From a candidate division FCPU426 bacterium (GTDB lineage: Bacteria > Oederibacteriota > PGYV01 > Palsa-1178), in the NCBI GenBank assembly GCA_963840035.1, contig CAWIXE010000001.1:352001-416000 (forward strand): a stretch of 64,000 nt of DNA. Reading direction: 5' to 3'. Within the stretch, counting starts at the first letter, position 1. Each line of letters begins with the position of its first letter. Both the position numbers and the translations under genes were made by a program. Shown one piece after another: positions 1 to 64,000 of the stretch. Under the pieces are notes generated by a model, which was given only the letters and a program-made list of their open reading frames with translations, did no database searches and was not told where the DNA came from.

Positions 1-44
1 AGTATGACCGTACTCTTGTTTTTTATTTGTATTACCTGTTTCAT
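1..44 (-). CDS. 5' end of a gene running off the window (MKQVIQIKNKSTVI...), product unknown
   Basis: ATG at 44 on the minus strand, preceded by a GAAAGGTG RBS-like sequence; frame open to the window edge. Confidence 0.4.
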   Translation of the reverse strand, partial: MKQVIQIKNKSTVI

Positions 45-146
45 TTTACACCTTTCAATGCCGTTATTTAATATCATGCATACATCTATTTTAACAAAAC
101 AAAGAATTAATTCAATTTTTATTATGTCTTTTATGAATGGATCTGC

Positions 147-1283
147 CTACGGAGTCGGTGTTATAGTGGGAGTCGGTGTTACAGTTGCGGTCGCTGATGT
201 TATCAGATCCACCTGCAATACCTCATTTGTATAAACACCGCCGGCTTTTAATCCGGCTGTCATCCAGTATTGCCCGTTCAGGTCAACTAGCCCCTGAAAC
301 GCCCTTCCTGTGAAATCTTCGTCCTGTGTCTCGCGGACCCAGTTTATCCCGTTATCCGTCGACCATATCTCTCCATATTGTGTTGAGGCATCCGCGCCTC
401 CTACCGCCCATAGTCTTCCATTTGCGCTTATCAATCCCATTGCGCACCTCGGACTGAATCCGGGCGACGCCGTTGCTCTGCTCCATGTCGCTCCATCGGT
501 TGAATGCCACACTTCGCTGCTGTACGACCCTCCACCGAAATTGCCGCCAACAACCCATATCTCTCCATTGAAAACAGCACATCCTATCAGGTCCCTCGGC
601 GTGAACCCGGCTGATGACGTCTCCTGCATCCATGTTGTTCCATTGCTTGAGCTCCACACGTCATTTTTCATTACACCGCCGGTCGTATTTCCGGCTATTA
701 TCCACATTTTCCCGTTGAATACCACACTGCCGTGGTTTGTCCGGTATCCTACTGACGTAGTAGAGGCTTCCAACGCCCATATCACTCCATCTGTGGAACT
801 GTATATGTCCCTCTTTATCGCTCCTGAATATCCTCCCATGATCCACATCCTGCCGTTATATGCCACTGAGGAGTGACCGTACCTTTCGGAAAATGCCGCG
901 GATCCTGTTGCCTGCGTCCATGATACCCCGTCAGGCGAATACCAGACATCGTTCATGTCTCCGCCAACGCTGCTCGATCCCGCTATTATCCATATCTTAT
1001 TATTGTATATCAGGGTCGTATGCGCCGCCCTTCCCGGTAACGTCGCTGTAAAAGTCGGGGTAAAGGTCCTGGTTATCGTGCTGGTTGGAGAAAATGTTCT
1101 GGTGTTTGTTTGCGAAGGTGTTTTTGTTGTAAAAGTCAAGGTCGGTGTTATCTGGGTTGAGGTGAATGTTAGGCTCGGCGTTGGAAATACAGGTGACGGA
1201 AGGTTTCTTTTAGAACTGCATGCCTGGAAAAAAAATATGGCACACACCAATAATAATATCGCTGTCCTCAAGAATTTAGCCAT
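147..1283 (-). CDS. Kelch-like beta-propeller lipoprotein with Thr/Pro-rich linkers
   Basis: Lipobox-like FFFQAC; repeats such as KIWIIAG...DVWYSPDGVSWTQ and R-x-GHSSV; TP-rich N- and C-terminal tracts; start taken at MAKFL. Confidence 0.75.
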   Translation of the reverse strand: MAKFLRTAILLLVCAIFFFQACSSKRNLPSPVFPTPSLTFTSTQITPTLTFTTKTPSQTNTRTFSPTSTITRTFTPTFTATLPGRAAHTTLIYNNKIWIIAGSSSVGGDMNDVWYSPDGVSWTQATGSAAFSERYGHSSVAYNGRMWIMGGYSGAIKRDIYSSTDGVIWALEASTTSVGYRTNHGSVVFNGKMWIIAGNTTGGVMKNDVWSSSNGTTWMQETSSAGFTPRDLIGCAVFNGEIWVVGGNFGGGSYSSEVWHSTDGATWSRATASPGFSPRCAMGLISANGRLWAVGGADASTQYGEIWSTDNGINWVRETQDEDFTGRAFQGLVDLNGQYWMTAGLKAGGVYTNEVLQVDLITSATATVTPTPTITPTP

Positions 1284-1442
1284 GAAAACACCCTCCAATT
1301 ATTTATCGTTTTTATATTATAACATATCAGGAAATGATATGGGCATATGTTTTCTGATATATATGCATAATGATGTAATATTTAAATTAACTGGGGTTTA
1401 ATGATTGATAAGAATTTTCGGAAAGTTTGTATATTTGCTTTT

Positions 1443-2585
1443 TTATTGTGCTAGTTTTGCATATATTTTAAGAGTTTCTTCCGCAGTCTCTTTCCATGAA
1501 AATTTTTCCGCCTGCTTAAACCCCTTTTCCTTCAGGGACTCCCTTTTTGACTCGCTCTTTTCAAGCTCATCGAGCCCGCGGACAATGTCCTCCACGGAAA
1601 AAGGGTCTATGAGCATGGCCGCGTCCCCGGCCACCTCTGAGAGCGACGTATTGTTTGAAGTCACCACAGGCAGCCCGCAAAGAAAAGCCTCCAGCACCTG
1701 CAGCCCGAAACCTTCCCACATGGAAGGGAACAGGAACATGAACGCCGCGTTATAAAGCAGGATCATGTCCTCCTCGGGCGCGTACTCTGTTATAATCACG
1801 TGCTTTTCCAGGTTCAGTTCCTTAATTATATCCGCGATATTCGTGGTGTCCATCTCTTTTTTTCCGATGGAGGTGATCACCAGCTGGTATTTGAATTCCG
1901 TCATGTTATTGAACATGTTAAAGGCTTCAAGCGAGCGCGCAGTGTTTTTCCTCATGTCGGAGGCCGCGCTTAAAAGTACAAACGGCTTTGTGATGCCGTA
2001 TTTCTGTTTTATGCCGGCAATCTTTTTTTCGTCGTTTATGACGCGGTATTTTTTATCCGCGGCTTCCTTTATGACTGTCACTTTTTCTTCTTTGACGTGC
2101 ATGTGCTTCATAATGTCCGATTTTGAATATTCGGAAACAGTTATTACATGGTCCGCTATCCTGCCGGAATGGGGTATTGAAAATTTATTATACGCGTCCA
2201 CCATGCGCTGCTTGAACGTCGGTTTTGATATTGCTTTTGCCAGCGGCCGCACGAACATGGTGTCGTGTATGGTCACTACCTTTTTTCCCTGATAGTAAGG
2301 GCTTAAATACGGAAGCGTATTGTCGGTCCCGTGCAGTATGTCGAGCTTATCCTTCGCCGCTTCCATAGGAAGCAGAAACTGCTCATATAAAAGGGCGTTC
2401 GCGGTATTTAACCTCTTGAACCTGCAGTTTTTCGCCGCTATATATTCATTAAGGGTGGAACGCTTGTCCAGGTAAACGATGTATTCGTTTTTTTTGTCTA
2501 TCTCAAGGAGGTTCTTAACCAGGTTTTCAATATACCTGCCCACACCCCTCTTGAAAATTATCCTGGCGTCAATTCCTATTCTCAC
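1443..2585 (-). CDS. Glycosyltransferase family 4 (GT-B, mannosyltransferase-like)
   Basis: MRIGIDAR N-terminus, TIHD, FPSMWEGFGLQVLEA (E-X7-E) motif. Confidence 0.9.
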   Translation of the reverse strand: MRIGIDARIIFKRGVGRYIENLVKNLLEIDKKNEYIVYLDKRSTLNEYIAAKNCRFKRLNTANALLYEQFLLPMEAAKDKLDILHGTDNTLPYLSPYYQGKKVVTIHDTMFVRPLAKAISKPTFKQRMVDAYNKFSIPHSGRIADHVITVSEYSKSDIMKHMHVKEEKVTVIKEAADKKYRVINDEKKIAGIKQKYGITKPFVLLSAASDMRKNTARSLEAFNMFNNMTEFKYQLVITSIGKKEMDTTNIADIIKELNLEKHVIITEYAPEEDMILLYNAAFMFLFPSMWEGFGLQVLEAFLCGLPVVTSNNTSLSEVAGDAAMLIDPFSVEDIVRGLDELEKSESKRESLKEKGFKQAEKFSWKETAEETLKIYAKLAQ

Positions 2586-2652
2586 AATTCACCGCTTTTT
2601 TGTTCATTGTTCCTCGTTCATTGTTCTGTTGCCACCCTCCACTCACCACCCA

Positions 2653-3429
2653 CTACTCACAACTTTCTATACCCTTCTTTCTCCCCACCACTATAAACCC
2701 TCCGCCTTTTTCCGGCAGAAGTTTTGTCATTATCGCGTCTATGGCGTCAAGCTTCCAAAATATGAATTTTTCCGGCAATTTGCCTATGATATTCTCAAGG
2801 CCCTTGGGCATCCTTAAATAATTTGTTGATATGGTCTTTTCCACTTCAAACCCGGCCTTATACATGAGATCTTTTACCTCTTTCGGGTTGAAGTTAAAAA
2901 GGTGGTCCTTGTGCTCTATCTCCAGTTTTTTCGCGTGCTTTTTAAACATGAGCTTATAAAACGCGTCCTTGTTGGTGAGGGTTACTATTATGATGCCGCC
3001 TTCTTTTAAGGCGTTGTAGGCGTTTTTTATGACCTTGCCGGGCTCATAGGTGTGGTCAAGGACTTCCTTTATCAGGCAGGCGTCGTACGCGCAGGATTCC
3101 TCCAGCGTCTCGCCTGTGCCGTGCCTTAACTCAAAATCCTCTTCCTTTATCTCGTCATGAAGCATGTTCTCGGATGGCTCTATGCCGGTATATTTTTTTA
3201 CAATATCGCGCGAGAGCTTGTAAAAATCCCCCCTGCCCGCCCCTATATCCAGCAGGCTTAAGTACTCATTGCGCGCCACGACTTCCTTGGCCAGTATGGA
3301 GATGACGGTCTTATTGAGCCTTTTCCACTTTTTTTTCATCATCTCTGTGGCAGAGCTCTCCAGCAGCTCGGTATCATCCCACTTAAGCTGCGTCTCTTCC
3401 CAGGCTTTTACCTTATCGTCGTTTTCCAT
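2653..3429 (-). CDS. Class I SAM-dependent methyltransferase
   Basis: LLDIGAGRG motif I, GIEPS, EVLDH, LKEGG; start taken at MENDD because the upstream ORF extension runs into REP DNA. Confidence 0.85.
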   Translation of the reverse strand: MENDDKVKAWEETQLKWDDTELLESSATEMMKKKWKRLNKTVISILAKEVVARNEYLSLLDIGAGRGDFYKLSRDIVKKYTGIEPSENMLHDEIKEEDFELRHGTGETLEESCAYDACLIKEVLDHTYEPGKVIKNAYNALKEGGIIIVTLTNKDAFYKLMFKKHAKKLEIEHKDHLFNFNPKEVKDLMYKAGFEVEKTISTNYLRMPKGLENIIGKLPEKFIFWKLDAIDAIMTKLLPEKGGGFIVVGRKKGIESCE

Positions 3430-3516
3430 AAATCTCCCGGCTGTTGTGTTGATATGACTTATTTTAACAAAAACAGAGGTATATTTAAAGGTGTAATAAG
3501 GGATTTTATTGTTCTC

Positions 3517-3679
3517 GTAGAGAGGGGGCTTGCCCCCTCTCAAACGCAGGCCTGCCTTGAGATCCAGCAAGCCGGCTCTCTACAGTTATATAAAACCACA
3601 ACAAAGTTCTCGTAGAGAGGGGGCTTGCCCCCTCTCCAGCGCAGGTCCTGCCCTGAGAGGCAGCAAGCCGCCTCTCTAC
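3517..3679. repeat. Two inverted GTAG-REP doublets downstream of the RAYT gene
   Basis: GTAG-AGAGGGGGC-TT-GCCCCCTCT ... AGAG-(t/g)CAGCAAGCCG-(g/c)CTCT-CTAC, present twice (3517-3583, 3612-3679). Confidence 0.9.
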
Positions 3680-4200
3680 AGGTTCTCTAACTTCTTCCGT
3701 TCCTCAAACAATTCATACCATTCCTTCTCTTCCATGCCGGGTTCATAAACCATTGGGTTGTTTAATATATACTCACTTGCAAAAAAATACTCAAATTCTC
3801 CCCGTATTATCCTGTCATAAAACCCTTCCTGCCAAAATTTCCTGCCGGGTTTCTGTTGTAATTTATTAATTGCTATCGTTGATTTTGATTTAAAAACGCA
3901 TATCATATCGTGGAGTGTTTTGCCTGTTTTCCTGCCAATCCGGATAATACCGTGCATATGATCCGGCATAAACATAAAATCGCCAAGAGCAATGTTTTCA
4001 AACTTACTTTTTAGTTCGATCCAGCATGCTGTTGCCGCCTTTCCGGCGTCTGACAAAAACATTTTTCGGTCTTTTATAGAACCAAAAAAGTTATGCCGTT
4101 TATCAAGACAGATGGTGACAGAATAATCCCCTTCCGATGAATAGTCATATTCTTTTAAATGATTTGATTCGATACGGTATTTGTTGTTGTAAAGCGACAT
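3676..4200 (-). mobile_element. REP-associated tyrosine transposase (RAYT/TnpA-REP, HUH Y1 family)
   Basis: YDYS..G.Y..TIC N-terminus, MPDHMHGII HUH motif, FWQEGFYDRIIR, catalytic YILNNP; REP doublets on both sides. Confidence 0.9.
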
Positions 4201-4245
4201 ATAAACCCCTCTATTTTACGATTTATATCCCCAAAATACGTTTTA

Positions 4246-4396
4246 CTTGCCCCCTCTCAAACGCAGTCCAGCCCTGAGAGCCAGCAAGCCGGCTCTCTAC
4301 AGTTTTATAAATACAAAACAACGCTCTCGTAGAGAGGGGGCTTGCCCCCTCTCAAACGCAGGCCCTGCCCTGAGAGCCAGCAAGCCGGCTCTCTAC
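4246..4396. repeat. Two GTAG-REP doublets upstream of the RAYT gene (the first is 5'-truncated)
   Basis: Same REP sequence as 3517-3679; 4246-4300 lacks the GTAG arm, 4329-4396 is complete. Confidence 0.9.
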
Positions 4397-4408
4397 AAAT
4401 TATATATA

Positions 4409-5476
4409 TTATTTAACTTCCGCCTTATACTTCACCAGCCGCTGTTTTTTCTTCCCTTCCAGCATCTCCAGCGCGAGCCTTCCTATGAACTCAGCTGGTA
4501 TTTCCAGGCATTCCTTGTAAATGTCCTTCCTGTTGCATATGGCAAGCCCGCACGGGCTGCATTTGACGTGCCTGTCTACTATTACGGCCTTGTCTCCCAT
4601 GGCTCCCCACTCCTGGTACCTTGCGGAACCGCTGAATATGGTGAGCGACTTTACGCCGAAAGCCGCCGCGATATGGACGGCCGCGGAATCATTACCTATG
4701 ACGAGAGAGGCGTGTTTTATAATGGCTTTCATTTCCTTTAAGTTGAGCATACCTGCCAGGTTTACCACGTGCCTGCCGCGTATCTTTTCTATGCCCCTGT
4801 CTTTTTTCCCGCCGACTACGACGGTCTTTATGCCGCGCGACATGAATTCAGCCAGGCTGTTGTACTTTTCCATGTCCCAGTCTTTGGACGTGTGCCCAGA
4901 GACAGGGTGCATGACTATGTATTTCGTGACTTTTCCTTTTTCAAGAAGGGCTTTTATGTTGTCTTCCGATACCTTATCTGTTTTAAGCGCTGTTTTTGCT
5001 GGAAGCTTTACGCCTGTTATTTCTTTTAGCAGGAGCATGTTTTTTTCCGCGGCGTGGGATGAGATCGGCGGGTGGCTTACAATATGGTTGATGCCAAACC
5101 CCATTTTGCCGGTATCGTATCCGTATTTGTCCTTTGCCTTTGCCATGGAGAGTATAAACGAAGTGAGCCTGTCCTGCCAGCGCATGCCAATTATCATGTC
5201 ATACTTTCCGGCGTTTAAAAGGGATATGAGTTTGAATGCGGAAAACCATCTTACGAAAAACGGCTTTGGCTCGTACTTAAGCCATTGCGCGTCAAATGTC
5301 TTAACTTCATCAAAACACCCGAGCCCGTCTAAAACCTGCGAGCCCGCGGGGCTTAAGAACGCGGTGATGTGGGCGTCCTTAAAATGTTTCCTCAGTCCCA
5401 AAAAAAATGGAGACGCAAGTACTGCGTCTCCGATACCGTCTGTTTTTATGACCGCGATGCGTAGCCTGTTTTCCAT
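4409..5476 (-). CDS. Glycosyltransferase family 9 (ADP-heptose:LPS heptosyltransferase-like)
   Basis: DGIGDAVL, HP..G..SKDW, IGNDSAAVHIAAA, CSPC motifs. Confidence 0.9.
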   Translation of the reverse strand: MENRLRIAVIKTDGIGDAVLASPFFLGLRKHFKDAHITAFLSPAGSQVLDGLGCFDEVKTFDAQWLKYEPKPFFVRWFSAFKLISLLNAGKYDMIIGMRWQDRLTSFILSMAKAKDKYGYDTGKMGFGINHIVSHPPISSHAAEKNMLLLKEITGVKLPAKTALKTDKVSEDNIKALLEKGKVTKYIVMHPVSGHTSKDWDMEKYNSLAEFMSRGIKTVVVGGKKDRGIEKIRGRHVVNLAGMLNLKEMKAIIKHASLVIGNDSAAVHIAAAFGVKSLTIFSGSARYQEWGAMGDKAVIVDRHVKCSPCGLAICNRKDIYKECLEIPAEFIGRLALEMLEGKKKQRLVKYKAEVK

Positions 5477-5490
5477 GATGTGCCGCCCAC

Positions 5491-5563
5491 AATCACAGAT
5501 CCCAAATCACATATCCCAAATTATTACAAAATCTTTGGGATTTGTGATATGGGATTTGTGATT
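5491..5563. repeat. Heptamer-periodic inverted repeat between rpoD and the GT9 gene (possible mRNA hairpin)
   Basis: AATCACA-GATCCCA-AATCACA-TATCCCA ... TGGGATT-TGTGATA-TGGGATT-TGTGATT. Confidence 0.75.
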
Positions 5564-5568
5564 ATTAT

Positions 5569-7308
5569 TTAATCTAAAAACCCTTTTAAATTCTTCGCCC
5601 TCGCCGGGTGCCTGAGTTTGCGGAGCGCCTTTGCCTCTATCTGCCTGACGCGCTCGCGGGTGACTTTGAATATCTTTCCCACTTCTTCCAGCGTATGCGG
5701 CACTCCGTCGCCTATGCCGAACCTTAAGCGCAGCACTTCGGCTTCCCTATCCTTTAATGTGTGGAGTACTTTTTCAATCTGTTCCTTTAAGAGTACGTTA
5801 ACCGCTGCCGATGCCGGCGATACCGCGTCTTTGTCCTCTATGAAATCCCCTAAGTGCGAGTCTTTTTCCTCGCCTATGGGCGTCTCAAGCGATATGGGGT
5901 GCTGTGATATTTTCAGCACTGACCTTACCTTGTCGGCTGACATGGCCATCTTTTTTGCGATTTCTTCCGGCTTTGGCTCCCTGCCGAACTGCTGTACAAA
6001 AATCCTGGCGACCTTGTTAAGTTTGTTTATGGTCTCTATCATATGGACGGGTATCCTGATGGTCCTTGCCTGGTCGGCAATCGCCCTTGTGATAGCCTGC
6101 CTTATCCACCATGTGGCGTACGTTGAGAACTTATATCCCCTCTTGTACTCGAACCTCTCCACCGCCCTCATCAGCCCGATGTTTCCTTCCTGTATGAGGT
6201 CCAAAAATGAGAGGCCTTTGTTTATGTATTTTTTGGCGATGGAAACCACGAGCCTTAAATTGGCCACCACAAGCTCTTTCCTGGTCTTCCTGGCTTCGAA
6301 CATGTTCTTCCTTATCATGTGCGCGAGCCCTTTTAAGTCCTCGTACTTCATGCCTATCTCGTTTTCTTCATTGCGTATTAAAGCCATAATCTCGCTTACT
6401 TTTGCCGTTATCTTCTTGAATTCCTCGCCCTTCATGCGTTTCTTTTTAAGGAGAAGCTTGAACTCTTTCCTGCTCCTCTGGAGGTTCTTTACCTCGGCCA
6501 TTTTCATGCCGAAGCGCTTTTCATATCCCTGCAGTTCCTTCTCGTCCTTGGTTATCTTCGAGACCATGTTTATTATCTTTTTTGCTATGAGGTTTATCTG
6601 CTCGTTATTTAGCTTAAGCATGTGCAGGTAATCGCGTTTTTTCTTCCTGAACTTTTCGAATATCCTCTTGTACTTTTCCCTCTGCTTGGGCTTTAAGTTC
6701 TTCTTTTCAAGTTTTTCCTTTACGCGCTCTATTTCCTTCTGTGACTTTTCCGCCTGCCTTATGTATTTTTCAAAGCGCTCCTTGAGCCGCTCTTCCACCG
6801 AAGGCGGTATGTCGCCCTCGAGTTTTGTCTTGATGATGTCCGTGATGCGCACTGTGCCGTTCTTTAAATCGTCGTTTATTTTTTCAAGCTCGTCAAATCC
6901 GACCTTTGTGTCAAAGATCGCGTTCTTCATGTTTATTTCCGCGTTCTCTATCTTCTTTGCTATCCTGACCTCGTCCTCCCTGCGCTCCAAAAGCGGGACC
7001 TTTCCCATTTCATGAAGGTACATCTGTACCGGGTCGGATGAGAAGCCTTCGGCGTCAAGGAAATCCACTTCCTCGGCCTTTTCAGCCTGCTTGCCGGATA
7101 GGATCTTGTCTATCTTTCCTTCTTCCCTTATCTCAATGTCCATCTCGTCCATGATGTTTAACATGTCGTCGATGTCCTCGACGGATGTAAAATCCTGGGG
7201 AAGGGAATCGTTGAGCTCCTCGTAGGTTAAGAACCCTTTTTCCTTGCCTTTTTTTATCAGTTCCTGTACTTCAGGAAGACTCTTTAGATTCTTACTCAAA
7301 ATCGCCAC
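5569..7308 (-). CDS. rpoD: RNA polymerase primary sigma factor RpoD
   Basis: Region 1.1 [11 protein letters not shown], 1.2 DPVQMYL, 2 [25 protein letters not shown], 4 TRERVRQIE. Confidence 0.98.
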
Positions 7309-9130
7309 CTCTTTGATTTAATATTTTTTGCAGCCTCTGTTTTTCAACCATGGCCGCCTTTAGTTTTTCCATGTCTCCCGAGCTTTCAGCCTGCATCATG
7401 GCCTCATTTACGCCTTCCATGTCCCTGGCCGCTTTTTCTTTCTGCAGTTTCTGGATCCAGTCTGAAATGGGCTTTAAAATATCCTGGCTTTGTTTCTTAA
7501 GTTTCGGGTCTTTTGCCTTTTCATCCATTTCCCTGCGGGCTCTTTCAGCCAGCAGTTCCGATATGATGGAATTTAAATCGTCGTTATCCACGTAATCCAT
7601 CTCTATTTTCTTCAATATTTCCTTTTCGCCCGCGTTAAAGTAGGCCTTTATCTTCTGCATTATCTGGCTGTATGCCGTGTTCTTAAAATCCTCATATTTT
7701 AGCCCCGCCAGTTCCCTGCGCTCGGCTATGTGCCTGAGCACAGTAGCCTCATCGTCGGTTCCCAGGCAGTTTACTGCCGCGGATATTATATTTCTTTCCG
7801 CCAGCTTCATTCCCTTTTCGCTTAACACCCTGGTGTCGTCAACCATCTCATCGACCTGCGCGGCTGATTCCTGCTTTATATCCAGGTACCTTTCCACGAC
7901 GTTAGGCTGCACAAAGAGCATGTCAGCCGTCTTCCTTACCGCGTCGCCGCGGACTATGGATGAGTCCGACTTTGATATGAGTGCCGCCACTTCCTTAATG
8001 ATCGTTTCCTTGTAATATGAATTATTCGCGTCCCCGTCTTTTTTCAGCTGGTTTATCTTATAGCTTATAAAGGGTTCGGCCTTGGCTATTTTTTCCTTAA
8101 GTTTTTCCACTCCGAACTTTTTAATATAATCGTCCGGGTCCTTTACCTCATCAAAGCTGACCACGTACGCGTCCATGCCTTCCGCGAATAAATGGTCGCC
8201 CGCGCGCACGGCGCCCTGCCTGCCGGCGTCGTCCATGTCGTACATGATGACCGCTTTTGCCGCGTATCTTTTTAAGAGCTTTGCCTGGTCCGCTGTCATG
8301 GCCGTACCCAGCGTGGCCACCACGTTCTTGATGCCCGCGCTGTAAACGCTCACGCAATCCATGTAGCCTTCCACTATTACCGCGGTCCCGTCCGTATGCT
8401 TGCGGGCGTTATTTAAGTTATATAGGTTCCTTCCCTTAATATAAATGGAAGTTTCCTTTGAATTAATATACTTGGCCGGATTGTCGTCCATGGCCCTTCC
8501 GCCGAACGCTATCGCGTCCCCGTAGATGTTGAATATCGGGAACATGAACCTGTCGCGGAATGTGTCATAGATGCCCGTGGTGCCTTTATTGACAAGCCAT
8601 GATTTTATCGCCGCGTCTTCGGTGATGCCTTTGTTTTTAAGGTATACGGCAAGCCCTCCTTCTCCCGGCGCGAAACCGATCTTGAAATCATCCAGCGCGG
8701 TTTCATTCAAGCCTCTTGATACGGCGTATGCCTTTGCCTTATCGCTTTTTAAGAACATCTCATGAAAATAATTTATAGCTTCCTTGTTCGCGGCGAGGAG
8801 TTTTTCCTTCTCGCTGTAATCCGTGGCGTTATAATTCCTGTCTTCGTCTATGTTTATGCCGGCTCTTTTCGCCAGCATCCTGACAGACTCGACAAAGTTC
8901 AGGTTCTCTATCCTTTGTATAAAAGTGAACGCGTTCCCGCCCTGGCCGCAGCCGAAGCAGTGGAATATCTGCTTTTCGCGGTTGACCATGAATGACGGCG
9001 TCTTTTCCTGGTGGAAAGGGCAAAGCCCCTTAAAACTTGAGCCTGCCTGCCGCAGCGCGAGGTAGCCGCCTATAACGTCAACTATGTCGCTCGCGTTTTT
9101 TATTTCCTCGATCTTTTCCTGCGATATCAA
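7292..9130 (-). CDS. dnaG: DNA primase
   Basis: CPFH..KTPSF and HCFGC zinc ribbon, KYINS, VEGYMD Toprim, D.D.AG; directly upstream of rpoD. Confidence 0.97.
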
Positions 9131-9591
9131 TTGCCTGCACCTGTTCCCTTTAAAATTGCTTTTTCTATTGAAGCTCCGAGCCTTTTGCGGTCGTCCGCCG
9201 TGTACGCTGACGGCCCGCTTATCCTCGGCTTGCCTTTTTTAGCGCGCATCGCTTTTTTTTCAATTGCCGCGATGTTTACTTTTCTTTCCAGTTCGTCCTC
9301 GCCGTAAATCCTGCCGCGCTGGCTTACCACAGTCACGCCTTTTGAAGCCAGAAATAACGCGAGCCCCGTATCCGAGGTAACCGCTATGTCGCCTTTTTCA
9401 GCGAGGTTCATTATCTTTATATCAGCTTCCTGCTTGCGGTTGTCCACAAGCACTGTCATGTCCGCGCCGATATCGTTTTCCGAGTAATGCGAGACGCTCA
9501 TTACAAAGAGCGTCTTTATCCCGTGCTTTTTTGCCGCCGCTGTTATTGCGTCCTTTGCCGGCTGCGAATCAGCGTCTACGATTATTTTCAA
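9127..9591 (-). CDS. YaiI/YqxD family protein (DUF188)
   Basis: MKIIVDADS.P, EAD, VTSD.GLA motifs; position upstream of dnaG as for yqxD. Confidence 0.85.
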   Translation of the reverse strand: MKIIVDADSQPAKDAITAAAKKHGIKTLFVMSVSHYSENDIGADMTVLVDNRKQEADIKIMNLAEKGDIAVTSDTGLALFLASKGVTVVSQRGRIYGEDELERKVNIAAIEKKAMRAKKGKPRISGPSAYTADDRKRLGASIEKAILKGTGAGN

Positions 9592-9594
9592 AGG

Positions 9595-10560
9595 CTACTT
9601 CTTTTTGTCCCTGCTGAATCTGGTAAAACCTGAAGCTTCAATAACTTCAAACTTGCCCAGTTTTTTCATCATCTTATCAAGCAGCACGTTCATGCCGAGC
9701 GAATCCGATGATATATGGCCGGCTATTACGGCGTTTAACTGCGCCTCTTCTATGGCTTTCTTATGGTCTGCCGAGAAATGCATGCCCACGACCGTGTCCA
9801 CGCCTTTATCGCACAGTTTTTTATAAACATCAGCCGGCCCTTCTGTCCCGCCTGTCATGTCCACGAATACTTTCTGCACCCTGCGGCTTTTATCGCCCAC
9901 AAGGATAACCGGCGGAGCGCTGCGCTTTGCGGATTCCGCGTACTCAGGCTCCTCATAAAGCATGTCCATTATGTCGGATACCCTTTTTGGCTTTTCCTTA
10001 TCAAACCTTTCCTGAAGGTATTTCACCACGCAGTTATCCGCGGGCGTATGCATGTTAAATATGGATAAGTTCAGCAGTTTTGCCGCGTCAGCTGTCTGAT
10101 AGTGGTTTGAAGGCATGAAGCGCTCGTTGACGTCCCTCATCCTTTTGGAAAGCATGGATTCGGCCGACGAGATGGTAACGCCGAATTTATTGAAGATGTC
10201 TGACTGCATGTTCATAACGTCAGTGAATCCGGCGGAGGCCTTGCCGCTGGGATGGTGCGCGAAAACAGCGTCTATCTTTTTTCCTTTTTCATTGAGCCTG
10301 TCGGCCAGCACAAGCTCGCCGACTTCCATGTCTATGCCGGCTATGACGCACTTGATATCCTTGCCCGAGTCAAATATGATGCGGGAGTCATTATAAGGGT
10401 TGGTAAGGCATTCTTCGTCAAAATACTTTTTTTCTTTTTCGGAAAGGGCTTCATATTTTTTTTTCTGGTTTTTAAGGTATTCATTAACATCCGCGGCGCT
10501 GCGCGGGTCCATGGAGATGCCTATTTCAACTGCCGCTGAGTAAAGTTGTTTTAACTTCAT
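9595..10560 (-). CDS. Nif3-like dinuclear metal-centre protein (NGG1p-interacting factor 3 type)
   Basis: AHHP, HTPADN, DMTGGTEG, IAGHISSDSLG motifs. Confidence 0.85.
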   Translation of the reverse strand: MKLKQLYSAAVEIGISMDPRSAADVNEYLKNQKKKYEALSEKEKKYFDEECLTNPYNDSRIIFDSGKDIKCVIAGIDMEVGELVLADRLNEKGKKIDAVFAHHPSGKASAGFTDVMNMQSDIFNKFGVTISSAESMLSKRMRDVNERFMPSNHYQTADAAKLLNLSIFNMHTPADNCVVKYLQERFDKEKPKRVSDIMDMLYEEPEYAESAKRSAPPVILVGDKSRRVQKVFVDMTGGTEGPADVYKKLCDKGVDTVVGMHFSADHKKAIEEAQLNAVIAGHISSDSLGMNVLLDKMMKKLGKFEVIEASGFTRFSRDKKK

Positions 10561-10657
10561 ATCGCCTCCGGTGTTATTGTTGATAGTAGATTGTTGATTG
10601 CGGATTAAATTTCTCAATGAACCTGTTCATTAATCCGCATTCTTCAATCCAAAATCT

Positions 10658-11242
10658 TCAATTACTTACGTACTTATTTCCCTTTATCCAAAACCTCCAC
10701 TTTAAGTGAAGGCCGTTCTTTATCCCTATCCTGGAGCCGCGTAAAATAATCACTTTTTCCTTTTTTCCTTCAGCCACGTAAAGCTCGTTGCCCAGCAGTC
10801 CTGCGTGGTTTTGTTCCCTGCTAATCCCAAGCGCCTGCGTCAGTTTGCCCGGGCCGTTGGTGAGTTTTTCTATGATTGCGGTCCTGCGTAATTTTTTCAT
10901 GGTCTCAATGCCCGATACAGGCTCCAGCGCCCTGATAAGAACCGCGCCTGCTGTCCCTTCTTTTTCCGTCACTATGTTAAAGAGAAAATGGTTCCCGTAA
11001 CAAAAGTAAACGTAAGCGACAGCGGGAGGCCCGAACATTACGGAGTTTCTGGGAGTTTTACTTTTATAGGCGTGGCTTCCGGGGTCATTTTTTCCGGTGT
11101 AAGCTTCCGTTTCGACAATTTTACCGGCCAGGATTTTTCCCTTGTATTTTCTTACCAGGTATTTTCCCAGGAGGCTCCTTGCGATTGTAACCGTGGGTTT
11201 TTCATAAAACCCGGGTTTGAGCTTACGTAACTTGTTTGCCGT
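10658..11242 (-). CDS. mpg: DNA-3-methyladenine glycosylase (MPG/AAG family)
   Basis: Frame extends upstream of the listed ORF with LLGK, IVETEAY, D..SHAY, then MFGP, VLIRALEP, GPGKLTQAL, RIGI; the apparent start is ACG at 11242. Confidence 0.9.
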   Translation of the reverse strand, partial: TANKLRKLKPGFYEKPTVTIARSLLGKYLVRKYKGKILAGKIVETEAYTGKNDPGSHAYKSKTPRNSVMFGPPAVAYVYFCYGNHFLFNIVTEKEGTAGAVLIRALEPVSGIETMKKLRRTAIIEKLTNGPGKLTQALGISREQNHAGLLGNELYVAEGKKEKVIILRGSRIGIKNGLHLKWRFWIKGNKYVSN

Positions 11243-11246
11243 TTTA

Positions 11247-11693
11247 TTAACCCTTCAGCATTTCTTTTAATATGTTGTTAATCCGCCCGCCGTCAGCCCT
11301 TCCCTTGACCTTCGGCATTACCACGGCCATGACTTTTCCCATTTCTTTTATAGTCGAGGCGGCGGTCGATTTGACCGCCTCCTCAACTATTGTTTTAAGC
11401 TCGGCGTCAGAAAGCTGCTCGGGAAGGTACGCTTTAAGGATGGCCATTTCCAGCTCTTCCTTGGCGATCAAGTCTTCCCTGCCTCCCTTTCTGAAACTCT
11501 CGATAGATTCCACATGCGATTTTGCGAGCGATGCTATGACATCTATGACCTCTGTGTCGGAAAGGTCCTTCTTTTTGGCGACTTCCTTTTTCATGACCTC
11601 GGTTTTAATCTGCCTTAGGCAGTTCATCCGGGTCTCATCTTTGGCTTTCATGGCTTCTTTTAAATCGCTGTTTATCTTTTCGAGTTGAGTCAT
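11247..11693 (-). CDS. yqeY: GatB/YqeY domain protein
   Basis: DLKEAMKAKD, GGREDL..KE..E, YLPEQL, MGKVM..VKGRADG; directly after rpsU. Confidence 0.92.
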   Translation of the reverse strand: MTQLEKINSDLKEAMKAKDETRMNCLRQIKTEVMKKEVAKKKDLSDTEVIDVIASLAKSHVESIESFRKGGREDLIAKEELEMAILKAYLPEQLSDAELKTIVEEAVKSTAASTIKEMGKVMAVVMPKVKGRADGGRINNILKEMLKG

Positions 11694-11697
11694 ATGC

Positions 11698-11889
11698 TTA
11701 TACCCTTCTTTTCACTTTTTTCCTTTTCTTGCTCGCTGCCCACATCTTCTGCTTGCGCTTGACTGAAGGCGGTTCATAGAATTCCCTTTTCTTCATTTCC
11801 TGGAGAATACCCGCGTCCTGGACTTTTTTCTTAAAGCGTTTCATCGCGTCGTCTAAGGACTCGTTCTCCTTGATAAGGATCTCTGTCAT
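11698..11889 (-). CDS. rpsU: 30S ribosomal protein S21
   Basis: [14 protein letters not shown]...[13 protein letters not shown]. Confidence 0.95.
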
Positions 11890-11945
11890 TTAAATCATCA
11901 CCCGTCTTTCTATTATGAATTTAAGTTCTTTAATTCAACTTTGAC

Positions 11946-12011
11946 GTCATTGCGAGGAGCCGCTTTTATATTTATGGCGACGAAGCAATCTCTTCCTTAC
12001 AACGCAATGAC
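11946..12011 (+). repeat. GTCATTGCGAG...CGCAATGAC palindromic element (internally deleted copy)
   Basis: Same termini and GACGAAGCAATCTC core as the copies at 20071, 29003 and 33381. Confidence 0.85.
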
Positions 12012-12106
12012 AACTTAAAACCACACAAATAAAAAAGTAGCCTGTCAAGTATGCAAAAATCACGGGAAAACCCGCGAAATACTTAACAGACTGGTGTTAC
12101 AGGTAA

Positions 12107-12134
12107 ATTATACACCATAGAAAACGTAAGTCAA
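12107..12134 (-). promoter_or_regulatory. Putative sigma70 promoter of the rpsU-...-rpoD operon
   Basis: TTGACT-N16-TATAAT on the minus strand. Confidence 0.6.
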
Positions 12135-12394
12135 GTTTATTCTATATTATATAGGGGCTTTTCCAGATATTTCCCACATTAAGAAACTGATTTCTTAATA
12201 TGAAACAAGCTATTTTGTTCCATATTTTAAAGGCCTTTGTATGGTTGTTTGTATAGATTTGTTCGCATCTACTAACATTTGGCGTCATCAGAAAAAAAAT
12301 TATATTTTGAGTTAAATTTGAATTCAACAGGTTAATGATGTATATTTTATACAGGGCATCCCTGAATCAAACCTATCCTTTATGGAGGTGTTTT

Positions 12395-12847
12395 ATGAAA
12401 GTTTATCTTGTCCAGCACGGCAAAGCGGCTGATGAAAAACAGGATCCCAACAGGCCGCTGACGAAAGAGGGCGTCGATGAAACAAAATCAGTGGCGCAGA
12501 TAGCGTTGATGGGCATGATAAGGCCGGCCATGATATTCCACAGCGGAAAGATCAGGGCCATGCAGACCGCGGAAATATTTGATGACGCGCTGAAGCCCTC
12601 CAGGGGCGTGCATGAACTTGATTCCATGGCTCCCAACGACGATGTTTTAAGGGCTCTCGAAGTGATAAATTCCGAGTCCATTGACATCATGCTGGTGGGC
12701 CATCTGCCGCACCTGTCAAAACTTGTTTCAAAACTGGTGACAGGGGATGAAAAAAAGAAAATTGTGTCATTTAAAAACTCAGGTATTATTTGTCTTGAAA
12801 AACAGGAGGACTCATCCTGGGCAATAGTGCCCCTGGTTTTTTATTAA
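12395..12847 (+). CDS. sixA: Phosphohistidine phosphatase SixA
   Basis: LVQHGKA, RPLT..G, S...RA.QTA, LVGHLP; GGAGG RBS before 12395. Confidence 0.88.
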   Translation: MKVYLVQHGKAADEKQDPNRPLTKEGVDETKSVAQIALMGMIRPAMIFHSGKIRAMQTAEIFDDALKPSRGVHELDSMAPNDDVLRALEVINSESIDIMLVGHLPHLSKLVSKLVTGDEKKKIVSFKNSGIICLEKQEDSSWAIVPLVFY

Positions 12848-12867
12848 TCCAGAATTTAGAATTAAAC

Positions 12868-14268
12868 TTACTCAATAAATATCGAGCTCTTAATTACCTT
12901 TTCCATATGGGGGTATGAGGAATACGTCGCCATAATCCTTAAATTAACCCCGTAAGTATTCCCGCTTTTTAAAATAGAACTGTATACCGCGGGGATATCC
13001 CATTCTATCGAATTCCTGCCCATCTCCAGACCCGTTGAATTGCACACCTCAACGGGTTTTACCCCGTCGTCCGGCGGGACCAGTTCAATGCATACATAAC
13101 TTTTTTCCGTGAGCATGAAATCAAACCTCAGCCTGATTACGTCCTCTATTTTTGTGCTTCTGACGGTAAAATCCCTCGCGTCGCTGCCTATCCAGAAATA
13201 TTGCGCGGATTCTTTGTCGGAAATAAATACCTGGCCGTAGTGCTTGTAAATGGCTATACCCGTCGGGTTCTCAAACTCATAGTCATTATTTCCGTATTTC
13301 CCGAACTCCGCGATGAAGCGCAGGTCAGGCGAAAATTTATATATCATGGAGTTTAAGGTGTCCACTATGTACACGTTGCCGTAATAGTCCTGTTCAAGCG
13401 TCGTTAAGAAGACATTCCTCCCGAGTATTTCATTGACCCTGATGGACTGAAGGAGGTTCCCGTTAAAATCAAATTTCTGCATCCTGTTGTTGTTGCCGTC
13501 TATTATGTAAATGCAGTTCTGCCTGTATCCGGTGTAACGCTCGCCGTCATCGCAAACACATATACCCTGAGGGTTTAGAATCCCTTTTTCCTGCCCGATT
13601 GAAGCTAGGTACCCTCCGGACTTGCCGAAAAGCTGTATCCTGTTGTTCCCGGAATCGGAAACATAAATCCTTCCTGCTGAGTCAAGCGCCACATAGGAAG
13701 GGTTGAGGAACTTCCCCTTGTCGCTGCCCTTGCCGCCGATGGTCCTTATGAATTTTACTTTTTTTCCGTTGTTATAATAGCGTACTATCCTGTTGTTTCC
13801 GGTATCGGCTATGTAAATGTCCCCGTACTCGTTGCAGGCAATGCCCTTTGGGTCAAGCATCTCTCCCTCTCCGCTTCCGCGGCCGCCAAATACGGCGAGC
13901 GTGTGCATTGACGGGTTATAAATGACCTCTCCCCTGCCGGAATTTACCCCATAAACGGTCAGCTGCCAGTCGTCCTTATCCTTGTTTATCTTGCCGTAAT
14001 CCTTAAGCAGTTTGGTGCACGCCAAATCCTGCGGCCCGTCAAAAAAAGTCCTGGTCCCGAGGAAAAGTTTTAAATGCATCTGGGTGCCTTTATGTATGCC
14101 AAAAGGGGTATGCCAGAAACTCGGGTAAATGAGGGTGGTGGGCTGGTCCATGACCGTGGTCATCTTGTTCTCGTCATCCTCCGCCGTGGAGGCTTTAGTG
14201 TCCTCCGCGAGAATAAAACAAGATGATGAAATAATCAGTGATAATATAAGCAGCAGCCTTTTTAGCAT
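12868..14268 (-). CDS. Secreted NHL-repeat beta-propeller protein with C-terminal FlgD-like Ig domain
   Basis: Signal peptide; P.GIA...IYIADTGNNRI repeats; C-terminal F.L...YV.IE...G.N.IEWD. Confidence 0.8.
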   Translation of the reverse strand: MLKRLLLILSLIISSSCFILAEDTKASTAEDDENKMTTVMDQPTTLIYPSFWHTPFGIHKGTQMHLKLFLGTRTFFDGPQDLACTKLLKDYGKINKDKDDWQLTVYGVNSGRGEVIYNPSMHTLAVFGGRGSGEGEMLDPKGIACNEYGDIYIADTGNNRIVRYYNNGKKVKFIRTIGGKGSDKGKFLNPSYVALDSAGRIYVSDSGNNRIQLFGKSGGYLASIGQEKGILNPQGICVCDDGERYTGYRQNCIYIIDGNNNRMQKFDFNGNLLQSIRVNEILGRNVFLTTLEQDYYGNVYIVDTLNSMIYKFSPDLRFIAEFGKYGNNDYEFENPTGIAIYKHYGQVFISDKESAQYFWIGSDARDFTVRSTKIEDVIRLRFDFMLTEKSYVCIELVPPDDGVKPVEVCNSTGLEMGRNSIEWDIPAVYSSILKSGNTYGVNLRIMATYSSYPHMEKVIKSSIFIE

Positions 14269-14293
14269 CCTTCACCCTGAATTGCATTTTTTT

Positions 14294-14603
14294 GTAGAGA
14301 CACAGCTTGCTGTGTCTCGCATTTAACGCCTGGAACCCAACGTCTGAGACGCAGCCATTCGATATGTATATGTCATGAGAGTATTATAGGACTCATGGCA
14401 TATGCAAGCTGCGTCTCTACAGAAAACTAAAAACACTACATTAACCGTTTATGTATTTCGTAGAGACACAGCTTGCTGTGTCTCGCCTTAACACCTGGAA
14501 TCCAACGTCTGAGACGCAGGCAAGTCTGCGTCTCTACAGAGAACTAAAAGAACACTACATTAACCGTTTATGTATTTCGTAGAGACACAGCTTGCTGTGT
14601 CTC
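14294..14603. repeat. 2.5 GTAG-REP doublets (BIME-like)
   Basis: GTAGAGACACAGCTTGCTGTGTCTC at 14294, 14460 and 14579, paired with GAGACGCAG..CTGCGTCTCTAC; near-identical linkers. Confidence 0.9.
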
Positions 14604-14632
14604 GCCTTTCAGTCCGCGTCCCTGGCAGAAAC

Positions 14633-15394
14633 CTAAAAATTATACGACAAACTAACGCCGTTCATCGCGGGCGTAAATGATACGTTCTTGGGCATGTCAA
14701 GGTTGTTTATGACTTTTCCCGTCACAATACCTATCACCGCGCCCAGAAGCACGTCCGATGGCCAGTGCGCGCCCCTGTAGATACGCGCGATCCCTGTCAG
14801 CGCTGCGGCCGGATATGTGATCCATCCTATGTCATACCTGTCGCCAATTATCGTCGCGGCCACAAATGCCGTTGTGGTATGCCCCGAAGGATACGCCGCG
14901 TCGTCAAACGTAAACCAGGTGAATGCAAGTGAGTCGTCAGTCTGCGACGGCCTTTCCCTTCCGCAGATTATTTTTATTACGTTTGTAATGGCCCCTGCCA
15001 CCGCAAGCCCTTCAACCACGCTCACGGCGGTTTTCTTTTCTTTCTCCCCGCCGAGAGAAAATAAGAGGGCGTCCCCGGCAAGTACAGTCAGACCGTCGCC
15101 GCCGCGGTTGAAAATATCAAAAAAAGTGTCTTTAAATTTATTTGGCCCTGACCTTACTGTTTTTGATATCCACAAATCGTTTTTAATCAGAAGGTAAGTG
15201 GCCGCCCCGAACCCGGCCGTAATTAATCCTGTTTTTAAAGGGTCCTCAATCACCGCGCCGCCGATAGCCTTAAAATCATCAAAAAAAACGCGGTTCCATA
15301 TGGTATCCTCCGCGAAAACAGAAGAATAAAAAAACAATAAAACCAGTATTGTTATTATTTCATACTTCAGGATAGAAGCTCCGGACTTTTTCAT
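14633..15394 (-). CDS. PAP2-family phosphatase
   Basis: K....GRERP, YPSGHT, ARIYRGAHWPSDV motifs. Confidence 0.9.
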   Translation of the reverse strand: MKKSGASILKYEIITILVLLFFYSSVFAEDTIWNRVFFDDFKAIGGAVIEDPLKTGLITAGFGAATYLLIKNDLWISKTVRSGPNKFKDTFFDIFNRGGDGLTVLAGDALLFSLGGEKEKKTAVSVVEGLAVAGAITNVIKIICGRERPSQTDDSLAFTWFTFDDAAYPSGHTTTAFVAATIIGDRYDIGWITYPAAALTGIARIYRGAHWPSDVLLGAVIGIVTGKVINNLDMPKNVSFTPAMNGVSLSYNF

Positions 15395-15481
15395 TTGTTC
15401 TTTATGCCCCACTTTTGACTTTTGAGTTTTGACATTTGACTTTACCTGCAGCCCGCCACTCACTACCCACCACCCACTCCG

Positions 15482-16081
15482 CTATTTGTAAAGTTTCTGT
15501 TCCTTTATATACCCGCTCACCTTTGCCCCGAGCTCCTCGGTGCAGTCCTCGCCGCTTCTTAACCTGAACCTGATGTCTGTTGAGGATATGTGTATGAGCC
15601 CGGTGTGCGCCCAGAAAGCCGCGTTGGTGAGCTTCTCGAGCTTTTTGGCAATCATGTCCTTGGTAAAGCCCGCCCTGGGGAAAACTATGAAGTCTATGAG
15701 CGATACGAGCTCCTGCGATTTTTTCCATGTATCTATGTGGAAGAAGGCGTCCGAACCTATGAGAAAGTGTATTTTTGCCTCCGGGAATTCCGTCCTGAAA
15801 TGTTTTATGGTATCTATGGAGTATGATACCGACTTTTTATTTATCTCGTAATCCGAAAGTATGAAGTCCTCGTTGCCGTTTATAAGGAGCTTAACCATCT
15901 CCATCCTGTTCTCGGCGTCCATTACGTTCCTGGGTTCCTTGTGTGGCGGGATGTAAGCAGGCACGAAAAATACCTTATCCAGGTTAAACTCGGTTTTTGC
16001 TTCCTTTGCCAGGGCGTAGTGTCCCATGTGGGGAGGGTTGAAGGTCCCGCCGAATATCCCTATGTTCTTATAGTTAGCCAC
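15482..16081 (-). CDS. nadD: Nicotinate-nucleotide adenylyltransferase
   Basis: GGTFNPPHMGH, PPHK, SYSIDT, IGSD, ISSTDIR. Confidence 0.95.
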   Translation of the reverse strand: MANYKNIGIFGGTFNPPHMGHYALAKEAKTEFNLDKVFFVPAYIPPHKEPRNVMDAENRMEMVKLLINGNEDFILSDYEINKKSVSYSIDTIKHFRTEFPEAKIHFLIGSDAFFHIDTWKKSQELVSLIDFIVFPRAGFTKDMIAKKLEKLTNAAFWAHTGLIHISSTDIRFRLRSGEDCTEELGAKVSGYIKEQKLYK

Positions 16082-17333
16082 GTATCTGCCCGCTTCCCCT
16101 TACTATGTACTTCTCAGAGGTAAGTTCATTTAATCCCATGGGCCCGCGCACGTGGAGCTTCTGGTTTGAGATTCCCATCTCGGCGCCGAGCCCGAATTCA
16201 AAGCCGTCGTGCAGGCGCGTCGAGGCGTTTACAAAGACAGCGGCCGAATCCACCTCGGCCTCAAAACGTTCCGCTGCTTTTTTATCCCTGGTGATGATGG
16301 CGTCTGAGTGGTGCGAGCCGTACGTGTTTATGTGGCTGATGGCCTCGTCAAGCGACGCCACAACCTTTATATTAAGTTTTAAATCATTGTATTCTTTCCT
16401 GAAATCCTCATCAGCCGCGTTTTTCGCCGTAGGAAGGAATTTTTTAGCCGCTGCTTCGGCCTTTAACTCCACATTCCCGTTTAAAAATTCCTTTTCCGCC
16501 ATAGGCAGGAATTTTTCAGCTATGTCCTTATGCACCAGCAGCGTCTCCATGGCGTTGCATGTGGAGGGCCTCTGTACCTTCGCGTTATATGATACCTTTA
16601 TTGCCATTTCCAGGTCGGCCTGCTTATCCACGTAAGTGTGGCATATGCCCGCGTCATGGTATATTACCGGTATCATGGAATTCTCCGCGACAAAATCAAC
16701 AAGCCCTTTTCCTCCGCGCGGGATTATGACGTCTATGTAGTCCTTTAATTTGAGCATCTCGGCTATCGCGTCCCTGTCCGTGGTTTCCACGACTTCGACG
16801 CACCCTTCAGGCAGCCCGGCTTTTACAAGAGCTCCGCGTATTATTTTCCCGAGGCACATGTTGGAATTATAAGCGTCGGAACCGCCGCGCAGTATCACGC
16901 TGTTTCCTGATTTAAGGGTAAGCGATGAAGCCTCCACACCGACATTGGGCCTTGATTCAAATATTATGCCGACCGTTCCCAGGGGCATCCTGACCTTCAT
17001 TACCCTCATGCCATTCGGGCGTTTTACGCTTGATGTTACCTTACCCACGGGGTCAGGCAGTTTTATGACGTCCTTAACAGACTTTATCATGGTGTCTATG
17101 TATTTGTCGTCCAGGGTAAGCCTGTCTATGAATGCTTTGGTAAGGCCGCTTTTTATCCCGGCTTCTATGTCTTTTTTATTCTCGGCGATAATTACAGCCC
17201 TGTTCTTATCAAGCTCTTCTGCTATGGTGTTTAAGGCCGCGTTCTTTACCTTGGTGGCTGTCTTCATCAGCACATAAGACGCGTCCTTCGCCCTCTTTGC
17301 CTGTTGTAGTATCTTTTCCTTAATGTCCGCCAT
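16074..17333 (-). CDS. proA: Gamma-glutamyl phosphate reductase
   Basis: IFESRPNV, IPRGG, CNAMETLL, VNASTRLHDGFEFGLGAEMGIS, RGPMGL. Confidence 0.97.
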   Translation of the reverse strand: MADIKEKILQQAKRAKDASYVLMKTATKVKNAALNTIAEELDKNRAVIIAENKKDIEAGIKSGLTKAFIDRLTLDDKYIDTMIKSVKDVIKLPDPVGKVTSSVKRPNGMRVMKVRMPLGTVGIIFESRPNVGVEASSLTLKSGNSVILRGGSDAYNSNMCLGKIIRGALVKAGLPEGCVEVVETTDRDAIAEMLKLKDYIDVIIPRGGKGLVDFVAENSMIPVIYHDAGICHTYVDKQADLEMAIKVSYNAKVQRPSTCNAMETLLVHKDIAEKFLPMAEKEFLNGNVELKAEAAAKKFLPTAKNAADEDFRKEYNDLKLNIKVVASLDEAISHINTYGSHHSDAIITRDKKAAERFEAEVDSAAVFVNASTRLHDGFEFGLGAEMGISNQKLHVRGPMGLNELTSEKYIVRGSGQIRG

Positions 17334-17356
17334 GTTTCATCCTTTTTGTTTTGTAA

Positions 17357-17470
17357 AACCTTAACCCTTATCCTCATCCTTATCCTAAGCCTGTAGCTCT
17401 TGCTTTTAGATCTAAGGCTAAGTGCTAAGGGTAAGGATTAAGTATAAGGATAAGGTTCTTCCTAACCCTT
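17357..17470. repeat. Single divergent copy of the hexamer-built (TAACCC-like) palindromic repeat
   Basis: AACCTTAACCCTTATCCTCATCCTTATCC-TAAGCCTGTAGCTCTTGC...TAAGGGTAAGGATTAAG; homologous to the 18618-19335 units. Confidence 0.8.
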
Positions 17471-17471
17471 G

Positions 17472-18593
17472 TTAAAAGAACTTCTGTATTATCTCATTTG
17501 ATATCAAAAAGCCCTTCCTGGTCAGGCTGAAGCTTTCGCCGCTTTTATTAGCCAGCCCTTCGTCCGCCAGTCTGGCTACAATATTACTATATTTTGAATA
17601 AAAATCATATTTAAAAATCCTCTCAAACTCCTTAAAATCAATCCCTTCGCAGGTACGGAGCTTGAGCATGATGTATTCTTTCCGGGAGTTTTCCGGGGTC
17701 ACGGTTTCCGTAATATCCGCCGGGTCGTCGGATTTTTTCAGCCTTTTAATATACTCCGCGGGTGACGTTGTATTTGTGTACCTTTTGCCCTGGAAAAACG
17801 AGGAAGCTGCCGAGCCTATGCCTATGTATTCCCCGGAATCCCAGTAGTTAAGGTTATGCACGCATTTCTTTCCGGGCATGGCGAAGTTTGAAATTTCATA
17901 CTGCTTGTATCCGGCTTTTTCAAGCTCTTCCGCGCCCCTTAAATACATGTGCTCTAAAACCTCTTCATGCGGCAGGTTTAAAAGCCCGCTCTCCGCCTTT
18001 TTACCGAAAGGCGTGTGTCCGTAAAGGGTCAGCATATAAAATGACACGTGCTCCGGCTTTAACTTTATCGCCTCACCTATGTTGTGGAGCACGTCAGCCG
18101 TGGACTGCCCTTCTACACCGTACATAAGGTCTATATTTATGTTCTTTATATTCTGTTTCCTTAAGAGTTCATAAGCGCTGTATATGGCCTTGGTGCCGTG
18201 TATCCTGGTGAGCTTTTCCAGGAACTTGTCGTGAAAACTCTGGCACCCCAGGCTTACCCTGTTTACATTCGCTTCCAATACCCTGGCTTTTCTTTCCGTA
18301 ATGGTCTCGGGGTTTGCCTCTATGGTGATTTCCCTGAGTTTCTTCCTTTCAACCATGCCGTATATACCGGTAAAAAGCGAATCAAGCTGCTTGTCGGTGA
18401 GCACCGTGGGCGTCCCGCCGCCGATGAATAAGGTATCGAATGATATTTCAAAATTATTCCTGTAATACTTAAGTTCCCTTAACGCGGCTTCTATGTAGTC
18501 GTCGGCCAGGTATATGACATCGTCATAAGAGGAAAAATCGCAGTACTCGCATTTTTTGACGCAGAAAGGGATGTGCAGGTAAAGGCCGGGCAT
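17472..18593 (-). CDS. hemW: Radical SAM heme chaperone HemW (HemN-like)
   Basis: LYLHIPFCVKKCEYCDF, GGGTPT, EANP, YEISNFA, HNLNYW. Confidence 0.9.
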   Translation of the reverse strand: MPGLYLHIPFCVKKCEYCDFSSYDDVIYLADDYIEAALRELKYYRNNFEISFDTLFIGGGTPTVLTDKQLDSLFTGIYGMVERKKLREITIEANPETITERKARVLEANVNRVSLGCQSFHDKFLEKLTRIHGTKAIYSAYELLRKQNIKNINIDLMYGVEGQSTADVLHNIGEAIKLKPEHVSFYMLTLYGHTPFGKKAESGLLNLPHEEVLEHMYLRGAEELEKAGYKQYEISNFAMPGKKCVHNLNYWDSGEYIGIGSAASSFFQGKRYTNTTSPAEYIKRLKKSDDPADITETVTPENSRKEYIMLKLRTCEGIDFKEFERIFKYDFYSKYSNIVARLADEGLANKSGESFSLTRKGFLISNEIIQKFF

Positions 18594-18617
18594 ATTTACT
18601 CCTTGTGTTTTATATAA

Positions 18618-19335
18618 AACCTTAACCCTTACCCTCACCCTTATCCTTAGCCTGTAGCTCTTGCATTTAGATTTAGAGCCAGAGCCAAATGCTAAGGTTA
18701 AGAATTAAGGATAAGGGTTAAGGTGCTACTTAACCCTCACCCTTAGCCTGTAGCTCTTGCATTTAGATTTAGAGCCAGAGCCAAATGCTAAGGTTAAGAA
18801 TTAAGGATAAGGGTTAAGGTGCTACTTAACCCTCACCCTTAGCCTGTAGCTCTTGCATTTAGATTTAGAGCCAGAGCCAAATGCTAAGGTTAAGAATTAA
18901 GGATAAGGGTTAAGGTGCTACTTAACCCTTACCCTTACCCTTAGCCTGTAGCTCTTGCATTTAGATTTAGAGCCAAAGCCAAATGCTAAGGTTAAGAATT
19001 AAGGACAAGGGTTAAGGTGCTACTTAACCCTTACCCTCACCCTTAGCCTGTAGCTCTTGCATTTAGATTTAGAGCCAGAGCCAAATGCTAAGGTTAAGAA
19101 TTAAGGATAAGGGTTAAGGTGCTACTTAACCCTTACCCTCATCCTTATCCTTAGCCTGTAGCTCTTGCATTTAGATTTAGAGCCAGAGCCAAATGCTAAG
19201 GTTAAGAATTAAGGATAAGGGTTAAGGTGCTACTTAACCCTTACCCTCATCCTTAGCCTGTAGCTCTTGCATTTAGATTTAGGCCCAGAGCCAAATGCTA
19301 AGGTTAAGAATTAAGGATAAGGATTAAGGTGCTAC
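18618..19335. repeat. Tandem array of 7 units (96-108 bp) built on TAACCC/TACCCT/TATCCT and GGGTTA hexamers
   Basis: Anchor TAGCCTGTAGCTCTTGCATTTAG at 18648, 18744, 18840, 18942, 19044, 19152, 19254. Confidence 0.95.
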
Positions 19336-20048
19336 CTGACTTCCACCGCTGCCGCATTATTCGCCGTATTGCTTTTTACGTCGGCGTCTATAAAGTACTG
19401 CTTTACGACCGTCCATCTTTTCGGCGGCCAGTAAACCAGCCACGCCCTTCCGCGGAAATACTCCCCGGGCAAAAAACCCCAGTGGCGCGAATCAGCCGAA
19501 TTATCCCTGTTGTCGCCCATCATAAAATAGGAACCTGCCGGAACTTTTATCGGCCCGAAATTGTCCCTGTATGAATCACCGTATGTTTTTTTATCGCTGT
19601 GCCACACATAAGGCTCTGATATTATTTTATTATTTATGAATAGCTGTTTGTTCTTTACCTGTATGATGTCCCCCGGCAGGCCGACGCAGCGCTTTATGAA
19701 CATTATATTAATATCCTGGGGATAGCGGAATATAGCGATTTCCCCCCTTTTTGGCATGGGAAACTTTACTGCTTTTTGCGCCTTTTCCGGAAGCAGCGAG
19801 CCGTATGCCCATTTATTAACGAGCAGCTGGTCCCCTTTAAGGAACGTATGCTCCATGGATTCCGAAGGTATCCTGAAGGCCTGTATGAAAAATATCCTTA
19901 AAACCGCCGCCACGGCCATGGCAAAAAACGCCGGCTCCACCCAGTCCCGCAGTTCTGAATCCTTTACGCGTAATATGAATACGATAAGTATCTCAGCGAG
20001 GAAAAGCGTGCCGAACAGGGACCAGAAAATTATTTCCGTTACTTCCAT
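19332..20048 (-). CDS. lepB: Signal peptidase I
   Basis: IPSESM (catalytic Ser), FIKRCVGLPGD (Lys), MGDNRDNSADSR; start taken at MEVTE. Confidence 0.95.
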   Translation of the reverse strand: MEVTEIIFWSLFGTLFLAEILIVFILRVKDSELRDWVEPAFFAMAVAAVLRIFFIQAFRIPSESMEHTFLKGDQLLVNKWAYGSLLPEKAQKAVKFPMPKRGEIAIFRYPQDINIMFIKRCVGLPGDIIQVKNKQLFINNKIISEPYVWHSDKKTYGDSYRDNFGPIKVPAGSYFMMGDNRDNSADSRHWGFLPGEYFRGRAWLVYWPPKRWTVVKQYFIDADVKSNTANNAAAVEVR

Positions 20049-20070
20049 GGCATCTCCACTTGTTTTTTTT

Positions 20071-20182
20071 GTCATTGCGAGGAACAGCATTTGTTCCATG
20101 GTGACGAAGCAATCTCTGTATTTTACCGATATAACAGGGATTGCTTCGTCGGCATACTTCAAAAACGCCTTCTCGCAATAAC
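20071..20182 (+). repeat. GTCATTGCGAG...CTCGCAAT(A)AC palindromic element
   Basis: Terminal inverted repeat plus internal GACGAAGCAATC-TCTGT...ACAGG-GATTGCTTCGTC hairpin. Confidence 0.9.
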
Positions 20183-20364
20183 ACCCGCATAAATACAAAA
20201 CCTTGTGTCATTTTAAGTAATTTTACCTGCCCCGTCAATGCATATCTCCTCAAGTAAACGCTGTTATTAAGGAATTATTAGACTCAAACCCGACTTTTAC
20301 CGTAATGCGGTCGTTATTACCGGTATTTTTATATTATAACCCAATAAAATAGGCAGTTTTTTTA

Positions 20365-20393
20365 TTGACATCCGCTATTAAATGGGTTATAAC
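20365..20393 (+). promoter_or_regulatory. Putative sigma70 promoter of the inositol-lipid cluster
   Basis: TTGACA-N17-TATAAC. Confidence 0.65.
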
Positions 20394-20448
20394 TAAGCAT
20401 AACCAAAAAAACATAACGTAATTGATTTCTTTTTTAAGGAGACTTTTT

Positions 20449-21066
20449 TTGCCAAAAGCAGGAAAAAGGGAAATTCGCTCCATTTTAAAGGATCTGAGCC
20501 AGAAAATCCTGGCTCCTGTTGTTGTTCTTTTAAAAAAAACAGGAATAACCCCTGACATCCTTACCTGGACAGGGTTCCTGCTGAACTTACCCGCGGTTTA
20601 CTTCATTATTAAGGGTAATTTCGCAATAGCCGCTCTCATAGTTCTTTTTGCCGCCATTTTTGACATGTTAGACGGCGCTTTAGCCCGCATGGGAAACATG
20701 AAGACCAAATTCGGCGGGTTTCTTGATTCTACGGTGGACAGGTTTATAGAGGGAATTTTGTACTTCGGACTTCTTGTATACTATATTGAAACCGGAAATA
20801 AATACGGCATCATGTTAAGTTACGCGGTGTTGTTCTTTTCCTTTCTTGTCAGCTATTTGCGGGCAAGGGCCGGAGGGCTTAAGATTGACTGTGAAGTCGG
20901 GATCTTTACGCGGCCTGAAAGGCTTGTTGTTCTTATATTAGGGCTTCTTTTTAACCTGGTTTTTTATGTGCTGGTTATACTGGTTGTGGCGTCGTTTATC
21001 ACCGCGGTACAGCGCATGATGCTTGTTTATGCTGAGGCCAAAAAGTTGGATAAAAAAAGGAAATAA
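20449..21066 (+). CDS. pgsA: CDP-alcohol phosphatidyltransferase, probable phosphatidylinositol-phosphate synthase
   Basis: TPDILT, DMLDGALAR...FGGFLDSTVDR, VSYLRARA, TRPER; adjacent to ino1; TTG start after AAGGAG. Confidence 0.85.
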   Translation: MPKAGKREIRSILKDLSQKILAPVVVLLKKTGITPDILTWTGFLLNLPAVYFIIKGNFAIAALIVLFAAIFDMLDGALARMGNMKTKFGGFLDSTVDRFIEGILYFGLLVYYIETGNKYGIMLSYAVLFFSFLVSYLRARAGGLKIDCEVGIFTRPERLVVLILGLLFNLVFYVLVILVVASFITAVQRMMLVYAEAKKLDKKRK

Positions 21067-21081
21067 TTTCAAGGAGGGTTT

Positions 21082-22167
21082 TTGAAGATGGAAAAGAAGA
21101 AAATCAGACTCGCGATTGTCGGACTCGGAAACTGCGCCTGGTCTCTTATGCAGGGGCTGGAGTACTATAAAAACGTAAAAGATGACGCGCAGATACAGGG
21201 ATTAATGCACGCCAACCTCGGCGGTTACAGGATTAAGGACATAGAACTTGTGGCCGCGTTTGATGTTGATTCCAATAAGGTCGGTAAGGACGCCAAAGAA
21301 GCCCTTGAATCACCTCCGAACAATACCATTGAATTCGCGAAATTAAAAAAGACCGGGGTTAAGGTCATGATGGGAAAGACCCTGGACGGCCTCGGCAAAT
21401 ATTACAGGACCGTCGTAAAAGAAGCCACGGCAAAACCCGTTGACATAGCAAAAACATTAAAAAAAGTTAAGGCTGATGTCCTCGTATCATACCTCCCTGT
21501 CGGCTCGGAAAAAGCCGTTAAATTTTACGCTACCGAATGCCTGAAGGCAAAGGTCGCTTTTGTAAACGCCATCCCGGTTTTTGTCGCCTCAAACCCGGAA
21601 TGGGCTGAGAAATTCAAAAAAGCCGGCGTGCCTATTATCGGCGACGACATCAAGTCGCAGGTCGGCGCCACCATAGTACACAGGGTATTAACGCAGCTGT
21701 TCGGAGACAGAGGCTGCAAGATTTACAGGACATACCAGATAAACTTCGGCGGCAATATGGACTTCATGAATATGCTGGAGAGGGAAAGGCTTTACTCCAA
21801 GAAAATATCCAAGACTAACGCCGTGCTAAGCCAGATGCAGAACCCGATAAACGCCGCGGAAGACGTCCACGTCGGCCCGAGCGACTACGTGCCGTGGTTA
21901 AAGGACAGGAAATGGTGCTATATAAAGATAGAAGGCTCCAATTTCGGCGAAGTTCCCATCGACATAGAGCTAAAGCTTGAGGTCTGGGATTCCCCCAACA
22001 GCGCCGGAGTTATCATTGACGCTGTAAGATGCGCGAAGATCGCCCTGGACAGGAAGATCGGCGGCATACTTGAAGGCCCTTCGGCGTATTTCATGAAAAC
22101 GCCTCCCAAACAGTACAACGACTCAAAAGCAAAGCAAATGGTCGAGGACTTCATTAAGGAAAGATAA
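21082..22167 (+). CDS. ino1: myo-inositol-1-phosphate synthase (short, actinobacterial/archaeal-type)
   Basis: [47 protein letters not shown]. Confidence 0.96.
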
Positions 22168-23034
22168 ATGTACATACTGCTCAAACTCACAGAGCTGATA
22201 ATACAAAATATCCCGCGTAAAGCGGGATATTTTATTTTTACCGTTTTTTCAAAAATGTCATTCATCTTTAACAAAAAACGCAGGGAGACTCTCCGGGAAA
22301 ACTTGAGCGCAGCCATCGGCGCGGATAAAGTAGATGACGCGCTCTTAAAAAAGGTATTTGTCAATTACGGCAAGTATTACTGCGACCTTTTCATGAAAAC
22401 CACCAGCCTGCAGGCCTATATCCCGGCGGAGTGCGGCAATTATTTTCGTGACACCATTGTTCCCGTTGTAAATTCATACCTTACCAAAGGGCGCGGCGTT
22501 ATTTTTGCGTCCATGCATTACGGCAGCTGGGACATAGCCGGCAGTTTTGCCGCCGGGTACTTTAAGGGAAAGCTCAATGTTGTTGTTGAAAAGCTCTCAG
22601 GCGGTATGTTTAAATGGTTCATGGAGAAACGCGGCGTCCTGGGCATGAAGCCGATCGAATCCACCGACATCAAATCCATGATCAGGGTTTTAAAAGCCGG
22701 CGAAATACTCATCTTAATGGCCGACCGCGACCTGGACAAACGCGGCTATAAAATGGATTATTTCGGGAAGAAAGCGTGCATCCCCAGCGGCCCGGCGAAG
22801 ATATCGTTAATGGCTAAAACCCCGATATTCATAGGCGTGGCACCGAGGGATAAGGACGATAACTTCTGGCCAATGCTTAACATACCGCCGATTAACGCGG
22901 AATGCGTCGAAAGGTCGGAAGAAGCGGCGGAAAACATAACAAAACAGCTTGTCGCCGCGATGGAGAAGTTCGTAAGAAACGACCCGTCACAGTGGTGTAT
23001 GCTGCAGGAGGTCTTTGTAAAGGAAGATAAGTAA
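22168..23034 (+). CDS. PatA/LpxL-family lysophospholipid acyltransferase (copy 1)
   Basis: HYGSWD (H-x4-D), ADRD, YFG, P.GPA, DPSQW. Confidence 0.85.
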   Translation: MYILLKLTELIIQNIPRKAGYFIFTVFSKMSFIFNKKRRETLRENLSAAIGADKVDDALLKKVFVNYGKYYCDLFMKTTSLQAYIPAECGNYFRDTIVPVVNSYLTKGRGVIFASMHYGSWDIAGSFAAGYFKGKLNVVVEKLSGGMFKWFMEKRGVLGMKPIESTDIKSMIRVLKAGEILILMADRDLDKRGYKMDYFGKKACIPSGPAKISLMAKTPIFIGVAPRDKDDNFWPMLNIPPINAECVERSEEAAENITKQLVAAMEKFVRNDPSQWCMLQEVFVKEDK

Positions 23035-23109
23035 TAGAAAAACGGAGCTGGATTATCACTTCTCCTGTCTCCAATCTCTTGTCTCTTAACCTCTAAGGAG
23101 CAACAACTT

Positions 23110-24249
23110 TTGACAAAAAGTAAAAGTTTTAAAAAAATAGCCATAGTAACGCCGTACTACTACCCGCTGTTTGGCGGCGTACAGGAGTATGTCTATCACT
23201 TAAAGAAAGAATATAAAAAACTCGGCTACTATGTCCGCGTTATAACCGGCACTTTTAAGAGGGAGCACAGCAAGGACGAGAACGAGGTCCTTCGCATGGG
23301 GCTCGGCGTGCCGATAAAGTTTAACGGCTCGGTAGGCAGGATCATCATGATACGCCGCGGTGAAAAGGTCAGGCAGACCCTTGATTATTATAACTTTGAC
23401 ATCATCCACCTCCAGGAACCCTTTGTTCCCTTCCTTTCGCACGACGTTATTAAGTATTCAAAAGCCGTCAATGTCGCCACCTTCCACGCCAATTTTGAGA
23501 CAAACTTCTTTTACAGCTTTGGCAGGGTTTTCCTCCTGCCTTTGTGGGACAGGCTTGCCGGCAGGATAGCTGTATCGCCTTCGGCTAAATCAAGCATTAC
23601 CAAATATTTCAGCGGCAAAGATGTTGAAATAATACCCAACGGCGTTGACACTTCCCGCTTCACGCCTAAAAACAAAAAGATAAAGAGATTTGATGACGGT
23701 ATGACAAATATTCTTTTTACAGGCAGGGTGGAAAAACGCAAAGGCCTGATATATCTGCTCCAGGCTTTCGGCGGGTTAAAGAAAAAACACCCGAAGATAC
23801 GCCTTATAGTCGTAGGCAGGGGCCCTCTTTTAAAGCATCACAAAAAATATGTAGAAGACAATAAAATCAAAGACGTCCACTTCGAGGGTTTTGTTCCCAT
23901 AGACGACCTTCCGCGTTATTATTCCACGGCCGACATCTACTGCTCCCCGGCTTTATTCGGGGAATCATTCGGCATAGTCCTGCTTGAGGCCATGGCCTCG
24001 GCGGTTCCTGTTGTGGCTTTCAACATAAGCGGGTATAATGACGTGGTCTCGAACTTAAGCGACGGCCTGCTCGCCGAGCCGCGAAACATACACGACCTGG
24101 CAGAAAAGCTGGAACTGCTTATAACCGATAAGAAACTGCGGCGCACTCTCGGGTCAAACGGCCTGAAAAAAGCGCGCAAATTCACATGGAAAGAGATAGC
24201 AGCGCGCAACATTGCGTATTATAAAAAACTCTGGGAGAACAAAAAATAA
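23110..24249 (+). CDS. pimA: GT4 glycosyltransferase, PimA-like (phosphatidyl-myo-inositol mannosyltransferase)
   Basis: PYYYPLFGGVQ, FNGSV, HLQEP..P, VATFH, RIAVS, IPNGVD, RKG, GESFGIVLLEAMA. Confidence 0.8.
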   Translation: MTKSKSFKKIAIVTPYYYPLFGGVQEYVYHLKKEYKKLGYYVRVITGTFKREHSKDENEVLRMGLGVPIKFNGSVGRIIMIRRGEKVRQTLDYYNFDIIHLQEPFVPFLSHDVIKYSKAVNVATFHANFETNFFYSFGRVFLLPLWDRLAGRIAVSPSAKSSITKYFSGKDVEIIPNGVDTSRFTPKNKKIKRFDDGMTNILFTGRVEKRKGLIYLLQAFGGLKKKHPKIRLIVVGRGPLLKHHKKYVEDNKIKDVHFEGFVPIDDLPRYYSTADIYCSPALFGESFGIVLLEAMASAVPVVAFNISGYNDVVSNLSDGLLAEPRNIHDLAEKLELLITDKKLRRTLGSNGLKKARKFTWKEIAARNIAYYKKLWENKK

Positions 24250-25118
24250 TGTATTACATCCTCCGCTTTGCCACCTGGTTCATCTGCCTTTTCCCCATTA
24301 AGCCGCTTTACGCATTCGCCGGCTGGGCCACTAAAATAGTTTTTAAGTTCTGGAAGGAAAAACGGGAAAACATCCATAGAAATTACTCCGTGATTCTGTC
24401 AAAAAAGTACGGAAGGCCGGCCACTGGAGAAGAGATTAATGCCGTAATGGAGGATAACTACATCAACTACGGCAAGTTCAATGTAGAGTTCCTCTATATG
24501 AACAAGCTGATAAAAATGTCAAACCTTCCGCCCGCAAGGAATATTGAGCGCATTGACGAAGGCTTAAAACCCGGCAAAGGCCTCATGATATGTACCCTTC
24601 ACTTTTCCAACTGGGACGTGGCAGGCGCCATCATATCCGGCCATTATAAAGATAAATGCGAAGTCTGGGCCATAGCCGACGACTTAGGCGGCGGTTATTC
24701 AAAGTTCATCCAGGATTCCAGAAACCGCTACGGCATCAAGATAGTTCTGGGTAACAAGAACATAAAAGACGCCTACGGCTGCTTAAACAGGGGCGGCATA
24801 TTGAACGTGCTCTTAGACAGGCCATTGCCCCGCACAGACAAAAGCGGCGTTGAAGTGGAATTCTTCGGCAAAAAGATATGGGTAGCCTCCACAGCCGCCC
24901 GCATAGCCCTTAAAACAGGCTGCAGGATGTTAGTAGGCTACGCAGTAAGGGAAGGCATGTCCTTCTACGGCCAGCCCGGCCCGCTGCTGGAATACACCCT
25001 CACAGGCGACAAAGACAAGGACGTCCAGATAATCACCCAGTCAGCCATGAGAGACGCGGAAAAACTCATCATGGACCACCCGGAACAGTGGTATATGTTC
25101 AGGAATATGTGGACTTAA
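24249..25118 (+). CDS. PatA/LpxL-family lysophospholipid acyltransferase (copy 2)
   Basis: HFSNWD, LLDRP, GVEVEFFGK, HPEQWYMFRNMW. Confidence 0.85.
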   Translation: MYYILRFATWFICLFPIKPLYAFAGWATKIVFKFWKEKRENIHRNYSVILSKKYGRPATGEEINAVMEDNYINYGKFNVEFLYMNKLIKMSNLPPARNIERIDEGLKPGKGLMICTLHFSNWDVAGAIISGHYKDKCEVWAIADDLGGGYSKFIQDSRNRYGIKIVLGNKNIKDAYGCLNRGGILNVLLDRPLPRTDKSGVEVEFFGKKIWVASTAARIALKTGCRMLVGYAVREGMSFYGQPGPLLEYTLTGDKDKDVQIITQSAMRDAEKLIMDHPEQWYMFRNMWT

Positions 25119-25255
25119 AACAAATTTTCAATTCTAAATTTTCAATTTTCAATTAAATTCTTGCGTTTTAATAATCGCACTGTATAATGTCTTTTGTTAT
25201 TATTTGTTATTAATTGAAAATTTAAAATATAAAATTGAAAATCGGAAGGTTGACA

Positions 25256-25984
25256 ATGCCAAAAAAAGTATTTAAAAACAACAAACTACCAAAAGGTTTT
25301 TCAAAGGCCGACTACCACATCCACACCTCCATAGGCGACGCGGTAATGACGCCTCAGGAGCTGGTTGACTTCTGCGAGCATAAGACCGACTTAAAAGTAA
25401 TCGCCGTCACAGACCACGACCAGATAAAAGGGGCCATAGAGGCTCAGCAGTACGCCAAAAAGAAAAAGTACAAGCTGGAAGTCATAGTGGGTGAGGAAGT
25501 CTCCACACTTAAAGGCCACCTCATAGGCCTCTTCATGAAACAGCGCATCAGAAGGTACACGACGCTCCCCAAAACCATAAAGATGATACACGAACAGGGC
25601 GGCATAGTCATAGTCCCCCACCCATTGTCATGGTTGACCACCAGCGTGGGTGAGATGGCCTTCAGGCAGATAATAAAGTCAAAGGATCCCAACATATATT
25701 TCGACGCTGTAGAATTAATAAATCCGGCGATAGCCGGGAAGATAACGGACGGAAAGGCTCAGAAACTTAACGATAAAGTTTGGAAACTCCCCGTCACAGG
25801 CGGCTCAGACGCCCACTCCATAGACGGCATAGGCTCAGCATACACAATCTTCAAAGGCAAAACCGCCGAAGACTTCCGCAAAGCGATCTTAAACGGCACA
25901 ACCACATACGGCGGTTGTTACTGGAACTTCAGGGAGCATTGGGATTTGTTTGTGGAAAAATTTAAAAAGTTTAAAGTTTTTTAA
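25256..25984 (+). CDS. PHP-domain metal-dependent phosphoesterase
   Basis: DYHIHT, TDHD, GEEVST..GHL, PHP, GGSDAH metal-ligand motifs. Confidence 0.88.
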   Translation: MPKKVFKNNKLPKGFSKADYHIHTSIGDAVMTPQELVDFCEHKTDLKVIAVTDHDQIKGAIEAQQYAKKKKYKLEVIVGEEVSTLKGHLIGLFMKQRIRRYTTLPKTIKMIHEQGGIVIVPHPLSWLTTSVGEMAFRQIIKSKDPNIYFDAVELINPAIAGKITDGKAQKLNDKVWKLPVTGGSDAHSIDGIGSAYTIFKGKTAEDFRKAILNGTTTYGGCYWNFREHWDLFVEKFKKFKVF

Positions 25985-26146
25985 TTTAATATTTCTATTA
26001 AACCTTTAATATAAAACATTCCTGCGTTTCAAAACATAACATTTCTGTTCTATTTTTTAACATTTTCCGTTCTATTTTTAAACACTTTTATCCACATTTC
26101 CCCATTATAAATCACAAATAGTAAATTTTAAATGGGTTTTTCACTC

Positions 26147-26162
26147 TGGCACACCCCTTGCT
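26147..26162 (+). promoter_or_regulatory. Sigma54 (-24/-12) promoter upstream of hsp20
   Basis: TGGCAC-ACCCC-TTGCT, exact match to the consensus. Confidence 0.75.
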
Positions 26163-26220
26163 TTTTAATAATTTGAAACCGCTAACAATGGCGGGAATAA
26201 AAAACAAGGAGGCGAGTTGT

Positions 26221-26655
26221 ATGAGACATCTTGAAAGGCACGACTTACCGGTTTTAAGAAGTAACACCTTTTTTCCCAGCTTTTTCGACGACTTTTTAGG
26301 GAAAGAGGACTTCATGGGGCTTTCGAAGTTTACGCCGGCGGTTGATGTCGCGGAGGAAAAGGACAGGTATGTTGTGAAGGCGGATTTCCCGGGCATGAAA
26401 CAGGAAGACATCAGGGTTGAGGTGGACGCTAACACGCTGACTATCTCGGGGGAAAGAAAGCACGAGAAAGAGGAAAAAGACGACAAAAAACACTACCACT
26501 ACTATGAGCGCAGCTACGGCTCTTTCGAACGCACCTTCACCCTCCCGCACGACGCTGACGGCGACAAGATCAAAGCCAAAGTGGAACACGGGGTCCTCAC
26601 GGTTGACATACCGAAATCAGAGACGAAAAAGGCTAAGGAAATAAAGGTGGAGTAA
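26221..26655 (+). CDS. Hsp20/alpha-crystallin small heat-shock protein
   Basis: PAVDV.E, PG, LTISGER, ERSYGSFERTFTLP, GVLTV.IPK; AGGAGG RBS. Confidence 0.95.
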   Translation: MRHLERHDLPVLRSNTFFPSFFDDFLGKEDFMGLSKFTPAVDVAEEKDRYVVKADFPGMKQEDIRVEVDANTLTISGERKHEKEEKDDKKHYHYYERSYGSFERTFTLPHDADGDKIKAKVEHGVLTVDIPKSETKKAKEIKVE

Positions 26656-26674
26656 CGCAAGGACAAATGAAACC

Positions 26675-26701
26675 TGAGGGCGCATAATATGCGCCCTCTA
26701 C
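26675..26701 (-). repeat. Single GTAG-REP hairpin after hsp20 (may double as a terminator)
   Basis: Minus strand GTAG-AGGGCGCAT-ATT-ATGCGCCCT. Confidence 0.6.
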
Positions 26702-26759
26702 GGTTTTATGAATTGTCTTCCTCCTAAACCCCTAATCCTTACCCTTATGTTCCTGCCTT

Positions 26760-27792
26760 GAGACGCAGACAAGCTGCGTCTCTACAATGGTTGTAAATAT
26801 TTCAGCTGTGAAAACCCGTAGAGACGGGACCCGTGCCCGTCTCCGCGCTGCTGCGTTGCTGCCCTGAGACGCAGACAAGCTGCGTCTCTACAGTGTGCGT
26901 AAATATTTCAGTTCTTAAAACCCGTAGAGACGGGACCCGTGCCCGTCTCCGCGCTGCTGCGTTGCTGCCCTGAGACGCAGACAAGCTGCGTCTCTACAGT
27001 GGTTATAAATATTTCAGCTGTAAAAACCGTAGAGACGGGCCTTGTGCCCGTCTCCACGCTGCTGCGTTGTTGCACTGAGACGCAGACAAGCTGCGTCTCT
27101 ACAGTGGGTGTAAATATTTACAGCTGTTAAACCCGCAGAGACGGGACCCGTGCCCGTCTCCGCGCTGCTGCGTTGCTGCCCTGAGACGCAGACAAGCTGC
27201 GTCTCTACAATGGGTGTAAATATTTACAGCTGTTAAACCCGTAGAGACGGGACTCGTGCCCGTCTCCGCGCTGCTGCGTTGCTGCCCTGAGACGCAGACA
27301 AGCTGCGTCTCTACAATGGTTGTAAATATTTCAGCTGTTAAAACCGTAGAGACGGGACCCGTGCCCGTCTCCGCGCTGCTGCGTTGCTGCCCTGAGACGC
27401 AGACAAGCTGCGTCTCTACAATGGTTGTAAATATTTCAGCTGTGAAAACCCGTAGAGACGGGACCCGTGCCCGTCTCCGCGCTGCTGCGTTGCTGCCCTG
27501 AGACGCAGACAAGCTGCGTCTCTACAATGGTTGTAAATATTTCAGCTGTGAAAACCCGTAGAGACGGGACCCGTGCCCGTCTCCGCGCTGCTGCGTTGCT
27601 GCCCTGAGACGCAGACAAGCTGCGTCTCTACAATGGTTGTAAATATTTCAGCTGTTAAAACCGTAGAGACGGGCCTTGTGCCCGTCTCCGCGCTGCTGCG
27701 TTGCTGCCCTGAGACGCAGACAAGCTGCGTCTCTACAATGGTTGTAAATATTTCAGCTGTTAAAACCGTAGAGACGGGCCTCGTGCCCGTCT
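26760..27792. repeat. BIME-like tandem array: 10 units of 105-106 bp, each with two inverted GTAG-REPs
   Basis: GAGACGCAGACAAGCTGCGTCTCTAC at 26760, 26866, 26972, 27077, 27183, 27289, 27394, 27500, 27606, 27711, alternating with GTAGAGACGGG..CCCGTCTC. Confidence 0.95.
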
Positions 27793-27900
27793 AAACCCCG
27801 GATCGATCCAGACCCCCACGAGGGGCGTCTCTACGAATCTCTTGCATTTTCCTGTCACCTGCAATATAATACATTCATATTAAACAAACGGGGAGATTAT

Positions 27901-28293
27901 ATGATAGACAACAAACAGGAAGACAACATAGACCTGATTAACCTTGTGCTCATGCTCAATCAGAACGCCTTAATATCTTTGGGTGAGGCTTCGCGGTTTG
28001 CCGGCGGGAAAAAGTCAGAGAACCTTCCCCACGCGCGGCAGGCCATCAACATGCTTAAATCCATACAGGAAAAGACCAAAAACAACCTCACTCCCGGCGA
28101 GACAAAGCTTATTTTCAGGCTGCTGGGCGATTTGCAGGCCAAGTATGTGAAAGCCGCCGGGCTCGACAGGCCGGGGGAAGTCAAGTCCTCAAACCCCAAA
28201 CGGGATAAGCTCGAAGCGGCACTGGATAAGTTCAAGACCGATGACCTTGCAAAGATACTCGCTGACCTCGCCAAAAAATCAGCAGATAAATAA
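27901..28293 (+). CDS. DUF1844-like protein
   Basis: LV.ML...ALISLG, ARQAINML..IQEKTKNNLT..E...L..LQ..YV. Confidence 0.75.
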   Translation: MIDNKQEDNIDLINLVLMLNQNALISLGEASRFAGGKKSENLPHARQAINMLKSIQEKTKNNLTPGETKLIFRLLGDLQAKYVKAAGLDRPGEVKSSNPKRDKLEAALDKFKTDDLAKILADLAKKSADK

Positions 28294-28299
28294 TACCTG

Positions 28300-28800
28300 A
28301 TGCTTCAATATCAAAACATAAAAAAAATAGGAGTTATTTCGGATACCCACATACCCACGCGCGCCGAGAGCCTTCCTGAAAAAATATCTTCAATTTTTAA
28401 GGGCGTTGACCTTATAATTCATTGCGGCGATATTGTTTCCGATGACGTTCTTGTGGAACTCTCTTCCATAGCGCCTGTGGCCGCTGTAAAGGGCAACATG
28501 GACTCATACGGAATAAGCCTTCCTGTTGAGGAAATCATAAAAATAAATGACACCTTCACCATTTGCGCGTCCCACGGCGCGGGTTCTCCTTTTAGCATTA
28601 AAGAACGCCTTTATAAGGCCTTTAAACAATACGCCCCGTCCTTGGTCTTATACGGCCACACGCACATAGCAGCGAAGGATGAATACATGGGCATACCATT
28701 TTTTAATCCGGGCAGCCCCACGGCAGGCTCTTCTTTTGACTCCGTGGGCATTATACTTATAGAAGAAAATATATTAAATACAGAAGTTATAAAGCTCTAA
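28300..28800 (+). CDS. Metallophosphoesterase, YfcE/MJ0936 family
   Basis: ISDTH, HCGD, VKGNMD, SHG, GHTH, NPGS. Confidence 0.9.
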   Translation: MLQYQNIKKIGVISDTHIPTRAESLPEKISSIFKGVDLIIHCGDIVSDDVLVELSSIAPVAAVKGNMDSYGISLPVEEIIKINDTFTICASHGAGSPFSIKERLYKAFKQYAPSLVLYGHTHIAAKDEYMGIPFFNPGSPTAGSSFDSVGIILIEENILNTEVIKL

Positions 28801-29002
28801 CTTTTGAAATACGTTTACTTATTGTGAATTCGTACCTTTGGGGGCATTACCAACCAATAAAACACCTTAAAAATATAGCATTTATTATACTGGTGTTATT
28901 GTGTATAAGTGTTAATTGATTGTGGATAAGTAGGAGTTTGTACGAAAATTTCCGAAAACACATAATACCTTATTTTCTACGATTTTAGTATTTGTTAGGA
29001 TT

Positions 29003-29114
29003 GTCATTGCGAGGAGCCGTATTTGTCTTATGGCGACGAAGCAATCTCTGTATTTCGCCAGTAGAACAGAGATTGCTTCGTCGGCGAAATTCAAATTCGC
29101 CTCCTCGCAATGAC
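29003..29114 (+). repeat. GTCATTGCGAG...CTCGCAATGAC palindromic element
   Basis: Full-length copy with terminal IR and internal hairpin; lies between convergent genes. Confidence 0.9.
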
Positions 29115-29125
29115 GTCTATATATA

Positions 29126-30343
29126 CTACTCTTTCGCCCTTATTATCGAATATGGCCCCGGGACTTCATTTGACCCTATTTCAATTACATAATCTTTATA
29201 CTGCTTTGTATGCGTGTATTCCATTCCATCCGTGTCCGTAATCCCCTTAATTACAATATTAAATGTTTTACCCTCCGGCGTATACACTTCAAAGGTATCG
29301 CCTATCTTCATGGTGGCTTTCACATCAGCTAAAAACCTGTTCTTATCCCTGTTCTCCCTGATAAAACCCGCGTATCTGTACGTGGCCTGGTAGTCTGATG
29401 ATTTGTAATTCTGGTTTATCCCGCCATCAGGAAAATAAAGCCCGTCAGTGAATTCCCTGTGAGAAACTTTTTCAAGTTCTTTTATGTATTCAGTGTTAAA
29501 AACATATCCGCCGGGGTCTTTCATGTATGAGTCCACGATGCTCCTGTATACCGAGGCTGTAACCGCCGCGTAATGTGACGACTTCATCCTTCCTTCTATC
29601 TTGAAACTTTCAATCCCTATCTCCATAAACTTATGCAGTTCCGGCGCAGAGCACAGGTCTTTTGAGTTGAATATATAAGTGCCTCTTTCATCCTCCATGA
29701 CCGGCATGTATTCTCCCGGCCTTTTTTCCTCCACCAGTTTATAGCTCCACCTGCACGGCTGGCTGCACTCGCCCTTGTTCGCGTCCCTGCCTGTCATATA
29801 GTTTGACATCAGGCACCTGCCGGACAATGACATGCATATGGCGCCGTGGACAAATACCTCAAGCTCCATGTCCGGGCACTTTTCCCTTATTGTTTTAATG
29901 TCGGCAAACGGAAGTTCCCTGGCCAGCACCACCCTTTTCGCGCCCGCCTTCTGCCATGCCTTAACTTCCATATAGTTCATATTGTTCGCCTGCACTGATA
30001 TGTGCGCGGCAAGAGAAGGAGCCTCTTCTTTGAGCAGCTGCATGACACCGGGGTCTGAAATGATGACAGCGTCAACCTTAAGGCTTTCAAGATAACGGAA
30101 ATAAACCCTCATGGGTTCTATGTCGCTGTTATACGGGAAGATGTTGGCGGTTATATAGATTTTTTTTCCGGCGGCGTGTGTTTTTTCAACCGCGGTTTTT
30201 AATCCGTCATGGCTGAAATTTCCCGCGGAAGAGCGCAGGCCGAAGTTTTCGCCCGCGGCGTACACCGCGTCAGCTCCGAAACGCAGGGCAAACTCAAGTT
30301 TTTCCAGGTTTCCGGCGGGGGAGAGTATCTCAGGCTTTTTCAT
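29126..30343 (-). CDS. U32-family protein (YegQ/TrhP-like tRNA hydroxylation protein)
   Basis: PEILSPAG, GADAVY, EVFVHGAICMSLSGRC, CSQPCR, SKDL, KIEGRMKS. Confidence 0.9.
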   Translation of the reverse strand: MKKPEILSPAGNLEKLEFALRFGADAVYAAGENFGLRSSAGNFSHDGLKTAVEKTHAAGKKIYITANIFPYNSDIEPMRVYFRYLESLKVDAVIISDPGVMQLLKEEAPSLAAHISVQANNMNYMEVKAWQKAGAKRVVLARELPFADIKTIREKCPDMELEVFVHGAICMSLSGRCLMSNYMTGRDANKGECSQPCRWSYKLVEEKRPGEYMPVMEDERGTYIFNSKDLCSAPELHKFMEIGIESFKIEGRMKSSHYAAVTASVYRSIVDSYMKDPGGYVFNTEYIKELEKVSHREFTDGLYFPDGGINQNYKSSDYQATYRYAGFIRENRDKNRFLADVKATMKIGDTFEVYTPEGKTFNIVIKGITDTDGMEYTHTKQYKDYVIEIGSNEVPGPYSIIRAKE

Positions 30344-30955
30344 TTAAAACATTTCTTTTCTTTCAATTATTGCCTGCCCCAGGGTTATCTCGTCGGCATA
30401 GCGTATATCCGAACCGGTTGGAAGCCCTTTTGCGAGCCTGCTGATCTTTACATTCAGCCCCGCGTCCTTAATGAGCCCTGACAGATATAAAGCCGTGGCG
30501 TCGCCTTCGACGGAATGGTTTATGGCAAGTATGAGTTCGGTTATTGTGTTTCCTTTTTCCCGGATCCTTCCCATTAGCTCTTCTATGCGGAGATTATCCG
30601 GCAGCATGTTGTTTAACGGGTTAATGAGCCCCTGAAGTATGTGGTAGTAGCCCTTAAACTTGCCCGTGCGCTCCACTGTAATGACGTCCTCGGCCGACTC
30701 CAGCACGCATATTACAGTCGCGTCCCTTTCATCGTCGGCGCATATGGTACAAAGGTCCCCTTCGCTGACATTAAAACACTTTTTGCAAAAACGCAGCTGT
30801 TTTATCTCTTCCAGGGTGTTCTTGAATTCATCCAGGTATTCGTGGTCTTTTTTAAGCATATGAAGCGATATTCTTTCGGCCATACGCGGGCCTATGCCCG
30901 GTAGTTTTGATATTTCGTTTATGAGTTTCTGGAGTTTATGCGGATAAGAAAACAT
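30344..30955 (-). CDS. recR: Recombination mediator RecR
   Basis: LPGIGPR.AER, CKKC..CTIC zinc finger, YHIL.G, EGDATA, YADE.TL. Confidence 0.96.
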   Translation of the reverse strand: MFSYPHKLQKLINEISKLPGIGPRMAERISLHMLKKDHEYLDEFKNTLEEIKQLRFCKKCFNVSEGDLCTICADDERDATVICVLESAEDVITVERTGKFKGYYHILQGLINPLNNMLPDNLRIEELMGRIREKGNTITELILAINHSVEGDATALYLSGLIKDAGLNVKISRLAKGLPTGSDIRYADEITLGQAIIERKEMF

Positions 30956-30963
30956 TTAACCCT

Positions 30964-31287
30964 TTAGAACAAGCCGGGAATATTCAGCCCGCCGGCTATC
31001 TTTTTTGATTCCTCATCCATCATGGCCTGAGCCTTGTTCATGGCCTCATTTACAGCCGCTTTAACGAGGTCCTGTAGCATTTCATTGTCCCCTGATGACG
31101 CGAGTTCCTTGTCTATCTTTATATCAAGCACCTCTTTGGCGCCGTTTACCTTTACAGTCACAGCCCCGCCGCCCGCGGAAGCTTCCACTTCTTTTTTCTT
31201 AAGGTCTTCCTGCATCTTTGCCAGTTCCATCTGCATTTTCTGGGCCTTCCGCATCATATCGCCCATATTGCCCATTCCTCCGCGCAT
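30964..31287 (-). CDS. ybaB: YbaB/EbfC nucleoid-associated protein
   Basis: AQKMQ, ASAGGGAV, EMLQDLV.AAVNEA; between dnaX and recR. Confidence 0.93.
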   Translation of the reverse strand: MRGGMGNMGDMMRKAQKMQMELAKMQEDLKKKEVEASAGGGAVTVKVNGAKEVLDIKIDKELASSGDNEMLQDLVKAAVNEAMNKAQAMMDEESKKIAGGLNIPGLF

Positions 31288-31433
31288 AATATTACCTCCT
31301 CAAGTATGTCATCTCGCCTCCACCATCACCCCATTCATTTTCCCTCTCCTTTAAGGAGAGGGCCAGGGTGAGGTGAGCATCTGGTGGCGAGCGTTTGATC
31401 TGCCTTTTTTCCATATTCCCAATTACCCATTCC

Positions 31434-33143
31434 CTACTTCACGTTTTTCTTTACCTCAACGCTTGATACCTTGAAAATTGTGCTCAACTGTTTCACTACC
31501 GGGTGGTTCTTGGCTTCTTCCTCCGCCACTTCATGCTTTGCCTTGTGCTTTAAATTATATTCGCTTTTTTCAAGTATGCTCAGCGAGAAATCCCTTTTCA
31601 GTTCCTCTTTTAGAACTTCTTTAATCGCGTCTGAATGTTTTTTCAGTATGTCCGTAAAAAATTTATTCTCGCCGGTTATCAAAAGCGCCGGCTCGGCATA
31701 CGACACGACTCCTGCCGTTGTCATGGACTGGGCAAGCTCTTCCAGGTCCTGCTTGCCCTTTATCCTTTCAATTATTGAGTCCCAGTGGTGCTCTATGACT
31801 TCCCTGGTGACTTTTAATATCTTCTCTTCCTCCACTATCTCGTCGATTAACATCGCGCCACCCTGGGGTTTTTCTTCCTCAGGTTCTTCCGCTTTTATTT
31901 CAACAGGCGCTGCCGCTTCCGCGGTTTTAACCGGCGCAGGCGCCGCCTTTATTTCAGTTTTTACGGGTTCAGTTTTTGCCTCAATTTTTTTTTCAGCGGG
32001 TTTTTCCGGCAGGCGTATTTCCGCTGCCGCGGCGCCCGTGCCCAGGGAAAATATCATGTCAGCCGCCATGGCTTCCATTACTATGGCGGGCATTGACGTC
32101 CTGGAAAGGAGCTGTTCCGAATCAAGGGCTTTCTGAAGCATATAAAGTATCTCTTCCTTTGTGACAGCGGCTGTAAGCGATTTTAAAAATTCATATTCCA
32201 CGCCTGCCGCCTCTATTGTTTCCCTGCTGTCTATTGTTTTAATAATCAGCATTGACCGCAGCGACTCCACAGTATCCTCAAGGAACCTCTTTAAGTCATA
32301 TCCTTTTTCAAAAACGGATTCCATGGCTGCCATCGCGGCTTTTATATCTTTGCTCATGATTCCGGCTAAGAGCCTGTTTAAAAGATCAGTATCTATCTCT
32401 CCGAGCATTTCCGCGGCCATGGCTGTCGTGATTTGTTCGCCGCGCGCGTAAGTCACTGCCTGGTCAAAAATCCTCTGGCCGTCGCGAAGCGCGCCGTCAG
32501 CGGCCCTTGCCACCATGTAAAAAGCCTCTTCCTCGCATGAGACATTTTCCTTGGACGCTATCATCTTTAAATTTTCAACTATCAGGTTTACCGGCATCCT
32601 CCTGAACCTGAAGTGCTGGCAGCGCGAGAGTATTGTGGCCGGTATGTTCTGCGGGTCAGTGGTGGCGAATATGAATATGACATGCTTGGGCGGCTCTTCG
32701 AGCGTTTTTAAGAGCGCGTTAAAGGCTTCCTTGGTTAACATATGGACTTCGTCTATGATGTAAACTTTATACCTTGAATGCGCCGAAGCCAGGCCTATGT
32801 GTTCCCGGAGTTCCCTGATTTCGTCTATGCCCCTGTTTGAGGCTCCGTCTATCTCTATTACATCCAGCGAATTTCCCTCGACAACCGCCACGCATGACGG
32901 GCAAACGTTACACGGGGTTACGGTCGGCCCTTTTACGCAGTTTACGGCCTTTGCAAAGACCCTGGCCGTTGTGGTCTTGCCGACGCCCCGGGGCCCTGAA
33001 AAGAGGTAGGAATGCATGATTCTGCCCTGTTCTATGGCCCTCTGAAGGGGTTCCGTGACCTGTGTCTGGCCTATTACGTCCTCAAAAAGCTGAGGCCGCC
33101 ATTTTCTGGTATATACGAGGTACTTATTATCGTTGTCGCTCAA
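31434..33143 (-). CDS. dnaX: DNA polymerase III subunit gamma/tau
   Basis: RKWRPQ, GPRGVGKT, IDEVHML, LLKTLEEPP, ILSRC. Confidence 0.97.
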   Translation of the reverse strand: MSDNDNKYLVYTRKWRPQLFEDVIGQTQVTEPLQRAIEQGRIMHSYLFSGPRGVGKTTTARVFAKAVNCVKGPTVTPCNVCPSCVAVVEGNSLDVIEIDGASNRGIDEIRELREHIGLASAHSRYKVYIIDEVHMLTKEAFNALLKTLEEPPKHVIFIFATTDPQNIPATILSRCQHFRFRRMPVNLIVENLKMIASKENVSCEEEAFYMVARAADGALRDGQRIFDQAVTYARGEQITTAMAAEMLGEIDTDLLNRLLAGIMSKDIKAAMAAMESVFEKGYDLKRFLEDTVESLRSMLIIKTIDSRETIEAAGVEYEFLKSLTAAVTKEEILYMLQKALDSEQLLSRTSMPAIVMEAMAADMIFSLGTGAAAAEIRLPEKPAEKKIEAKTEPVKTEIKAAPAPVKTAEAAAPVEIKAEEPEEEKPQGGAMLIDEIVEEEKILKVTREVIEHHWDSIIERIKGKQDLEELAQSMTTAGVVSYAEPALLITGENKFFTDILKKHSDAIKEVLKEELKRDFSLSILEKSEYNLKHKAKHEVAEEEAKNHPVVKQLSTIFKVSSVEVKKNVK

Positions 33144-33174
33144 ATTATTCTCCTGTTGTTATTGTATGGTTCTG

Positions 33175-33230
33175 TAGTGGCAATTCATGAATTGCCGATC
33201 CTTCCCTGGGCGATTCGTGAATCGCCCCTA
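33175..33230. repeat. Compact GTAG-REP doublet between ffs and dnaX
   Basis: GTAG-TGGCAATTCATGAATTGCC ... GGGCGATTCGTGAATCGCCC-CTAC. Confidence 0.8.
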
Positions 33231-33256
33231 CAAAAACAATGCTCATTTTTAAATAA

Positions 33257-33353
33257 AGCCGGGTATCCGATAACTCCTTCCGGGCATCCGGTACCGTTGC
33301 TTCCTTCCGGACCTGGCGGGGTTGCGGAGCCGGCAAGCGCATCAGACCCGGCC
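33257..33353 (-). ncRNA. ffs: Small signal recognition particle RNA (4.5S)
   Basis: Minus strand contains CCAGGTCCGGAAGGAAGCAACGG (domain IV motif) inside a long GCCGGGT...ACCCGGC stem; canonical position upstream of dnaX. Confidence 0.92.
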
Positions 33354-33380
33354 TTATTTTGTTTGTTTTGTTTTTATATT

Positions 33381-33492
33381 GTCATTGCGAGGAACCGCAT
33401 TTGTTCTATGGTGACGAAGCAATCTCTGTATTTTACCAATAGAACAGGGATTGCTTCGTCGGCATATTACTAAAACGCCTCCTCGCAATGAC
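33381..33492 (+). repeat. GTCATTGCGAG...CTCGCAATGAC palindromic element
   Basis: Highly similar to the copy at 20071. Confidence 0.9.
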
Positions 33493-33539
33493 AATAAGCT
33501 CCCTGAAATCATACAGTATACTTTTTATATGGTCAATGT

Positions 33540-35426
33540 TTATTTGTTTTTTGCCTTTGTTATATAGCCGAAGGCCATAAGTATCGCGGCGAAATATACC
33601 AGTGCCATGATATCCATTACCGGCGGGTTTTTGGCAAACGACGGGAATATCCACAGCAGTATTTTATCCGCCGAGCCTATTGCCGCGTATATCTTTTCTT
33701 TTGAAACCGCGTAGCGCAGCGGCGGAGCCGCCATCATGGCAAATGAAGAGACCAGCGTTACCCCGAGCATAATCATAAATGTTTTTGTCTTCTGGAATCC
33801 CATGGCGTCCATAAAGTACGCGTAAAAGACAGCCCACATCATGGCCATGGGCACCATCTGCCTGGCCGGTATCATGGAGCCTGTCCAGTCGCTCCAGAAT
33901 AAAAAGAGGCTGTAATACGGTATGGTAAAGGCAAATACCAGCAGCAGCCTGAAATTTTTCCTCTGCCACGCCAGCATGACGCCCCACAGGGATATGATGA
34001 AAAGCGGATTGTAGATAAATAGCCCGTAATTCCTGTCAAACATCATGGCAAAAAAAGACTTTATCGCGTTCCATAAATCAAAGACAAAAAAGTAAGAGGT
34101 GTTCTCGTGTATGGATTTTATCCCTGACAGGGCAAAAACCCCGAATACCGAGTAATAATAAAATACAAAAAGGCCCCCTATAATTCCAAGCGTTGCGTTA
34201 TTTGCAATTTCCGACGGGGCTTTGTATGCTTTCTTCCTCCAGGTCACGGCATAATACGCGGCGTAAAATATAAGCGACATTATGGCCAGCTTTGAGTGGA
34301 GCCAAGTCATGCATCCGATGCAGGCAAAATAAATTATTGAGGCGCCTTTGACCCTTATACCCGCCAGGTCAATCTCATAAAAACCCTCATTTTTTTCATA
34401 TATGGAATAAATATACGCCGCGCAGTACAGGATAAGTATTGCGGCGGGTATTTCCGTTAACGCGAGCGAAGAGCACATAAGCACGGGCGACGTTATGGAA
34501 AATATCATGGAGGTAAATACCGCCGCATTATTTTTAATGTTAATTTTTATAAGAAAAATAAATAACAATGCCCCGAGGAACGCGGTTAAGGCGTTCATCA
34601 GCAGCCCCACTCCCAAACGTCCGCCGGCTTTTAGAAACGGCGCCATGAGGAAGGATACTCCGGCGTTATGCGTGGAATAAAGCCCTGTGCCGCCCCTGCC
34701 TTTTGTATTATGGAGGTTCTCATATTCCAGCTCCACCGGGTAAAAACTTTTATATGTCTTTCCCGTCACATACTGGTTTTCAAGGTTTACATCCAGGTCG
34801 TCTCCCAGACTTTTGGCTATTGTCAGGTAATGCGGCTCATCACCTGTAGGGGGGTAAATCACCGTAACCCATGATGTGGTCACTGCCGTAAAAAGGAATA
34901 TTCCGAGGAATATCATTTTTGCGGTTTTTATCGCGCCGAATTTTTCCGACGCGTCATGCGTCATCTTTATAAAACGTATCATTATTGGAAAACAAAGCAG
35001 CATTATGATAACGGATATCGCTGTCAAAATAAAATAACCCGAAGCCGTGAAATGTGTAAATCCCCCGGCCGGCTTATAAACCCAGCCGAGCACTTTCAGG
35101 TCAAGTGTAGATAATCTGTCGTTTAGTTTAAAGAAAACCGGCAGTAAAAGAAACGCAAGCGACGGCAGGCCGAATATAATGGAGTTTGTTTTCATCTCGT
35201 CGTGCGGGTCGGTCCCGAAAACCTTCATGAACGCGGCTGAAATAAAAAGCCATAGTATTGAAAAAAGTATTGAATAGGAAATTATGGATAAACAAAGGCT
35301 GCCCGGGTTTATGGCTGATACCAGAAAGGCCTTATCCCCGGCCATGGACGCGGCTATGTATGCGTAAATACCTGTTATTCCGCCTGATAAGGCAGGCAGG
35401 ACCGGATACAGCGGGTTGTTTTTCAT
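33540..35426 (-). CDS. Polytopic membrane protein, possible GT-C glycosyltransferase
   Basis: Many hydrophobic segments; GDEPHY loop motif, EIPAA, GLF..NP, PAR; start taken at MKNNP. Confidence 0.6.
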   Translation of the reverse strand: MKNNPLYPVLPALSGGITGIYAYIAASMAGDKAFLVSAINPGSLCLSIISYSILFSILWLFISAAFMKVFGTDPHDEMKTNSIIFGLPSLAFLLLPVFFKLNDRLSTLDLKVLGWVYKPAGGFTHFTASGYFILTAISVIIMLLCFPIMIRFIKMTHDASEKFGAIKTAKMIFLGIFLFTAVTTSWVTVIYPPTGDEPHYLTIAKSLGDDLDVNLENQYVTGKTYKSFYPVELEYENLHNTKGRGGTGLYSTHNAGVSFLMAPFLKAGGRLGVGLLMNALTAFLGALLFIFLIKINIKNNAAVFTSMIFSITSPVLMCSSLALTEIPAAILILYCAAYIYSIYEKNEGFYEIDLAGIRVKGASIIYFACIGCMTWLHSKLAIMSLIFYAAYYAVTWRKKAYKAPSEIANNATLGIIGGLFVFYYYSVFGVFALSGIKSIHENTSYFFVFDLWNAIKSFFAMMFDRNYGLFIYNPLFIISLWGVMLAWQRKNFRLLLVFAFTIPYYSLFLFWSDWTGSMIPARQMVPMAMMWAVFYAYFMDAMGFQKTKTFMIMLGVTLVSSFAMMAAPPLRYAVSKEKIYAAIGSADKILLWIFPSFAKNPPVMDIMALVYFAAILMAFGYITKAKNK

Positions 35427-36130
35427 TTTATCTTCTTCTGGTCGTCTGTTTTTTTCCTGTAATGGCTCCACGGCTTTGAGCCAAGAACATACACCCTTAC
35501 TTTTTTCCTTCCCCATTTCAGGGCTTCCTTTGTGGTGTTATAGCACAGGTCTATCCTCTTTCCTTTAATATCGCCGCCGGTGTCGCCGGCCCATGCAAAG
35601 CCGTAGCCGTCAACGTATATAAGCGAGCGCAGCGCGATTATCCTGGGGTCCACAGCCGCTATGCCGTAGCGCGTCCTCCAGCCAAGCGCGGTAATGCCCG
35701 CCCATTCCACCCCGTTTGACTCGGGGGACGGGTCATACGCCGTGGCTTCCATGTCATATGTATAATGCGCGTATGTTTCCTTAGGGACGGTGACGGGGTT
35801 TGTTTTTTTTGAATGACCCAGGACAAGCATGGCTTCAACGGGTTTTTTCAGGACGCCTGTTTCAAATATTATATTTTGCTTTACCGGTATTCCGGCAAAT
35901 GAAAAATTTTCAGTCACCGCGTTTTTATACCCGGGGGAGCCTTCCTTAACCCATACTTTCCAGCCTTCCTGAAGGAATCCGCTGTGTTTTTTCTTTATTT
36001 TATACTGGATCGACTGCCTGCCTATAGAGTATGAGGATGAGGAAAACATGGCAAACAAGGACGTACCAAGCCACAAAACCAGCATGACAGCGCAGGCAGC
36101 TGTTATAAATGACCTTTCTTTTTTTTCCAT
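35423..36130 (-). CDS. 3D-domain (lytic transglycosylase-like) membrane-anchored protein
   Basis: ATAY, G.TA.G, AVDPRII.L, DTGG.IKGKRIDL, WGR. Confidence 0.88.
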   Translation of the reverse strand: MEKKERSFITAACAVMLVLWLGTSLFAMFSSSSYSIGRQSIQYKIKKKHSGFLQEGWKVWVKEGSPGYKNAVTENFSFAGIPVKQNIIFETGVLKKPVEAMLVLGHSKKTNPVTVPKETYAHYTYDMEATAYDPSPESNGVEWAGITALGWRTRYGIAAVDPRIIALRSLIYVDGYGFAWAGDTGGDIKGKRIDLCYNTTKEALKWGRKKVRVYVLGSKPWSHYRKKTDDQKKIK

Positions 36131-36139
36131 GACTTCCCC

Positions 36140-37207
36140 TTAAAAAAGCATCTTTCTTGTCTTTACCGAATATATATTAAACAATCCTGTTTTCCCTTTT
36201 ACTTCCACAGGCGGCAGCACGTCAATCTCTATCATATGTTCCATTATCTTGTATATGTCATCTGATATAAGCACCTGCCCGTTTGCCGCTTTGCTGCAGA
36301 GCCTGCTGGCAAAATTAACCGTATCTCCTATTACAGTATACTCCATGCGCTCTTCGCTGCCGATATTTCCGGCTATAACTTCGCCCCTTGCCAGCCCGAT
36401 GCCGAGCCCCAGGTTAAGGTCCGGTATCAGTTCTTTTTTCCACTTTTCCATGAGCACGGTAAACTGCGCCTGAATGTCGATGGCGGATATTATGGCCTTA
36501 TCCGGATCCGAATAATCCCTGTATTTTGCCTGTTCCTCAAAAACCGCCATAACAGCGTCACCGATATATTTATTTACCCTGCCGCCGTTCTTGTCTATCA
36601 TTTTAGTGGCCATGGAAAGGTAGTCGTTAAGTATTGATATTACCTTTGCCGGCTCATAAGTCTCGGTAAGCCTGGTAAACCCCCGCAAATCGGAAAAAAA
36701 TACTGTCATTGTCTTCTTTTTTCCGCCGATGTATATCTCGCCTATGCCCCTTCCGTCTATTTCTTTTTTCAGGTGCGGGTCGAGGTAGGTTTCCACGGTC
36801 CTGGCGAATTTGTCCTTGTCCTGCTTTACAGTAACAAAGGCCTGAATGAAAGAATCAAAAATATTAATGATGTCATGATATGTATGCTTAAAACCCATGC
36901 TTTTATGCGGCTTGAATTTTATAGGAAGGAGTTCCTTTGACCTGAGTTCCTTTACCAGGTGGGAAAGCACGTGCTTTGAAAAAACGCCGAGCATTGACAT
37001 TACGAAAAAGTAAATGAGTATCCCGAAATATACAATTCCCATCACCGAGATTGACGCTATGTCCACCCACGGCTCTATTTTCAGGAATTTGTTTATGGTG
37101 GAGGTGACAAGGCTGTTTAAAGGGACATAACCGAAAGCTATCAAAAGCCCTATTATGACGCTTGCAAGAAAGATCCCGGTTACAGGAGCCTTTGCTTTGC
37201 GTGACAT
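36140..37207 (-). CDS. Membrane-anchored class III adenylate cyclase
   Basis: FSDLRGFT, KYIGDAVMA, EYTVIGDTVNFASRL, VKGK; two N-terminal TM segments. Confidence 0.92.
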   Translation of the reverse strand: MSRKAKAPVTGIFLASVIIGLLIAFGYVPLNSLVTSTINKFLKIEPWVDIASISVMGIVYFGILIYFFVMSMLGVFSKHVLSHLVKELRSKELLPIKFKPHKSMGFKHTYHDIINIFDSFIQAFVTVKQDKDKFARTVETYLDPHLKKEIDGRGIGEIYIGGKKKTMTVFFSDLRGFTRLTETYEPAKVISILNDYLSMATKMIDKNGGRVNKYIGDAVMAVFEEQAKYRDYSDPDKAIISAIDIQAQFTVLMEKWKKELIPDLNLGLGIGLARGEVIAGNIGSEERMEYTVIGDTVNFASRLCSKAANGQVLISDDIYKIMEHMIEIDVLPPVEVKGKTGLFNIYSVKTRKMLF

Positions 37208-37890
37208 GTCAGCGCTTCCTGAATAATGAATAAAGCTTCTTGATTGAGAAGCTCCTTAAAATCCCTGACCTTCATATCCGCGCCTTTGATGTCGTGGCTT
37301 GTGTCCCTGTTTATGGCCACGCACCTTATTTTGGCGTTTACCGCTGCGTCAATGCCTATCTGGGCGTCCTCAAAAACCACGCAGTTCTCCGGTTTAAGGC
37401 CGAGCCTTTTAGCGGCGGTTAAAAATATGGACGGATGCGGCTTGCCGTACTTTAAGCTCGCGCCCTCCACCTCAGCGTCAAAATAAGGGTATATGTTCAC
37501 CTTTTGAAGTATCGGCCTGGCGTTTTTACTCGATGAGGCCATGGCCAGCTTGAACCCTTTTTTCTTGAGGAGTTTTATAAAGTTGAGGGTGGATTTAAAA
37601 ACTTTTATTTTTCCGGTTTTTAAAATTTTTTCAAACTGCACCTGTTTTGCCGCGCATATCTTTTCTATCTCGGAATTAGGCAGGTCGGGCATGATGGTCT
37701 TCGCGCCTTTGGCGCGCGGCTTTCCGTCAACCTTGCTTTTAAAATCCTTAAATGTAAAATTAACGCCGTAATTTTTCAGGACAATTTCCCATGATTTGTG
37801 ATGGATGTGCGCCGTGTCGACTATTACGCCGTCCACGTCAAATATTACACCTTTAAAATCAGCTTCGCTTCCAGCATGCTTCCCGGTCAT
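37180..37890 (-). CDS. HAD hydrolase, beta-phosphoglucomutase family
   Basis: IFDVDGVIVDTA..H, ASSSKNA, GKPHP.IFL, VFEDA. Confidence 0.88.
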   Translation of the reverse strand: MTGKHAGSEADFKGVIFDVDGVIVDTAHIHHKSWEIVLKNYGVNFTFKDFKSKVDGKPRAKGAKTIMPDLPNSEIEKICAAKQVQFEKILKTGKIKVFKSTLNFIKLLKKKGFKLAMASSSKNARPILQKVNIYPYFDAEVEGASLKYGKPHPSIFLTAAKRLGLKPENCVVFEDAQIGIDAAVNAKIRCVAINRDTSHDIKGADMKVRDFKELLNQEALFIIQEALTCHAKQRLL

Positions 37891-37906
37891 TTTTACTGCC
37901 TTCCCG

Positions 37907-38569
37907 TCATACGCAGAGTTCTTTTAAGCGCTCAAGGTCTGTTATGACAAGTTTCCTGTTTTTGGCCTGAAGAAGGCCGTCGTCTTCCATTAATTTAAGA
38001 GTCCTGGTCGTGGTCTCGCGCGTTAAACCGGCTAAGTCCGCTATCTCCTGATGGGTAAATTTCGTGCTTTTTATATCATCCGCCAGGTCAAGCATGACGC
38101 TTGCTATCCTGGCCCTGGCATCGCCTAAAGCAAGGTTTTTAATGTCCCTGTCCGCCTTGGCAAGCCTCTCAGAGAGTGTCTTGATGATTTGCATGGGTAT
38201 GGATGGTTCCTGCTTGATAAGCGTCTCAAAATCTTCCTTTGAGATGCTCACCGTTATGACATCCTCAATGGCTTCCACGGTGGCCGACCTTACGTCTTTT
38301 GTGAGTATGGCCATCTCGCCGAAGCTGTCGTTTTCCCGCAGGATTGCGAGTGTCTTTGTCTTTCCGTCCTTATTATATTTTGTTATTTTAACTTTTCCCT
38401 TTTTTATAAGGTGCAGCGTTTCGCCGCTATCGCCTTCTGAAAAAACAATATCGCCCTTCCTGAACTTATTTTCCCGCGACTGCCTTGCGATAAGCGCCAG
38501 CCCTTTTGTCGATATCTCTTTGAAAAGCCTTGTTCCCTTTAAAAACGGGATAATGTCTTTAATGGCCAT
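37907..38569 (-). CDS. Crp/Fnr family cNMP-binding transcriptional regulator
   Basis: FGEMAIL....RSATV cNMP pocket; THQEIADLAGLTRETTTR HTH. Confidence 0.92.
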   Translation of the reverse strand: MAIKDIIPFLKGTRLFKEISTKGLALIARQSRENKFRKGDIVFSEGDSGETLHLIKKGKVKITKYNKDGKTKTLAILRENDSFGEMAILTKDVRSATVEAIEDVITVSISKEDFETLIKQEPSIPMQIIKTLSERLAKADRDIKNLALGDARARIASVMLDLADDIKSTKFTHQEIADLAGLTRETTTRTLKLMEDDGLLQAKNRKLVITDLERLKELCV

Positions 38570-38640
38570 AAAGCTCCTTAACAACAAATTTTCAATTTTC
38601 TATTTTAAATTTTCTATTAAAATCAATCAGCTTCAAAGCA

Positions 38641-41511
<2,871 letters not shown>

Positions 41512-41515
<4 letters not shown>

Positions 41516-41793
41516 TGCCTCATCCTGCATATGATTTCCGTGACGGTTTCTTTCCTGAAATAATTGTTAATTTTCTTCATTAATGCCCGTTTTTTATATG
41601 TTATTTCACTCATTATAACACTATTCTCAGCGTAAATAAATAGTTTCTTTTTATCGTATTTAAAAGGCTTTGTGCCTTTTGCCAGCATGCCAGCGACCGC
41701 GTCCCATTTATCAAATATTACCCCGCCGGCGTCCTCCTTGCCTATCTCGTTTTTCTTAAGGAAACCTTCCAACAGATTTTTAATATGGTCCAT
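41512..41793 (-). CDS. dciA: DUF721 / DciA-family helicase-operating protein
   Basis: I..LL, W..VAG, L.I...NS....E......L..KIN pattern; location in the dnaA-gyrB region. Confidence 0.7.
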
Positions 41794-43183
41794 TTAAGCC
41801 TTTTGCGTCGACAAAAAACGGCGTATCAAAGTACAGGTTCCCTGAAAGCGTGACAAGGGGGTATAAAAAAGCCCCGTTATTCGGCAGGACACAGTTAAAT
41901 GTGCCTTCCAGTTTCAGTGAAAAGAACTTCACAGGATAGTATTCAAGGCCGATTCCGCCCTGCGCCGCCAGGCATGGCTGGTTGTTCTTTTTTGTGGTCC
42001 CGTCGCTGAACTTGAACTCTTCCGACAATATTGCAAGCCCGAGCCCTATTTTTCCATATGGTATCAGGAACGCATTTTTTTTATATCCAAAATACCCGTA
42101 GCCGCAAAAAAGCAGGTCATATATGCTTACCGAGTGCCTGTATGTGTCTCCTTCTGTCTTGGAAAGCCATACTCCGCCAAGGTCAAGGCCGAAAAGGAAG
42201 GCCCCGGTTATACTGCATGTGAAAGTGCCGTTAACACTCAAACCCAGTGCGGCGTCTTTCTGCACACGCGGCGGCGTCAGCGGCATGACGGCGTTAAACG
42301 CGCCGCCGACGCTGACCCTGGATGGCTCTTCGTCCGGCCTTTTTAAATTCAGGTAAATCTTAACCAGCGATATGAACGCGTCCGTGGGTTCCCACAGCTT
42401 GAAAGGCCCCTTGGAATACGGTTCAAAGACCACCTTACCGGCTTTTTCGTTATTCTTTTTGTCAAAGATGAATTCATTTATTCCTTTTACTTCCGAGTAT
42501 CCCCAGTAATTTTCTTTGGCATCAACATCCCAGGCCGAGTAATTTGTCAGGTTTACCTGGTTTTTGAAAAAATTATTGTTTTTTATAAGCATCTGGGCTT
42601 TTGGTATGTCCTTTAAATATACCGCGAACCTTCCGTTATTAAATGTATTTTGCTCTATGGTAAATTTCATCTCTTTTCCTTCGGCATAAACCCCGTAAGT
42701 GTCGTTATAAAAATAATTATCCTTGATAAGGGCGTTTGAAAAATGAAACAGTTCTATGCCGGTGGAATTAAGGATGTAGTTATTTGTTATTATTATGTTG
42801 CTGCCTTCACAGGATATGGCGCCTCTGATCATTATTGTAAACTCAATGGTGTTTTTGTAGCGGCTCTCGAACCTTATGCCGTCATAGAAACTCTCGCCGT
42901 CAAAAGGAAGCATTCGGACCGGATTTTTCGGATCGCCCTTGGAATAAAGCGCGCCCTTTACCAGAATTTTTGAGTCTTTTTTGAATTTTACCACAGTTCC
43001 GGGATAAATTTTCAGGAAACCTTTTTTATCAATGGTTAAGGTTCCGTCTACAATATACGGGGAATTTTTAGGGGTCCAGTTTTCCGTCTTATCTATGAGG
43101 GAAGGGGCATTCGTTTCGCCATACGCGCTGCCGCATATTAAAATTATGGCCAGGCTAAAAACTATCGCCTTGAAATTTTTCAA
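41780..43183 (-). CDS. Secreted parallel beta-helix protein with C-terminal outer-membrane beta-barrel-like domain
   Basis: Signal peptide, WT..NSPYIVDG.LTI, I.PGT.VKF, Asn ladders, DA..NYWG; C-terminal PY...GLG / GG.GLEY strands. Confidence 0.65.
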   Translation of the reverse strand: MKNFKAIVFSLAIILICGSAYGETNAPSLIDKTENWTPKNSPYIVDGTLTIDKKGFLKIYPGTVVKFKKDSKILVKGALYSKGDPKNPVRMLPFDGESFYDGIRFESRYKNTIEFTIMIRGAISCEGSNIIITNNYILNSTGIELFHFSNALIKDNYFYNDTYGVYAEGKEMKFTIEQNTFNNGRFAVYLKDIPKAQMLIKNNNFFKNQVNLTNYSAWDVDAKENYWGYSEVKGINEFIFDKKNNEKAGKVVFEPYSKGPFKLWEPTDAFISLVKIYLNLKRPDEEPSRVSVGGAFNAVMPLTPPRVQKDAALGLSVNGTFTCSITGAFLFGLDLGGVWLSKTEGDTYRHSVSIYDLLFCGYGYFGYKKNAFLIPYGKIGLGLAILSEEFKFSDGTTKKNNQPCLAAQGGIGLEYYPVKFFSLKLEGTFNCVLPNNGAFLYPLVTLSGNLYFDTPFFVDAKGLNGPY

Positions 43184-43197
43184 AACTTCACCCCTGT

Positions 43198-45733
43198 TTA
43201 TCCGACGCCTTTGTCATCTTCCAGGTCAGGCAGCGGAGGAAGTTCGTCCGGAAGCTTTAAATCCTCTTTTTTCGCGGCCGGAGGCGCGGCTGGTTTGCCC
43301 ATAAGTTCCGGAGGCACTACCGTCCCCTTGCCTGGCAGCTCAACTTTTTTTGAATTCATTGACATGGCGTCAAAATTTAAAAGGTCATTTACCGTGGGAA
43401 GCTTTTCATCCGGTTTCGCTGCCGGGGCGGCCATTGGTGTGTCCATGGCATTTCTCTGAATTTTAAAGCCTCCCTGCTCGGGCTGCCGGGGAGTTGCTTC
43501 AGCGGCCTGTGGAAGCGGCTTAATTGCCGCGTCCGGCTGTGAAAGACCCGATGGCTTCGGCCCCTCGGGCGGCTTTATCGCGGCCGGTTTTCCGGTATCA
43601 GCGGAAGATTTCGGAAGCGATATGACAAATGTCTTTCCTTTTCCTATTTCAGATTCTATTGTTATTTCGCCGCCCATGTTATTTACAATGGCTTTTATTA
43701 TGGGGAACCTTAAACCGCTGTTTACAAACTCAGGGCCTGCTCCGGATTCCGGCCCGTGGAAATTAACGAAAAGGACGCCCGCTTTTGACTGCGGCATGGA
43801 CATCCCGAAATCACTCACCCTTATTATTACGTTTTTGCCGTCTTCCTTTGTCTCCACCAGCACCTGTCCGCCCCTCGGCGATACCTTAATGGCCTGGTTT
43901 AAAAGCTGGCTTGTAACGCTGGATAACCTGCCGGAATCCCCGAACGCCGTGGGCAGTGTCGGCGAAAAATTCACTTTCATATCGACTTTTTTAATATCAG
44001 CCTGGGGCTGTATCGCGAATATGACATCCTGTATCACGGTGTTGATCTCAAGCGGCTGCCTGCCGAGTTTTATCTCCCCTTTTTCAAGCCTTGCCAGCTC
44101 CGTTAAGTCATTGATCAGCCTTTCCAGCCTTGCCGATTTATTTATGACAACCCCGAGAAACTGCTGCTGCGCGTCGGTTATCTTTCCTTCGCCGCCGAGC
44201 ACAGAGGAAATATATGTTTTAATGACGGATAAAACTCCCTTTAATTCGGTATTCATCATGAGGACCGAGTCCATCCTCATATTTTCCTTTTCAACAGGCA
44301 CTTTTGATTCCTGGGCTTTTTTGAGTTCCTGTTTTTCCTTATCAAGGGCTTTTTCAGCGGCCGATAATTTCGCCGCCCAATCCGCCTTTTCAGACTCAAG
44401 TTTTTGCTCCGCTTCCTTTTTAACCTTCGGGACCTCGGATTTTAATTTTGCTATCTCATCCTCAAGTGCTGCCTTGCCGTTCTCTGCGATCTTAATGGCG
44501 TCGCGAAGTTCGGATATTTCCATGTCTGATTTTGACGCTTCCTTTGAGAGTTCTTCTTCGCTTTCCTTGAGCATGGCGGAAAGCTTTCCCGCCTTTTCTT
44601 CCGAGGACTTCACCCTTCCTCCGAGTATGACAAGGGAGTCAAGAAGCTTCTTATACTCGCCTTTTTTTATCTTCGGAAGAAGTTCCTGGAAGCTCGCTTC
44701 ATCTATGTGAGTTAAAGCTTTTACTATCCTCTTAAGCGGGGCGTAAGGCTCGGCGCTGATTGAAAAAACCATTATAAGCGCCAGCAGCAGGACTGCCGCG
44801 AGTATCGCGTAAACCGGGGCGATAAGCGATGTGTCCATAAATACCATCTGTTCTGTTTTCGGGTTTGTCCTTATTGATTTGTAATCCGCGTATGGGGTAA
44901 ATACCAGTATTACCATTTCAAGGGCTTCCTGTGTCTTATAACCCAGGCTTCCCTTCAGGCCGTTATACTGCCCTTCCTTGACGTTCTTTCCGGTCTCATC
45001 CTCGTTTACCGCGGCTTTTATGTCCGCGTTTGAGAAGCACGTTTTCAGTGTTTTCCTTGGAAGCGTCTGAATTTAGAAGCACTGACCCGGAAGTGTTCAC
45101 TATCATGTTCACTCCGTTTTTGGATATGACGCTTTTTCTCATTGCGTTGGCTTTTTCCGATATGTCTGATTTTACATAAAGAACCGCGGCCAGCTTGTCC
45201 TTGGCGTCAAAGATAGGAACAAAATACTCCGCCGTGCCGGCCGTAAAGTTTATTTCAAATATCGCGTTTTTGGACGATGTAGCCTGTATGAATTTTGTGT
45301 TTGATTTAAGGTTAATGGCTTTCAAGGTATCCTTGTTTGCCTCAACCACGTTTCCGGCGGGCAATAAAAGGGCCATATCTTCTTTCATAAGTTTCGCGGT
45401 CTTTAAGAAAACCGCTTTTACTTTCTGGGCCTGGTCTTTCTTTGAAAAATTCGCGGTTTTGATGGTTTTATCATTGATAATTCCGGCGTATTTTTTAAGG
45501 GCTGTTCCGGGGTTTAACTCCTCAACCTGCCTGCTTAACTCATCCACCTTATTCAACACCTGAGAGTTCACCACGTCTATTTCCTTTACATTGTCCGCGT
45601 AAAGAACCCGCTGTTTCATGTTATTGATGGACGCCACCCTTTTGGCGTCAAAATGGTACATGAGGTATACCGGTACGGCAAATACCAGTATTATAAGAAA
45701 TATTACCTTTGTCAAAAGGCTTGACTTGTTCAT
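43198..45733 (-). pseudogene. Frameshifted sensor-histidine-kinase-like gene (periplasmic Cache-like domain, coiled coil, degenerate HisKA/HATPase)
   Basis: ORFs 44996-45733 and 43198-44916 join by removing one base near 45030-45075 (continuation NADIKAAVNEDETGK...EMVILVF); H-box reads MNTELKGVL. Confidence 0.7.
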
Positions 45734-45759
45734 TATGGATCCTCCTGCGGGGAAAAAAC

Positions 45760-48234
45760 TTATTTAGCTTTTTCTTCTCCGCTATCTGTTTCTTCTTCTT
45801 CCACTACGCGGGCGACCGCGCCGACAGCCTCTCCGTCTTTGAGCTTTATGAGGCGCACTCCCTGCGTGTTTCTTCCTATTGTTTTGATGTCCTTAATCTT
45901 TGTCCTTATCAGCGTCCCTTTGGTGGTAATCAGTATGAGCTCATCCGTGTCGCTGACAAGCTTTATGTCGACCACGCTTCCGGTCTTGTCGGTTACTTTT
46001 ACGTTAATGAGCCCTTTTCCGCCGCGGCTCTGTTCCCTGTACTCCTTTACCTTTGTCCTCTTGCCGAACCCTTTTTCTGTGACAGTAAGGAGCGTTACGT
46101 CCTTATCTTCGGAATGCAGTACGGTCATGGAAACAACCTTGTCCTTCTTGTCGAGGTTGATGCCGCGCACTCCCATTCCTGTCCTTCCTATCTCCCTGAT
46201 ATCCTTGGCGTCAAAGCGTATGGCCTTGCCTTCGCTTGTGGCTATGAATATCTGGTCCTGCACCTTTGCCAGCTTTGTCTCTATCAGGGCGTCGCCTTCG
46301 CTTAAACCTATGGCAATGATGCCGCCGGAGCGCGGATTGGCAAAGAGCGACAGGTTTGTCCTCTTTACCGTCCCGTCCTGCGTGACCATCAGCAGGAACT
46401 GGTCATCCTTAAAATCCTTTACCGCGACATAAGCCGCTATTTTTTCGCCGTCCTCAATTTTAATCATGTTTACTATTGCCTTGCCCTTGGCAGTCCTTGC
46501 CGCCTCGGGTATCTCGTAAACCTTAAGCCAGTGGCAGCGGCCTTTGGAGGTAAAGAACATCATGTAATCGTGGGTATTGGCCACGAAGACATCCTGGACA
46601 AAATCCTCATCCTGCGTGGTGACGGCTATGATTCCCCTGCCGCCGCGCTTCTGGGCTTTGTATGAAGTGGACGGTGTCCTTTTGATAAACCCTTTATGGG
46701 TCATGGTCACTATCATGTCCTCTTCCTGTATCATATCCTCAACCGTGAGCTCTTTTTCTTTTTGTATTATTTCCGTCCTGCGCGGGTCCGCGAACTTGTT
46801 CTTTATGTCAAGAAGCTCAACCGTGATAAGCGCGAGCATTTTCTTTTCGCTTGCCAGCAGCGACTTTAATTCCTCAATGAGTTTTTTCAGCTCCGCGAGT
46901 TCTTTCTCGATCTTCTCGACTTCAAGGGCAGTTAACTGCTGCAGTTTCATGTCGAGGATGGCCTGCGCCTGTATCGGCGTGAGTTTGAAAGTCTTAATCA
47001 GCCCTTCTTTTGCCTCTTCCACATTATCGGAAGCCCTGATGAGCTTTATTACCCTGTCAAGGTACTTTAAGGCAATCAGCAACCCTTCAAGTATGTGGGC
47101 GCGTCTCTCTGCCTTTTTCAGTTCGAACTTTGTCCTTCTTATGATAACTTCTTTCCTGAACTCGATAAAGTTCTGGAGCACTTCCTTTAGTGAAAGGGTC
47201 TTCGGCCTGCCGTTGACCAGCGCTAGCATGTTAATACCGAACGTCGTGCGCATTACCGTATGCTTGTAAAGCTGGTTTAAGATAACTTCCGCGTTGTCGT
47301 TCCTGGATATTTCAACGACCGCCCTTACTCCGTCCTTGTCAGACTCGTCGCGCAGGTCTGTTATTCCCTCTATCTTTTTATCGCGCACCAGGTCTGATAT
47401 GGTCTCAAGCAGCTGCGCTTTATTTACCATGTAAGGAAGTTCTGTTATGACTATCTGCTGCTTTCCTTTTTTTGTTTCCTCTATCTTGACCTTTGACTGC
47501 ATGGTAATGGAGCCGCGCCCGGTTTCATACGCTTTTTTGATGCCTTCCCTGCCGATAATATACGCTCCCGTCGGAAAATCAGGGCCGCTTACTATCTTTA
47601 AAAGGTCGTCTGTCTTTATATTTTTGTCCTTGTTTTCTATTATATATATAGTGGCGTCAATTATCTCTCCCAGGTTATGCGGCGGTATGTTTGTGGCCAT
47701 GCCGACAGCGATGCCTGATGAGCCGTTAACCAGCAGCTGAGGGAACCTTACCGGAAGTACCGTGGGTTCCTTTCCTGATTCGTCATAGGTCGGGATAAAG
47801 TCAACGGTGTCCTTATCAAGGTCTTTTATAAGCTCTTCCGTTATCTTCTGCATCCTTGCTTCCGTATAACGCATGGCCGCGGGCGGGTCTCCGTCGACGG
47901 ATCCGAAATTTCCCTGTCCGTCAATCAAAGGCATCCTGAATGTAAAAGTCTGCGCCATCCTGACTAACGCTTCGTAAATGGATGAGTCTCCGTGCGGATG
48001 GTAATTTCCCATCACTTCTCCGACTATCTTCGCGCATTTCCTGTAAGGCTTTCCATAATATAATCCCACATCATAAGTTGAAAAAAGTATCCTTCTCTGT
48101 ACGGGCTTTAAACCGTCGCGTACGTCGGGAAGGGCCCTTCCAACGATAACTGACATGGAGTAATCGAGATATGATGTCTGCATCTCGTCTTCCAATATTG
48201 CCGGCTGTATCCTGGAAATTATCTGTTCATCCAT
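45760..48234 (-). CDS. gyrA: DNA gyrase subunit A
   Basis: RALPDVRDGLKPV, YHPHGD, AAMRYTEAR, GyrA-box QKRGGRG, C-terminal pinwheel repeats. Confidence 0.97.
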   Translation of the reverse strand: MDEQIISRIQPAILEDEMQTSYLDYSMSVIVGRALPDVRDGLKPVQRRILFSTYDVGLYYGKPYRKCAKIVGEVMGNYHPHGDSSIYEALVRMAQTFTFRMPLIDGQGNFGSVDGDPPAAMRYTEARMQKITEELIKDLDKDTVDFIPTYDESGKEPTVLPVRFPQLLVNGSSGIAVGMATNIPPHNLGEIIDATIYIIENKDKNIKTDDLLKIVSGPDFPTGAYIIGREGIKKAYETGRGSITMQSKVKIEETKKGKQQIVITELPYMVNKAQLLETISDLVRDKKIEGITDLRDESDKDGVRAVVEISRNDNAEVILNQLYKHTVMRTTFGINMLALVNGRPKTLSLKEVLQNFIEFRKEVIIRRTKFELKKAERRAHILEGLLIALKYLDRVIKLIRASDNVEEAKEGLIKTFKLTPIQAQAILDMKLQQLTALEVEKIEKELAELKKLIEELKSLLASEKKMLALITVELLDIKNKFADPRRTEIIQKEKELTVEDMIQEEDMIVTMTHKGFIKRTPSTSYKAQKRGGRGIIAVTTQDEDFVQDVFVANTHDYMMFFTSKGRCHWLKVYEIPEAARTAKGKAIVNMIKIEDGEKIAAYVAVKDFKDDQFLLMVTQDGTVKRTNLSLFANPRSGGIIAIGLSEGDALIETKLAKVQDQIFIATSEGKAIRFDAKDIREIGRTGMGVRGINLDKKDKVVSMTVLHSEDKDVTLLTVTEKGFGKRTKVKEYREQSRGGKGLINVKVTDKTGSVVDIKLVSDTDELILITTKGTLIRTKIKDIKTIGRNTQGVRLIKLKDGEAVGAVARVVEEEETDSGEEKAK

Positions 48235-48266
48235 TTATGTTATTCTCCGTTCAATTTGTAAAATTA

Positions 48267-49373
48267 TTATTTTCTGATGGGCATTACTATGTAGAGGTAC
48301 TCGTCGTCGCCTTTTGCCTTCATGACGCCCGGATTCATCGAGCTTATTAATTTTAATTCCACTGAATCGGTTTCAACCACTTTTAATACATCCATAATAT
48401 AAGCGGCGTTATATGAGACTTCTATGGGCTCGCCGTCATATTTTATGTCTATTTCTTCCATGCCCTCTCCCTCATCCTGGGCCTGCGAAGTAATGGTAAG
48501 CTTATTTTTTTCAAGTTTTAAAATTACAATCTTTGACTTATCGGAAGTGATAGTGGCTGCCCTTCTTACGGCCGACGCCAGGTCTTCTTTTCCTATTATG
48601 GCTTCCATGGAAAATTCCTTTGGTATGACCTGGTTATAGTTGGGGTAATTCTCGTCTATTATCCTTGAGACAATGTCGATATTTTCGAGCTGAAATTCTA
48701 TAACCTTGTCATAAAAATTAATTGTAAGTTCTTTTTTCTCGTCATCCGATAAAACTTTCGCGATCTCATTTATGGTGCGCAGCGGTATGATATATTCAAA
48801 TTTTGATTTGAGCCCCGATTTTATCTCTGTCTTGCAGTAAGCCAGCCTGTGAGCGTCTGTGGCAACTGCTTCTATCTTGTTATTTTCAAATTTAAAAAAT
48901 ACCCCGTTTAAATTTCTTTTTGAAGTATCTTTTAACGCCGCGTAGGATATCCTCGCTATTATGGTCTTTAATAATTTCTGCGGTATTTTTAATGTCTCAA
49001 GCTTTTTTTCATCAGGCTGAAGAACGGGAAAATCCTCCGCTGGAAGGCCGTTAATTTTATATGAGGCTTTTTTGCATACCACTTTTGTATTATCGCTTTT
49101 ATCAGTCTCTATTTTTATATCATCATCTGTAAATTCTTTTATAAGCGCTATGATCTTTTTTGGTATGGTTGTTTTTCCGGGCTGTTCTATTTTTTCAACT
49201 TTGCATTTAATCCTGACTGATATATCCATGTCTGTGGCCGAGAGATAAAGAAAATCATTATCAGCTTCAAATAATATGTTCGATAACAGTGGTAATGTCG
49301 CTCCCGTCGATATAAAATACTGGGCAATCTGCAGGGACTCCAGGATCTCGTTCTTTTTTGTCTTTAATTTCAT
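48267..49373 (-). CDS. dnaN: DNA polymerase III beta sliding clamp
   Basis: SATD, ATDAHRL, YPNYNQVIP, YIVMPIR; directly after dnaA. Confidence 0.96.
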   Translation of the reverse strand: MKLKTKKNEILESLQIAQYFISTGATLPLLSNILFEADNDFLYLSATDMDISVRIKCKVEKIEQPGKTTIPKKIIALIKEFTDDDIKIETDKSDNTKVVCKKASYKINGLPAEDFPVLQPDEKKLETLKIPQKLLKTIIARISYAALKDTSKRNLNGVFFKFENNKIEAVATDAHRLAYCKTEIKSGLKSKFEYIIPLRTINEIAKVLSDDEKKELTINFYDKVIEFQLENIDIVSRIIDENYPNYNQVIPKEFSMEAIIGKEDLASAVRRAATITSDKSKIVILKLEKNKLTITSQAQDEGEGMEEIDIKYDGEPIEVSYNAAYIMDVLKVVETDSVELKLISSMNPGVMKAKGDDEYLYIVMPIRK

Positions 49374-49379
49374 GTACTC

Positions 49380-49635
49380 CTCCTTTTAATTTGTCCACAT
49401 TTTTTGGTTTACAACAGTAATAATACTCTTATGTATATATAAAGATTGTTGCTGTTGTTGTACTGTTAATTACCTTAATAACTTTAAAGTTCCTTAAAAA
49501 AATAGCTTATTTAAACCTTATTAATGTTAATTATAGCTATATTTTAATACATAAAGGGCTATTTATCCACAATAAACTTAAGGCTGAATTTATTATCAAC
49601 AGCCCATAACAGGGTAATACACATACTATTAACAG
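49380..49635. other. Probable oriC (dnaA-dnaN intergenic part)
   Basis: DnaA boxes TTGTCCACA 49391-49399, TTATCCACA 49563-49571, TTATCAACA 49593-49601; very AT-rich, with trinucleotide runs (GTTGCTGTTGTTG, GTAATAATA). Confidence 0.8.
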
Positions 49636-50979
49636 TTATTTTTTGATCCTTACTATGAGTTCTTCCACTGTGGTCCTGAATTTATCGTCTGATTTCATGA
49701 GCTGTTCCACTTTCTTATTGGCGTGCATGACGGTGGTGTGGTCCTTGCCCCCGAAATACTGCCCAATCTGAACCAGAGAATAGTCAGTAAGCGTCCTCGT
49801 TATATACATGGCTATCTGCCTGGCGTTTGCAATATTTTCCGGCCTTTTTCTTGATGAAAGGTCCTGTACTTTTATGCCGTAATATTCGGCTACAACCTGC
49901 TGTATAAGGTCGATGCCTATTTTTTTATTTGATTCAAATAAAGGGTTGGTAAGCTTAAGCGCCTGTTTTGCCAGGTCCAGGCTTATGTCATTGCCCGGCT
50001 GCATGGAGAGCGCTATCATGGTGACGAACGCGGAGCCAAGCGAACGTACGCTAGTATCCACGTGGTCGGCTATGAACGAGAGTATATTGTCCGGGATGAC
50101 CCTGTTTATTTCCTTTGCCTTTAAGCGCAGTATGGCGACCCTGGTTTCAAAGTTAGGCGGCTGAATGTCGGCGATAATGCCGGCTGCAAAGCGCGATTTT
50201 AAGCGGTCTTCCAGCTTTAATTCCTGGGGAGGCGAATCTGACGTGGCCACAATCTGTTTGTTTAAGTTCGTCAGTTCGTTAAATGTATGGAAAAATTCCT
50301 CCCTTGCCTGCTCGCCTTTCTGGAGGAACTCGATATCGTCGACTAAAAGAAGGTCGGCGCTGCGGTACTTTTCCTTGAATTCGTCCATCTTTTTATTGCC
50401 TATGTGCTGGACCACTTCTATGATGAATTTCTCCGCTGTGGTAATTAATATTTTTGTCTGCGGATTTTTCTCGTATACCAAATTGCCTATGGCGTGCAAA
50501 AGGTGTGTCTTGCCGAGCCCTACGCCGCCGTATATGAATAAAGGGTTATATGTCTGCCCCGGCGCCTCTGCAACTGCCTTGGAGGCCGCGTGGGCGAACC
50601 TGTTGGCGTCGCCTACAATAAAGTTGTCAAATTTGAACTTGGGGTTAAGGTAAGGTATGTGCCCTGAAGGGGAATCAAGGGGAAGCGGTATCTGCTGGCC
50701 CTTAATGATGATCTTGTGCTCGTTATCCTTCTTGTCAGAGGCTGATTTTTTTACCTCAATGGAAAAAGAAACCGAGTCATTGACGGATGATTTTAACGCG
50801 TTTAAAACATCATCCACAAATTTTTCATTCAGGTTTTTTTTATGAAGGCTGCTTGGCACTTCTATGACGCACCTGTTCTCCGCGCTGTCAAAGGCTGCCG
50901 TTGATTTATCAAGCCACATATAAAGGGTAGGTGATTCCGCCTTTATTTTTTCTAAAATTTCATTCCAGTCAAAAGCCAT
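49636..50979 (-). CDS. dnaA: Chromosomal replication initiator DnaA
   Basis: YNPLFIYGGVGLGKTHL, LLVDDIEF, EFFHTFN, RLKSRF, GGKDHTTVMHA. Confidence 0.98.
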   Translation of the reverse strand: MAFDWNEILEKIKAESPTLYMWLDKSTAAFDSAENRCVIEVPSSLHKKNLNEKFVDDVLNALKSSVNDSVSFSIEVKKSASDKKDNEHKIIIKGQQIPLPLDSPSGHIPYLNPKFKFDNFIVGDANRFAHAASKAVAEAPGQTYNPLFIYGGVGLGKTHLLHAIGNLVYEKNPQTKILITTAEKFIIEVVQHIGNKKMDEFKEKYRSADLLLVDDIEFLQKGEQAREEFFHTFNELTNLNKQIVATSDSPPQELKLEDRLKSRFAAGIIADIQPPNFETRVAILRLKAKEINRVIPDNILSFIADHVDTSVRSLGSAFVTMIALSMQPGNDISLDLAKQALKLTNPLFESNKKIGIDLIQQVVAEYYGIKVQDLSSRKRPENIANARQIAMYITRTLTDYSLVQIGQYFGGKDHTTVMHANKKVEQLMKSDDKFRTTVEELIVRIKK

Positions 50980-50989
50980 TATTTAATTG

Positions 50990-51190
50990 CCACCTCATCA
51001 TAAGATATCCACATAATCAACAGTGTTAACTTTGAACATATACACCAAATAAACAACCATGTTTTTAAGGCATTTTATTACTTATCCACAAACGCAGTCT
51101 GCGTGTTGTTAACAATTTAATAACAATGATTTTAGTAGAACAATACTCACTAAAACATGGCTTATTATAACATATCAGTAATTAATTTCA
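50990..51190. promoter_or_regulatory. dnaA promoter region with DnaA boxes (upstream part of a bipartite oriC)
   Basis: ATATCCACA 51005-51013, TAATCAACA 51014-51022, TTATCCACA 51082-51090. Confidence 0.7.
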
Positions 51191-51191
51191 A

Positions 51192-51232
51192 CAAAAAAAA
51201 ACCCCGGATGGCGAATAACCATCCGGGGTTTT
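51192..51232 (-). terminator. Intrinsic terminator insulating dnaA from the upstream membrane-protein gene
   Basis: AAAACCCCGGATGG-loop-CCATCCGGGGTTTT followed by a long T run on the minus strand. Confidence 0.85.
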
Positions 51233-51266
51233 GCCTTCAACTGAAATTAAGCTGTTTTAATATTTA

Positions 51267-52565
51267 TTACTTTCCCCACTTGTAATTCAGGGCTATGCTT
51301 GAAGCAAGTGCATCTCCGCCAAGCGAGTTTCCTGATATGAAATACGGCCCATAAAGCAGGATTGCCGGGTTGAGAAGCGCATCGATCGATAGGTCTCCGA
51401 TAGTGCCTGTTACTCCGATAGTGCCTGAGACTGCACCGTTTGAATACAGGTTAGTTGTGCAGGTTTCACCGGTCTTTTTTCCATCGGTCGTTGACTGTGC
51501 GATATTATTGGCATAATTAAGCTGAAGCAGCTGTTTGTAAACGCCGGCGCTCATTGACCATGTTTCATTGAGTTTGCATGTTATGGCAACATAGACTGGT
51601 ATCTGGAAATTTTTTGTATTGGTGATGTTGGCATCATATGTCTTTGTTGTTGTCTTTGCTACCTTATTTTCTAAGGTTGCAACAGCGCCGTTGCTTGTGA
51701 ATTTTGAGTATAACCCTGAGCCATAGGTGATTGCCATGGTGTCGGATACTTTCATGGTGTTTGCGCCGTCGATATTTACCGACCAATCAGTGTTAGCGGT
51801 GGAAGCAATTGTCCATGTGTCGCCCGTATCCGTGAAGCTGCCGTTTGCGTTAGCGTCAACCATGTTAGTTGTTGACCTTGTGCCTGTGGTGATATTTCCC
51901 ATTAAGTTAAGCATCCAGCCGTTGATCTTTGTCCTGCCATTCATGTCGATTGCCAGGAGGGTATCGCCTGTCCAGCTTTCTCCAACAAGCTTACCGTCAG
52001 TATTAAAGTTCCTGACCTGGTTGGTTTCTATTCTTCCCGGGATTGTCAACGCGATAGATGAGTCAACAGGAAGGTCAGCCACTTTTAAGGATGCGCCAAC
52101 ATTGACCTTGATGTAGGAATTATTATCGCCGGCTGTTGAGTCTTTTTCCTTGTTAAATATGTTTTCGTTAAAATCAGTGATTCTCTGTCCATACAGGACG
52201 TATCCGCCTACATTCATTGCGCCTAAATTTGTTCCGTAAAAAGCTCCCGTAACGGCAGGAAGAACATAGACCATGCCAAGTCCGCCCGGAATAGCAATTC
52301 CAGGGTTCGATCTGCCTGAAATTCCGACCACGCCAAGAGATGTATCAATGAAGGAATATGCGGAAGGATTGTCGAAATCGGTCATTTCAACAACGGCGAT
52401 ATTCTTAAAGTTCTGAATCAGGGACGGATAAACATTTACGATCTGGTCAAGATTTGTCATGGTCACAGGAAGTCCGCCGAGCGACAACAGTTTTGTCTGC
52501 GACGCGAATGCGGATGAAGCGAAAACGAGTGAAACAATGGCAATTACGACTAAAAATTTCTTCAT
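51267..52565 (-). CDS. Secreted, probably outer-membrane beta-barrel/porin-like protein
   Basis: Signal peptide MKKFLVV...AFA, amphipathic strands, C-terminal IALNYKW; AGGAGG RBS. Confidence 0.6.
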   Translation of the reverse strand: MKKFLVVIAIVSLVFASSAFASQTKLLSLGGLPVTMTNLDQIVNVYPSLIQNFKNIAVVEMTDFDNPSAYSFIDTSLGVVGISGRSNPGIAIPGGLGMVYVLPAVTGAFYGTNLGAMNVGGYVLYGQRITDFNENIFNKEKDSTAGDNNSYIKVNVGASLKVADLPVDSSIALTIPGRIETNQVRNFNTDGKLVGESWTGDTLLAIDMNGRTKINGWMLNLMGNITTGTRSTTNMVDANANGSFTDTGDTWTIASTANTDWSVNIDGANTMKVSDTMAITYGSGLYSKFTSNGAVATLENKVAKTTTKTYDANITNTKNFQIPVYVAITCKLNETWSMSAGVYKQLLQLNYANNIAQSTTDGKKTGETCTTNLYSNGAVSGTIGVTGTIGDLSIDALLNPAILLYGPYFISGNSLGGDALASSIALNYKWGK

Positions 52566-52721
52566 TAAGTTCCCTCCTAGGATTTTTAACTCTTTTGCCG
52601 ACCTTTTTTCAGAAGAATGTAATGCATTCTTCCACGAAATTAAGCTGTACCACCCCCTTTCAAGGGTTTTATACAACAAATTTTGTATTAGTCTGCGAAA
52701 TTTTCCCTATATCTTAAACTA

Positions 52722-52749
52722 ATTATAACATTTTTTTTAGAAATGTCAA
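52722..52749 (-). promoter_or_regulatory. Consensus sigma70 promoter of the porin-like gene
   Basis: TTGACA-N16-TATAAT with extended -10 TG on the minus strand. Confidence 0.7.
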
Positions 52750-52789
52750 TATTTATTGGCTATTTATAGGCCGGCGGTCTTTAAGGGGA

Positions 52790-53575
52790 TTATTGCGTTT
52801 TTTGGTGGCCGGAGGCCGACTGATCAACGGTTTTATTCTCATTGGAGGCCTGTTTAAGCTCGGCTTCATGGAGCATTTGCTGCATGTTAAAATTGAATGA
52901 GAATGTGGCAAAATCAATGGCCCTGCCATAGATGCATCTTTTATTGACGTCAGCGCCGGCATTTATCAAGGCCCTGACATTCTCCATGCTGCCGTTGAAT
53001 ACGGCCTGCATCAGCGGGGTAAATCCTTCTGCTGACTGTTCATCAAGCCGCGCCCCTTTTTTTATGAGAATTTCAGTTATTTCGGGGGAAGGCAATTTTG
53101 CCGCGGCCATCAAAGGAGTCATTCCTGTCCTGGTCTTTTGGAAAATATCAGCCCCTTTTTCAATTAAAAACGAGGTCATTGTCGGGCTGCCGGCGTCGAC
53201 TGCCATATATAAGGAAGTTTTCATGTCTTCGGCTGTTGCCGTTAAGTTCGCGCCGGCTGAAACCAGGTAAAAGGCCGTATCATAACACTTTGACCTTACT
53301 GACCTTAAAAGCGCCGTGTCACCGTCATCGCAAGCAAGGTTTATATCCGCGCCTTTTTCTATCAGGTACCGGCACATATCAGTATCGCCTTTGCCGGCGG
53401 CAATCATCAGGCCTGTAGAGCCGTCATATTGCCTGAAGTTAATGGGAAAATTTTCTGTTTCCACGTATGTTTTCATCAGGCCGAGGTTTGAGTCGGAAAT
53501 TGCGCTGAAAAATTTGATTGAGGCGCAGGAAACCAGCATGAGAGAAATACACACCATGACAATAATTTTTTTCAA
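52790..53575 (-). CDS. Ankyrin-repeat lipoprotein
   Basis: Lipobox LVSC; repeats G.TPLM.AA...LI.KGAD.N. Confidence 0.88.
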   Translation of the reverse strand: MKKIIVMVCISLMLVSCASIKFFSAISDSNLGLMKTYVETENFPINFRQYDGSTGLMIAAGKGDTDMCRYLIEKGADINLACDDGDTALLRSVRSKCYDTAFYLVSAGANLTATAEDMKTSLYMAVDAGSPTMTSFLIEKGADIFQKTRTGMTPLMAAAKLPSPEITEILIKKGARLDEQSAEGFTPLMQAVFNGSMENVRALINAGADVNKRCIYGRAIDFATFSFNFNMQQMLHEAELKQASNENKTVDQSASGHQKTQ

Positions 53576-53699
53576 ATGAAGCTCCTTATGATTTTATTTA
53601 TTTTATCAGTAATAAGCGGTAAACGCAAAGAAAAAATTTACAGGTTGATTACGGCAAAACACTGTGATATTATTAGGAAAATAATCGATGGAGGGTAAC

Positions 53700-54113
53700 A
53701 TGGATAAATTCATTAAAATGCTTTTGGCCGGTATCTTTGCGGGGTTCATCCTTTTTTTAGTCGCAAGCGTTTCATATAACTACACGCATAAGATCTCAGA
53801 CCCGTCGCTAAGGGAACTTTTCAGGGAAACTATTTCCATGAAGTGGTTCTATAAGCTGATGCTTTTTAATGTCGGAATGGGCCTTATTATGGCGCTTTTT
53901 TACGCGCTCATGGCTAAAGGAATGCCCGGAGGATATCTTGTTAAAGGGATGTTCTGGGGATTTACAGTCTGGTTCATACTGATTTCGCAGCCGCTCATAA
54001 TATCCCTTGTCAACGGCGCGTTCACGCAGGACATGATAATATCCTGGCTAGCGCAGGGGCTGGTAAGCTACGTGGCGGCGGGGTTGTGTATTTCGTTAAT
54101 ATATAAAGAGTAG
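53700..54113 (+). CDS. Small four-TM membrane protein, unknown function
   Basis: Four hydrophobic segments; GGAGG RBS. Confidence 0.65.
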   Translation: MDKFIKMLLAGIFAGFILFLVASVSYNYTHKISDPSLRELFRETISMKWFYKLMLFNVGMGLIMALFYALMAKGMPGGYLVKGMFWGFTVWFILISQPLIISLVNGAFTQDMIISWLAQGLVSYVAAGLCISLIYKE

Positions 54114-54242
54114 AATAAGAAAGAGACTGGAGACAGGAGACAAGAGTAGAAATAAACTCTAAATCTCCGTTCGCCAGTCTCTTTTTTTGTCTTCAATCTA
54201 TTTTTGTCTCCAGTCTCTTGTCTCGCTATCCCTCTTAAATAC

Positions 54243-54782
54243 CTACCCCGCTATTTTATTCCACTCCACCGTATAACACAGGCACTTCTTCCCCTCTTCC
54301 TCGCTGACAAACGCCTCTTTTGCTTTTATCGCTTTTACCGCGTGCTGCATCCAGCCGAAGATTGATTTGGCAAGGTATGGCGAGACAGGAAGGTTCTTAA
54401 TGCAGACATGCACCTTATTGTCCTTTATATATTTTATTTCAGCGGCGCCGGCCGAGTAGTACGAACAAAACACAGCACCGGCGTTTGAAAAAACAGATTC
54501 AATGGAGAGGTCCTTGAAAAGTTTATGGGAATTATTAAAGGCGTCTTTTGCTGCGTGCTCGCCTATTTTAAAAAGAAGAGACGCGTCACCGAAGCCAAAA
54601 TATTTATCGACACATTCAGAAAATTTCAGAAGTTCATCAAGGCTGTACCAGTTAAGGTCGTCATATTTCCTTATCTTTTCAAACTGCGGGTGGCATTGGA
54701 AAAATGATTTAACTTTTTTTTGATCGTATTTTTCTTCAAGGTAATCAAGTGTTGCCTTAAAAGCCTTGCCTTTTGCTCCCAT
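54243..54782 (-). CDS. Hypothetical protein, H-NOX/V4R-like ligand-binding fold (DUF2378-like)
   Basis: KG..F, WY.L, IG..AA, YY..G, GW, C.Y.VEW pattern. Confidence 0.5.
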   Translation of the reverse strand: MGAKGKAFKATLDYLEEKYDQKKVKSFFQCHPQFEKIRKYDDLNWYSLDELLKFSECVDKYFGFGDASLLFKIGEHAAKDAFNNSHKLFKDLSIESVFSNAGAVFCSYYSAGAAEIKYIKDNKVHVCIKNLPVSPYLAKSIFGWMQHAVKAIKAKEAFVSEEEGKKCLCYTVEWNKIAG

Positions 54783-55083
54783 ATTTCCTCCGTCAAGTAA
54801 GTATATGCGAAAGGGCTTAATGTAACTAATACATTTTTATCACAAAGCATGTATTTTGTCAATTTGATTAGAGGTATTATGGAAGCAAAAAGGTTTCAGA
54901 AAAAAATAAGCCCTTATAAATAAGGTGGTTTTTAATTTGTTGTTTTTCAGGTTTTTATTTACAATTGACAATTGTCAATGATCAATTATAATTATGTCCC
55001 TAATGCTCCATAAAAAAATGCATCTTTATATGGTATTTTTAGCCTTTAATTCAAAATTTAGAATTCAGAATTGAAAATTGGTC

Positions 55084-56367
55084 TTATTGCTCCATAGCCT
55101 TTTTCATCTCTTTTATGGCGCAGAACTCCCCGCACATGGAGCAGACATCCTTATTCTGCGGAGGAAGCGAATCCCTCATTTTTCTGGATTTATCTTTATC
55201 AATGGAGAGGTTTATTTGGGCTTCCCAGTCAAGGGCTTTACGCGCTTTTGCCATCTTAATATCCCATTCAAGTGCGCCGGGTATGCCGCGCGCTATGTCT
55301 GCCGCGTGAGCCGCGATTTTTGAGACTATCACACCCTCGCGCACCTCATTTATGTCCGGAAGTTTTAAATGCTCCGCCGCTGTTACATAGCAGAGAAAAT
55401 CAGCGCCTGACGAAGCCGCAAGCGCGCCTCCTATGGCGGCTGTGATATGGTCATATCCCGGGGCAATGTCGGTCACAAGGGGACCCAGGACATAAAACGG
55501 GGCGTTGTTGCACAATTTTTTTTGTATCTGCATGTTTGTCACTATCTGGTTTATGGGCACGTGTCCCGGGCCTTCTATCATGACCTGTACGTTCTTATCA
55601 AACGCGCGTTTTGCCAGCTCGCCTAAGGTGATGAGCTCGTGAATCTGCGCGCGGTCAGTGGCGTCAGCCAGGCAGCCCGGCCTCATGCCGTCGCCTAATG
55701 AAAGTGTCATGTCATATTTGTACGCTATATCCAGAAGCCTGTCATACTGCTCATAAAGCGGATTTTCTTTTTTATTTTTCATTATCCAGGCCGCAAGGAT
55801 TGTGCCTCCGCGGCTTACCATATCAAGAATCCTGCCCTGCTTTAAAAGAGAATCAACAGAAGCCTGTGTCACGCCGCAGTGTACCGTGATAAAATCCACG
55901 CCTTCTTTTGCCTGTTCTTCTATTACCGTAAATAAATCCTCGGCTGTCATGCTTGTGAGTTCCCGTTTTTCCTTTGCCGCCTTTACAGCTGCCTCGTATA
56001 TGGGCACTGTGCCGATGGGCACGGTGGATTCCTTTATTATAGCGGAGCGTATGGCCTTAAGGTCGCCTCCGGTGGAGAGGTCCATGACAGCGTCCGCGCC
56101 CGCGGCAATGGATACGCGCAGTTTTTCAAGCTCATTGCCTATGGAACACGCGTCCTGCGAACTGCCAATATTGGCGTTAACCTTTATTTTCATCTTTTTG
56201 CCTATGCCGGTGGGCTTTGAGTGTTTGTGATTGATGTTCTTTGTAATGATGACTTCGCCGGAGGCTATGTATCCCATGAGCTCATTTACGTCTATCATTT
56301 CGTTCTTTGCAACCTCGCGCATTTCAGGCGTTACTATCCCTTTTTTTGCCATTTCAAGCTGTGTCAT
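55084..56367 (-). CDS. thiC: Phosphomethylpyrimidine synthase
   Basis: KVNANIG.S, MDLSTGG, SLGDGMRPG, EGPGH, CSMCGEFC. Confidence 0.97.
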   Translation of the reverse strand: MTQLEMAKKGIVTPEMREVAKNEMIDVNELMGYIASGEVIITKNINHKHSKPTGIGKKMKIKVNANIGSSQDACSIGNELEKLRVSIAAGADAVMDLSTGGDLKAIRSAIIKESTVPIGTVPIYEAAVKAAKEKRELTSMTAEDLFTVIEEQAKEGVDFITVHCGVTQASVDSLLKQGRILDMVSRGGTILAAWIMKNKKENPLYEQYDRLLDIAYKYDMTLSLGDGMRPGCLADATDRAQIHELITLGELAKRAFDKNVQVMIEGPGHVPINQIVTNMQIQKKLCNNAPFYVLGPLVTDIAPGYDHITAAIGGALAASSGADFLCYVTAAEHLKLPDINEVREGVIVSKIAAHAADIARGIPGALEWDIKMAKARKALDWEAQINLSIDKDKSRKMRDSLPPQNKDVCSMCGEFCAIKEMKKAMEQ

Positions 56368-57002
56368 TATTTCTCCTTGCGGTAAATTATGGATTTTACC
56401 ATCTTTGTTTTTTTAAGGATGTTCCTGCTCCCGAGTATGGCGGAAATAAAGCAGAAATTATTTATGCCGGCTTTTTTAAGCCGCGGGATATTATAACCGT
56501 TAATGCCTCCGATTGCAACTATGGGAGTCGATAATTTTGAAGCCAGCGTTTTCATGGCTGCTATACCCAGCGGTTTTGTGGATTTTTGCGCTGTGGCGAA
56601 TACCGGGCCTATGCCTATATAGTCGGCTTTCATTTTGTCCGCGCGCATTGCTTCACGCATGGTCGAAGCGGAAACGCCCAAAACATAATTTTTTTTCAAT
56701 ATTTTTCTGGCTTTAACAACGGACATGTCTTTTGTCCCCACGTGCGCCCCGGCGGCTTTGGAATCCGCCGCGATTGCGGGAAAATCATTTATTATCAGCG
56801 GAACTTTGTATTTTCTGCAGATTTTATTCATCGCGACGGCAAGTTTTAAAAATTCATCCTTTGCGGAGTGTTTTGCCCTGAGCTGAACGGCTGATGCCCC
56901 GCCCTTTAAAACAGACACAAGGGCGGCATAAGGGTTTATTTTTTTTAAATTAAGGTAGTCAATGTCTATGATGACATAGAGGCTGAAATCCATGGTTTTC
57001 AT
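56367..57002 (-). CDS. thiE: Thiamine-phosphate synthase
   Basis: VQLRAK, IIND, HVG..D, GVSA, DYIGIGPVFAT, AIGGI. Confidence 0.92.
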   Translation of the reverse strand: MKTMDFSLYVIIDIDYLNLKKINPYAALVSVLKGGASAVQLRAKHSAKDEFLKLAVAMNKICRKYKVPLIINDFPAIAADSKAAGAHVGTKDMSVVKARKILKKNYVLGVSASTMREAMRADKMKADYIGIGPVFATAQKSTKPLGIAAMKTLASKLSTPIVAIGGINGYNIPRLKKAGINNFCFISAILGSRNILKKTKMVKSIIYRKEK

Positions 57003-57003
57003 T

Positions 57004-57417
57004 TTATGACAGGATTTCTTTTTCCAGGACGTATGTTTTATAGCGGAGTTCCTTGAACATGGCTGCTGATTTTACGTTTACAAGCTTTGATATTTCTTCC
57101 AGTACCCTTAAGGATTCCTCCACGCGCTTAAAGTTGGATATGAGGATATGGGTTACGGATTTTCTGGCAAATTCGCTTTTGTTCCTGGAGTGGCGTCCGG
57201 CGTCGTCATCGGAAAAACGGTTTTTAAGCAGCTGCCTGTGGTCAGGCGAGACGGGTTTTAAGGCAGAGTCAATGCCATGGCGGATGGATTTTAATGCTGA
57301 TGTTTTCTTCGGGTCCGAGAGGAGGAACCGCGAGACATCCTCGATAACCCTTAAGCCTTCTTTAGCGCGGTTTATATTCGCGTCAATAAGGGTATAAATA
57401 TTTTTCCGGTTTTTCAT
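57004..57417 (-). CDS. Stand-alone ThiD2-type domain (the N-terminal domain of cyanobacterial ThiE)
   Basis: IDANINRAKEGLRVIED, R...D.G, NFKRVEESLRVLEE, RY..Y.LE. Confidence 0.85.
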   Translation of the reverse strand: MKNRKNIYTLIDANINRAKEGLRVIEDVSRFLLSDPKKTSALKSIRHGIDSALKPVSPDHRQLLKNRFSDDDAGRHSRNKSEFARKSVTHILISNFKRVEESLRVLEEISKLVNVKSAAMFKELRYKTYVLEKEILS

Positions 57418-57641
57418 TGGTGTTTGATGGACATGGAAGAAATAAGATTCTTGAAGACCTGCCTGAAGGAGACGCCCTCATCCTTCCACTTTCCGATATA
57501 ATAACCCAGGGCCATTAAAGCCATGATAAAAAGTGTTTTCTTAAAGCCAAATATGACAAGCAGCAGCGCCAAAGAAAATCCGGCAAGCACGCCTGTAATC
57601 TTCCAAAAATTCAGGATTATGTATTTCAATATCTCGTTCAT
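57414..57641 (-). CDS. DUF2273 small membrane protein
   Basis: G...G..LA.L...FGF.KTLFI.....GY..G; follows amaP. Confidence 0.8.
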   Translation of the reverse strand: MNEILKYIILNFWKITGVLAGFSLALLLVIFGFKKTLFIMALMALGYYIGKWKDEGVSFRQVFKNLISSMSIKHQ

Positions 57642-58213
57642 TTTTCCTCTTCCTTTGACTTGAATACAACTTTGCTTACAACTACCGTAGGCTTGATTTC
57701 AGTCTCGATGCCAAGAGTAAACTGTATATACTGTATGATGGCTTCCTGGACTTCCTGTGTGACATCAGCCACGGACCTGTCGGAGAAAAGGGTGACATGC
57801 GCCGTTACTTTTAGCCCTTTGCGGGTCGATATGACCTTTCCTTTTATGTCCTTTACGCCCTTTACCTGGTTCTTTACGACCCTGGAAAAATCCTCAATGG
57901 CGCTTAATGATACCATAATCTCGCCATTCGGGGACTGAAGGACAACCGTCCTTTCAGTGCGTCTTTTTTCTATGTTCCCCCAGATTGTAAAAAATGCAAC
58001 GGCCAGAAGGAAAATACCCGTGGAGAGAACAGCGAGCCTTATCGCGATTATATTCGCGGTATCTGATTTGGAGAGCGAGTTAATGAGGTTCTGGGCGGTT
58101 GTAAGCGACCACGTATTGGCGCCCTGCGTGCTTGACATGGCCACCATAACGGCGCCGACTAAAATAAACAAAAGGGTGTTTATTATGATTATAATTCTGT
58201 TGAAATATCTCAT
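57638..58213 (-). CDS. amaP: Alkaline-shock response membrane anchor AmaP-like
   Basis: Two TM segments, then GEI.VS..AIE; between asp23 and DUF2273. Confidence 0.75.
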   Translation of the reverse strand: MRYFNRIIIIINTLLFILVGAVMVAMSSTQGANTWSLTTAQNLINSLSKSDTANIIAIRLAVLSTGIFLLAVAFFTIWGNIEKRRTERTVVLQSPNGEIMVSLSAIEDFSRVVKNQVKGVKDIKGKVISTRKGLKVTAHVTLFSDRSVADVTQEVQEAIIQYIQFTLGIETEIKPTVVVSKVVFKSKEEEK

Positions 58214-58230
58214 TTAAAATCCTCCTTGGA

Positions 58231-58611
58231 TCAGATATTGTAGGGGGTATCTTTGCTTATGGCGGAAGGTTTTCTGACTCCGTTAATATTTACATTTACC
58301 CTGTCGACCACGAAGCCTGTCATTGTCTCGATAGATTCGCGGACCCTGTCCTGGACCTCGGTGGCTATGTCGGATACTTCCCTTCCGAAAGAGACTATGA
58401 GGTTGATATCAAGATTAACAGTTTCATTTAACAGTTCCACCTTTACGCCTTTTGAGGAATCTTTGACTCCGAAGGCTTCGGCTAAGGCAGCGGAAGGTCC
58501 GCCATCCAGGTCCACAACGCCGTCAACATCCTTCGCGGCGATTGCAGCTATGGCCGCAACGGCATCATCCGATATTTTTACGTTTCCTGAATCGCTTTTA
58601 TTATCCGGCAT
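58231..58611 (-). CDS. Asp23/Gls24 envelope stress protein
   Basis: GNVKISDDAVA.IA..AA, KGVKV, Q..V...IE.MTG..V..VNV.I. Confidence 0.9.
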   Translation of the reverse strand: MPDNKSDSGNVKISDDAVAAIAAIAAKDVDGVVDLDGGPSAALAEAFGVKDSSKGVKVELLNETVNLDINLIVSFGREVSDIATEVQDRVRESIETMTGFVVDRVNVNINGVRKPSAISKDTPYNI

Positions 58612-58614
58612 GTT

Positions 58615-59961
58615 TTATTTATCCTTTTCCATCTTTTCAATGAAACTGGTGGAATAATTATTGTTAATGAAGTCCTTGTTGTCGAGTATCTTCTTGTGAA
58701 GCGGTATAGTGGTCTTTATGCCTTCAATGACAAACTCATCAAGGGCCCTTTTCATCCTGGCGATAGCTTCTGTCCTGTCCTTGCCCTTGGCGATTATTTT
58801 TGCCACCATGGAATCATAGTTCGGGGGGATCCTGTATCCCTTATACACATGCGTATCGACCCTGATTCCCGGGCCTCCGGGGACATTATATTCGGTGATT
58901 GTGCCGGGCGACGGGCAGAAGTTATTATCCGGGTCCTCGGCGTTAATCCTGCATTCTATGGCGTGGCCGCGGAGTTTAAGTTCCCTGTTCGGGATGGTCA
59001 TTCTTTCACCGGCGGCGACTTTTATCTGTTCCTTTATCAGGTCAAAACCCGTGACTTCCTCTGTGACCGTGTGCTCTACCTGAATCCTGGTGTTCATTTC
59101 CATGAAGAAGAAATGGCCCCATTTATCCATGATGAATTCTATGGTGCCGGCCCCTTCATATTTGACGGCGCGGGCGAGCCTTACTGCCTGCGCGCACATT
59201 TCATGCCTTGTCTTTTCAACAAGCCTGGGTGACGGCGATTCTTCTATGAGTTTCTGGTGGCGCCTCTGCACCGAACAGTCCCTCTCTCCCAACGCCACGT
59301 AGTTTCCGTGGTTGTCGCACATTATCTGGATCTCAACGTGCCTTGGTTCTTCAATGAATTTTTCGAGGTAAACAGCGGGGTTATTAAAAGCTGTCGCCGC
59401 TTCCTGGCTGGCTGTTTTAAATGCTGACCTTAATGATAGTTCGGTGTGCGCTATCCTCATGCCGCGTCCGCCGCCTCCTGCCGTGGCCTTTATCATAACA
59501 GGAAAGCCGATACGCTTGGCAATCTCAACCGCGTCATTTTCATCCTTTAATATCCTGCCGGAACCGGGTACAGTGGTGACTTTATTGGCTGTGGCCGTGG
59601 CGATAGCCTGGGCTTTGTCGCCCATGGCCCTGATGGAAGCGGGCGATGGACCGATAAATTTTATATTGCACTGTCCGCATAACTCGGCGAAGTGAGCGTT
59701 CTCCGCTAAAAATCCGTAGCCGGGATGTATGGCTTCGGCGTCGGTAACTTCAGCGGCGGAAATTATAGCCGGGATGTTTAAGTAACTGTCCTTGGAAGGA
59801 GGCGGGCCGATGCATACGGCGTGGTCAGCGTACCTTACGTGGAGGGAATTTTCATCAGCCTCTGAAAATACGGCGACTGTCTCGACTCCCATTTCCTTGC
59901 AGGCGCGTATTATGCGCAGGGCAATTTCGCCCCTGTTTGCGATAAGTATTCTTTTAAACAA
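58615..59961 (-). CDS. accC: Acetyl-CoA carboxylase biotin carboxylase
   Basis: [38 protein letters not shown]. Confidence 0.97.
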
Positions 59962-59988
59962 ATTTATCCACCTTCCGCAAATTTAGTT

Positions 59989-60480
59989 TTAGGATTTCTC
60001 TATGATAATGAGAGGCTGGTTGTATTCCACAGCCTGCGCGTTTTCAACGACTATTTCCTTTACTTTGCCTTTTATTTCCGCCTTAATCTCGTTCATGATT
60101 TTCATGGCTTCGATGATACATACTGTTTTGCCGGGTTCCACCATGTCGCCGACCTTTACAAAAGGAGGGGCGTCGGGTGATGAGGCTTTATAGAAGGTGC
60201 CGACCATCGGTGATTTGATTATGCCGGTCTTCGCGTCTTCGACGGGCTTTTTGGATTCCGGAGCCGCCGCTGCGGGCGCAGCCGTTGGTGCCGCTGCCGG
60301 CGCCTGGATATACTGGGGAGCCGCCATCTGCACGCCGCTCATCATGCCGGCTTTTTTCATCTGGATCTTTAAGCCGCCGTCCTCATATATAAGTTCGGCA
60401 AGGGCTCCTTTTTCCATAATCCTTAATGCTTCGTTTAGAACGTCCACTTTTACTTTACCTGTTGTCTCTTTTTTTGCCAT
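59989..60480 (-). CDS. accB: Biotin carboxyl carrier protein
   Basis: SPMVGTFY, IIEAMKIMNEI. Confidence 0.97.
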   Translation of the reverse strand: MAKKETTGKVKVDVLNEALRIMEKGALAELIYEDGGLKIQMKKAGMMSGVQMAAPQYIQAPAAAPTAAPAAAAPESKKPVEDAKTGIIKSPMVGTFYKASSPDAPPFVKVGDMVEPGKTVCIIEAMKIMNEIKAEIKGKVKEIVVENAQAVEYNQPLIIIEKS

Positions 60481-60527
60481 TTTACACCGCCTTAACTTTT
60501 TTTAGAGCAGTTAAAATTGTAAATGCC

Positions 60528-61085
60528 TTAAACCCTCTCGACGTACTCGCTGGTCCTGGTATCTATCCTGATAGTATCGCCTTCCTTTATAAATAAAGGA
60601 ACCAGTACTTCGGCCCCAGTTTCAAGCGTAACTAGTTTGGTCGCGTTTCCTACGGTATCGCCTTTTGAAGCCGGCGGCGCCGTGGTAACGATGAGGTCTA
60701 CTTTATTGGGTACGTTTACTCCCAGTACCTCTCCCTCATATATAAGCATCGATACAAGCATGTCTTCCTTAAGGAACTGGCTCTGTTCGCCGACCTGCTT
60801 CTGGTTGAACTCATACTGCTCATAGTTGCCGGTATCCATGAAATGATACTCGTCATTGAGCTTATACTGGAACTGAAGCTTTCTTTCTTCCACATAGGCG
60901 TCTTCGAACTTATCATCAGGGGAGAAAGTCCTCTCCACTATGGTTCCAAGCTTGAAATTCCTCATTTTAAGCCTTACGAGAGGCGCGAGCCTCGGCCTCT
61001 GAACGTGGTGAAACTGTACGACTTCCCATAAAGTGCCTTCGTGCTTAAAGACTGTGCCGGGCCTTACATCTGCTGCTAGTGCCAT
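60528..61085 (-). CDS. efp: Elongation factor P (atypical tip loop)
   Basis: HFMD..NYEQ, KGDT, LETG..V.VPLFI..G..I.IDTR..EYV.R; located between the aminopeptidase P gene and accB. Confidence 0.92.
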   Translation of the reverse strand: MALAADVRPGTVFKHEGTLWEVVQFHHVQRPRLAPLVRLKMRNFKLGTIVERTFSPDDKFEDAYVEERKLQFQYKLNDEYHFMDTGNYEQYEFNQKQVGEQSQFLKEDMLVSMLIYEGEVLGVNVPNKVDLIVTTAPPASKGDTVGNATKLVTLETGAEVLVPLFIKEGDTIRIDTRTSEYVERV

Positions 61086-61113
61086 TAAAAAGTCCTCCTT
61101 GAAATGTCAGCCA

Positions 61114-62172
61114 CTAAAGAATCATTAGTGAGTCACTTAGTTTGCCCAGTTTAACCGGGCCAATATCAGTTATCAGGTAGTCGTCTTCTATCCTGATGCC
61201 GTATTTTCCTTCAAAATAAATACCGGGCTCACAGGAAAAAACCATGCCCGGTTCGAACTTGAGTTCTTCTTTTGAGTTCACCGAAGGCGGCTCGTGAACG
61301 TCTATGCCGAGTGAATGTCCCAGGGAGTGCGTAAAATACGCCCCGAGGCCCGCTTCAGCCAGGAAATCCCTGGCCTGCCTGTCAGCTTCCTTTATTATGT
61401 TGCCCGCTTTGTAATAACCTACGCCGGCTTTCTTGGCGTTTTGCACTATTTTATAGTGTTTTTGAATATCTTTTAAGCGAGTTCCAATTATACCGAATGC
61501 CATTACCCTTGTCAAGTCTGAACAGTACCCGCGGTACTTGACCCCGCAGTCCATGAGCACCACCGAGCCTTTGGTTAATTTTTTAGAGGATGTTCCATGA
61601 TGCGGGACAGCTCCGTTTTCATTGAAAGCAATTATTGAAGGAAAGGAACAGCCGTCAGCCCCGCACTTCCTGGCGAAATACTCAAATTCATTTGAGAGGT
61701 CCTTTTCAGTCACGCCTGTTTTTAAGAGCGACGCCGTATGCAGTATGGCCTTTTCATTTATGGAAACGGCTTTTTCCATCAGCTTAATCTCATAAGGCTC
61801 TTTTATCATCCTCATATCGCGGACAATTTCATCCGTGCTTATGTTCAGGCACAGGTCCTTAATCATAAGATAATCAGAAAGGGGTATGTTTTTGCTTAAG
61901 AGCGCTTCAGGGCAGCCTTTTATAAGCTGTTTTAGGTCGCTGCGGAAATTCTTGGTGATAATGACCTCATATGAGCCTTCGATTCCAAGCTTCCGTACAA
62001 AGCCGTCATAGCGCGGGTCAGTAAGAAAATACGCTTTTTTTTCTTTAACGACTATCTTGCCGAAGGTGCCTGAAAAACCTGTAAGGTAAAATACATCGGA
62101 AGGGTCGGAGATATAATAAGCTTGCCCTCGTGAAAGCGATTTAAGGATCTTGTTGATGCGTTTTTTTATCAT
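61114..62172 (-). CDS. Xaa-Pro aminopeptidase (M24)
   Basis: YLTGFSG, TDPRY, YCSDLTR, HSLGHSLG..VHE, EPGIY, RIEDD. Confidence 0.93.
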   Translation of the reverse strand: MIKKRINKILKSLSRGQAYYISDPSDVFYLTGFSGTFGKIVVKEKKAYFLTDPRYDGFVRKLGIEGSYEVIITKNFRSDLKQLIKGCPEALLSKNIPLSDYLMIKDLCLNISTDEIVRDMRMIKEPYEIKLMEKAVSINEKAILHTASLLKTGVTEKDLSNEFEYFARKCGADGCSFPSIIAFNENGAVPHHGTSSKKLTKGSVVLMDCGVKYRGYCSDLTRVMAFGIIGTRLKDIQKHYKIVQNAKKAGVGYYKAGNIIKEADRQARDFLAEAGLGAYFTHSLGHSLGIDVHEPPSVNSKEELKFEPGMVFSCEPGIYFEGKYGIRIEDDYLITDIGPVKLGKLSDSLMIL

Positions 62173-62789
62173 TATTTGATGTCTATAATCCCGAGATTGT
62201 ATTCAATAATCGGGGTGTACGGCGGGAATTTTTCAAGGAGGTCCTCCACGCGGTCAAAGAACTTTATGGCGCCGGGGGTATTAACCCAGCATACCCTCGC
62301 GGAGAAATGCTTTATCTCAAAAGGCCTGCCTGAAGACTCGAGGATGGCCTTAAACCTTTTCTGATTGAAGTGCTGATGGTTGTTTAGCAGGGTCAGGTTG
62401 ACGTAAAAAAGCGGGTTATACCTGTTGGCTTCCACGACTATGACCCTTTTTTTTGCCACGCGGACCATTTCCTTTAAGGCTTTTTCAGGGTTAGCCGCGT
62501 GGTGCAGCATGTCCTTTTCAAAGACGGTGTCAAAACTTTTGTTCTTAAAGGGCAGTTTCTCCGAATCGCACTGCTTGAAGGTTAGGCCTTTGCCTGAGAA
62601 TTCCTTCCAGCGCGGGTCAGGGACTATGTCGGTCGCAGTTATTTTTTTAAAGAATTTTTTGCGCAGCCAGGCGTCCTCACCGTCGCCGCATCCGGAGTCA
62701 AGAAGGGTGGCGCCCGCATAGTACGCGCTTGTCTTTGCCACAACCCGTTCTTTATACTGAAAAGCGTTTGCCGCTGTTTTACCTGTCAT
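62172..62789 (-). CDS. Class I SAM-dependent methyltransferase
   Basis: LLDSGCGDG, LPF...SFD, LHH, ALKEM.RV. Confidence 0.85.
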   Translation of the reverse strand: MTGKTAANAFQYKERVVAKTSAYYAGATLLDSGCGDGEDAWLRKKFFKKITATDIVPDPRWKEFSGKGLTFKQCDSEKLPFKNKSFDTVFEKDMLHHAANPEKALKEMVRVAKKRVIVVEANRYNPLFYVNLTLLNNHQHFNQKRFKAILESSGRPFEIKHFSARVCWVNTPGAIKFFDRVEDLLEKFPPYTPIIEYNLGIIDIK

Positions 62790-63807
62790 ATTTTTTAAGC
62801 TCCGTTATGACTTTTGAAAGTTCAGGCACGTCAAAGACCTTTTTGCGCGATATTTCATTTGTGACGGATAAGTACATCTGCGAGAGCAGTGTCTTTAATT
62901 CAGGCTCGAGGGGCGGAGGCATAACCTTAACTGTTTTTTTCCAGTCTGAACCGCCGTTCTTTTTTGCCTTTTCAACTTCCGTAAACCAATCAGTCTTCCT
63001 GTAATACCTTCTGGCGAACTCCTTGCTTATATGGAAGCCGTCATACAGGAACCTGCACTCATCGGGCGTGCCGAGCACGTCGACTATCTCTATGTTGCCT
63101 TTGACATCAAGGGCGAACTCAAACTTGCCGTCCACATTTTCTATACCTGCTTTTTTACAGGCCGCGGTTATGACGCCGTCTATTTCAACAACGGTCTTTT
63201 TAAGTTTTTTCATTTTATTGTCATCGAGCCCTGAGATGGCCTTTGCCTCAGGCCACAGGATATAGCGGTCCGTATGTTCGAGTTTTGTGGAAACGTCAAG
63301 GATGGGCTTCTTTAAGGTTTCGTTTACCACAGGCTCGTGGTCATAACCGAGGTCCTTAAAAGTTACCTGGCCGTCCTTTACCCTTTTAAAGACCGACGAA
63401 CCGTCGGTAAGTTTGTTCCTGTAGATTACTTCAAGGGGGATCAGGTAGTTGGCCTGTTTGGTTTTGTAAACATCATAATTGTATTTGTTCGAGGCTTTAT
63501 CATATGAAGGCTTTAATACCCTTACCACCTTCACGCGCATTTTGTTTGACGAGCCGTTCATCTTTGAAAATTTCTTGAGCCTGCCGTCCTCTACAAGGCC
63601 GAGGAAATGGGTCTTGATTCCCTTTTTTTCAAGCTGTTCAAAAAAGAATGAGGAAAGCATGCACAGCGCACTGCCCTTTCTTTCTATTAAGTCCGGCATT
63701 TCTCCCCAGTCAAATACAGAGTACCTGTCTGAGAATACAAATTCGCCTTCTCCCTCAGTCTTTAGGTCTGCCTGCTTGAGAATCTCTACTTCCTTTACGC
63801 TGCCCAT
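62779..63807 (-). CDS. purC: SAICAR synthetase (long type)
   Basis: MGSVK, FSDRYSVFDWG, IPLEVIYRN, STKLE..DR, DGKFEF, D..GTPDECR, SKEF.R. Confidence 0.9.
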   Translation of the reverse strand: MGSVKEVEILKQADLKTEGEGEFVFSDRYSVFDWGEMPDLIERKGSALCMLSSFFFEQLEKKGIKTHFLGLVEDGRLKKFSKMNGSSNKMRVKVVRVLKPSYDKASNKYNYDVYKTKQANYLIPLEVIYRNKLTDGSSVFKRVKDGQVTFKDLGYDHEPVVNETLKKPILDVSTKLEHTDRYILWPEAKAISGLDDNKMKKLKKTVVEIDGVITAACKKAGIENVDGKFEFALDVKGNIEIVDVLGTPDECRFLYDGFHISKEFARRYYRKTDWFTEVEKAKKNGGSDWKKTVKVMPPPLEPELKTLLSQMYLSVTNEISRKKVFDVPELSKVITELKKYDR

Positions 63808-64000
63808 ATGACACCTCATTTTCAATTTTCTATTTTAAATTTTCAATTAAAACCTAAAACATTTTAACAGATTAGCTTAAAAAACGGAAATAAAATATCT
63901 TTGGGGTGATTGTATGGGGGTTTATTATTAAAGGCGTTAAAACGCGGAGATACTATAAAACTAACGGTGTTAGGCCCGTATAACTTATCACAATTCCTTT

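Follow-up and report, generated by a model that had tools for sequence, protein, structure and literature searches.

We describe herein a six-gene cluster, located in a 64,000-nucleotide stretch of DNA (the window), that probably directs the synthesis of an acylated phosphatidylinositol (PI) monoglycoside (PIM1-type, likely mannosyl), with a PHP-domain enzyme as its likely PIP phosphatase. Six intact open reading frames lie on the + strand between positions 20449 and 25984 (Table 1), and the Pfam and NCBIfam labels obtained by profile search agree with all six assignments that the first-pass annotation had given to these co-oriented, mostly tightly packed genes. The ino1 and AT1 frames abut with no gap, and GT4 and AT2 share an overlap of 1 nt; 75 nt separate AT1 from GT4 and 137 nt separate AT2 from PHP, the latter gap being much shorter in most relatives. 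A consensus sigma70 promoter had been claimed upstream: the two boxes, 17 nt apart, match 11 of 12 consensus positions, but the -10 box lacks the final T, and because this base is C, a consensus scan did not list the promoter. Similarly, the cluster is divergent from its upstream neighbours lepB and hemN, as had been claimed for the surrounding core genes in general, but hsp20 downstream is convergent with it. A GT9 gene reported in the window is present (4409-5476), whereas the barrel proteins reported with it received no confirmation from Pfam; several window ORFs had no family at all.

Table 1. Features of the inositol-lipid cluster (positions within the window)
Feature	Position	Strand	Basis
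Likely sigma70-type promoter, TTGACA-17 nt-TATAAC	20365..20393	+	Read from sequence; predicted only
PIP synthase-like CDP-alcohol phosphotransferase, 205 aa	20449..21066	+	PF01066; TTG start behind AAGGAG
myo-Inositol-phosphate synthase Ino1	21088..22167	+	PF01658; TIGR03450 536 bits, under the curated cut-off; alternative TTG start 21082
AT1, PatA-type acyltransferase (HYGSWD)	22168..23034	+	Best PDB match PatA (E 4e-17; lipid A acyltransferase 4e-7); NF005919 140 bits, below the curated cut-off of 209 bits
PimA-like GT4 glycosyltransferase	23110..24249	+	Best PDB match PimA (E 6e-44; MshA-type 4e-18; PimB' 3e-14); PimA clade
AT2, second acyltransferase, PatA-related subfamily (HFSNWD; DRP and WYMFR motifs)	24249..25118	+	Profile matches (PatA 1e-15; lipid A acyltransferase 2e-11); motifs
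AT-rich 33-bp inverted repeat, AT2-PHP gap	25124..25242	.	Arms 25124-25156 and 25210-25242, 91% complementary
Stand-alone PHP-family metallophosphoesterase, candidate PIP phosphatase, 242 aa	25256..25984	+	PF02811/PF13263

In the proposed pathway, which would operate at the inner face of the cytoplasmic membrane, Ino1 (assigned by family, and encoded by only one gene copy in the genome) would form inositol phosphate, and the CDP-alcohol transferase would join it to CDP-diacylglycerol to give PIP. The models best matching the latter protein are PIP/AIP synthases, NF040950 (149 bits) and NF045883 (145 bits), both scores falling below the curated cut-offs of 180 and 170 bits, compared with 29 bits for the PgsA model. 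It also carries the signature DxxDGxxAR..GxxxDxxxD, a motif given in PMC6506517. The PHP enzyme would then remove the phosphate to turn PIP into PI, a step suggested by gene context.

The clade and residues of GT4 point to the transfer of one hexose to the inositol 2-OH of PI. It falls in the PimA clade (SH-aLRT 99; all trees herein are quick SH-aLRT trees), nested within Chloroflexota homologs and apart from MshA, PimB' and other GT4 proteins, and 9 of the 10 critical PimA residues are identical (Y9, Q18, N63, R68, H118, R196, E199, R201 and E274; Y62 is replaced by F). The hexose is quite probably mannose. Nonetheless, the donor could be a UDP-sugar, because the guanine-contact residues D253 and K256 of PimA are not kept (GFVPIDDL in the window GT4 vs GQVDDAEK in PimA homologs). 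As to mannose supply, the genome contains two best matches of mycobacterial-type Man-1-P guanylyltransferase, both with scores under curated cut-offs, and a genome search found no enterobacterial-type ManC. Since no PimB' was found in the genome either (a PimB' query gave the PimA-like gene as best match, with 95 bits), the product is likely an acylated PIM1-type lipid with no PIM2 series, rather than an Ac2PIM2.

AT1 would acylate the sugar 6-OH in the manner of PatA. Its residues H117, D122, E141, R155 and D186 align with PatA H126, D131, E149, R164 and E200, and the DRD motif beginning at D186, E141 and LQ are kept in 11 of 11 rows; a C occupies the position of PatA H284. AT2, which is 25% identical to AT1 and has a predicted fold of pLDDT 94, retains the catalytic residues H118, D123, R158 and D190, and in all 11 rows shows altered PatA acceptor-side motifs (E149 to D, DRD to DRP, and W.MLQ to WYMFR). 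The DRP and WYMFR motifs are common to most of the Ino1-proximal Chloroflexota copies as well, so that AT2 is, as far as motifs and profiles indicate, a second, PatA-related subfamily shared with Chloroflexota. We lean slightly towards the view that AT2 attaches a further acyl chain to the lipid, on a hydroxyl other than that used by AT1; that its target is specifically the inositol ring appears possible, if on the doubtful side. Alternatively, both enzymes might catalyze the PatA reaction at the sugar 6-OH and differ in the acyl chain or donor used, giving a monoacylated product. Chloroflexota clusters with a single acyltransferase of either type do occur, AT1 and AT2 are sisters in two of three trees (SH-aLRT 98-99), and Thermomicrobia lipids have reportedly been described as inositol-mannoside and acyl-mannoside species, all of which would fit such redundancy. 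However, the changed acceptor-side motifs in AT2 and in most Ino1-proximal Chloroflexota copies, the retention of two copies in 63 of the 86 Chloroflexota genomes with PF03279, and a tree joining AT1, the PHP-proximal Chloroflexota copy and PatA (p 0.56, not rejected) make a shared reaction somewhat unlikely, and acylation of two different hydroxyls is the reading that we retain.

The assignment of the PHP protein as the best PIP-phosphatase candidate, which we consider reasonably probable, is drawn from gene context and gene fusions. Its metal-ligand pattern (HxH, DH, E, H, H, DxH) is complete, and the ligands D19, H21, H23, D28, D53, H54, E81, H88, H122, D185 and H187 are the same in all 22 aligned rows; the model (pLDDT 91) matches the PHP fold in fold searches, and identity to the proteins of same-order relatives is 61-76%. 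The fold and the full metal-ligand set are shared with TM0559, RNase AM, nucleoside 3',5'-bisphosphate phosphatase and HisK, but identity to these is about 15-23% and the scores are far under cut-offs; no stand-alone PHP phosphoesterase of this kind is known to act on a lipid. Of 37 Chloroflexota-titled loci, 34 have PHP next to GT4 or PIP synthase; six of these pair PHP with PIP synthase in a locus without GT4, the arrangement found in Ktedonobacteraceae loci. Of 36 PHP matches of at least 250 bits, 29 lie within 6 kb of a PIP synthase, compared with 1 of 75 matches below 200 bits. This trend is partly circular, since 14 of the 22 rows behind the profile were themselves linked ones, and related sequences do not count as independent cases. 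In 6 of 6 actinobacterial loci, moreover, a GT4-PHP fusion lies behind PIP synthase and ino1. The glycosyltransferase part of this fusion is PimA-like, but in 13 of 13 sequences the GG pair is missing and ESFG is not intact, acceptor-side motifs being kept and donor motifs lost; 4 of 5 genomes with the fusion carry a separate PimA-like gene. A small metal-dependent PHP enzyme is found beside inositol-lipid genes in three phyla, and the PHP tree shows linkage to PI genes on two distinct branches.

Not all of the distribution fits as well. Linked PHP occurs in only 34 of the 112 Chloroflexota genomes with PIP synthase, and a scan of 52 of the 153 listed flanking ORFs in 20 PHP-less clusters gave no clear replacement phosphatase. 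Coriobacteriia, Patescibacteria and some Chloroflexota have close relatives of PHP that lack such linkage, and one genome has a 301-bit PHP and ino1 with no PIP-synthase match. Alternatively, the operon may make a PI glycolipid while the substrate of PHP is a soluble inositol phosphate, a cyclic phosphate or a cyclic nucleotide, or while PHP serves to recycle lipid, PIP being dephosphorylated by a PgpA or a PAP2/HAD enzyme. The genome has both PgpA and PAP2 (the latter in the window at 14633-15463), PHP has no predicted transmembrane segment, the substrates of its characterised relatives are RNA ends or nucleoside bisphosphates, and the known bacterial PIP phosphatase belongs to the PgpA family (PMC9246714). 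On the contrary, pgpA adjoins pgsA elsewhere in the genome, away from the cluster, and the PHP protein is basic, its model showing an amphipathic helix at the C-terminus. PHP stays with PIP synthase where the locus lacks GT4, and both the double linkage in its tree and the fusion to a PimA-derived domain with acceptor-side motifs kept and donor motifs lost speak against this alternative. On balance, a different PIP phosphatase seems unlikely, and PHP is kept as the candidate.

Elsewhere, the genome also bears LPS genes: LpxC, and a run of SIS-CBS, HAD, lipid A acyltransferase, LptC, LptA and ABC genes. That one or both cluster acyltransferases are lipid A late acyltransferases merely located in the operon is suggested by these genes, by the PF03279 family of both, by the near-equal AT2 scores on PatA and lipid A lauroyltransferase models (81.3 and 80.9 bits) and by AU tests in which AT1 or AT2 constrained with lipid A-type rows was not rejected (p 0.38 and 0.054), but we reject this role as very improbable on context, motifs and scores, given that a third PF03279 gene of lipid A type (DQD and W.W.H.R motifs) adjoins lptC/lptA (lptCAB), that E. 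coli LpxL yields 35 bits for AT1 and 28 bits for AT2 compared with 93-140 bits for the Chloroflexota copies in the best cases, and that the same pair occurs in Chloroflexota, which are not known to have LPS. Both proteins lie outside the lipid A-type clade (SH-aLRT 97-100) and, as the first-pass annotation had supposed, nearer to PatA. With GT4 in the PimA clade, its proposal of PIM-like pathway genes outside Actinomycetota, in an LPS-gene-bearing bacterium, stands.

Among same-order relatives (Ca. Goldiibacteriota-like), the order AT1-GT4-AT2-PHP recurs in 20 of 20 loci, so the gene order is not due to chance, and PHP is conserved with the cluster, as would befit the phosphatase role first suggested for it. 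All six genes are present in 17 of these loci, and the remaining 3 end at contig edges. The PimA-like gene was detected in 21 of 24 same-order genomes, as against 0 of 17 other genomes searched from the same phylum. Nor is the cluster confined to this lineage, since it occurs widely in Chloroflexota, where the same gene set is common but reordered. Of 121 Chloroflexota genomes, 112 have PIP synthase, 94 the PimA-like gene and 86 PF03279, the last with two copies in 63 and with PimA in 83; 16 of 20 PHP-linked Chloroflexota loci chosen for inspection contain all six genes with at least two acyltransferases. Because GT4 and PHP nest among Chloroflexota homologs, these trees, together with the patchy distribution, suggest an old transfer from Chloroflexota into an ancestor of this order. 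Our literature search, mostly outside subscription journals, found no report of PIM genes in Goldiibacteriota and no proposal of a PHP enzyme as PIP phosphatase; no paper on inositol-mannoside lipids of Chloroflexota or Thermomicrobia was found.

The mycobacterial and actinobacterial early PIM locus is pgsA1-patA-pimA (PMC8519569, PMC4792965). The window cluster likewise groups a PIP synthase, a PatA-type acyltransferase and a PimA-like GT4, with catalytic residues kept; it differs by adding ino1, a second acyltransferase subfamily and PHP, in a genome with LPS genes, no PimB' found, no PIM2 series predicted, and scores under curated cut-offs. While the mycobacterial PIP phosphatase had initially been taken as not firmly identified, the inositol lipid cluster of Bacteroides thetaiotaomicron already includes a genetically supported one, BT_1525 of the PgpA family (PMC9246714). 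There, as here, Ino1, PIP synthase and a phosphatase (in our case a candidate) are co-encoded for a two-step route to PI via PIP, but the window candidate has a PHP fold, and the window cluster is predicted to further glycosylate and acylate PI. In mycobacteria, EphE (Rv3670/MSMEG_6184) was proposed for this step in a 2026 preprint, without direct biochemical proof (bioRxiv 10.64898/2026.07.15.738315). It resembles the window PHP as a candidate linked to PimA, but its alpha/beta-hydrolase fold, predicted to be in complex with PimA, is unrelated. The mycobacterial inositol acyltransferase that makes Ac2PIMs, still unidentified in 2026, has been predicted to lie in the periplasm and to differ from PatA (PMC9490103, PMC13223929); AT2 may perform a comparable second acylation of a PI mannoside, but is PatA-related. 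Contrary to the first suggestion, PHP and AT2 probably do not fill these mycobacterial gaps, because neither turned up, linked to patA or as a second gene, in 121 Actinomycetota searched; such mycobacterial roles are not supported.

On a bolder joint reading, which we regard as doubtful, enzymes with the PHP fold would form a new lipid phosphatase class, acting on PIP in Goldiibacteriota, in many Chloroflexota and in some deep Actinomycetota. They would be linked to PI genes on two separate branches, and in one lineage a PimA domain without catalytic activity would carry the enzyme to the membrane. The DRP/WYMFR subfamily would at the same time be the first inositol-ring acyltransferase identified in bacteria, and the product would be a tetra-acylated PIM1 in an organism producing LPS as well.

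It is unlikely that the missing mycobacterial enzymes can be named directly from this cluster. PIM-type glycolipids have been treated as an actinobacterial trait, and the cluster predicts them in most sampled Chloroflexota and in an LPS-gene-bearing candidate phylum. AT1 and AT2 together lend themselves to the study of how enzymes of the PatA family select the hydroxyl that they acylate. For the PIP-to-PI step, there has so far been one supported enzyme (the PgpA-type of Bacteroides) and one proposed (mycobacterial EphE); the small soluble PHP protein, which can readily be assayed, would, if its predicted role is true, be a third, unrelated solution.

The cluster consists of six open reading frames on one strand, all intact, which, as the first-pass annotation had claimed, belong in order to the CDP-alcohol phosphotransferase (PIP synthase-like), Ino1, acyltransferase (AT1), GT4, acyltransferase (AT2) and PHP families. 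The GC contents of these genes (0.43-0.49) are in line with that of the host genome (0.47), which is 3.46 Mb in size and 98% complete. A promoter-like element upstream, read from the sequence, was not reported by a consensus promoter scan. The order AT1-GT4-AT2-PHP is preserved in all 20 loci fetched from relatives, and the full six-gene set in 17, the remaining three stopping at contig edges; PHP identity in relatives is 61-76%, above that of either acyltransferase. AT2 orthologs occur in 21 of 24 genomes of the same order (host counted) versus none of 17 others of the phylum, a distribution mirrored by the PimA-like gene; for Ino1 the counts are 22/24 and 4/17. Among the other features listed in the table, the REP-like array and the IS200-like fragment may, at a guess, be linked, and gyrA precedes gyrB with unrelated genes in between. 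In two genomes of the same phylum (loci L371 and L372), ino1 lies directly 3' of lpxL-lptC-lptA-lptB and ahead of an S1/P1 nuclease-family gene; in L371, a PIP synthase gene accompanies the inserted ino1.

Coordinates of the features discussed (window positions unless a locus is named)
Feature	Position	Strand	Remark
IS200-like transposase fragment	3676-4200		
PAP2-family phosphatase gene	14633-15463	-	some 5 kb upstream of the six genes, following proA and a cytidylyltransferase-like gene
Promoter-like element	20365-20393		TTGACA-17-TATAAC
Six-gene cluster	20449-25984	+	
AT1	22168-23034	+	
AT2	24249-25118	+	
AT-rich inverted repeat	25124-25242		33 bp, TTTTCAA-type units, between AT2 and PHP
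PHP	25256-25984	+	
REP-like array	26749-27835		about 10 units of 105-106 nt, short palindromes in each
dnaA-dnaN-gyrA ... gyrB	38641-50979	-	
Phosphodiesterase/nucleotide pyrophosphatase-family gene and ArsR regulator	L263:174-1886		upstream of ino1
ino1 after lpxL-lptC-lptA-lptB	L371:5139-10700		

The window PHP protein has a full set of metal ligands and, in a structure model, the PHP fold; model and database comparison found no characterised close relative. Of 37 loci titled Chloroflexota, PHP has GT4 or the PIP synthase gene as its neighbour in 34; in six Ktedonobacteraceae loci, PHP is followed by PIP synthase and GT4 is absent from the locus. In a survey covering 150 of 184 PHP matches, those within 6 kb of PIP synthase numbered, among the matches listed, 29/36 at a score of at least 250 bits, 4/39 at 200-250 bits, 0/16 at 160-200 bits and 1/59 at 130-160 bits, a trend that is partly circular because the PHP profile was built mostly from linked rows.

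However, several observations count against PHP as the PIP phosphatase. PIP synthase with a linked PHP was found in only 34 of the 112 Chloroflexota genomes with PIP synthase, 20 clusters contain no PHP, and one genome (G156) carries a 301-bit PHP and ino1 with no PIP-synthase match. Moreover, in three Coriobacteriia/Actinomycetota loci (L109, L111 and L112), a related PHP follows B12 radical SAM and class I/II aminotransferase genes rather than PI genes, possibly as part of another lipid pathway. No clear substitute phosphatase emerged among 52 scanned of the 153 ORFs flanking PHP-less clusters. One such Chloroflexota cluster (L263) has a phosphodiesterase-family gene upstream of ino1, and similar-sized upstream ORFs in L266, L268, L269, L278 and L290 could encode a substitute. 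The PAP2-family protein of the window is an alternative lipid phosphatase candidate. More distant PHP genes lie directly 3' of LytR-CpsA-Psr genes in several Actinomycetota (L311-L315).

PHP as a PIP phosphatase is strengthened by its longer relatives, which are GT4-PHP fusions (seven proteins, P0001-P0007, one of them named Solirubrobacteraceae). The gene order is PIP synthase, ino1, fusion in all six actinobacterial fusion loci (L303-L308). The GT half is PimA-derived; of its donor-binding motifs, the GG pair and an intact ESFG were lost in 13 of 13, the RK pair was retained in three, and the equivalents of R196 and E274 in one. The PHP half retains HxH, (D/E)H, GEE, HP and SDxH, with His88 changed to Glu. 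Judging from these motifs, the fused GT is likely a dead pseudo-glycosyltransferase, and it looks like a lipid-binding module; four of five fusion-bearing genomes have a separate PimA-like gene. Together with the GT4-less Ktedonobacteraceae loci, the fusion loci suggest that PHP tracks PI synthesis more than glycosylation. Fusion PHPs form a branch (support 95) separate from the Chloroflexota/Goldiibacteriota PHP clade, and unlinked PHPs occur on both; either PHP was recruited to PI genes twice, or a single ancient linkage was followed by losses.

The PF03279 acyltransferases are separable by motif counts into three types. In alignment, H117, D122, E141, R155 and D186 of AT1 correspond to H126, D131, E149, R164 and E200 of PatA, whose roles follow PMC4792965. 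The PatA type has E at 141 in 11/11 AT1, 18/18 PHP-proximal Chloroflexota copies and 20/20 actinobacterial PatA, mostly with DRD. The AT2 type has D and DRP in 11/11 AT2 rows, together with W.MFR; of 18 Chloroflexota copies close to Ino1, 12 show FR and none shows DRD. DQD and W.W.H.R mark the lipid A type. The annotated PatA kinship of both enzymes agrees with three trees in which the lipid A type is separate (97, 100 and 99), but AU tests constraining them to the lipid A rows rejected neither placement (AT1, p 0.38; AT2, p 0.054), so the deep branching cannot be taken from the trees alone. Grouping AT1 with PatA was likewise not rejected (p 0.56, 27-row set). The 116-row (99) and 48-row (98) trees, both with composition warnings, pair AT1 with AT2, whereas the 27-row tree places AT2 with the Chloroflexota AT2 type (99). 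The predicted structure of AT2 is confident (pLDDT 94). In two Actinomycetota loci (L243 and L244), a GT4 has beside it a tandem of PF03279-like genes, which are strongly diverged and have no relation to the patA locus.

The second mycobacterial acyltransferase was still unknown in 2026, according to PMC13223929, and PMC9490103 predicts it to be periplasmic and dissimilar to PatA. In 121 Actinomycetota (a set including G166, G213, G251 and G281, flagged unpublished), the PatA model matched 80, nearly all single-copy; the AT2-type profile, compared by eye, matched these positions again in 77 genomes and brought up no additional gene. The PHP profile matched 16, with every match outside a patA locus. 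From Bacteroides, a PIP phosphatase is already known (PMC9246714), and EphE was put forward for mycobacteria without biochemical proof (bioRxiv 10.64898/2026.07.15.738315).

The closest solved structure to the window GT4 is PimA (E 6e-44), followed by MshA-type (4e-18) and PimB' (3e-14), and a 50-row tree upheld its assignment to the PimA clade (SH-aLRT 99), within Chloroflexota homologs (99). Nine of the ten PimA-critical residues given in PMC9202250 are identical, and Y62 is replaced by F. The PimA guanine contacts D253 and K256 are not conserved, so that mannose is no more than the likely sugar; the host has two genes with mannose-1-phosphate guanylyltransferase as best match (312 and 279 bits, cut-off 440). 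A PimB' query against the host genome returned no ortholog, and the pathway should therefore end after one sugar.

PIP synthase was found in 112 of 121 Chloroflexota genomes, a PimA-like gene in 94 and a PF03279 gene in 86; among these 86, PF03279 is present twice in 63, and 83 also encode PimA. Among 20 Chloroflexota loci selected for a linked PHP, 16 contain the six genes with at least two acyltransferases, in differing orders, e.g. ino1-AT-AT-PHP-GT4-PIPS (PIP synthase). The window GT4 and PHP are both nested among Chloroflexota rows, which, together with the gap elsewhere in the host phylum, points to a probable old transfer of the cluster, with Chloroflexota as putative donor. The lipids of Thermomicrobia include diol-based inositol mannosides and acyl-mannosides; Chloroflexota are not known to have LPS. 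Small Chloroflexota genomes (L287, L288 and L290) have ino1-GT4-PIPS with no acyltransferase, or only ino1-PIPS; these are natural truncations of the pathway.

The host carries LpxC, and its third PF03279 gene, within a run of SIS-CBS, HAD, acyltransferase, LptC, LptA and ABC genes, is by this context a lipid A late acyltransferase; host pgpA adjoins its other CDP-alcohol transferase gene. As predicted from families, residues and gene context, Ino1 would provide inositol phosphate and PIP synthase would produce PIP, which PHP likely converts to PI; GT4 would then attach mannose, AT1 probably acylates the sugar, and AT2 likely puts a second acyl chain elsewhere on the lipid. The cluster is real and conserved, and represents a variant of the early PIM pathway in a lineage that carries LPS genes; its best new content is PHP as a testable candidate PIP phosphatase, together with AT2 as a member of a second PatA-related subfamily.
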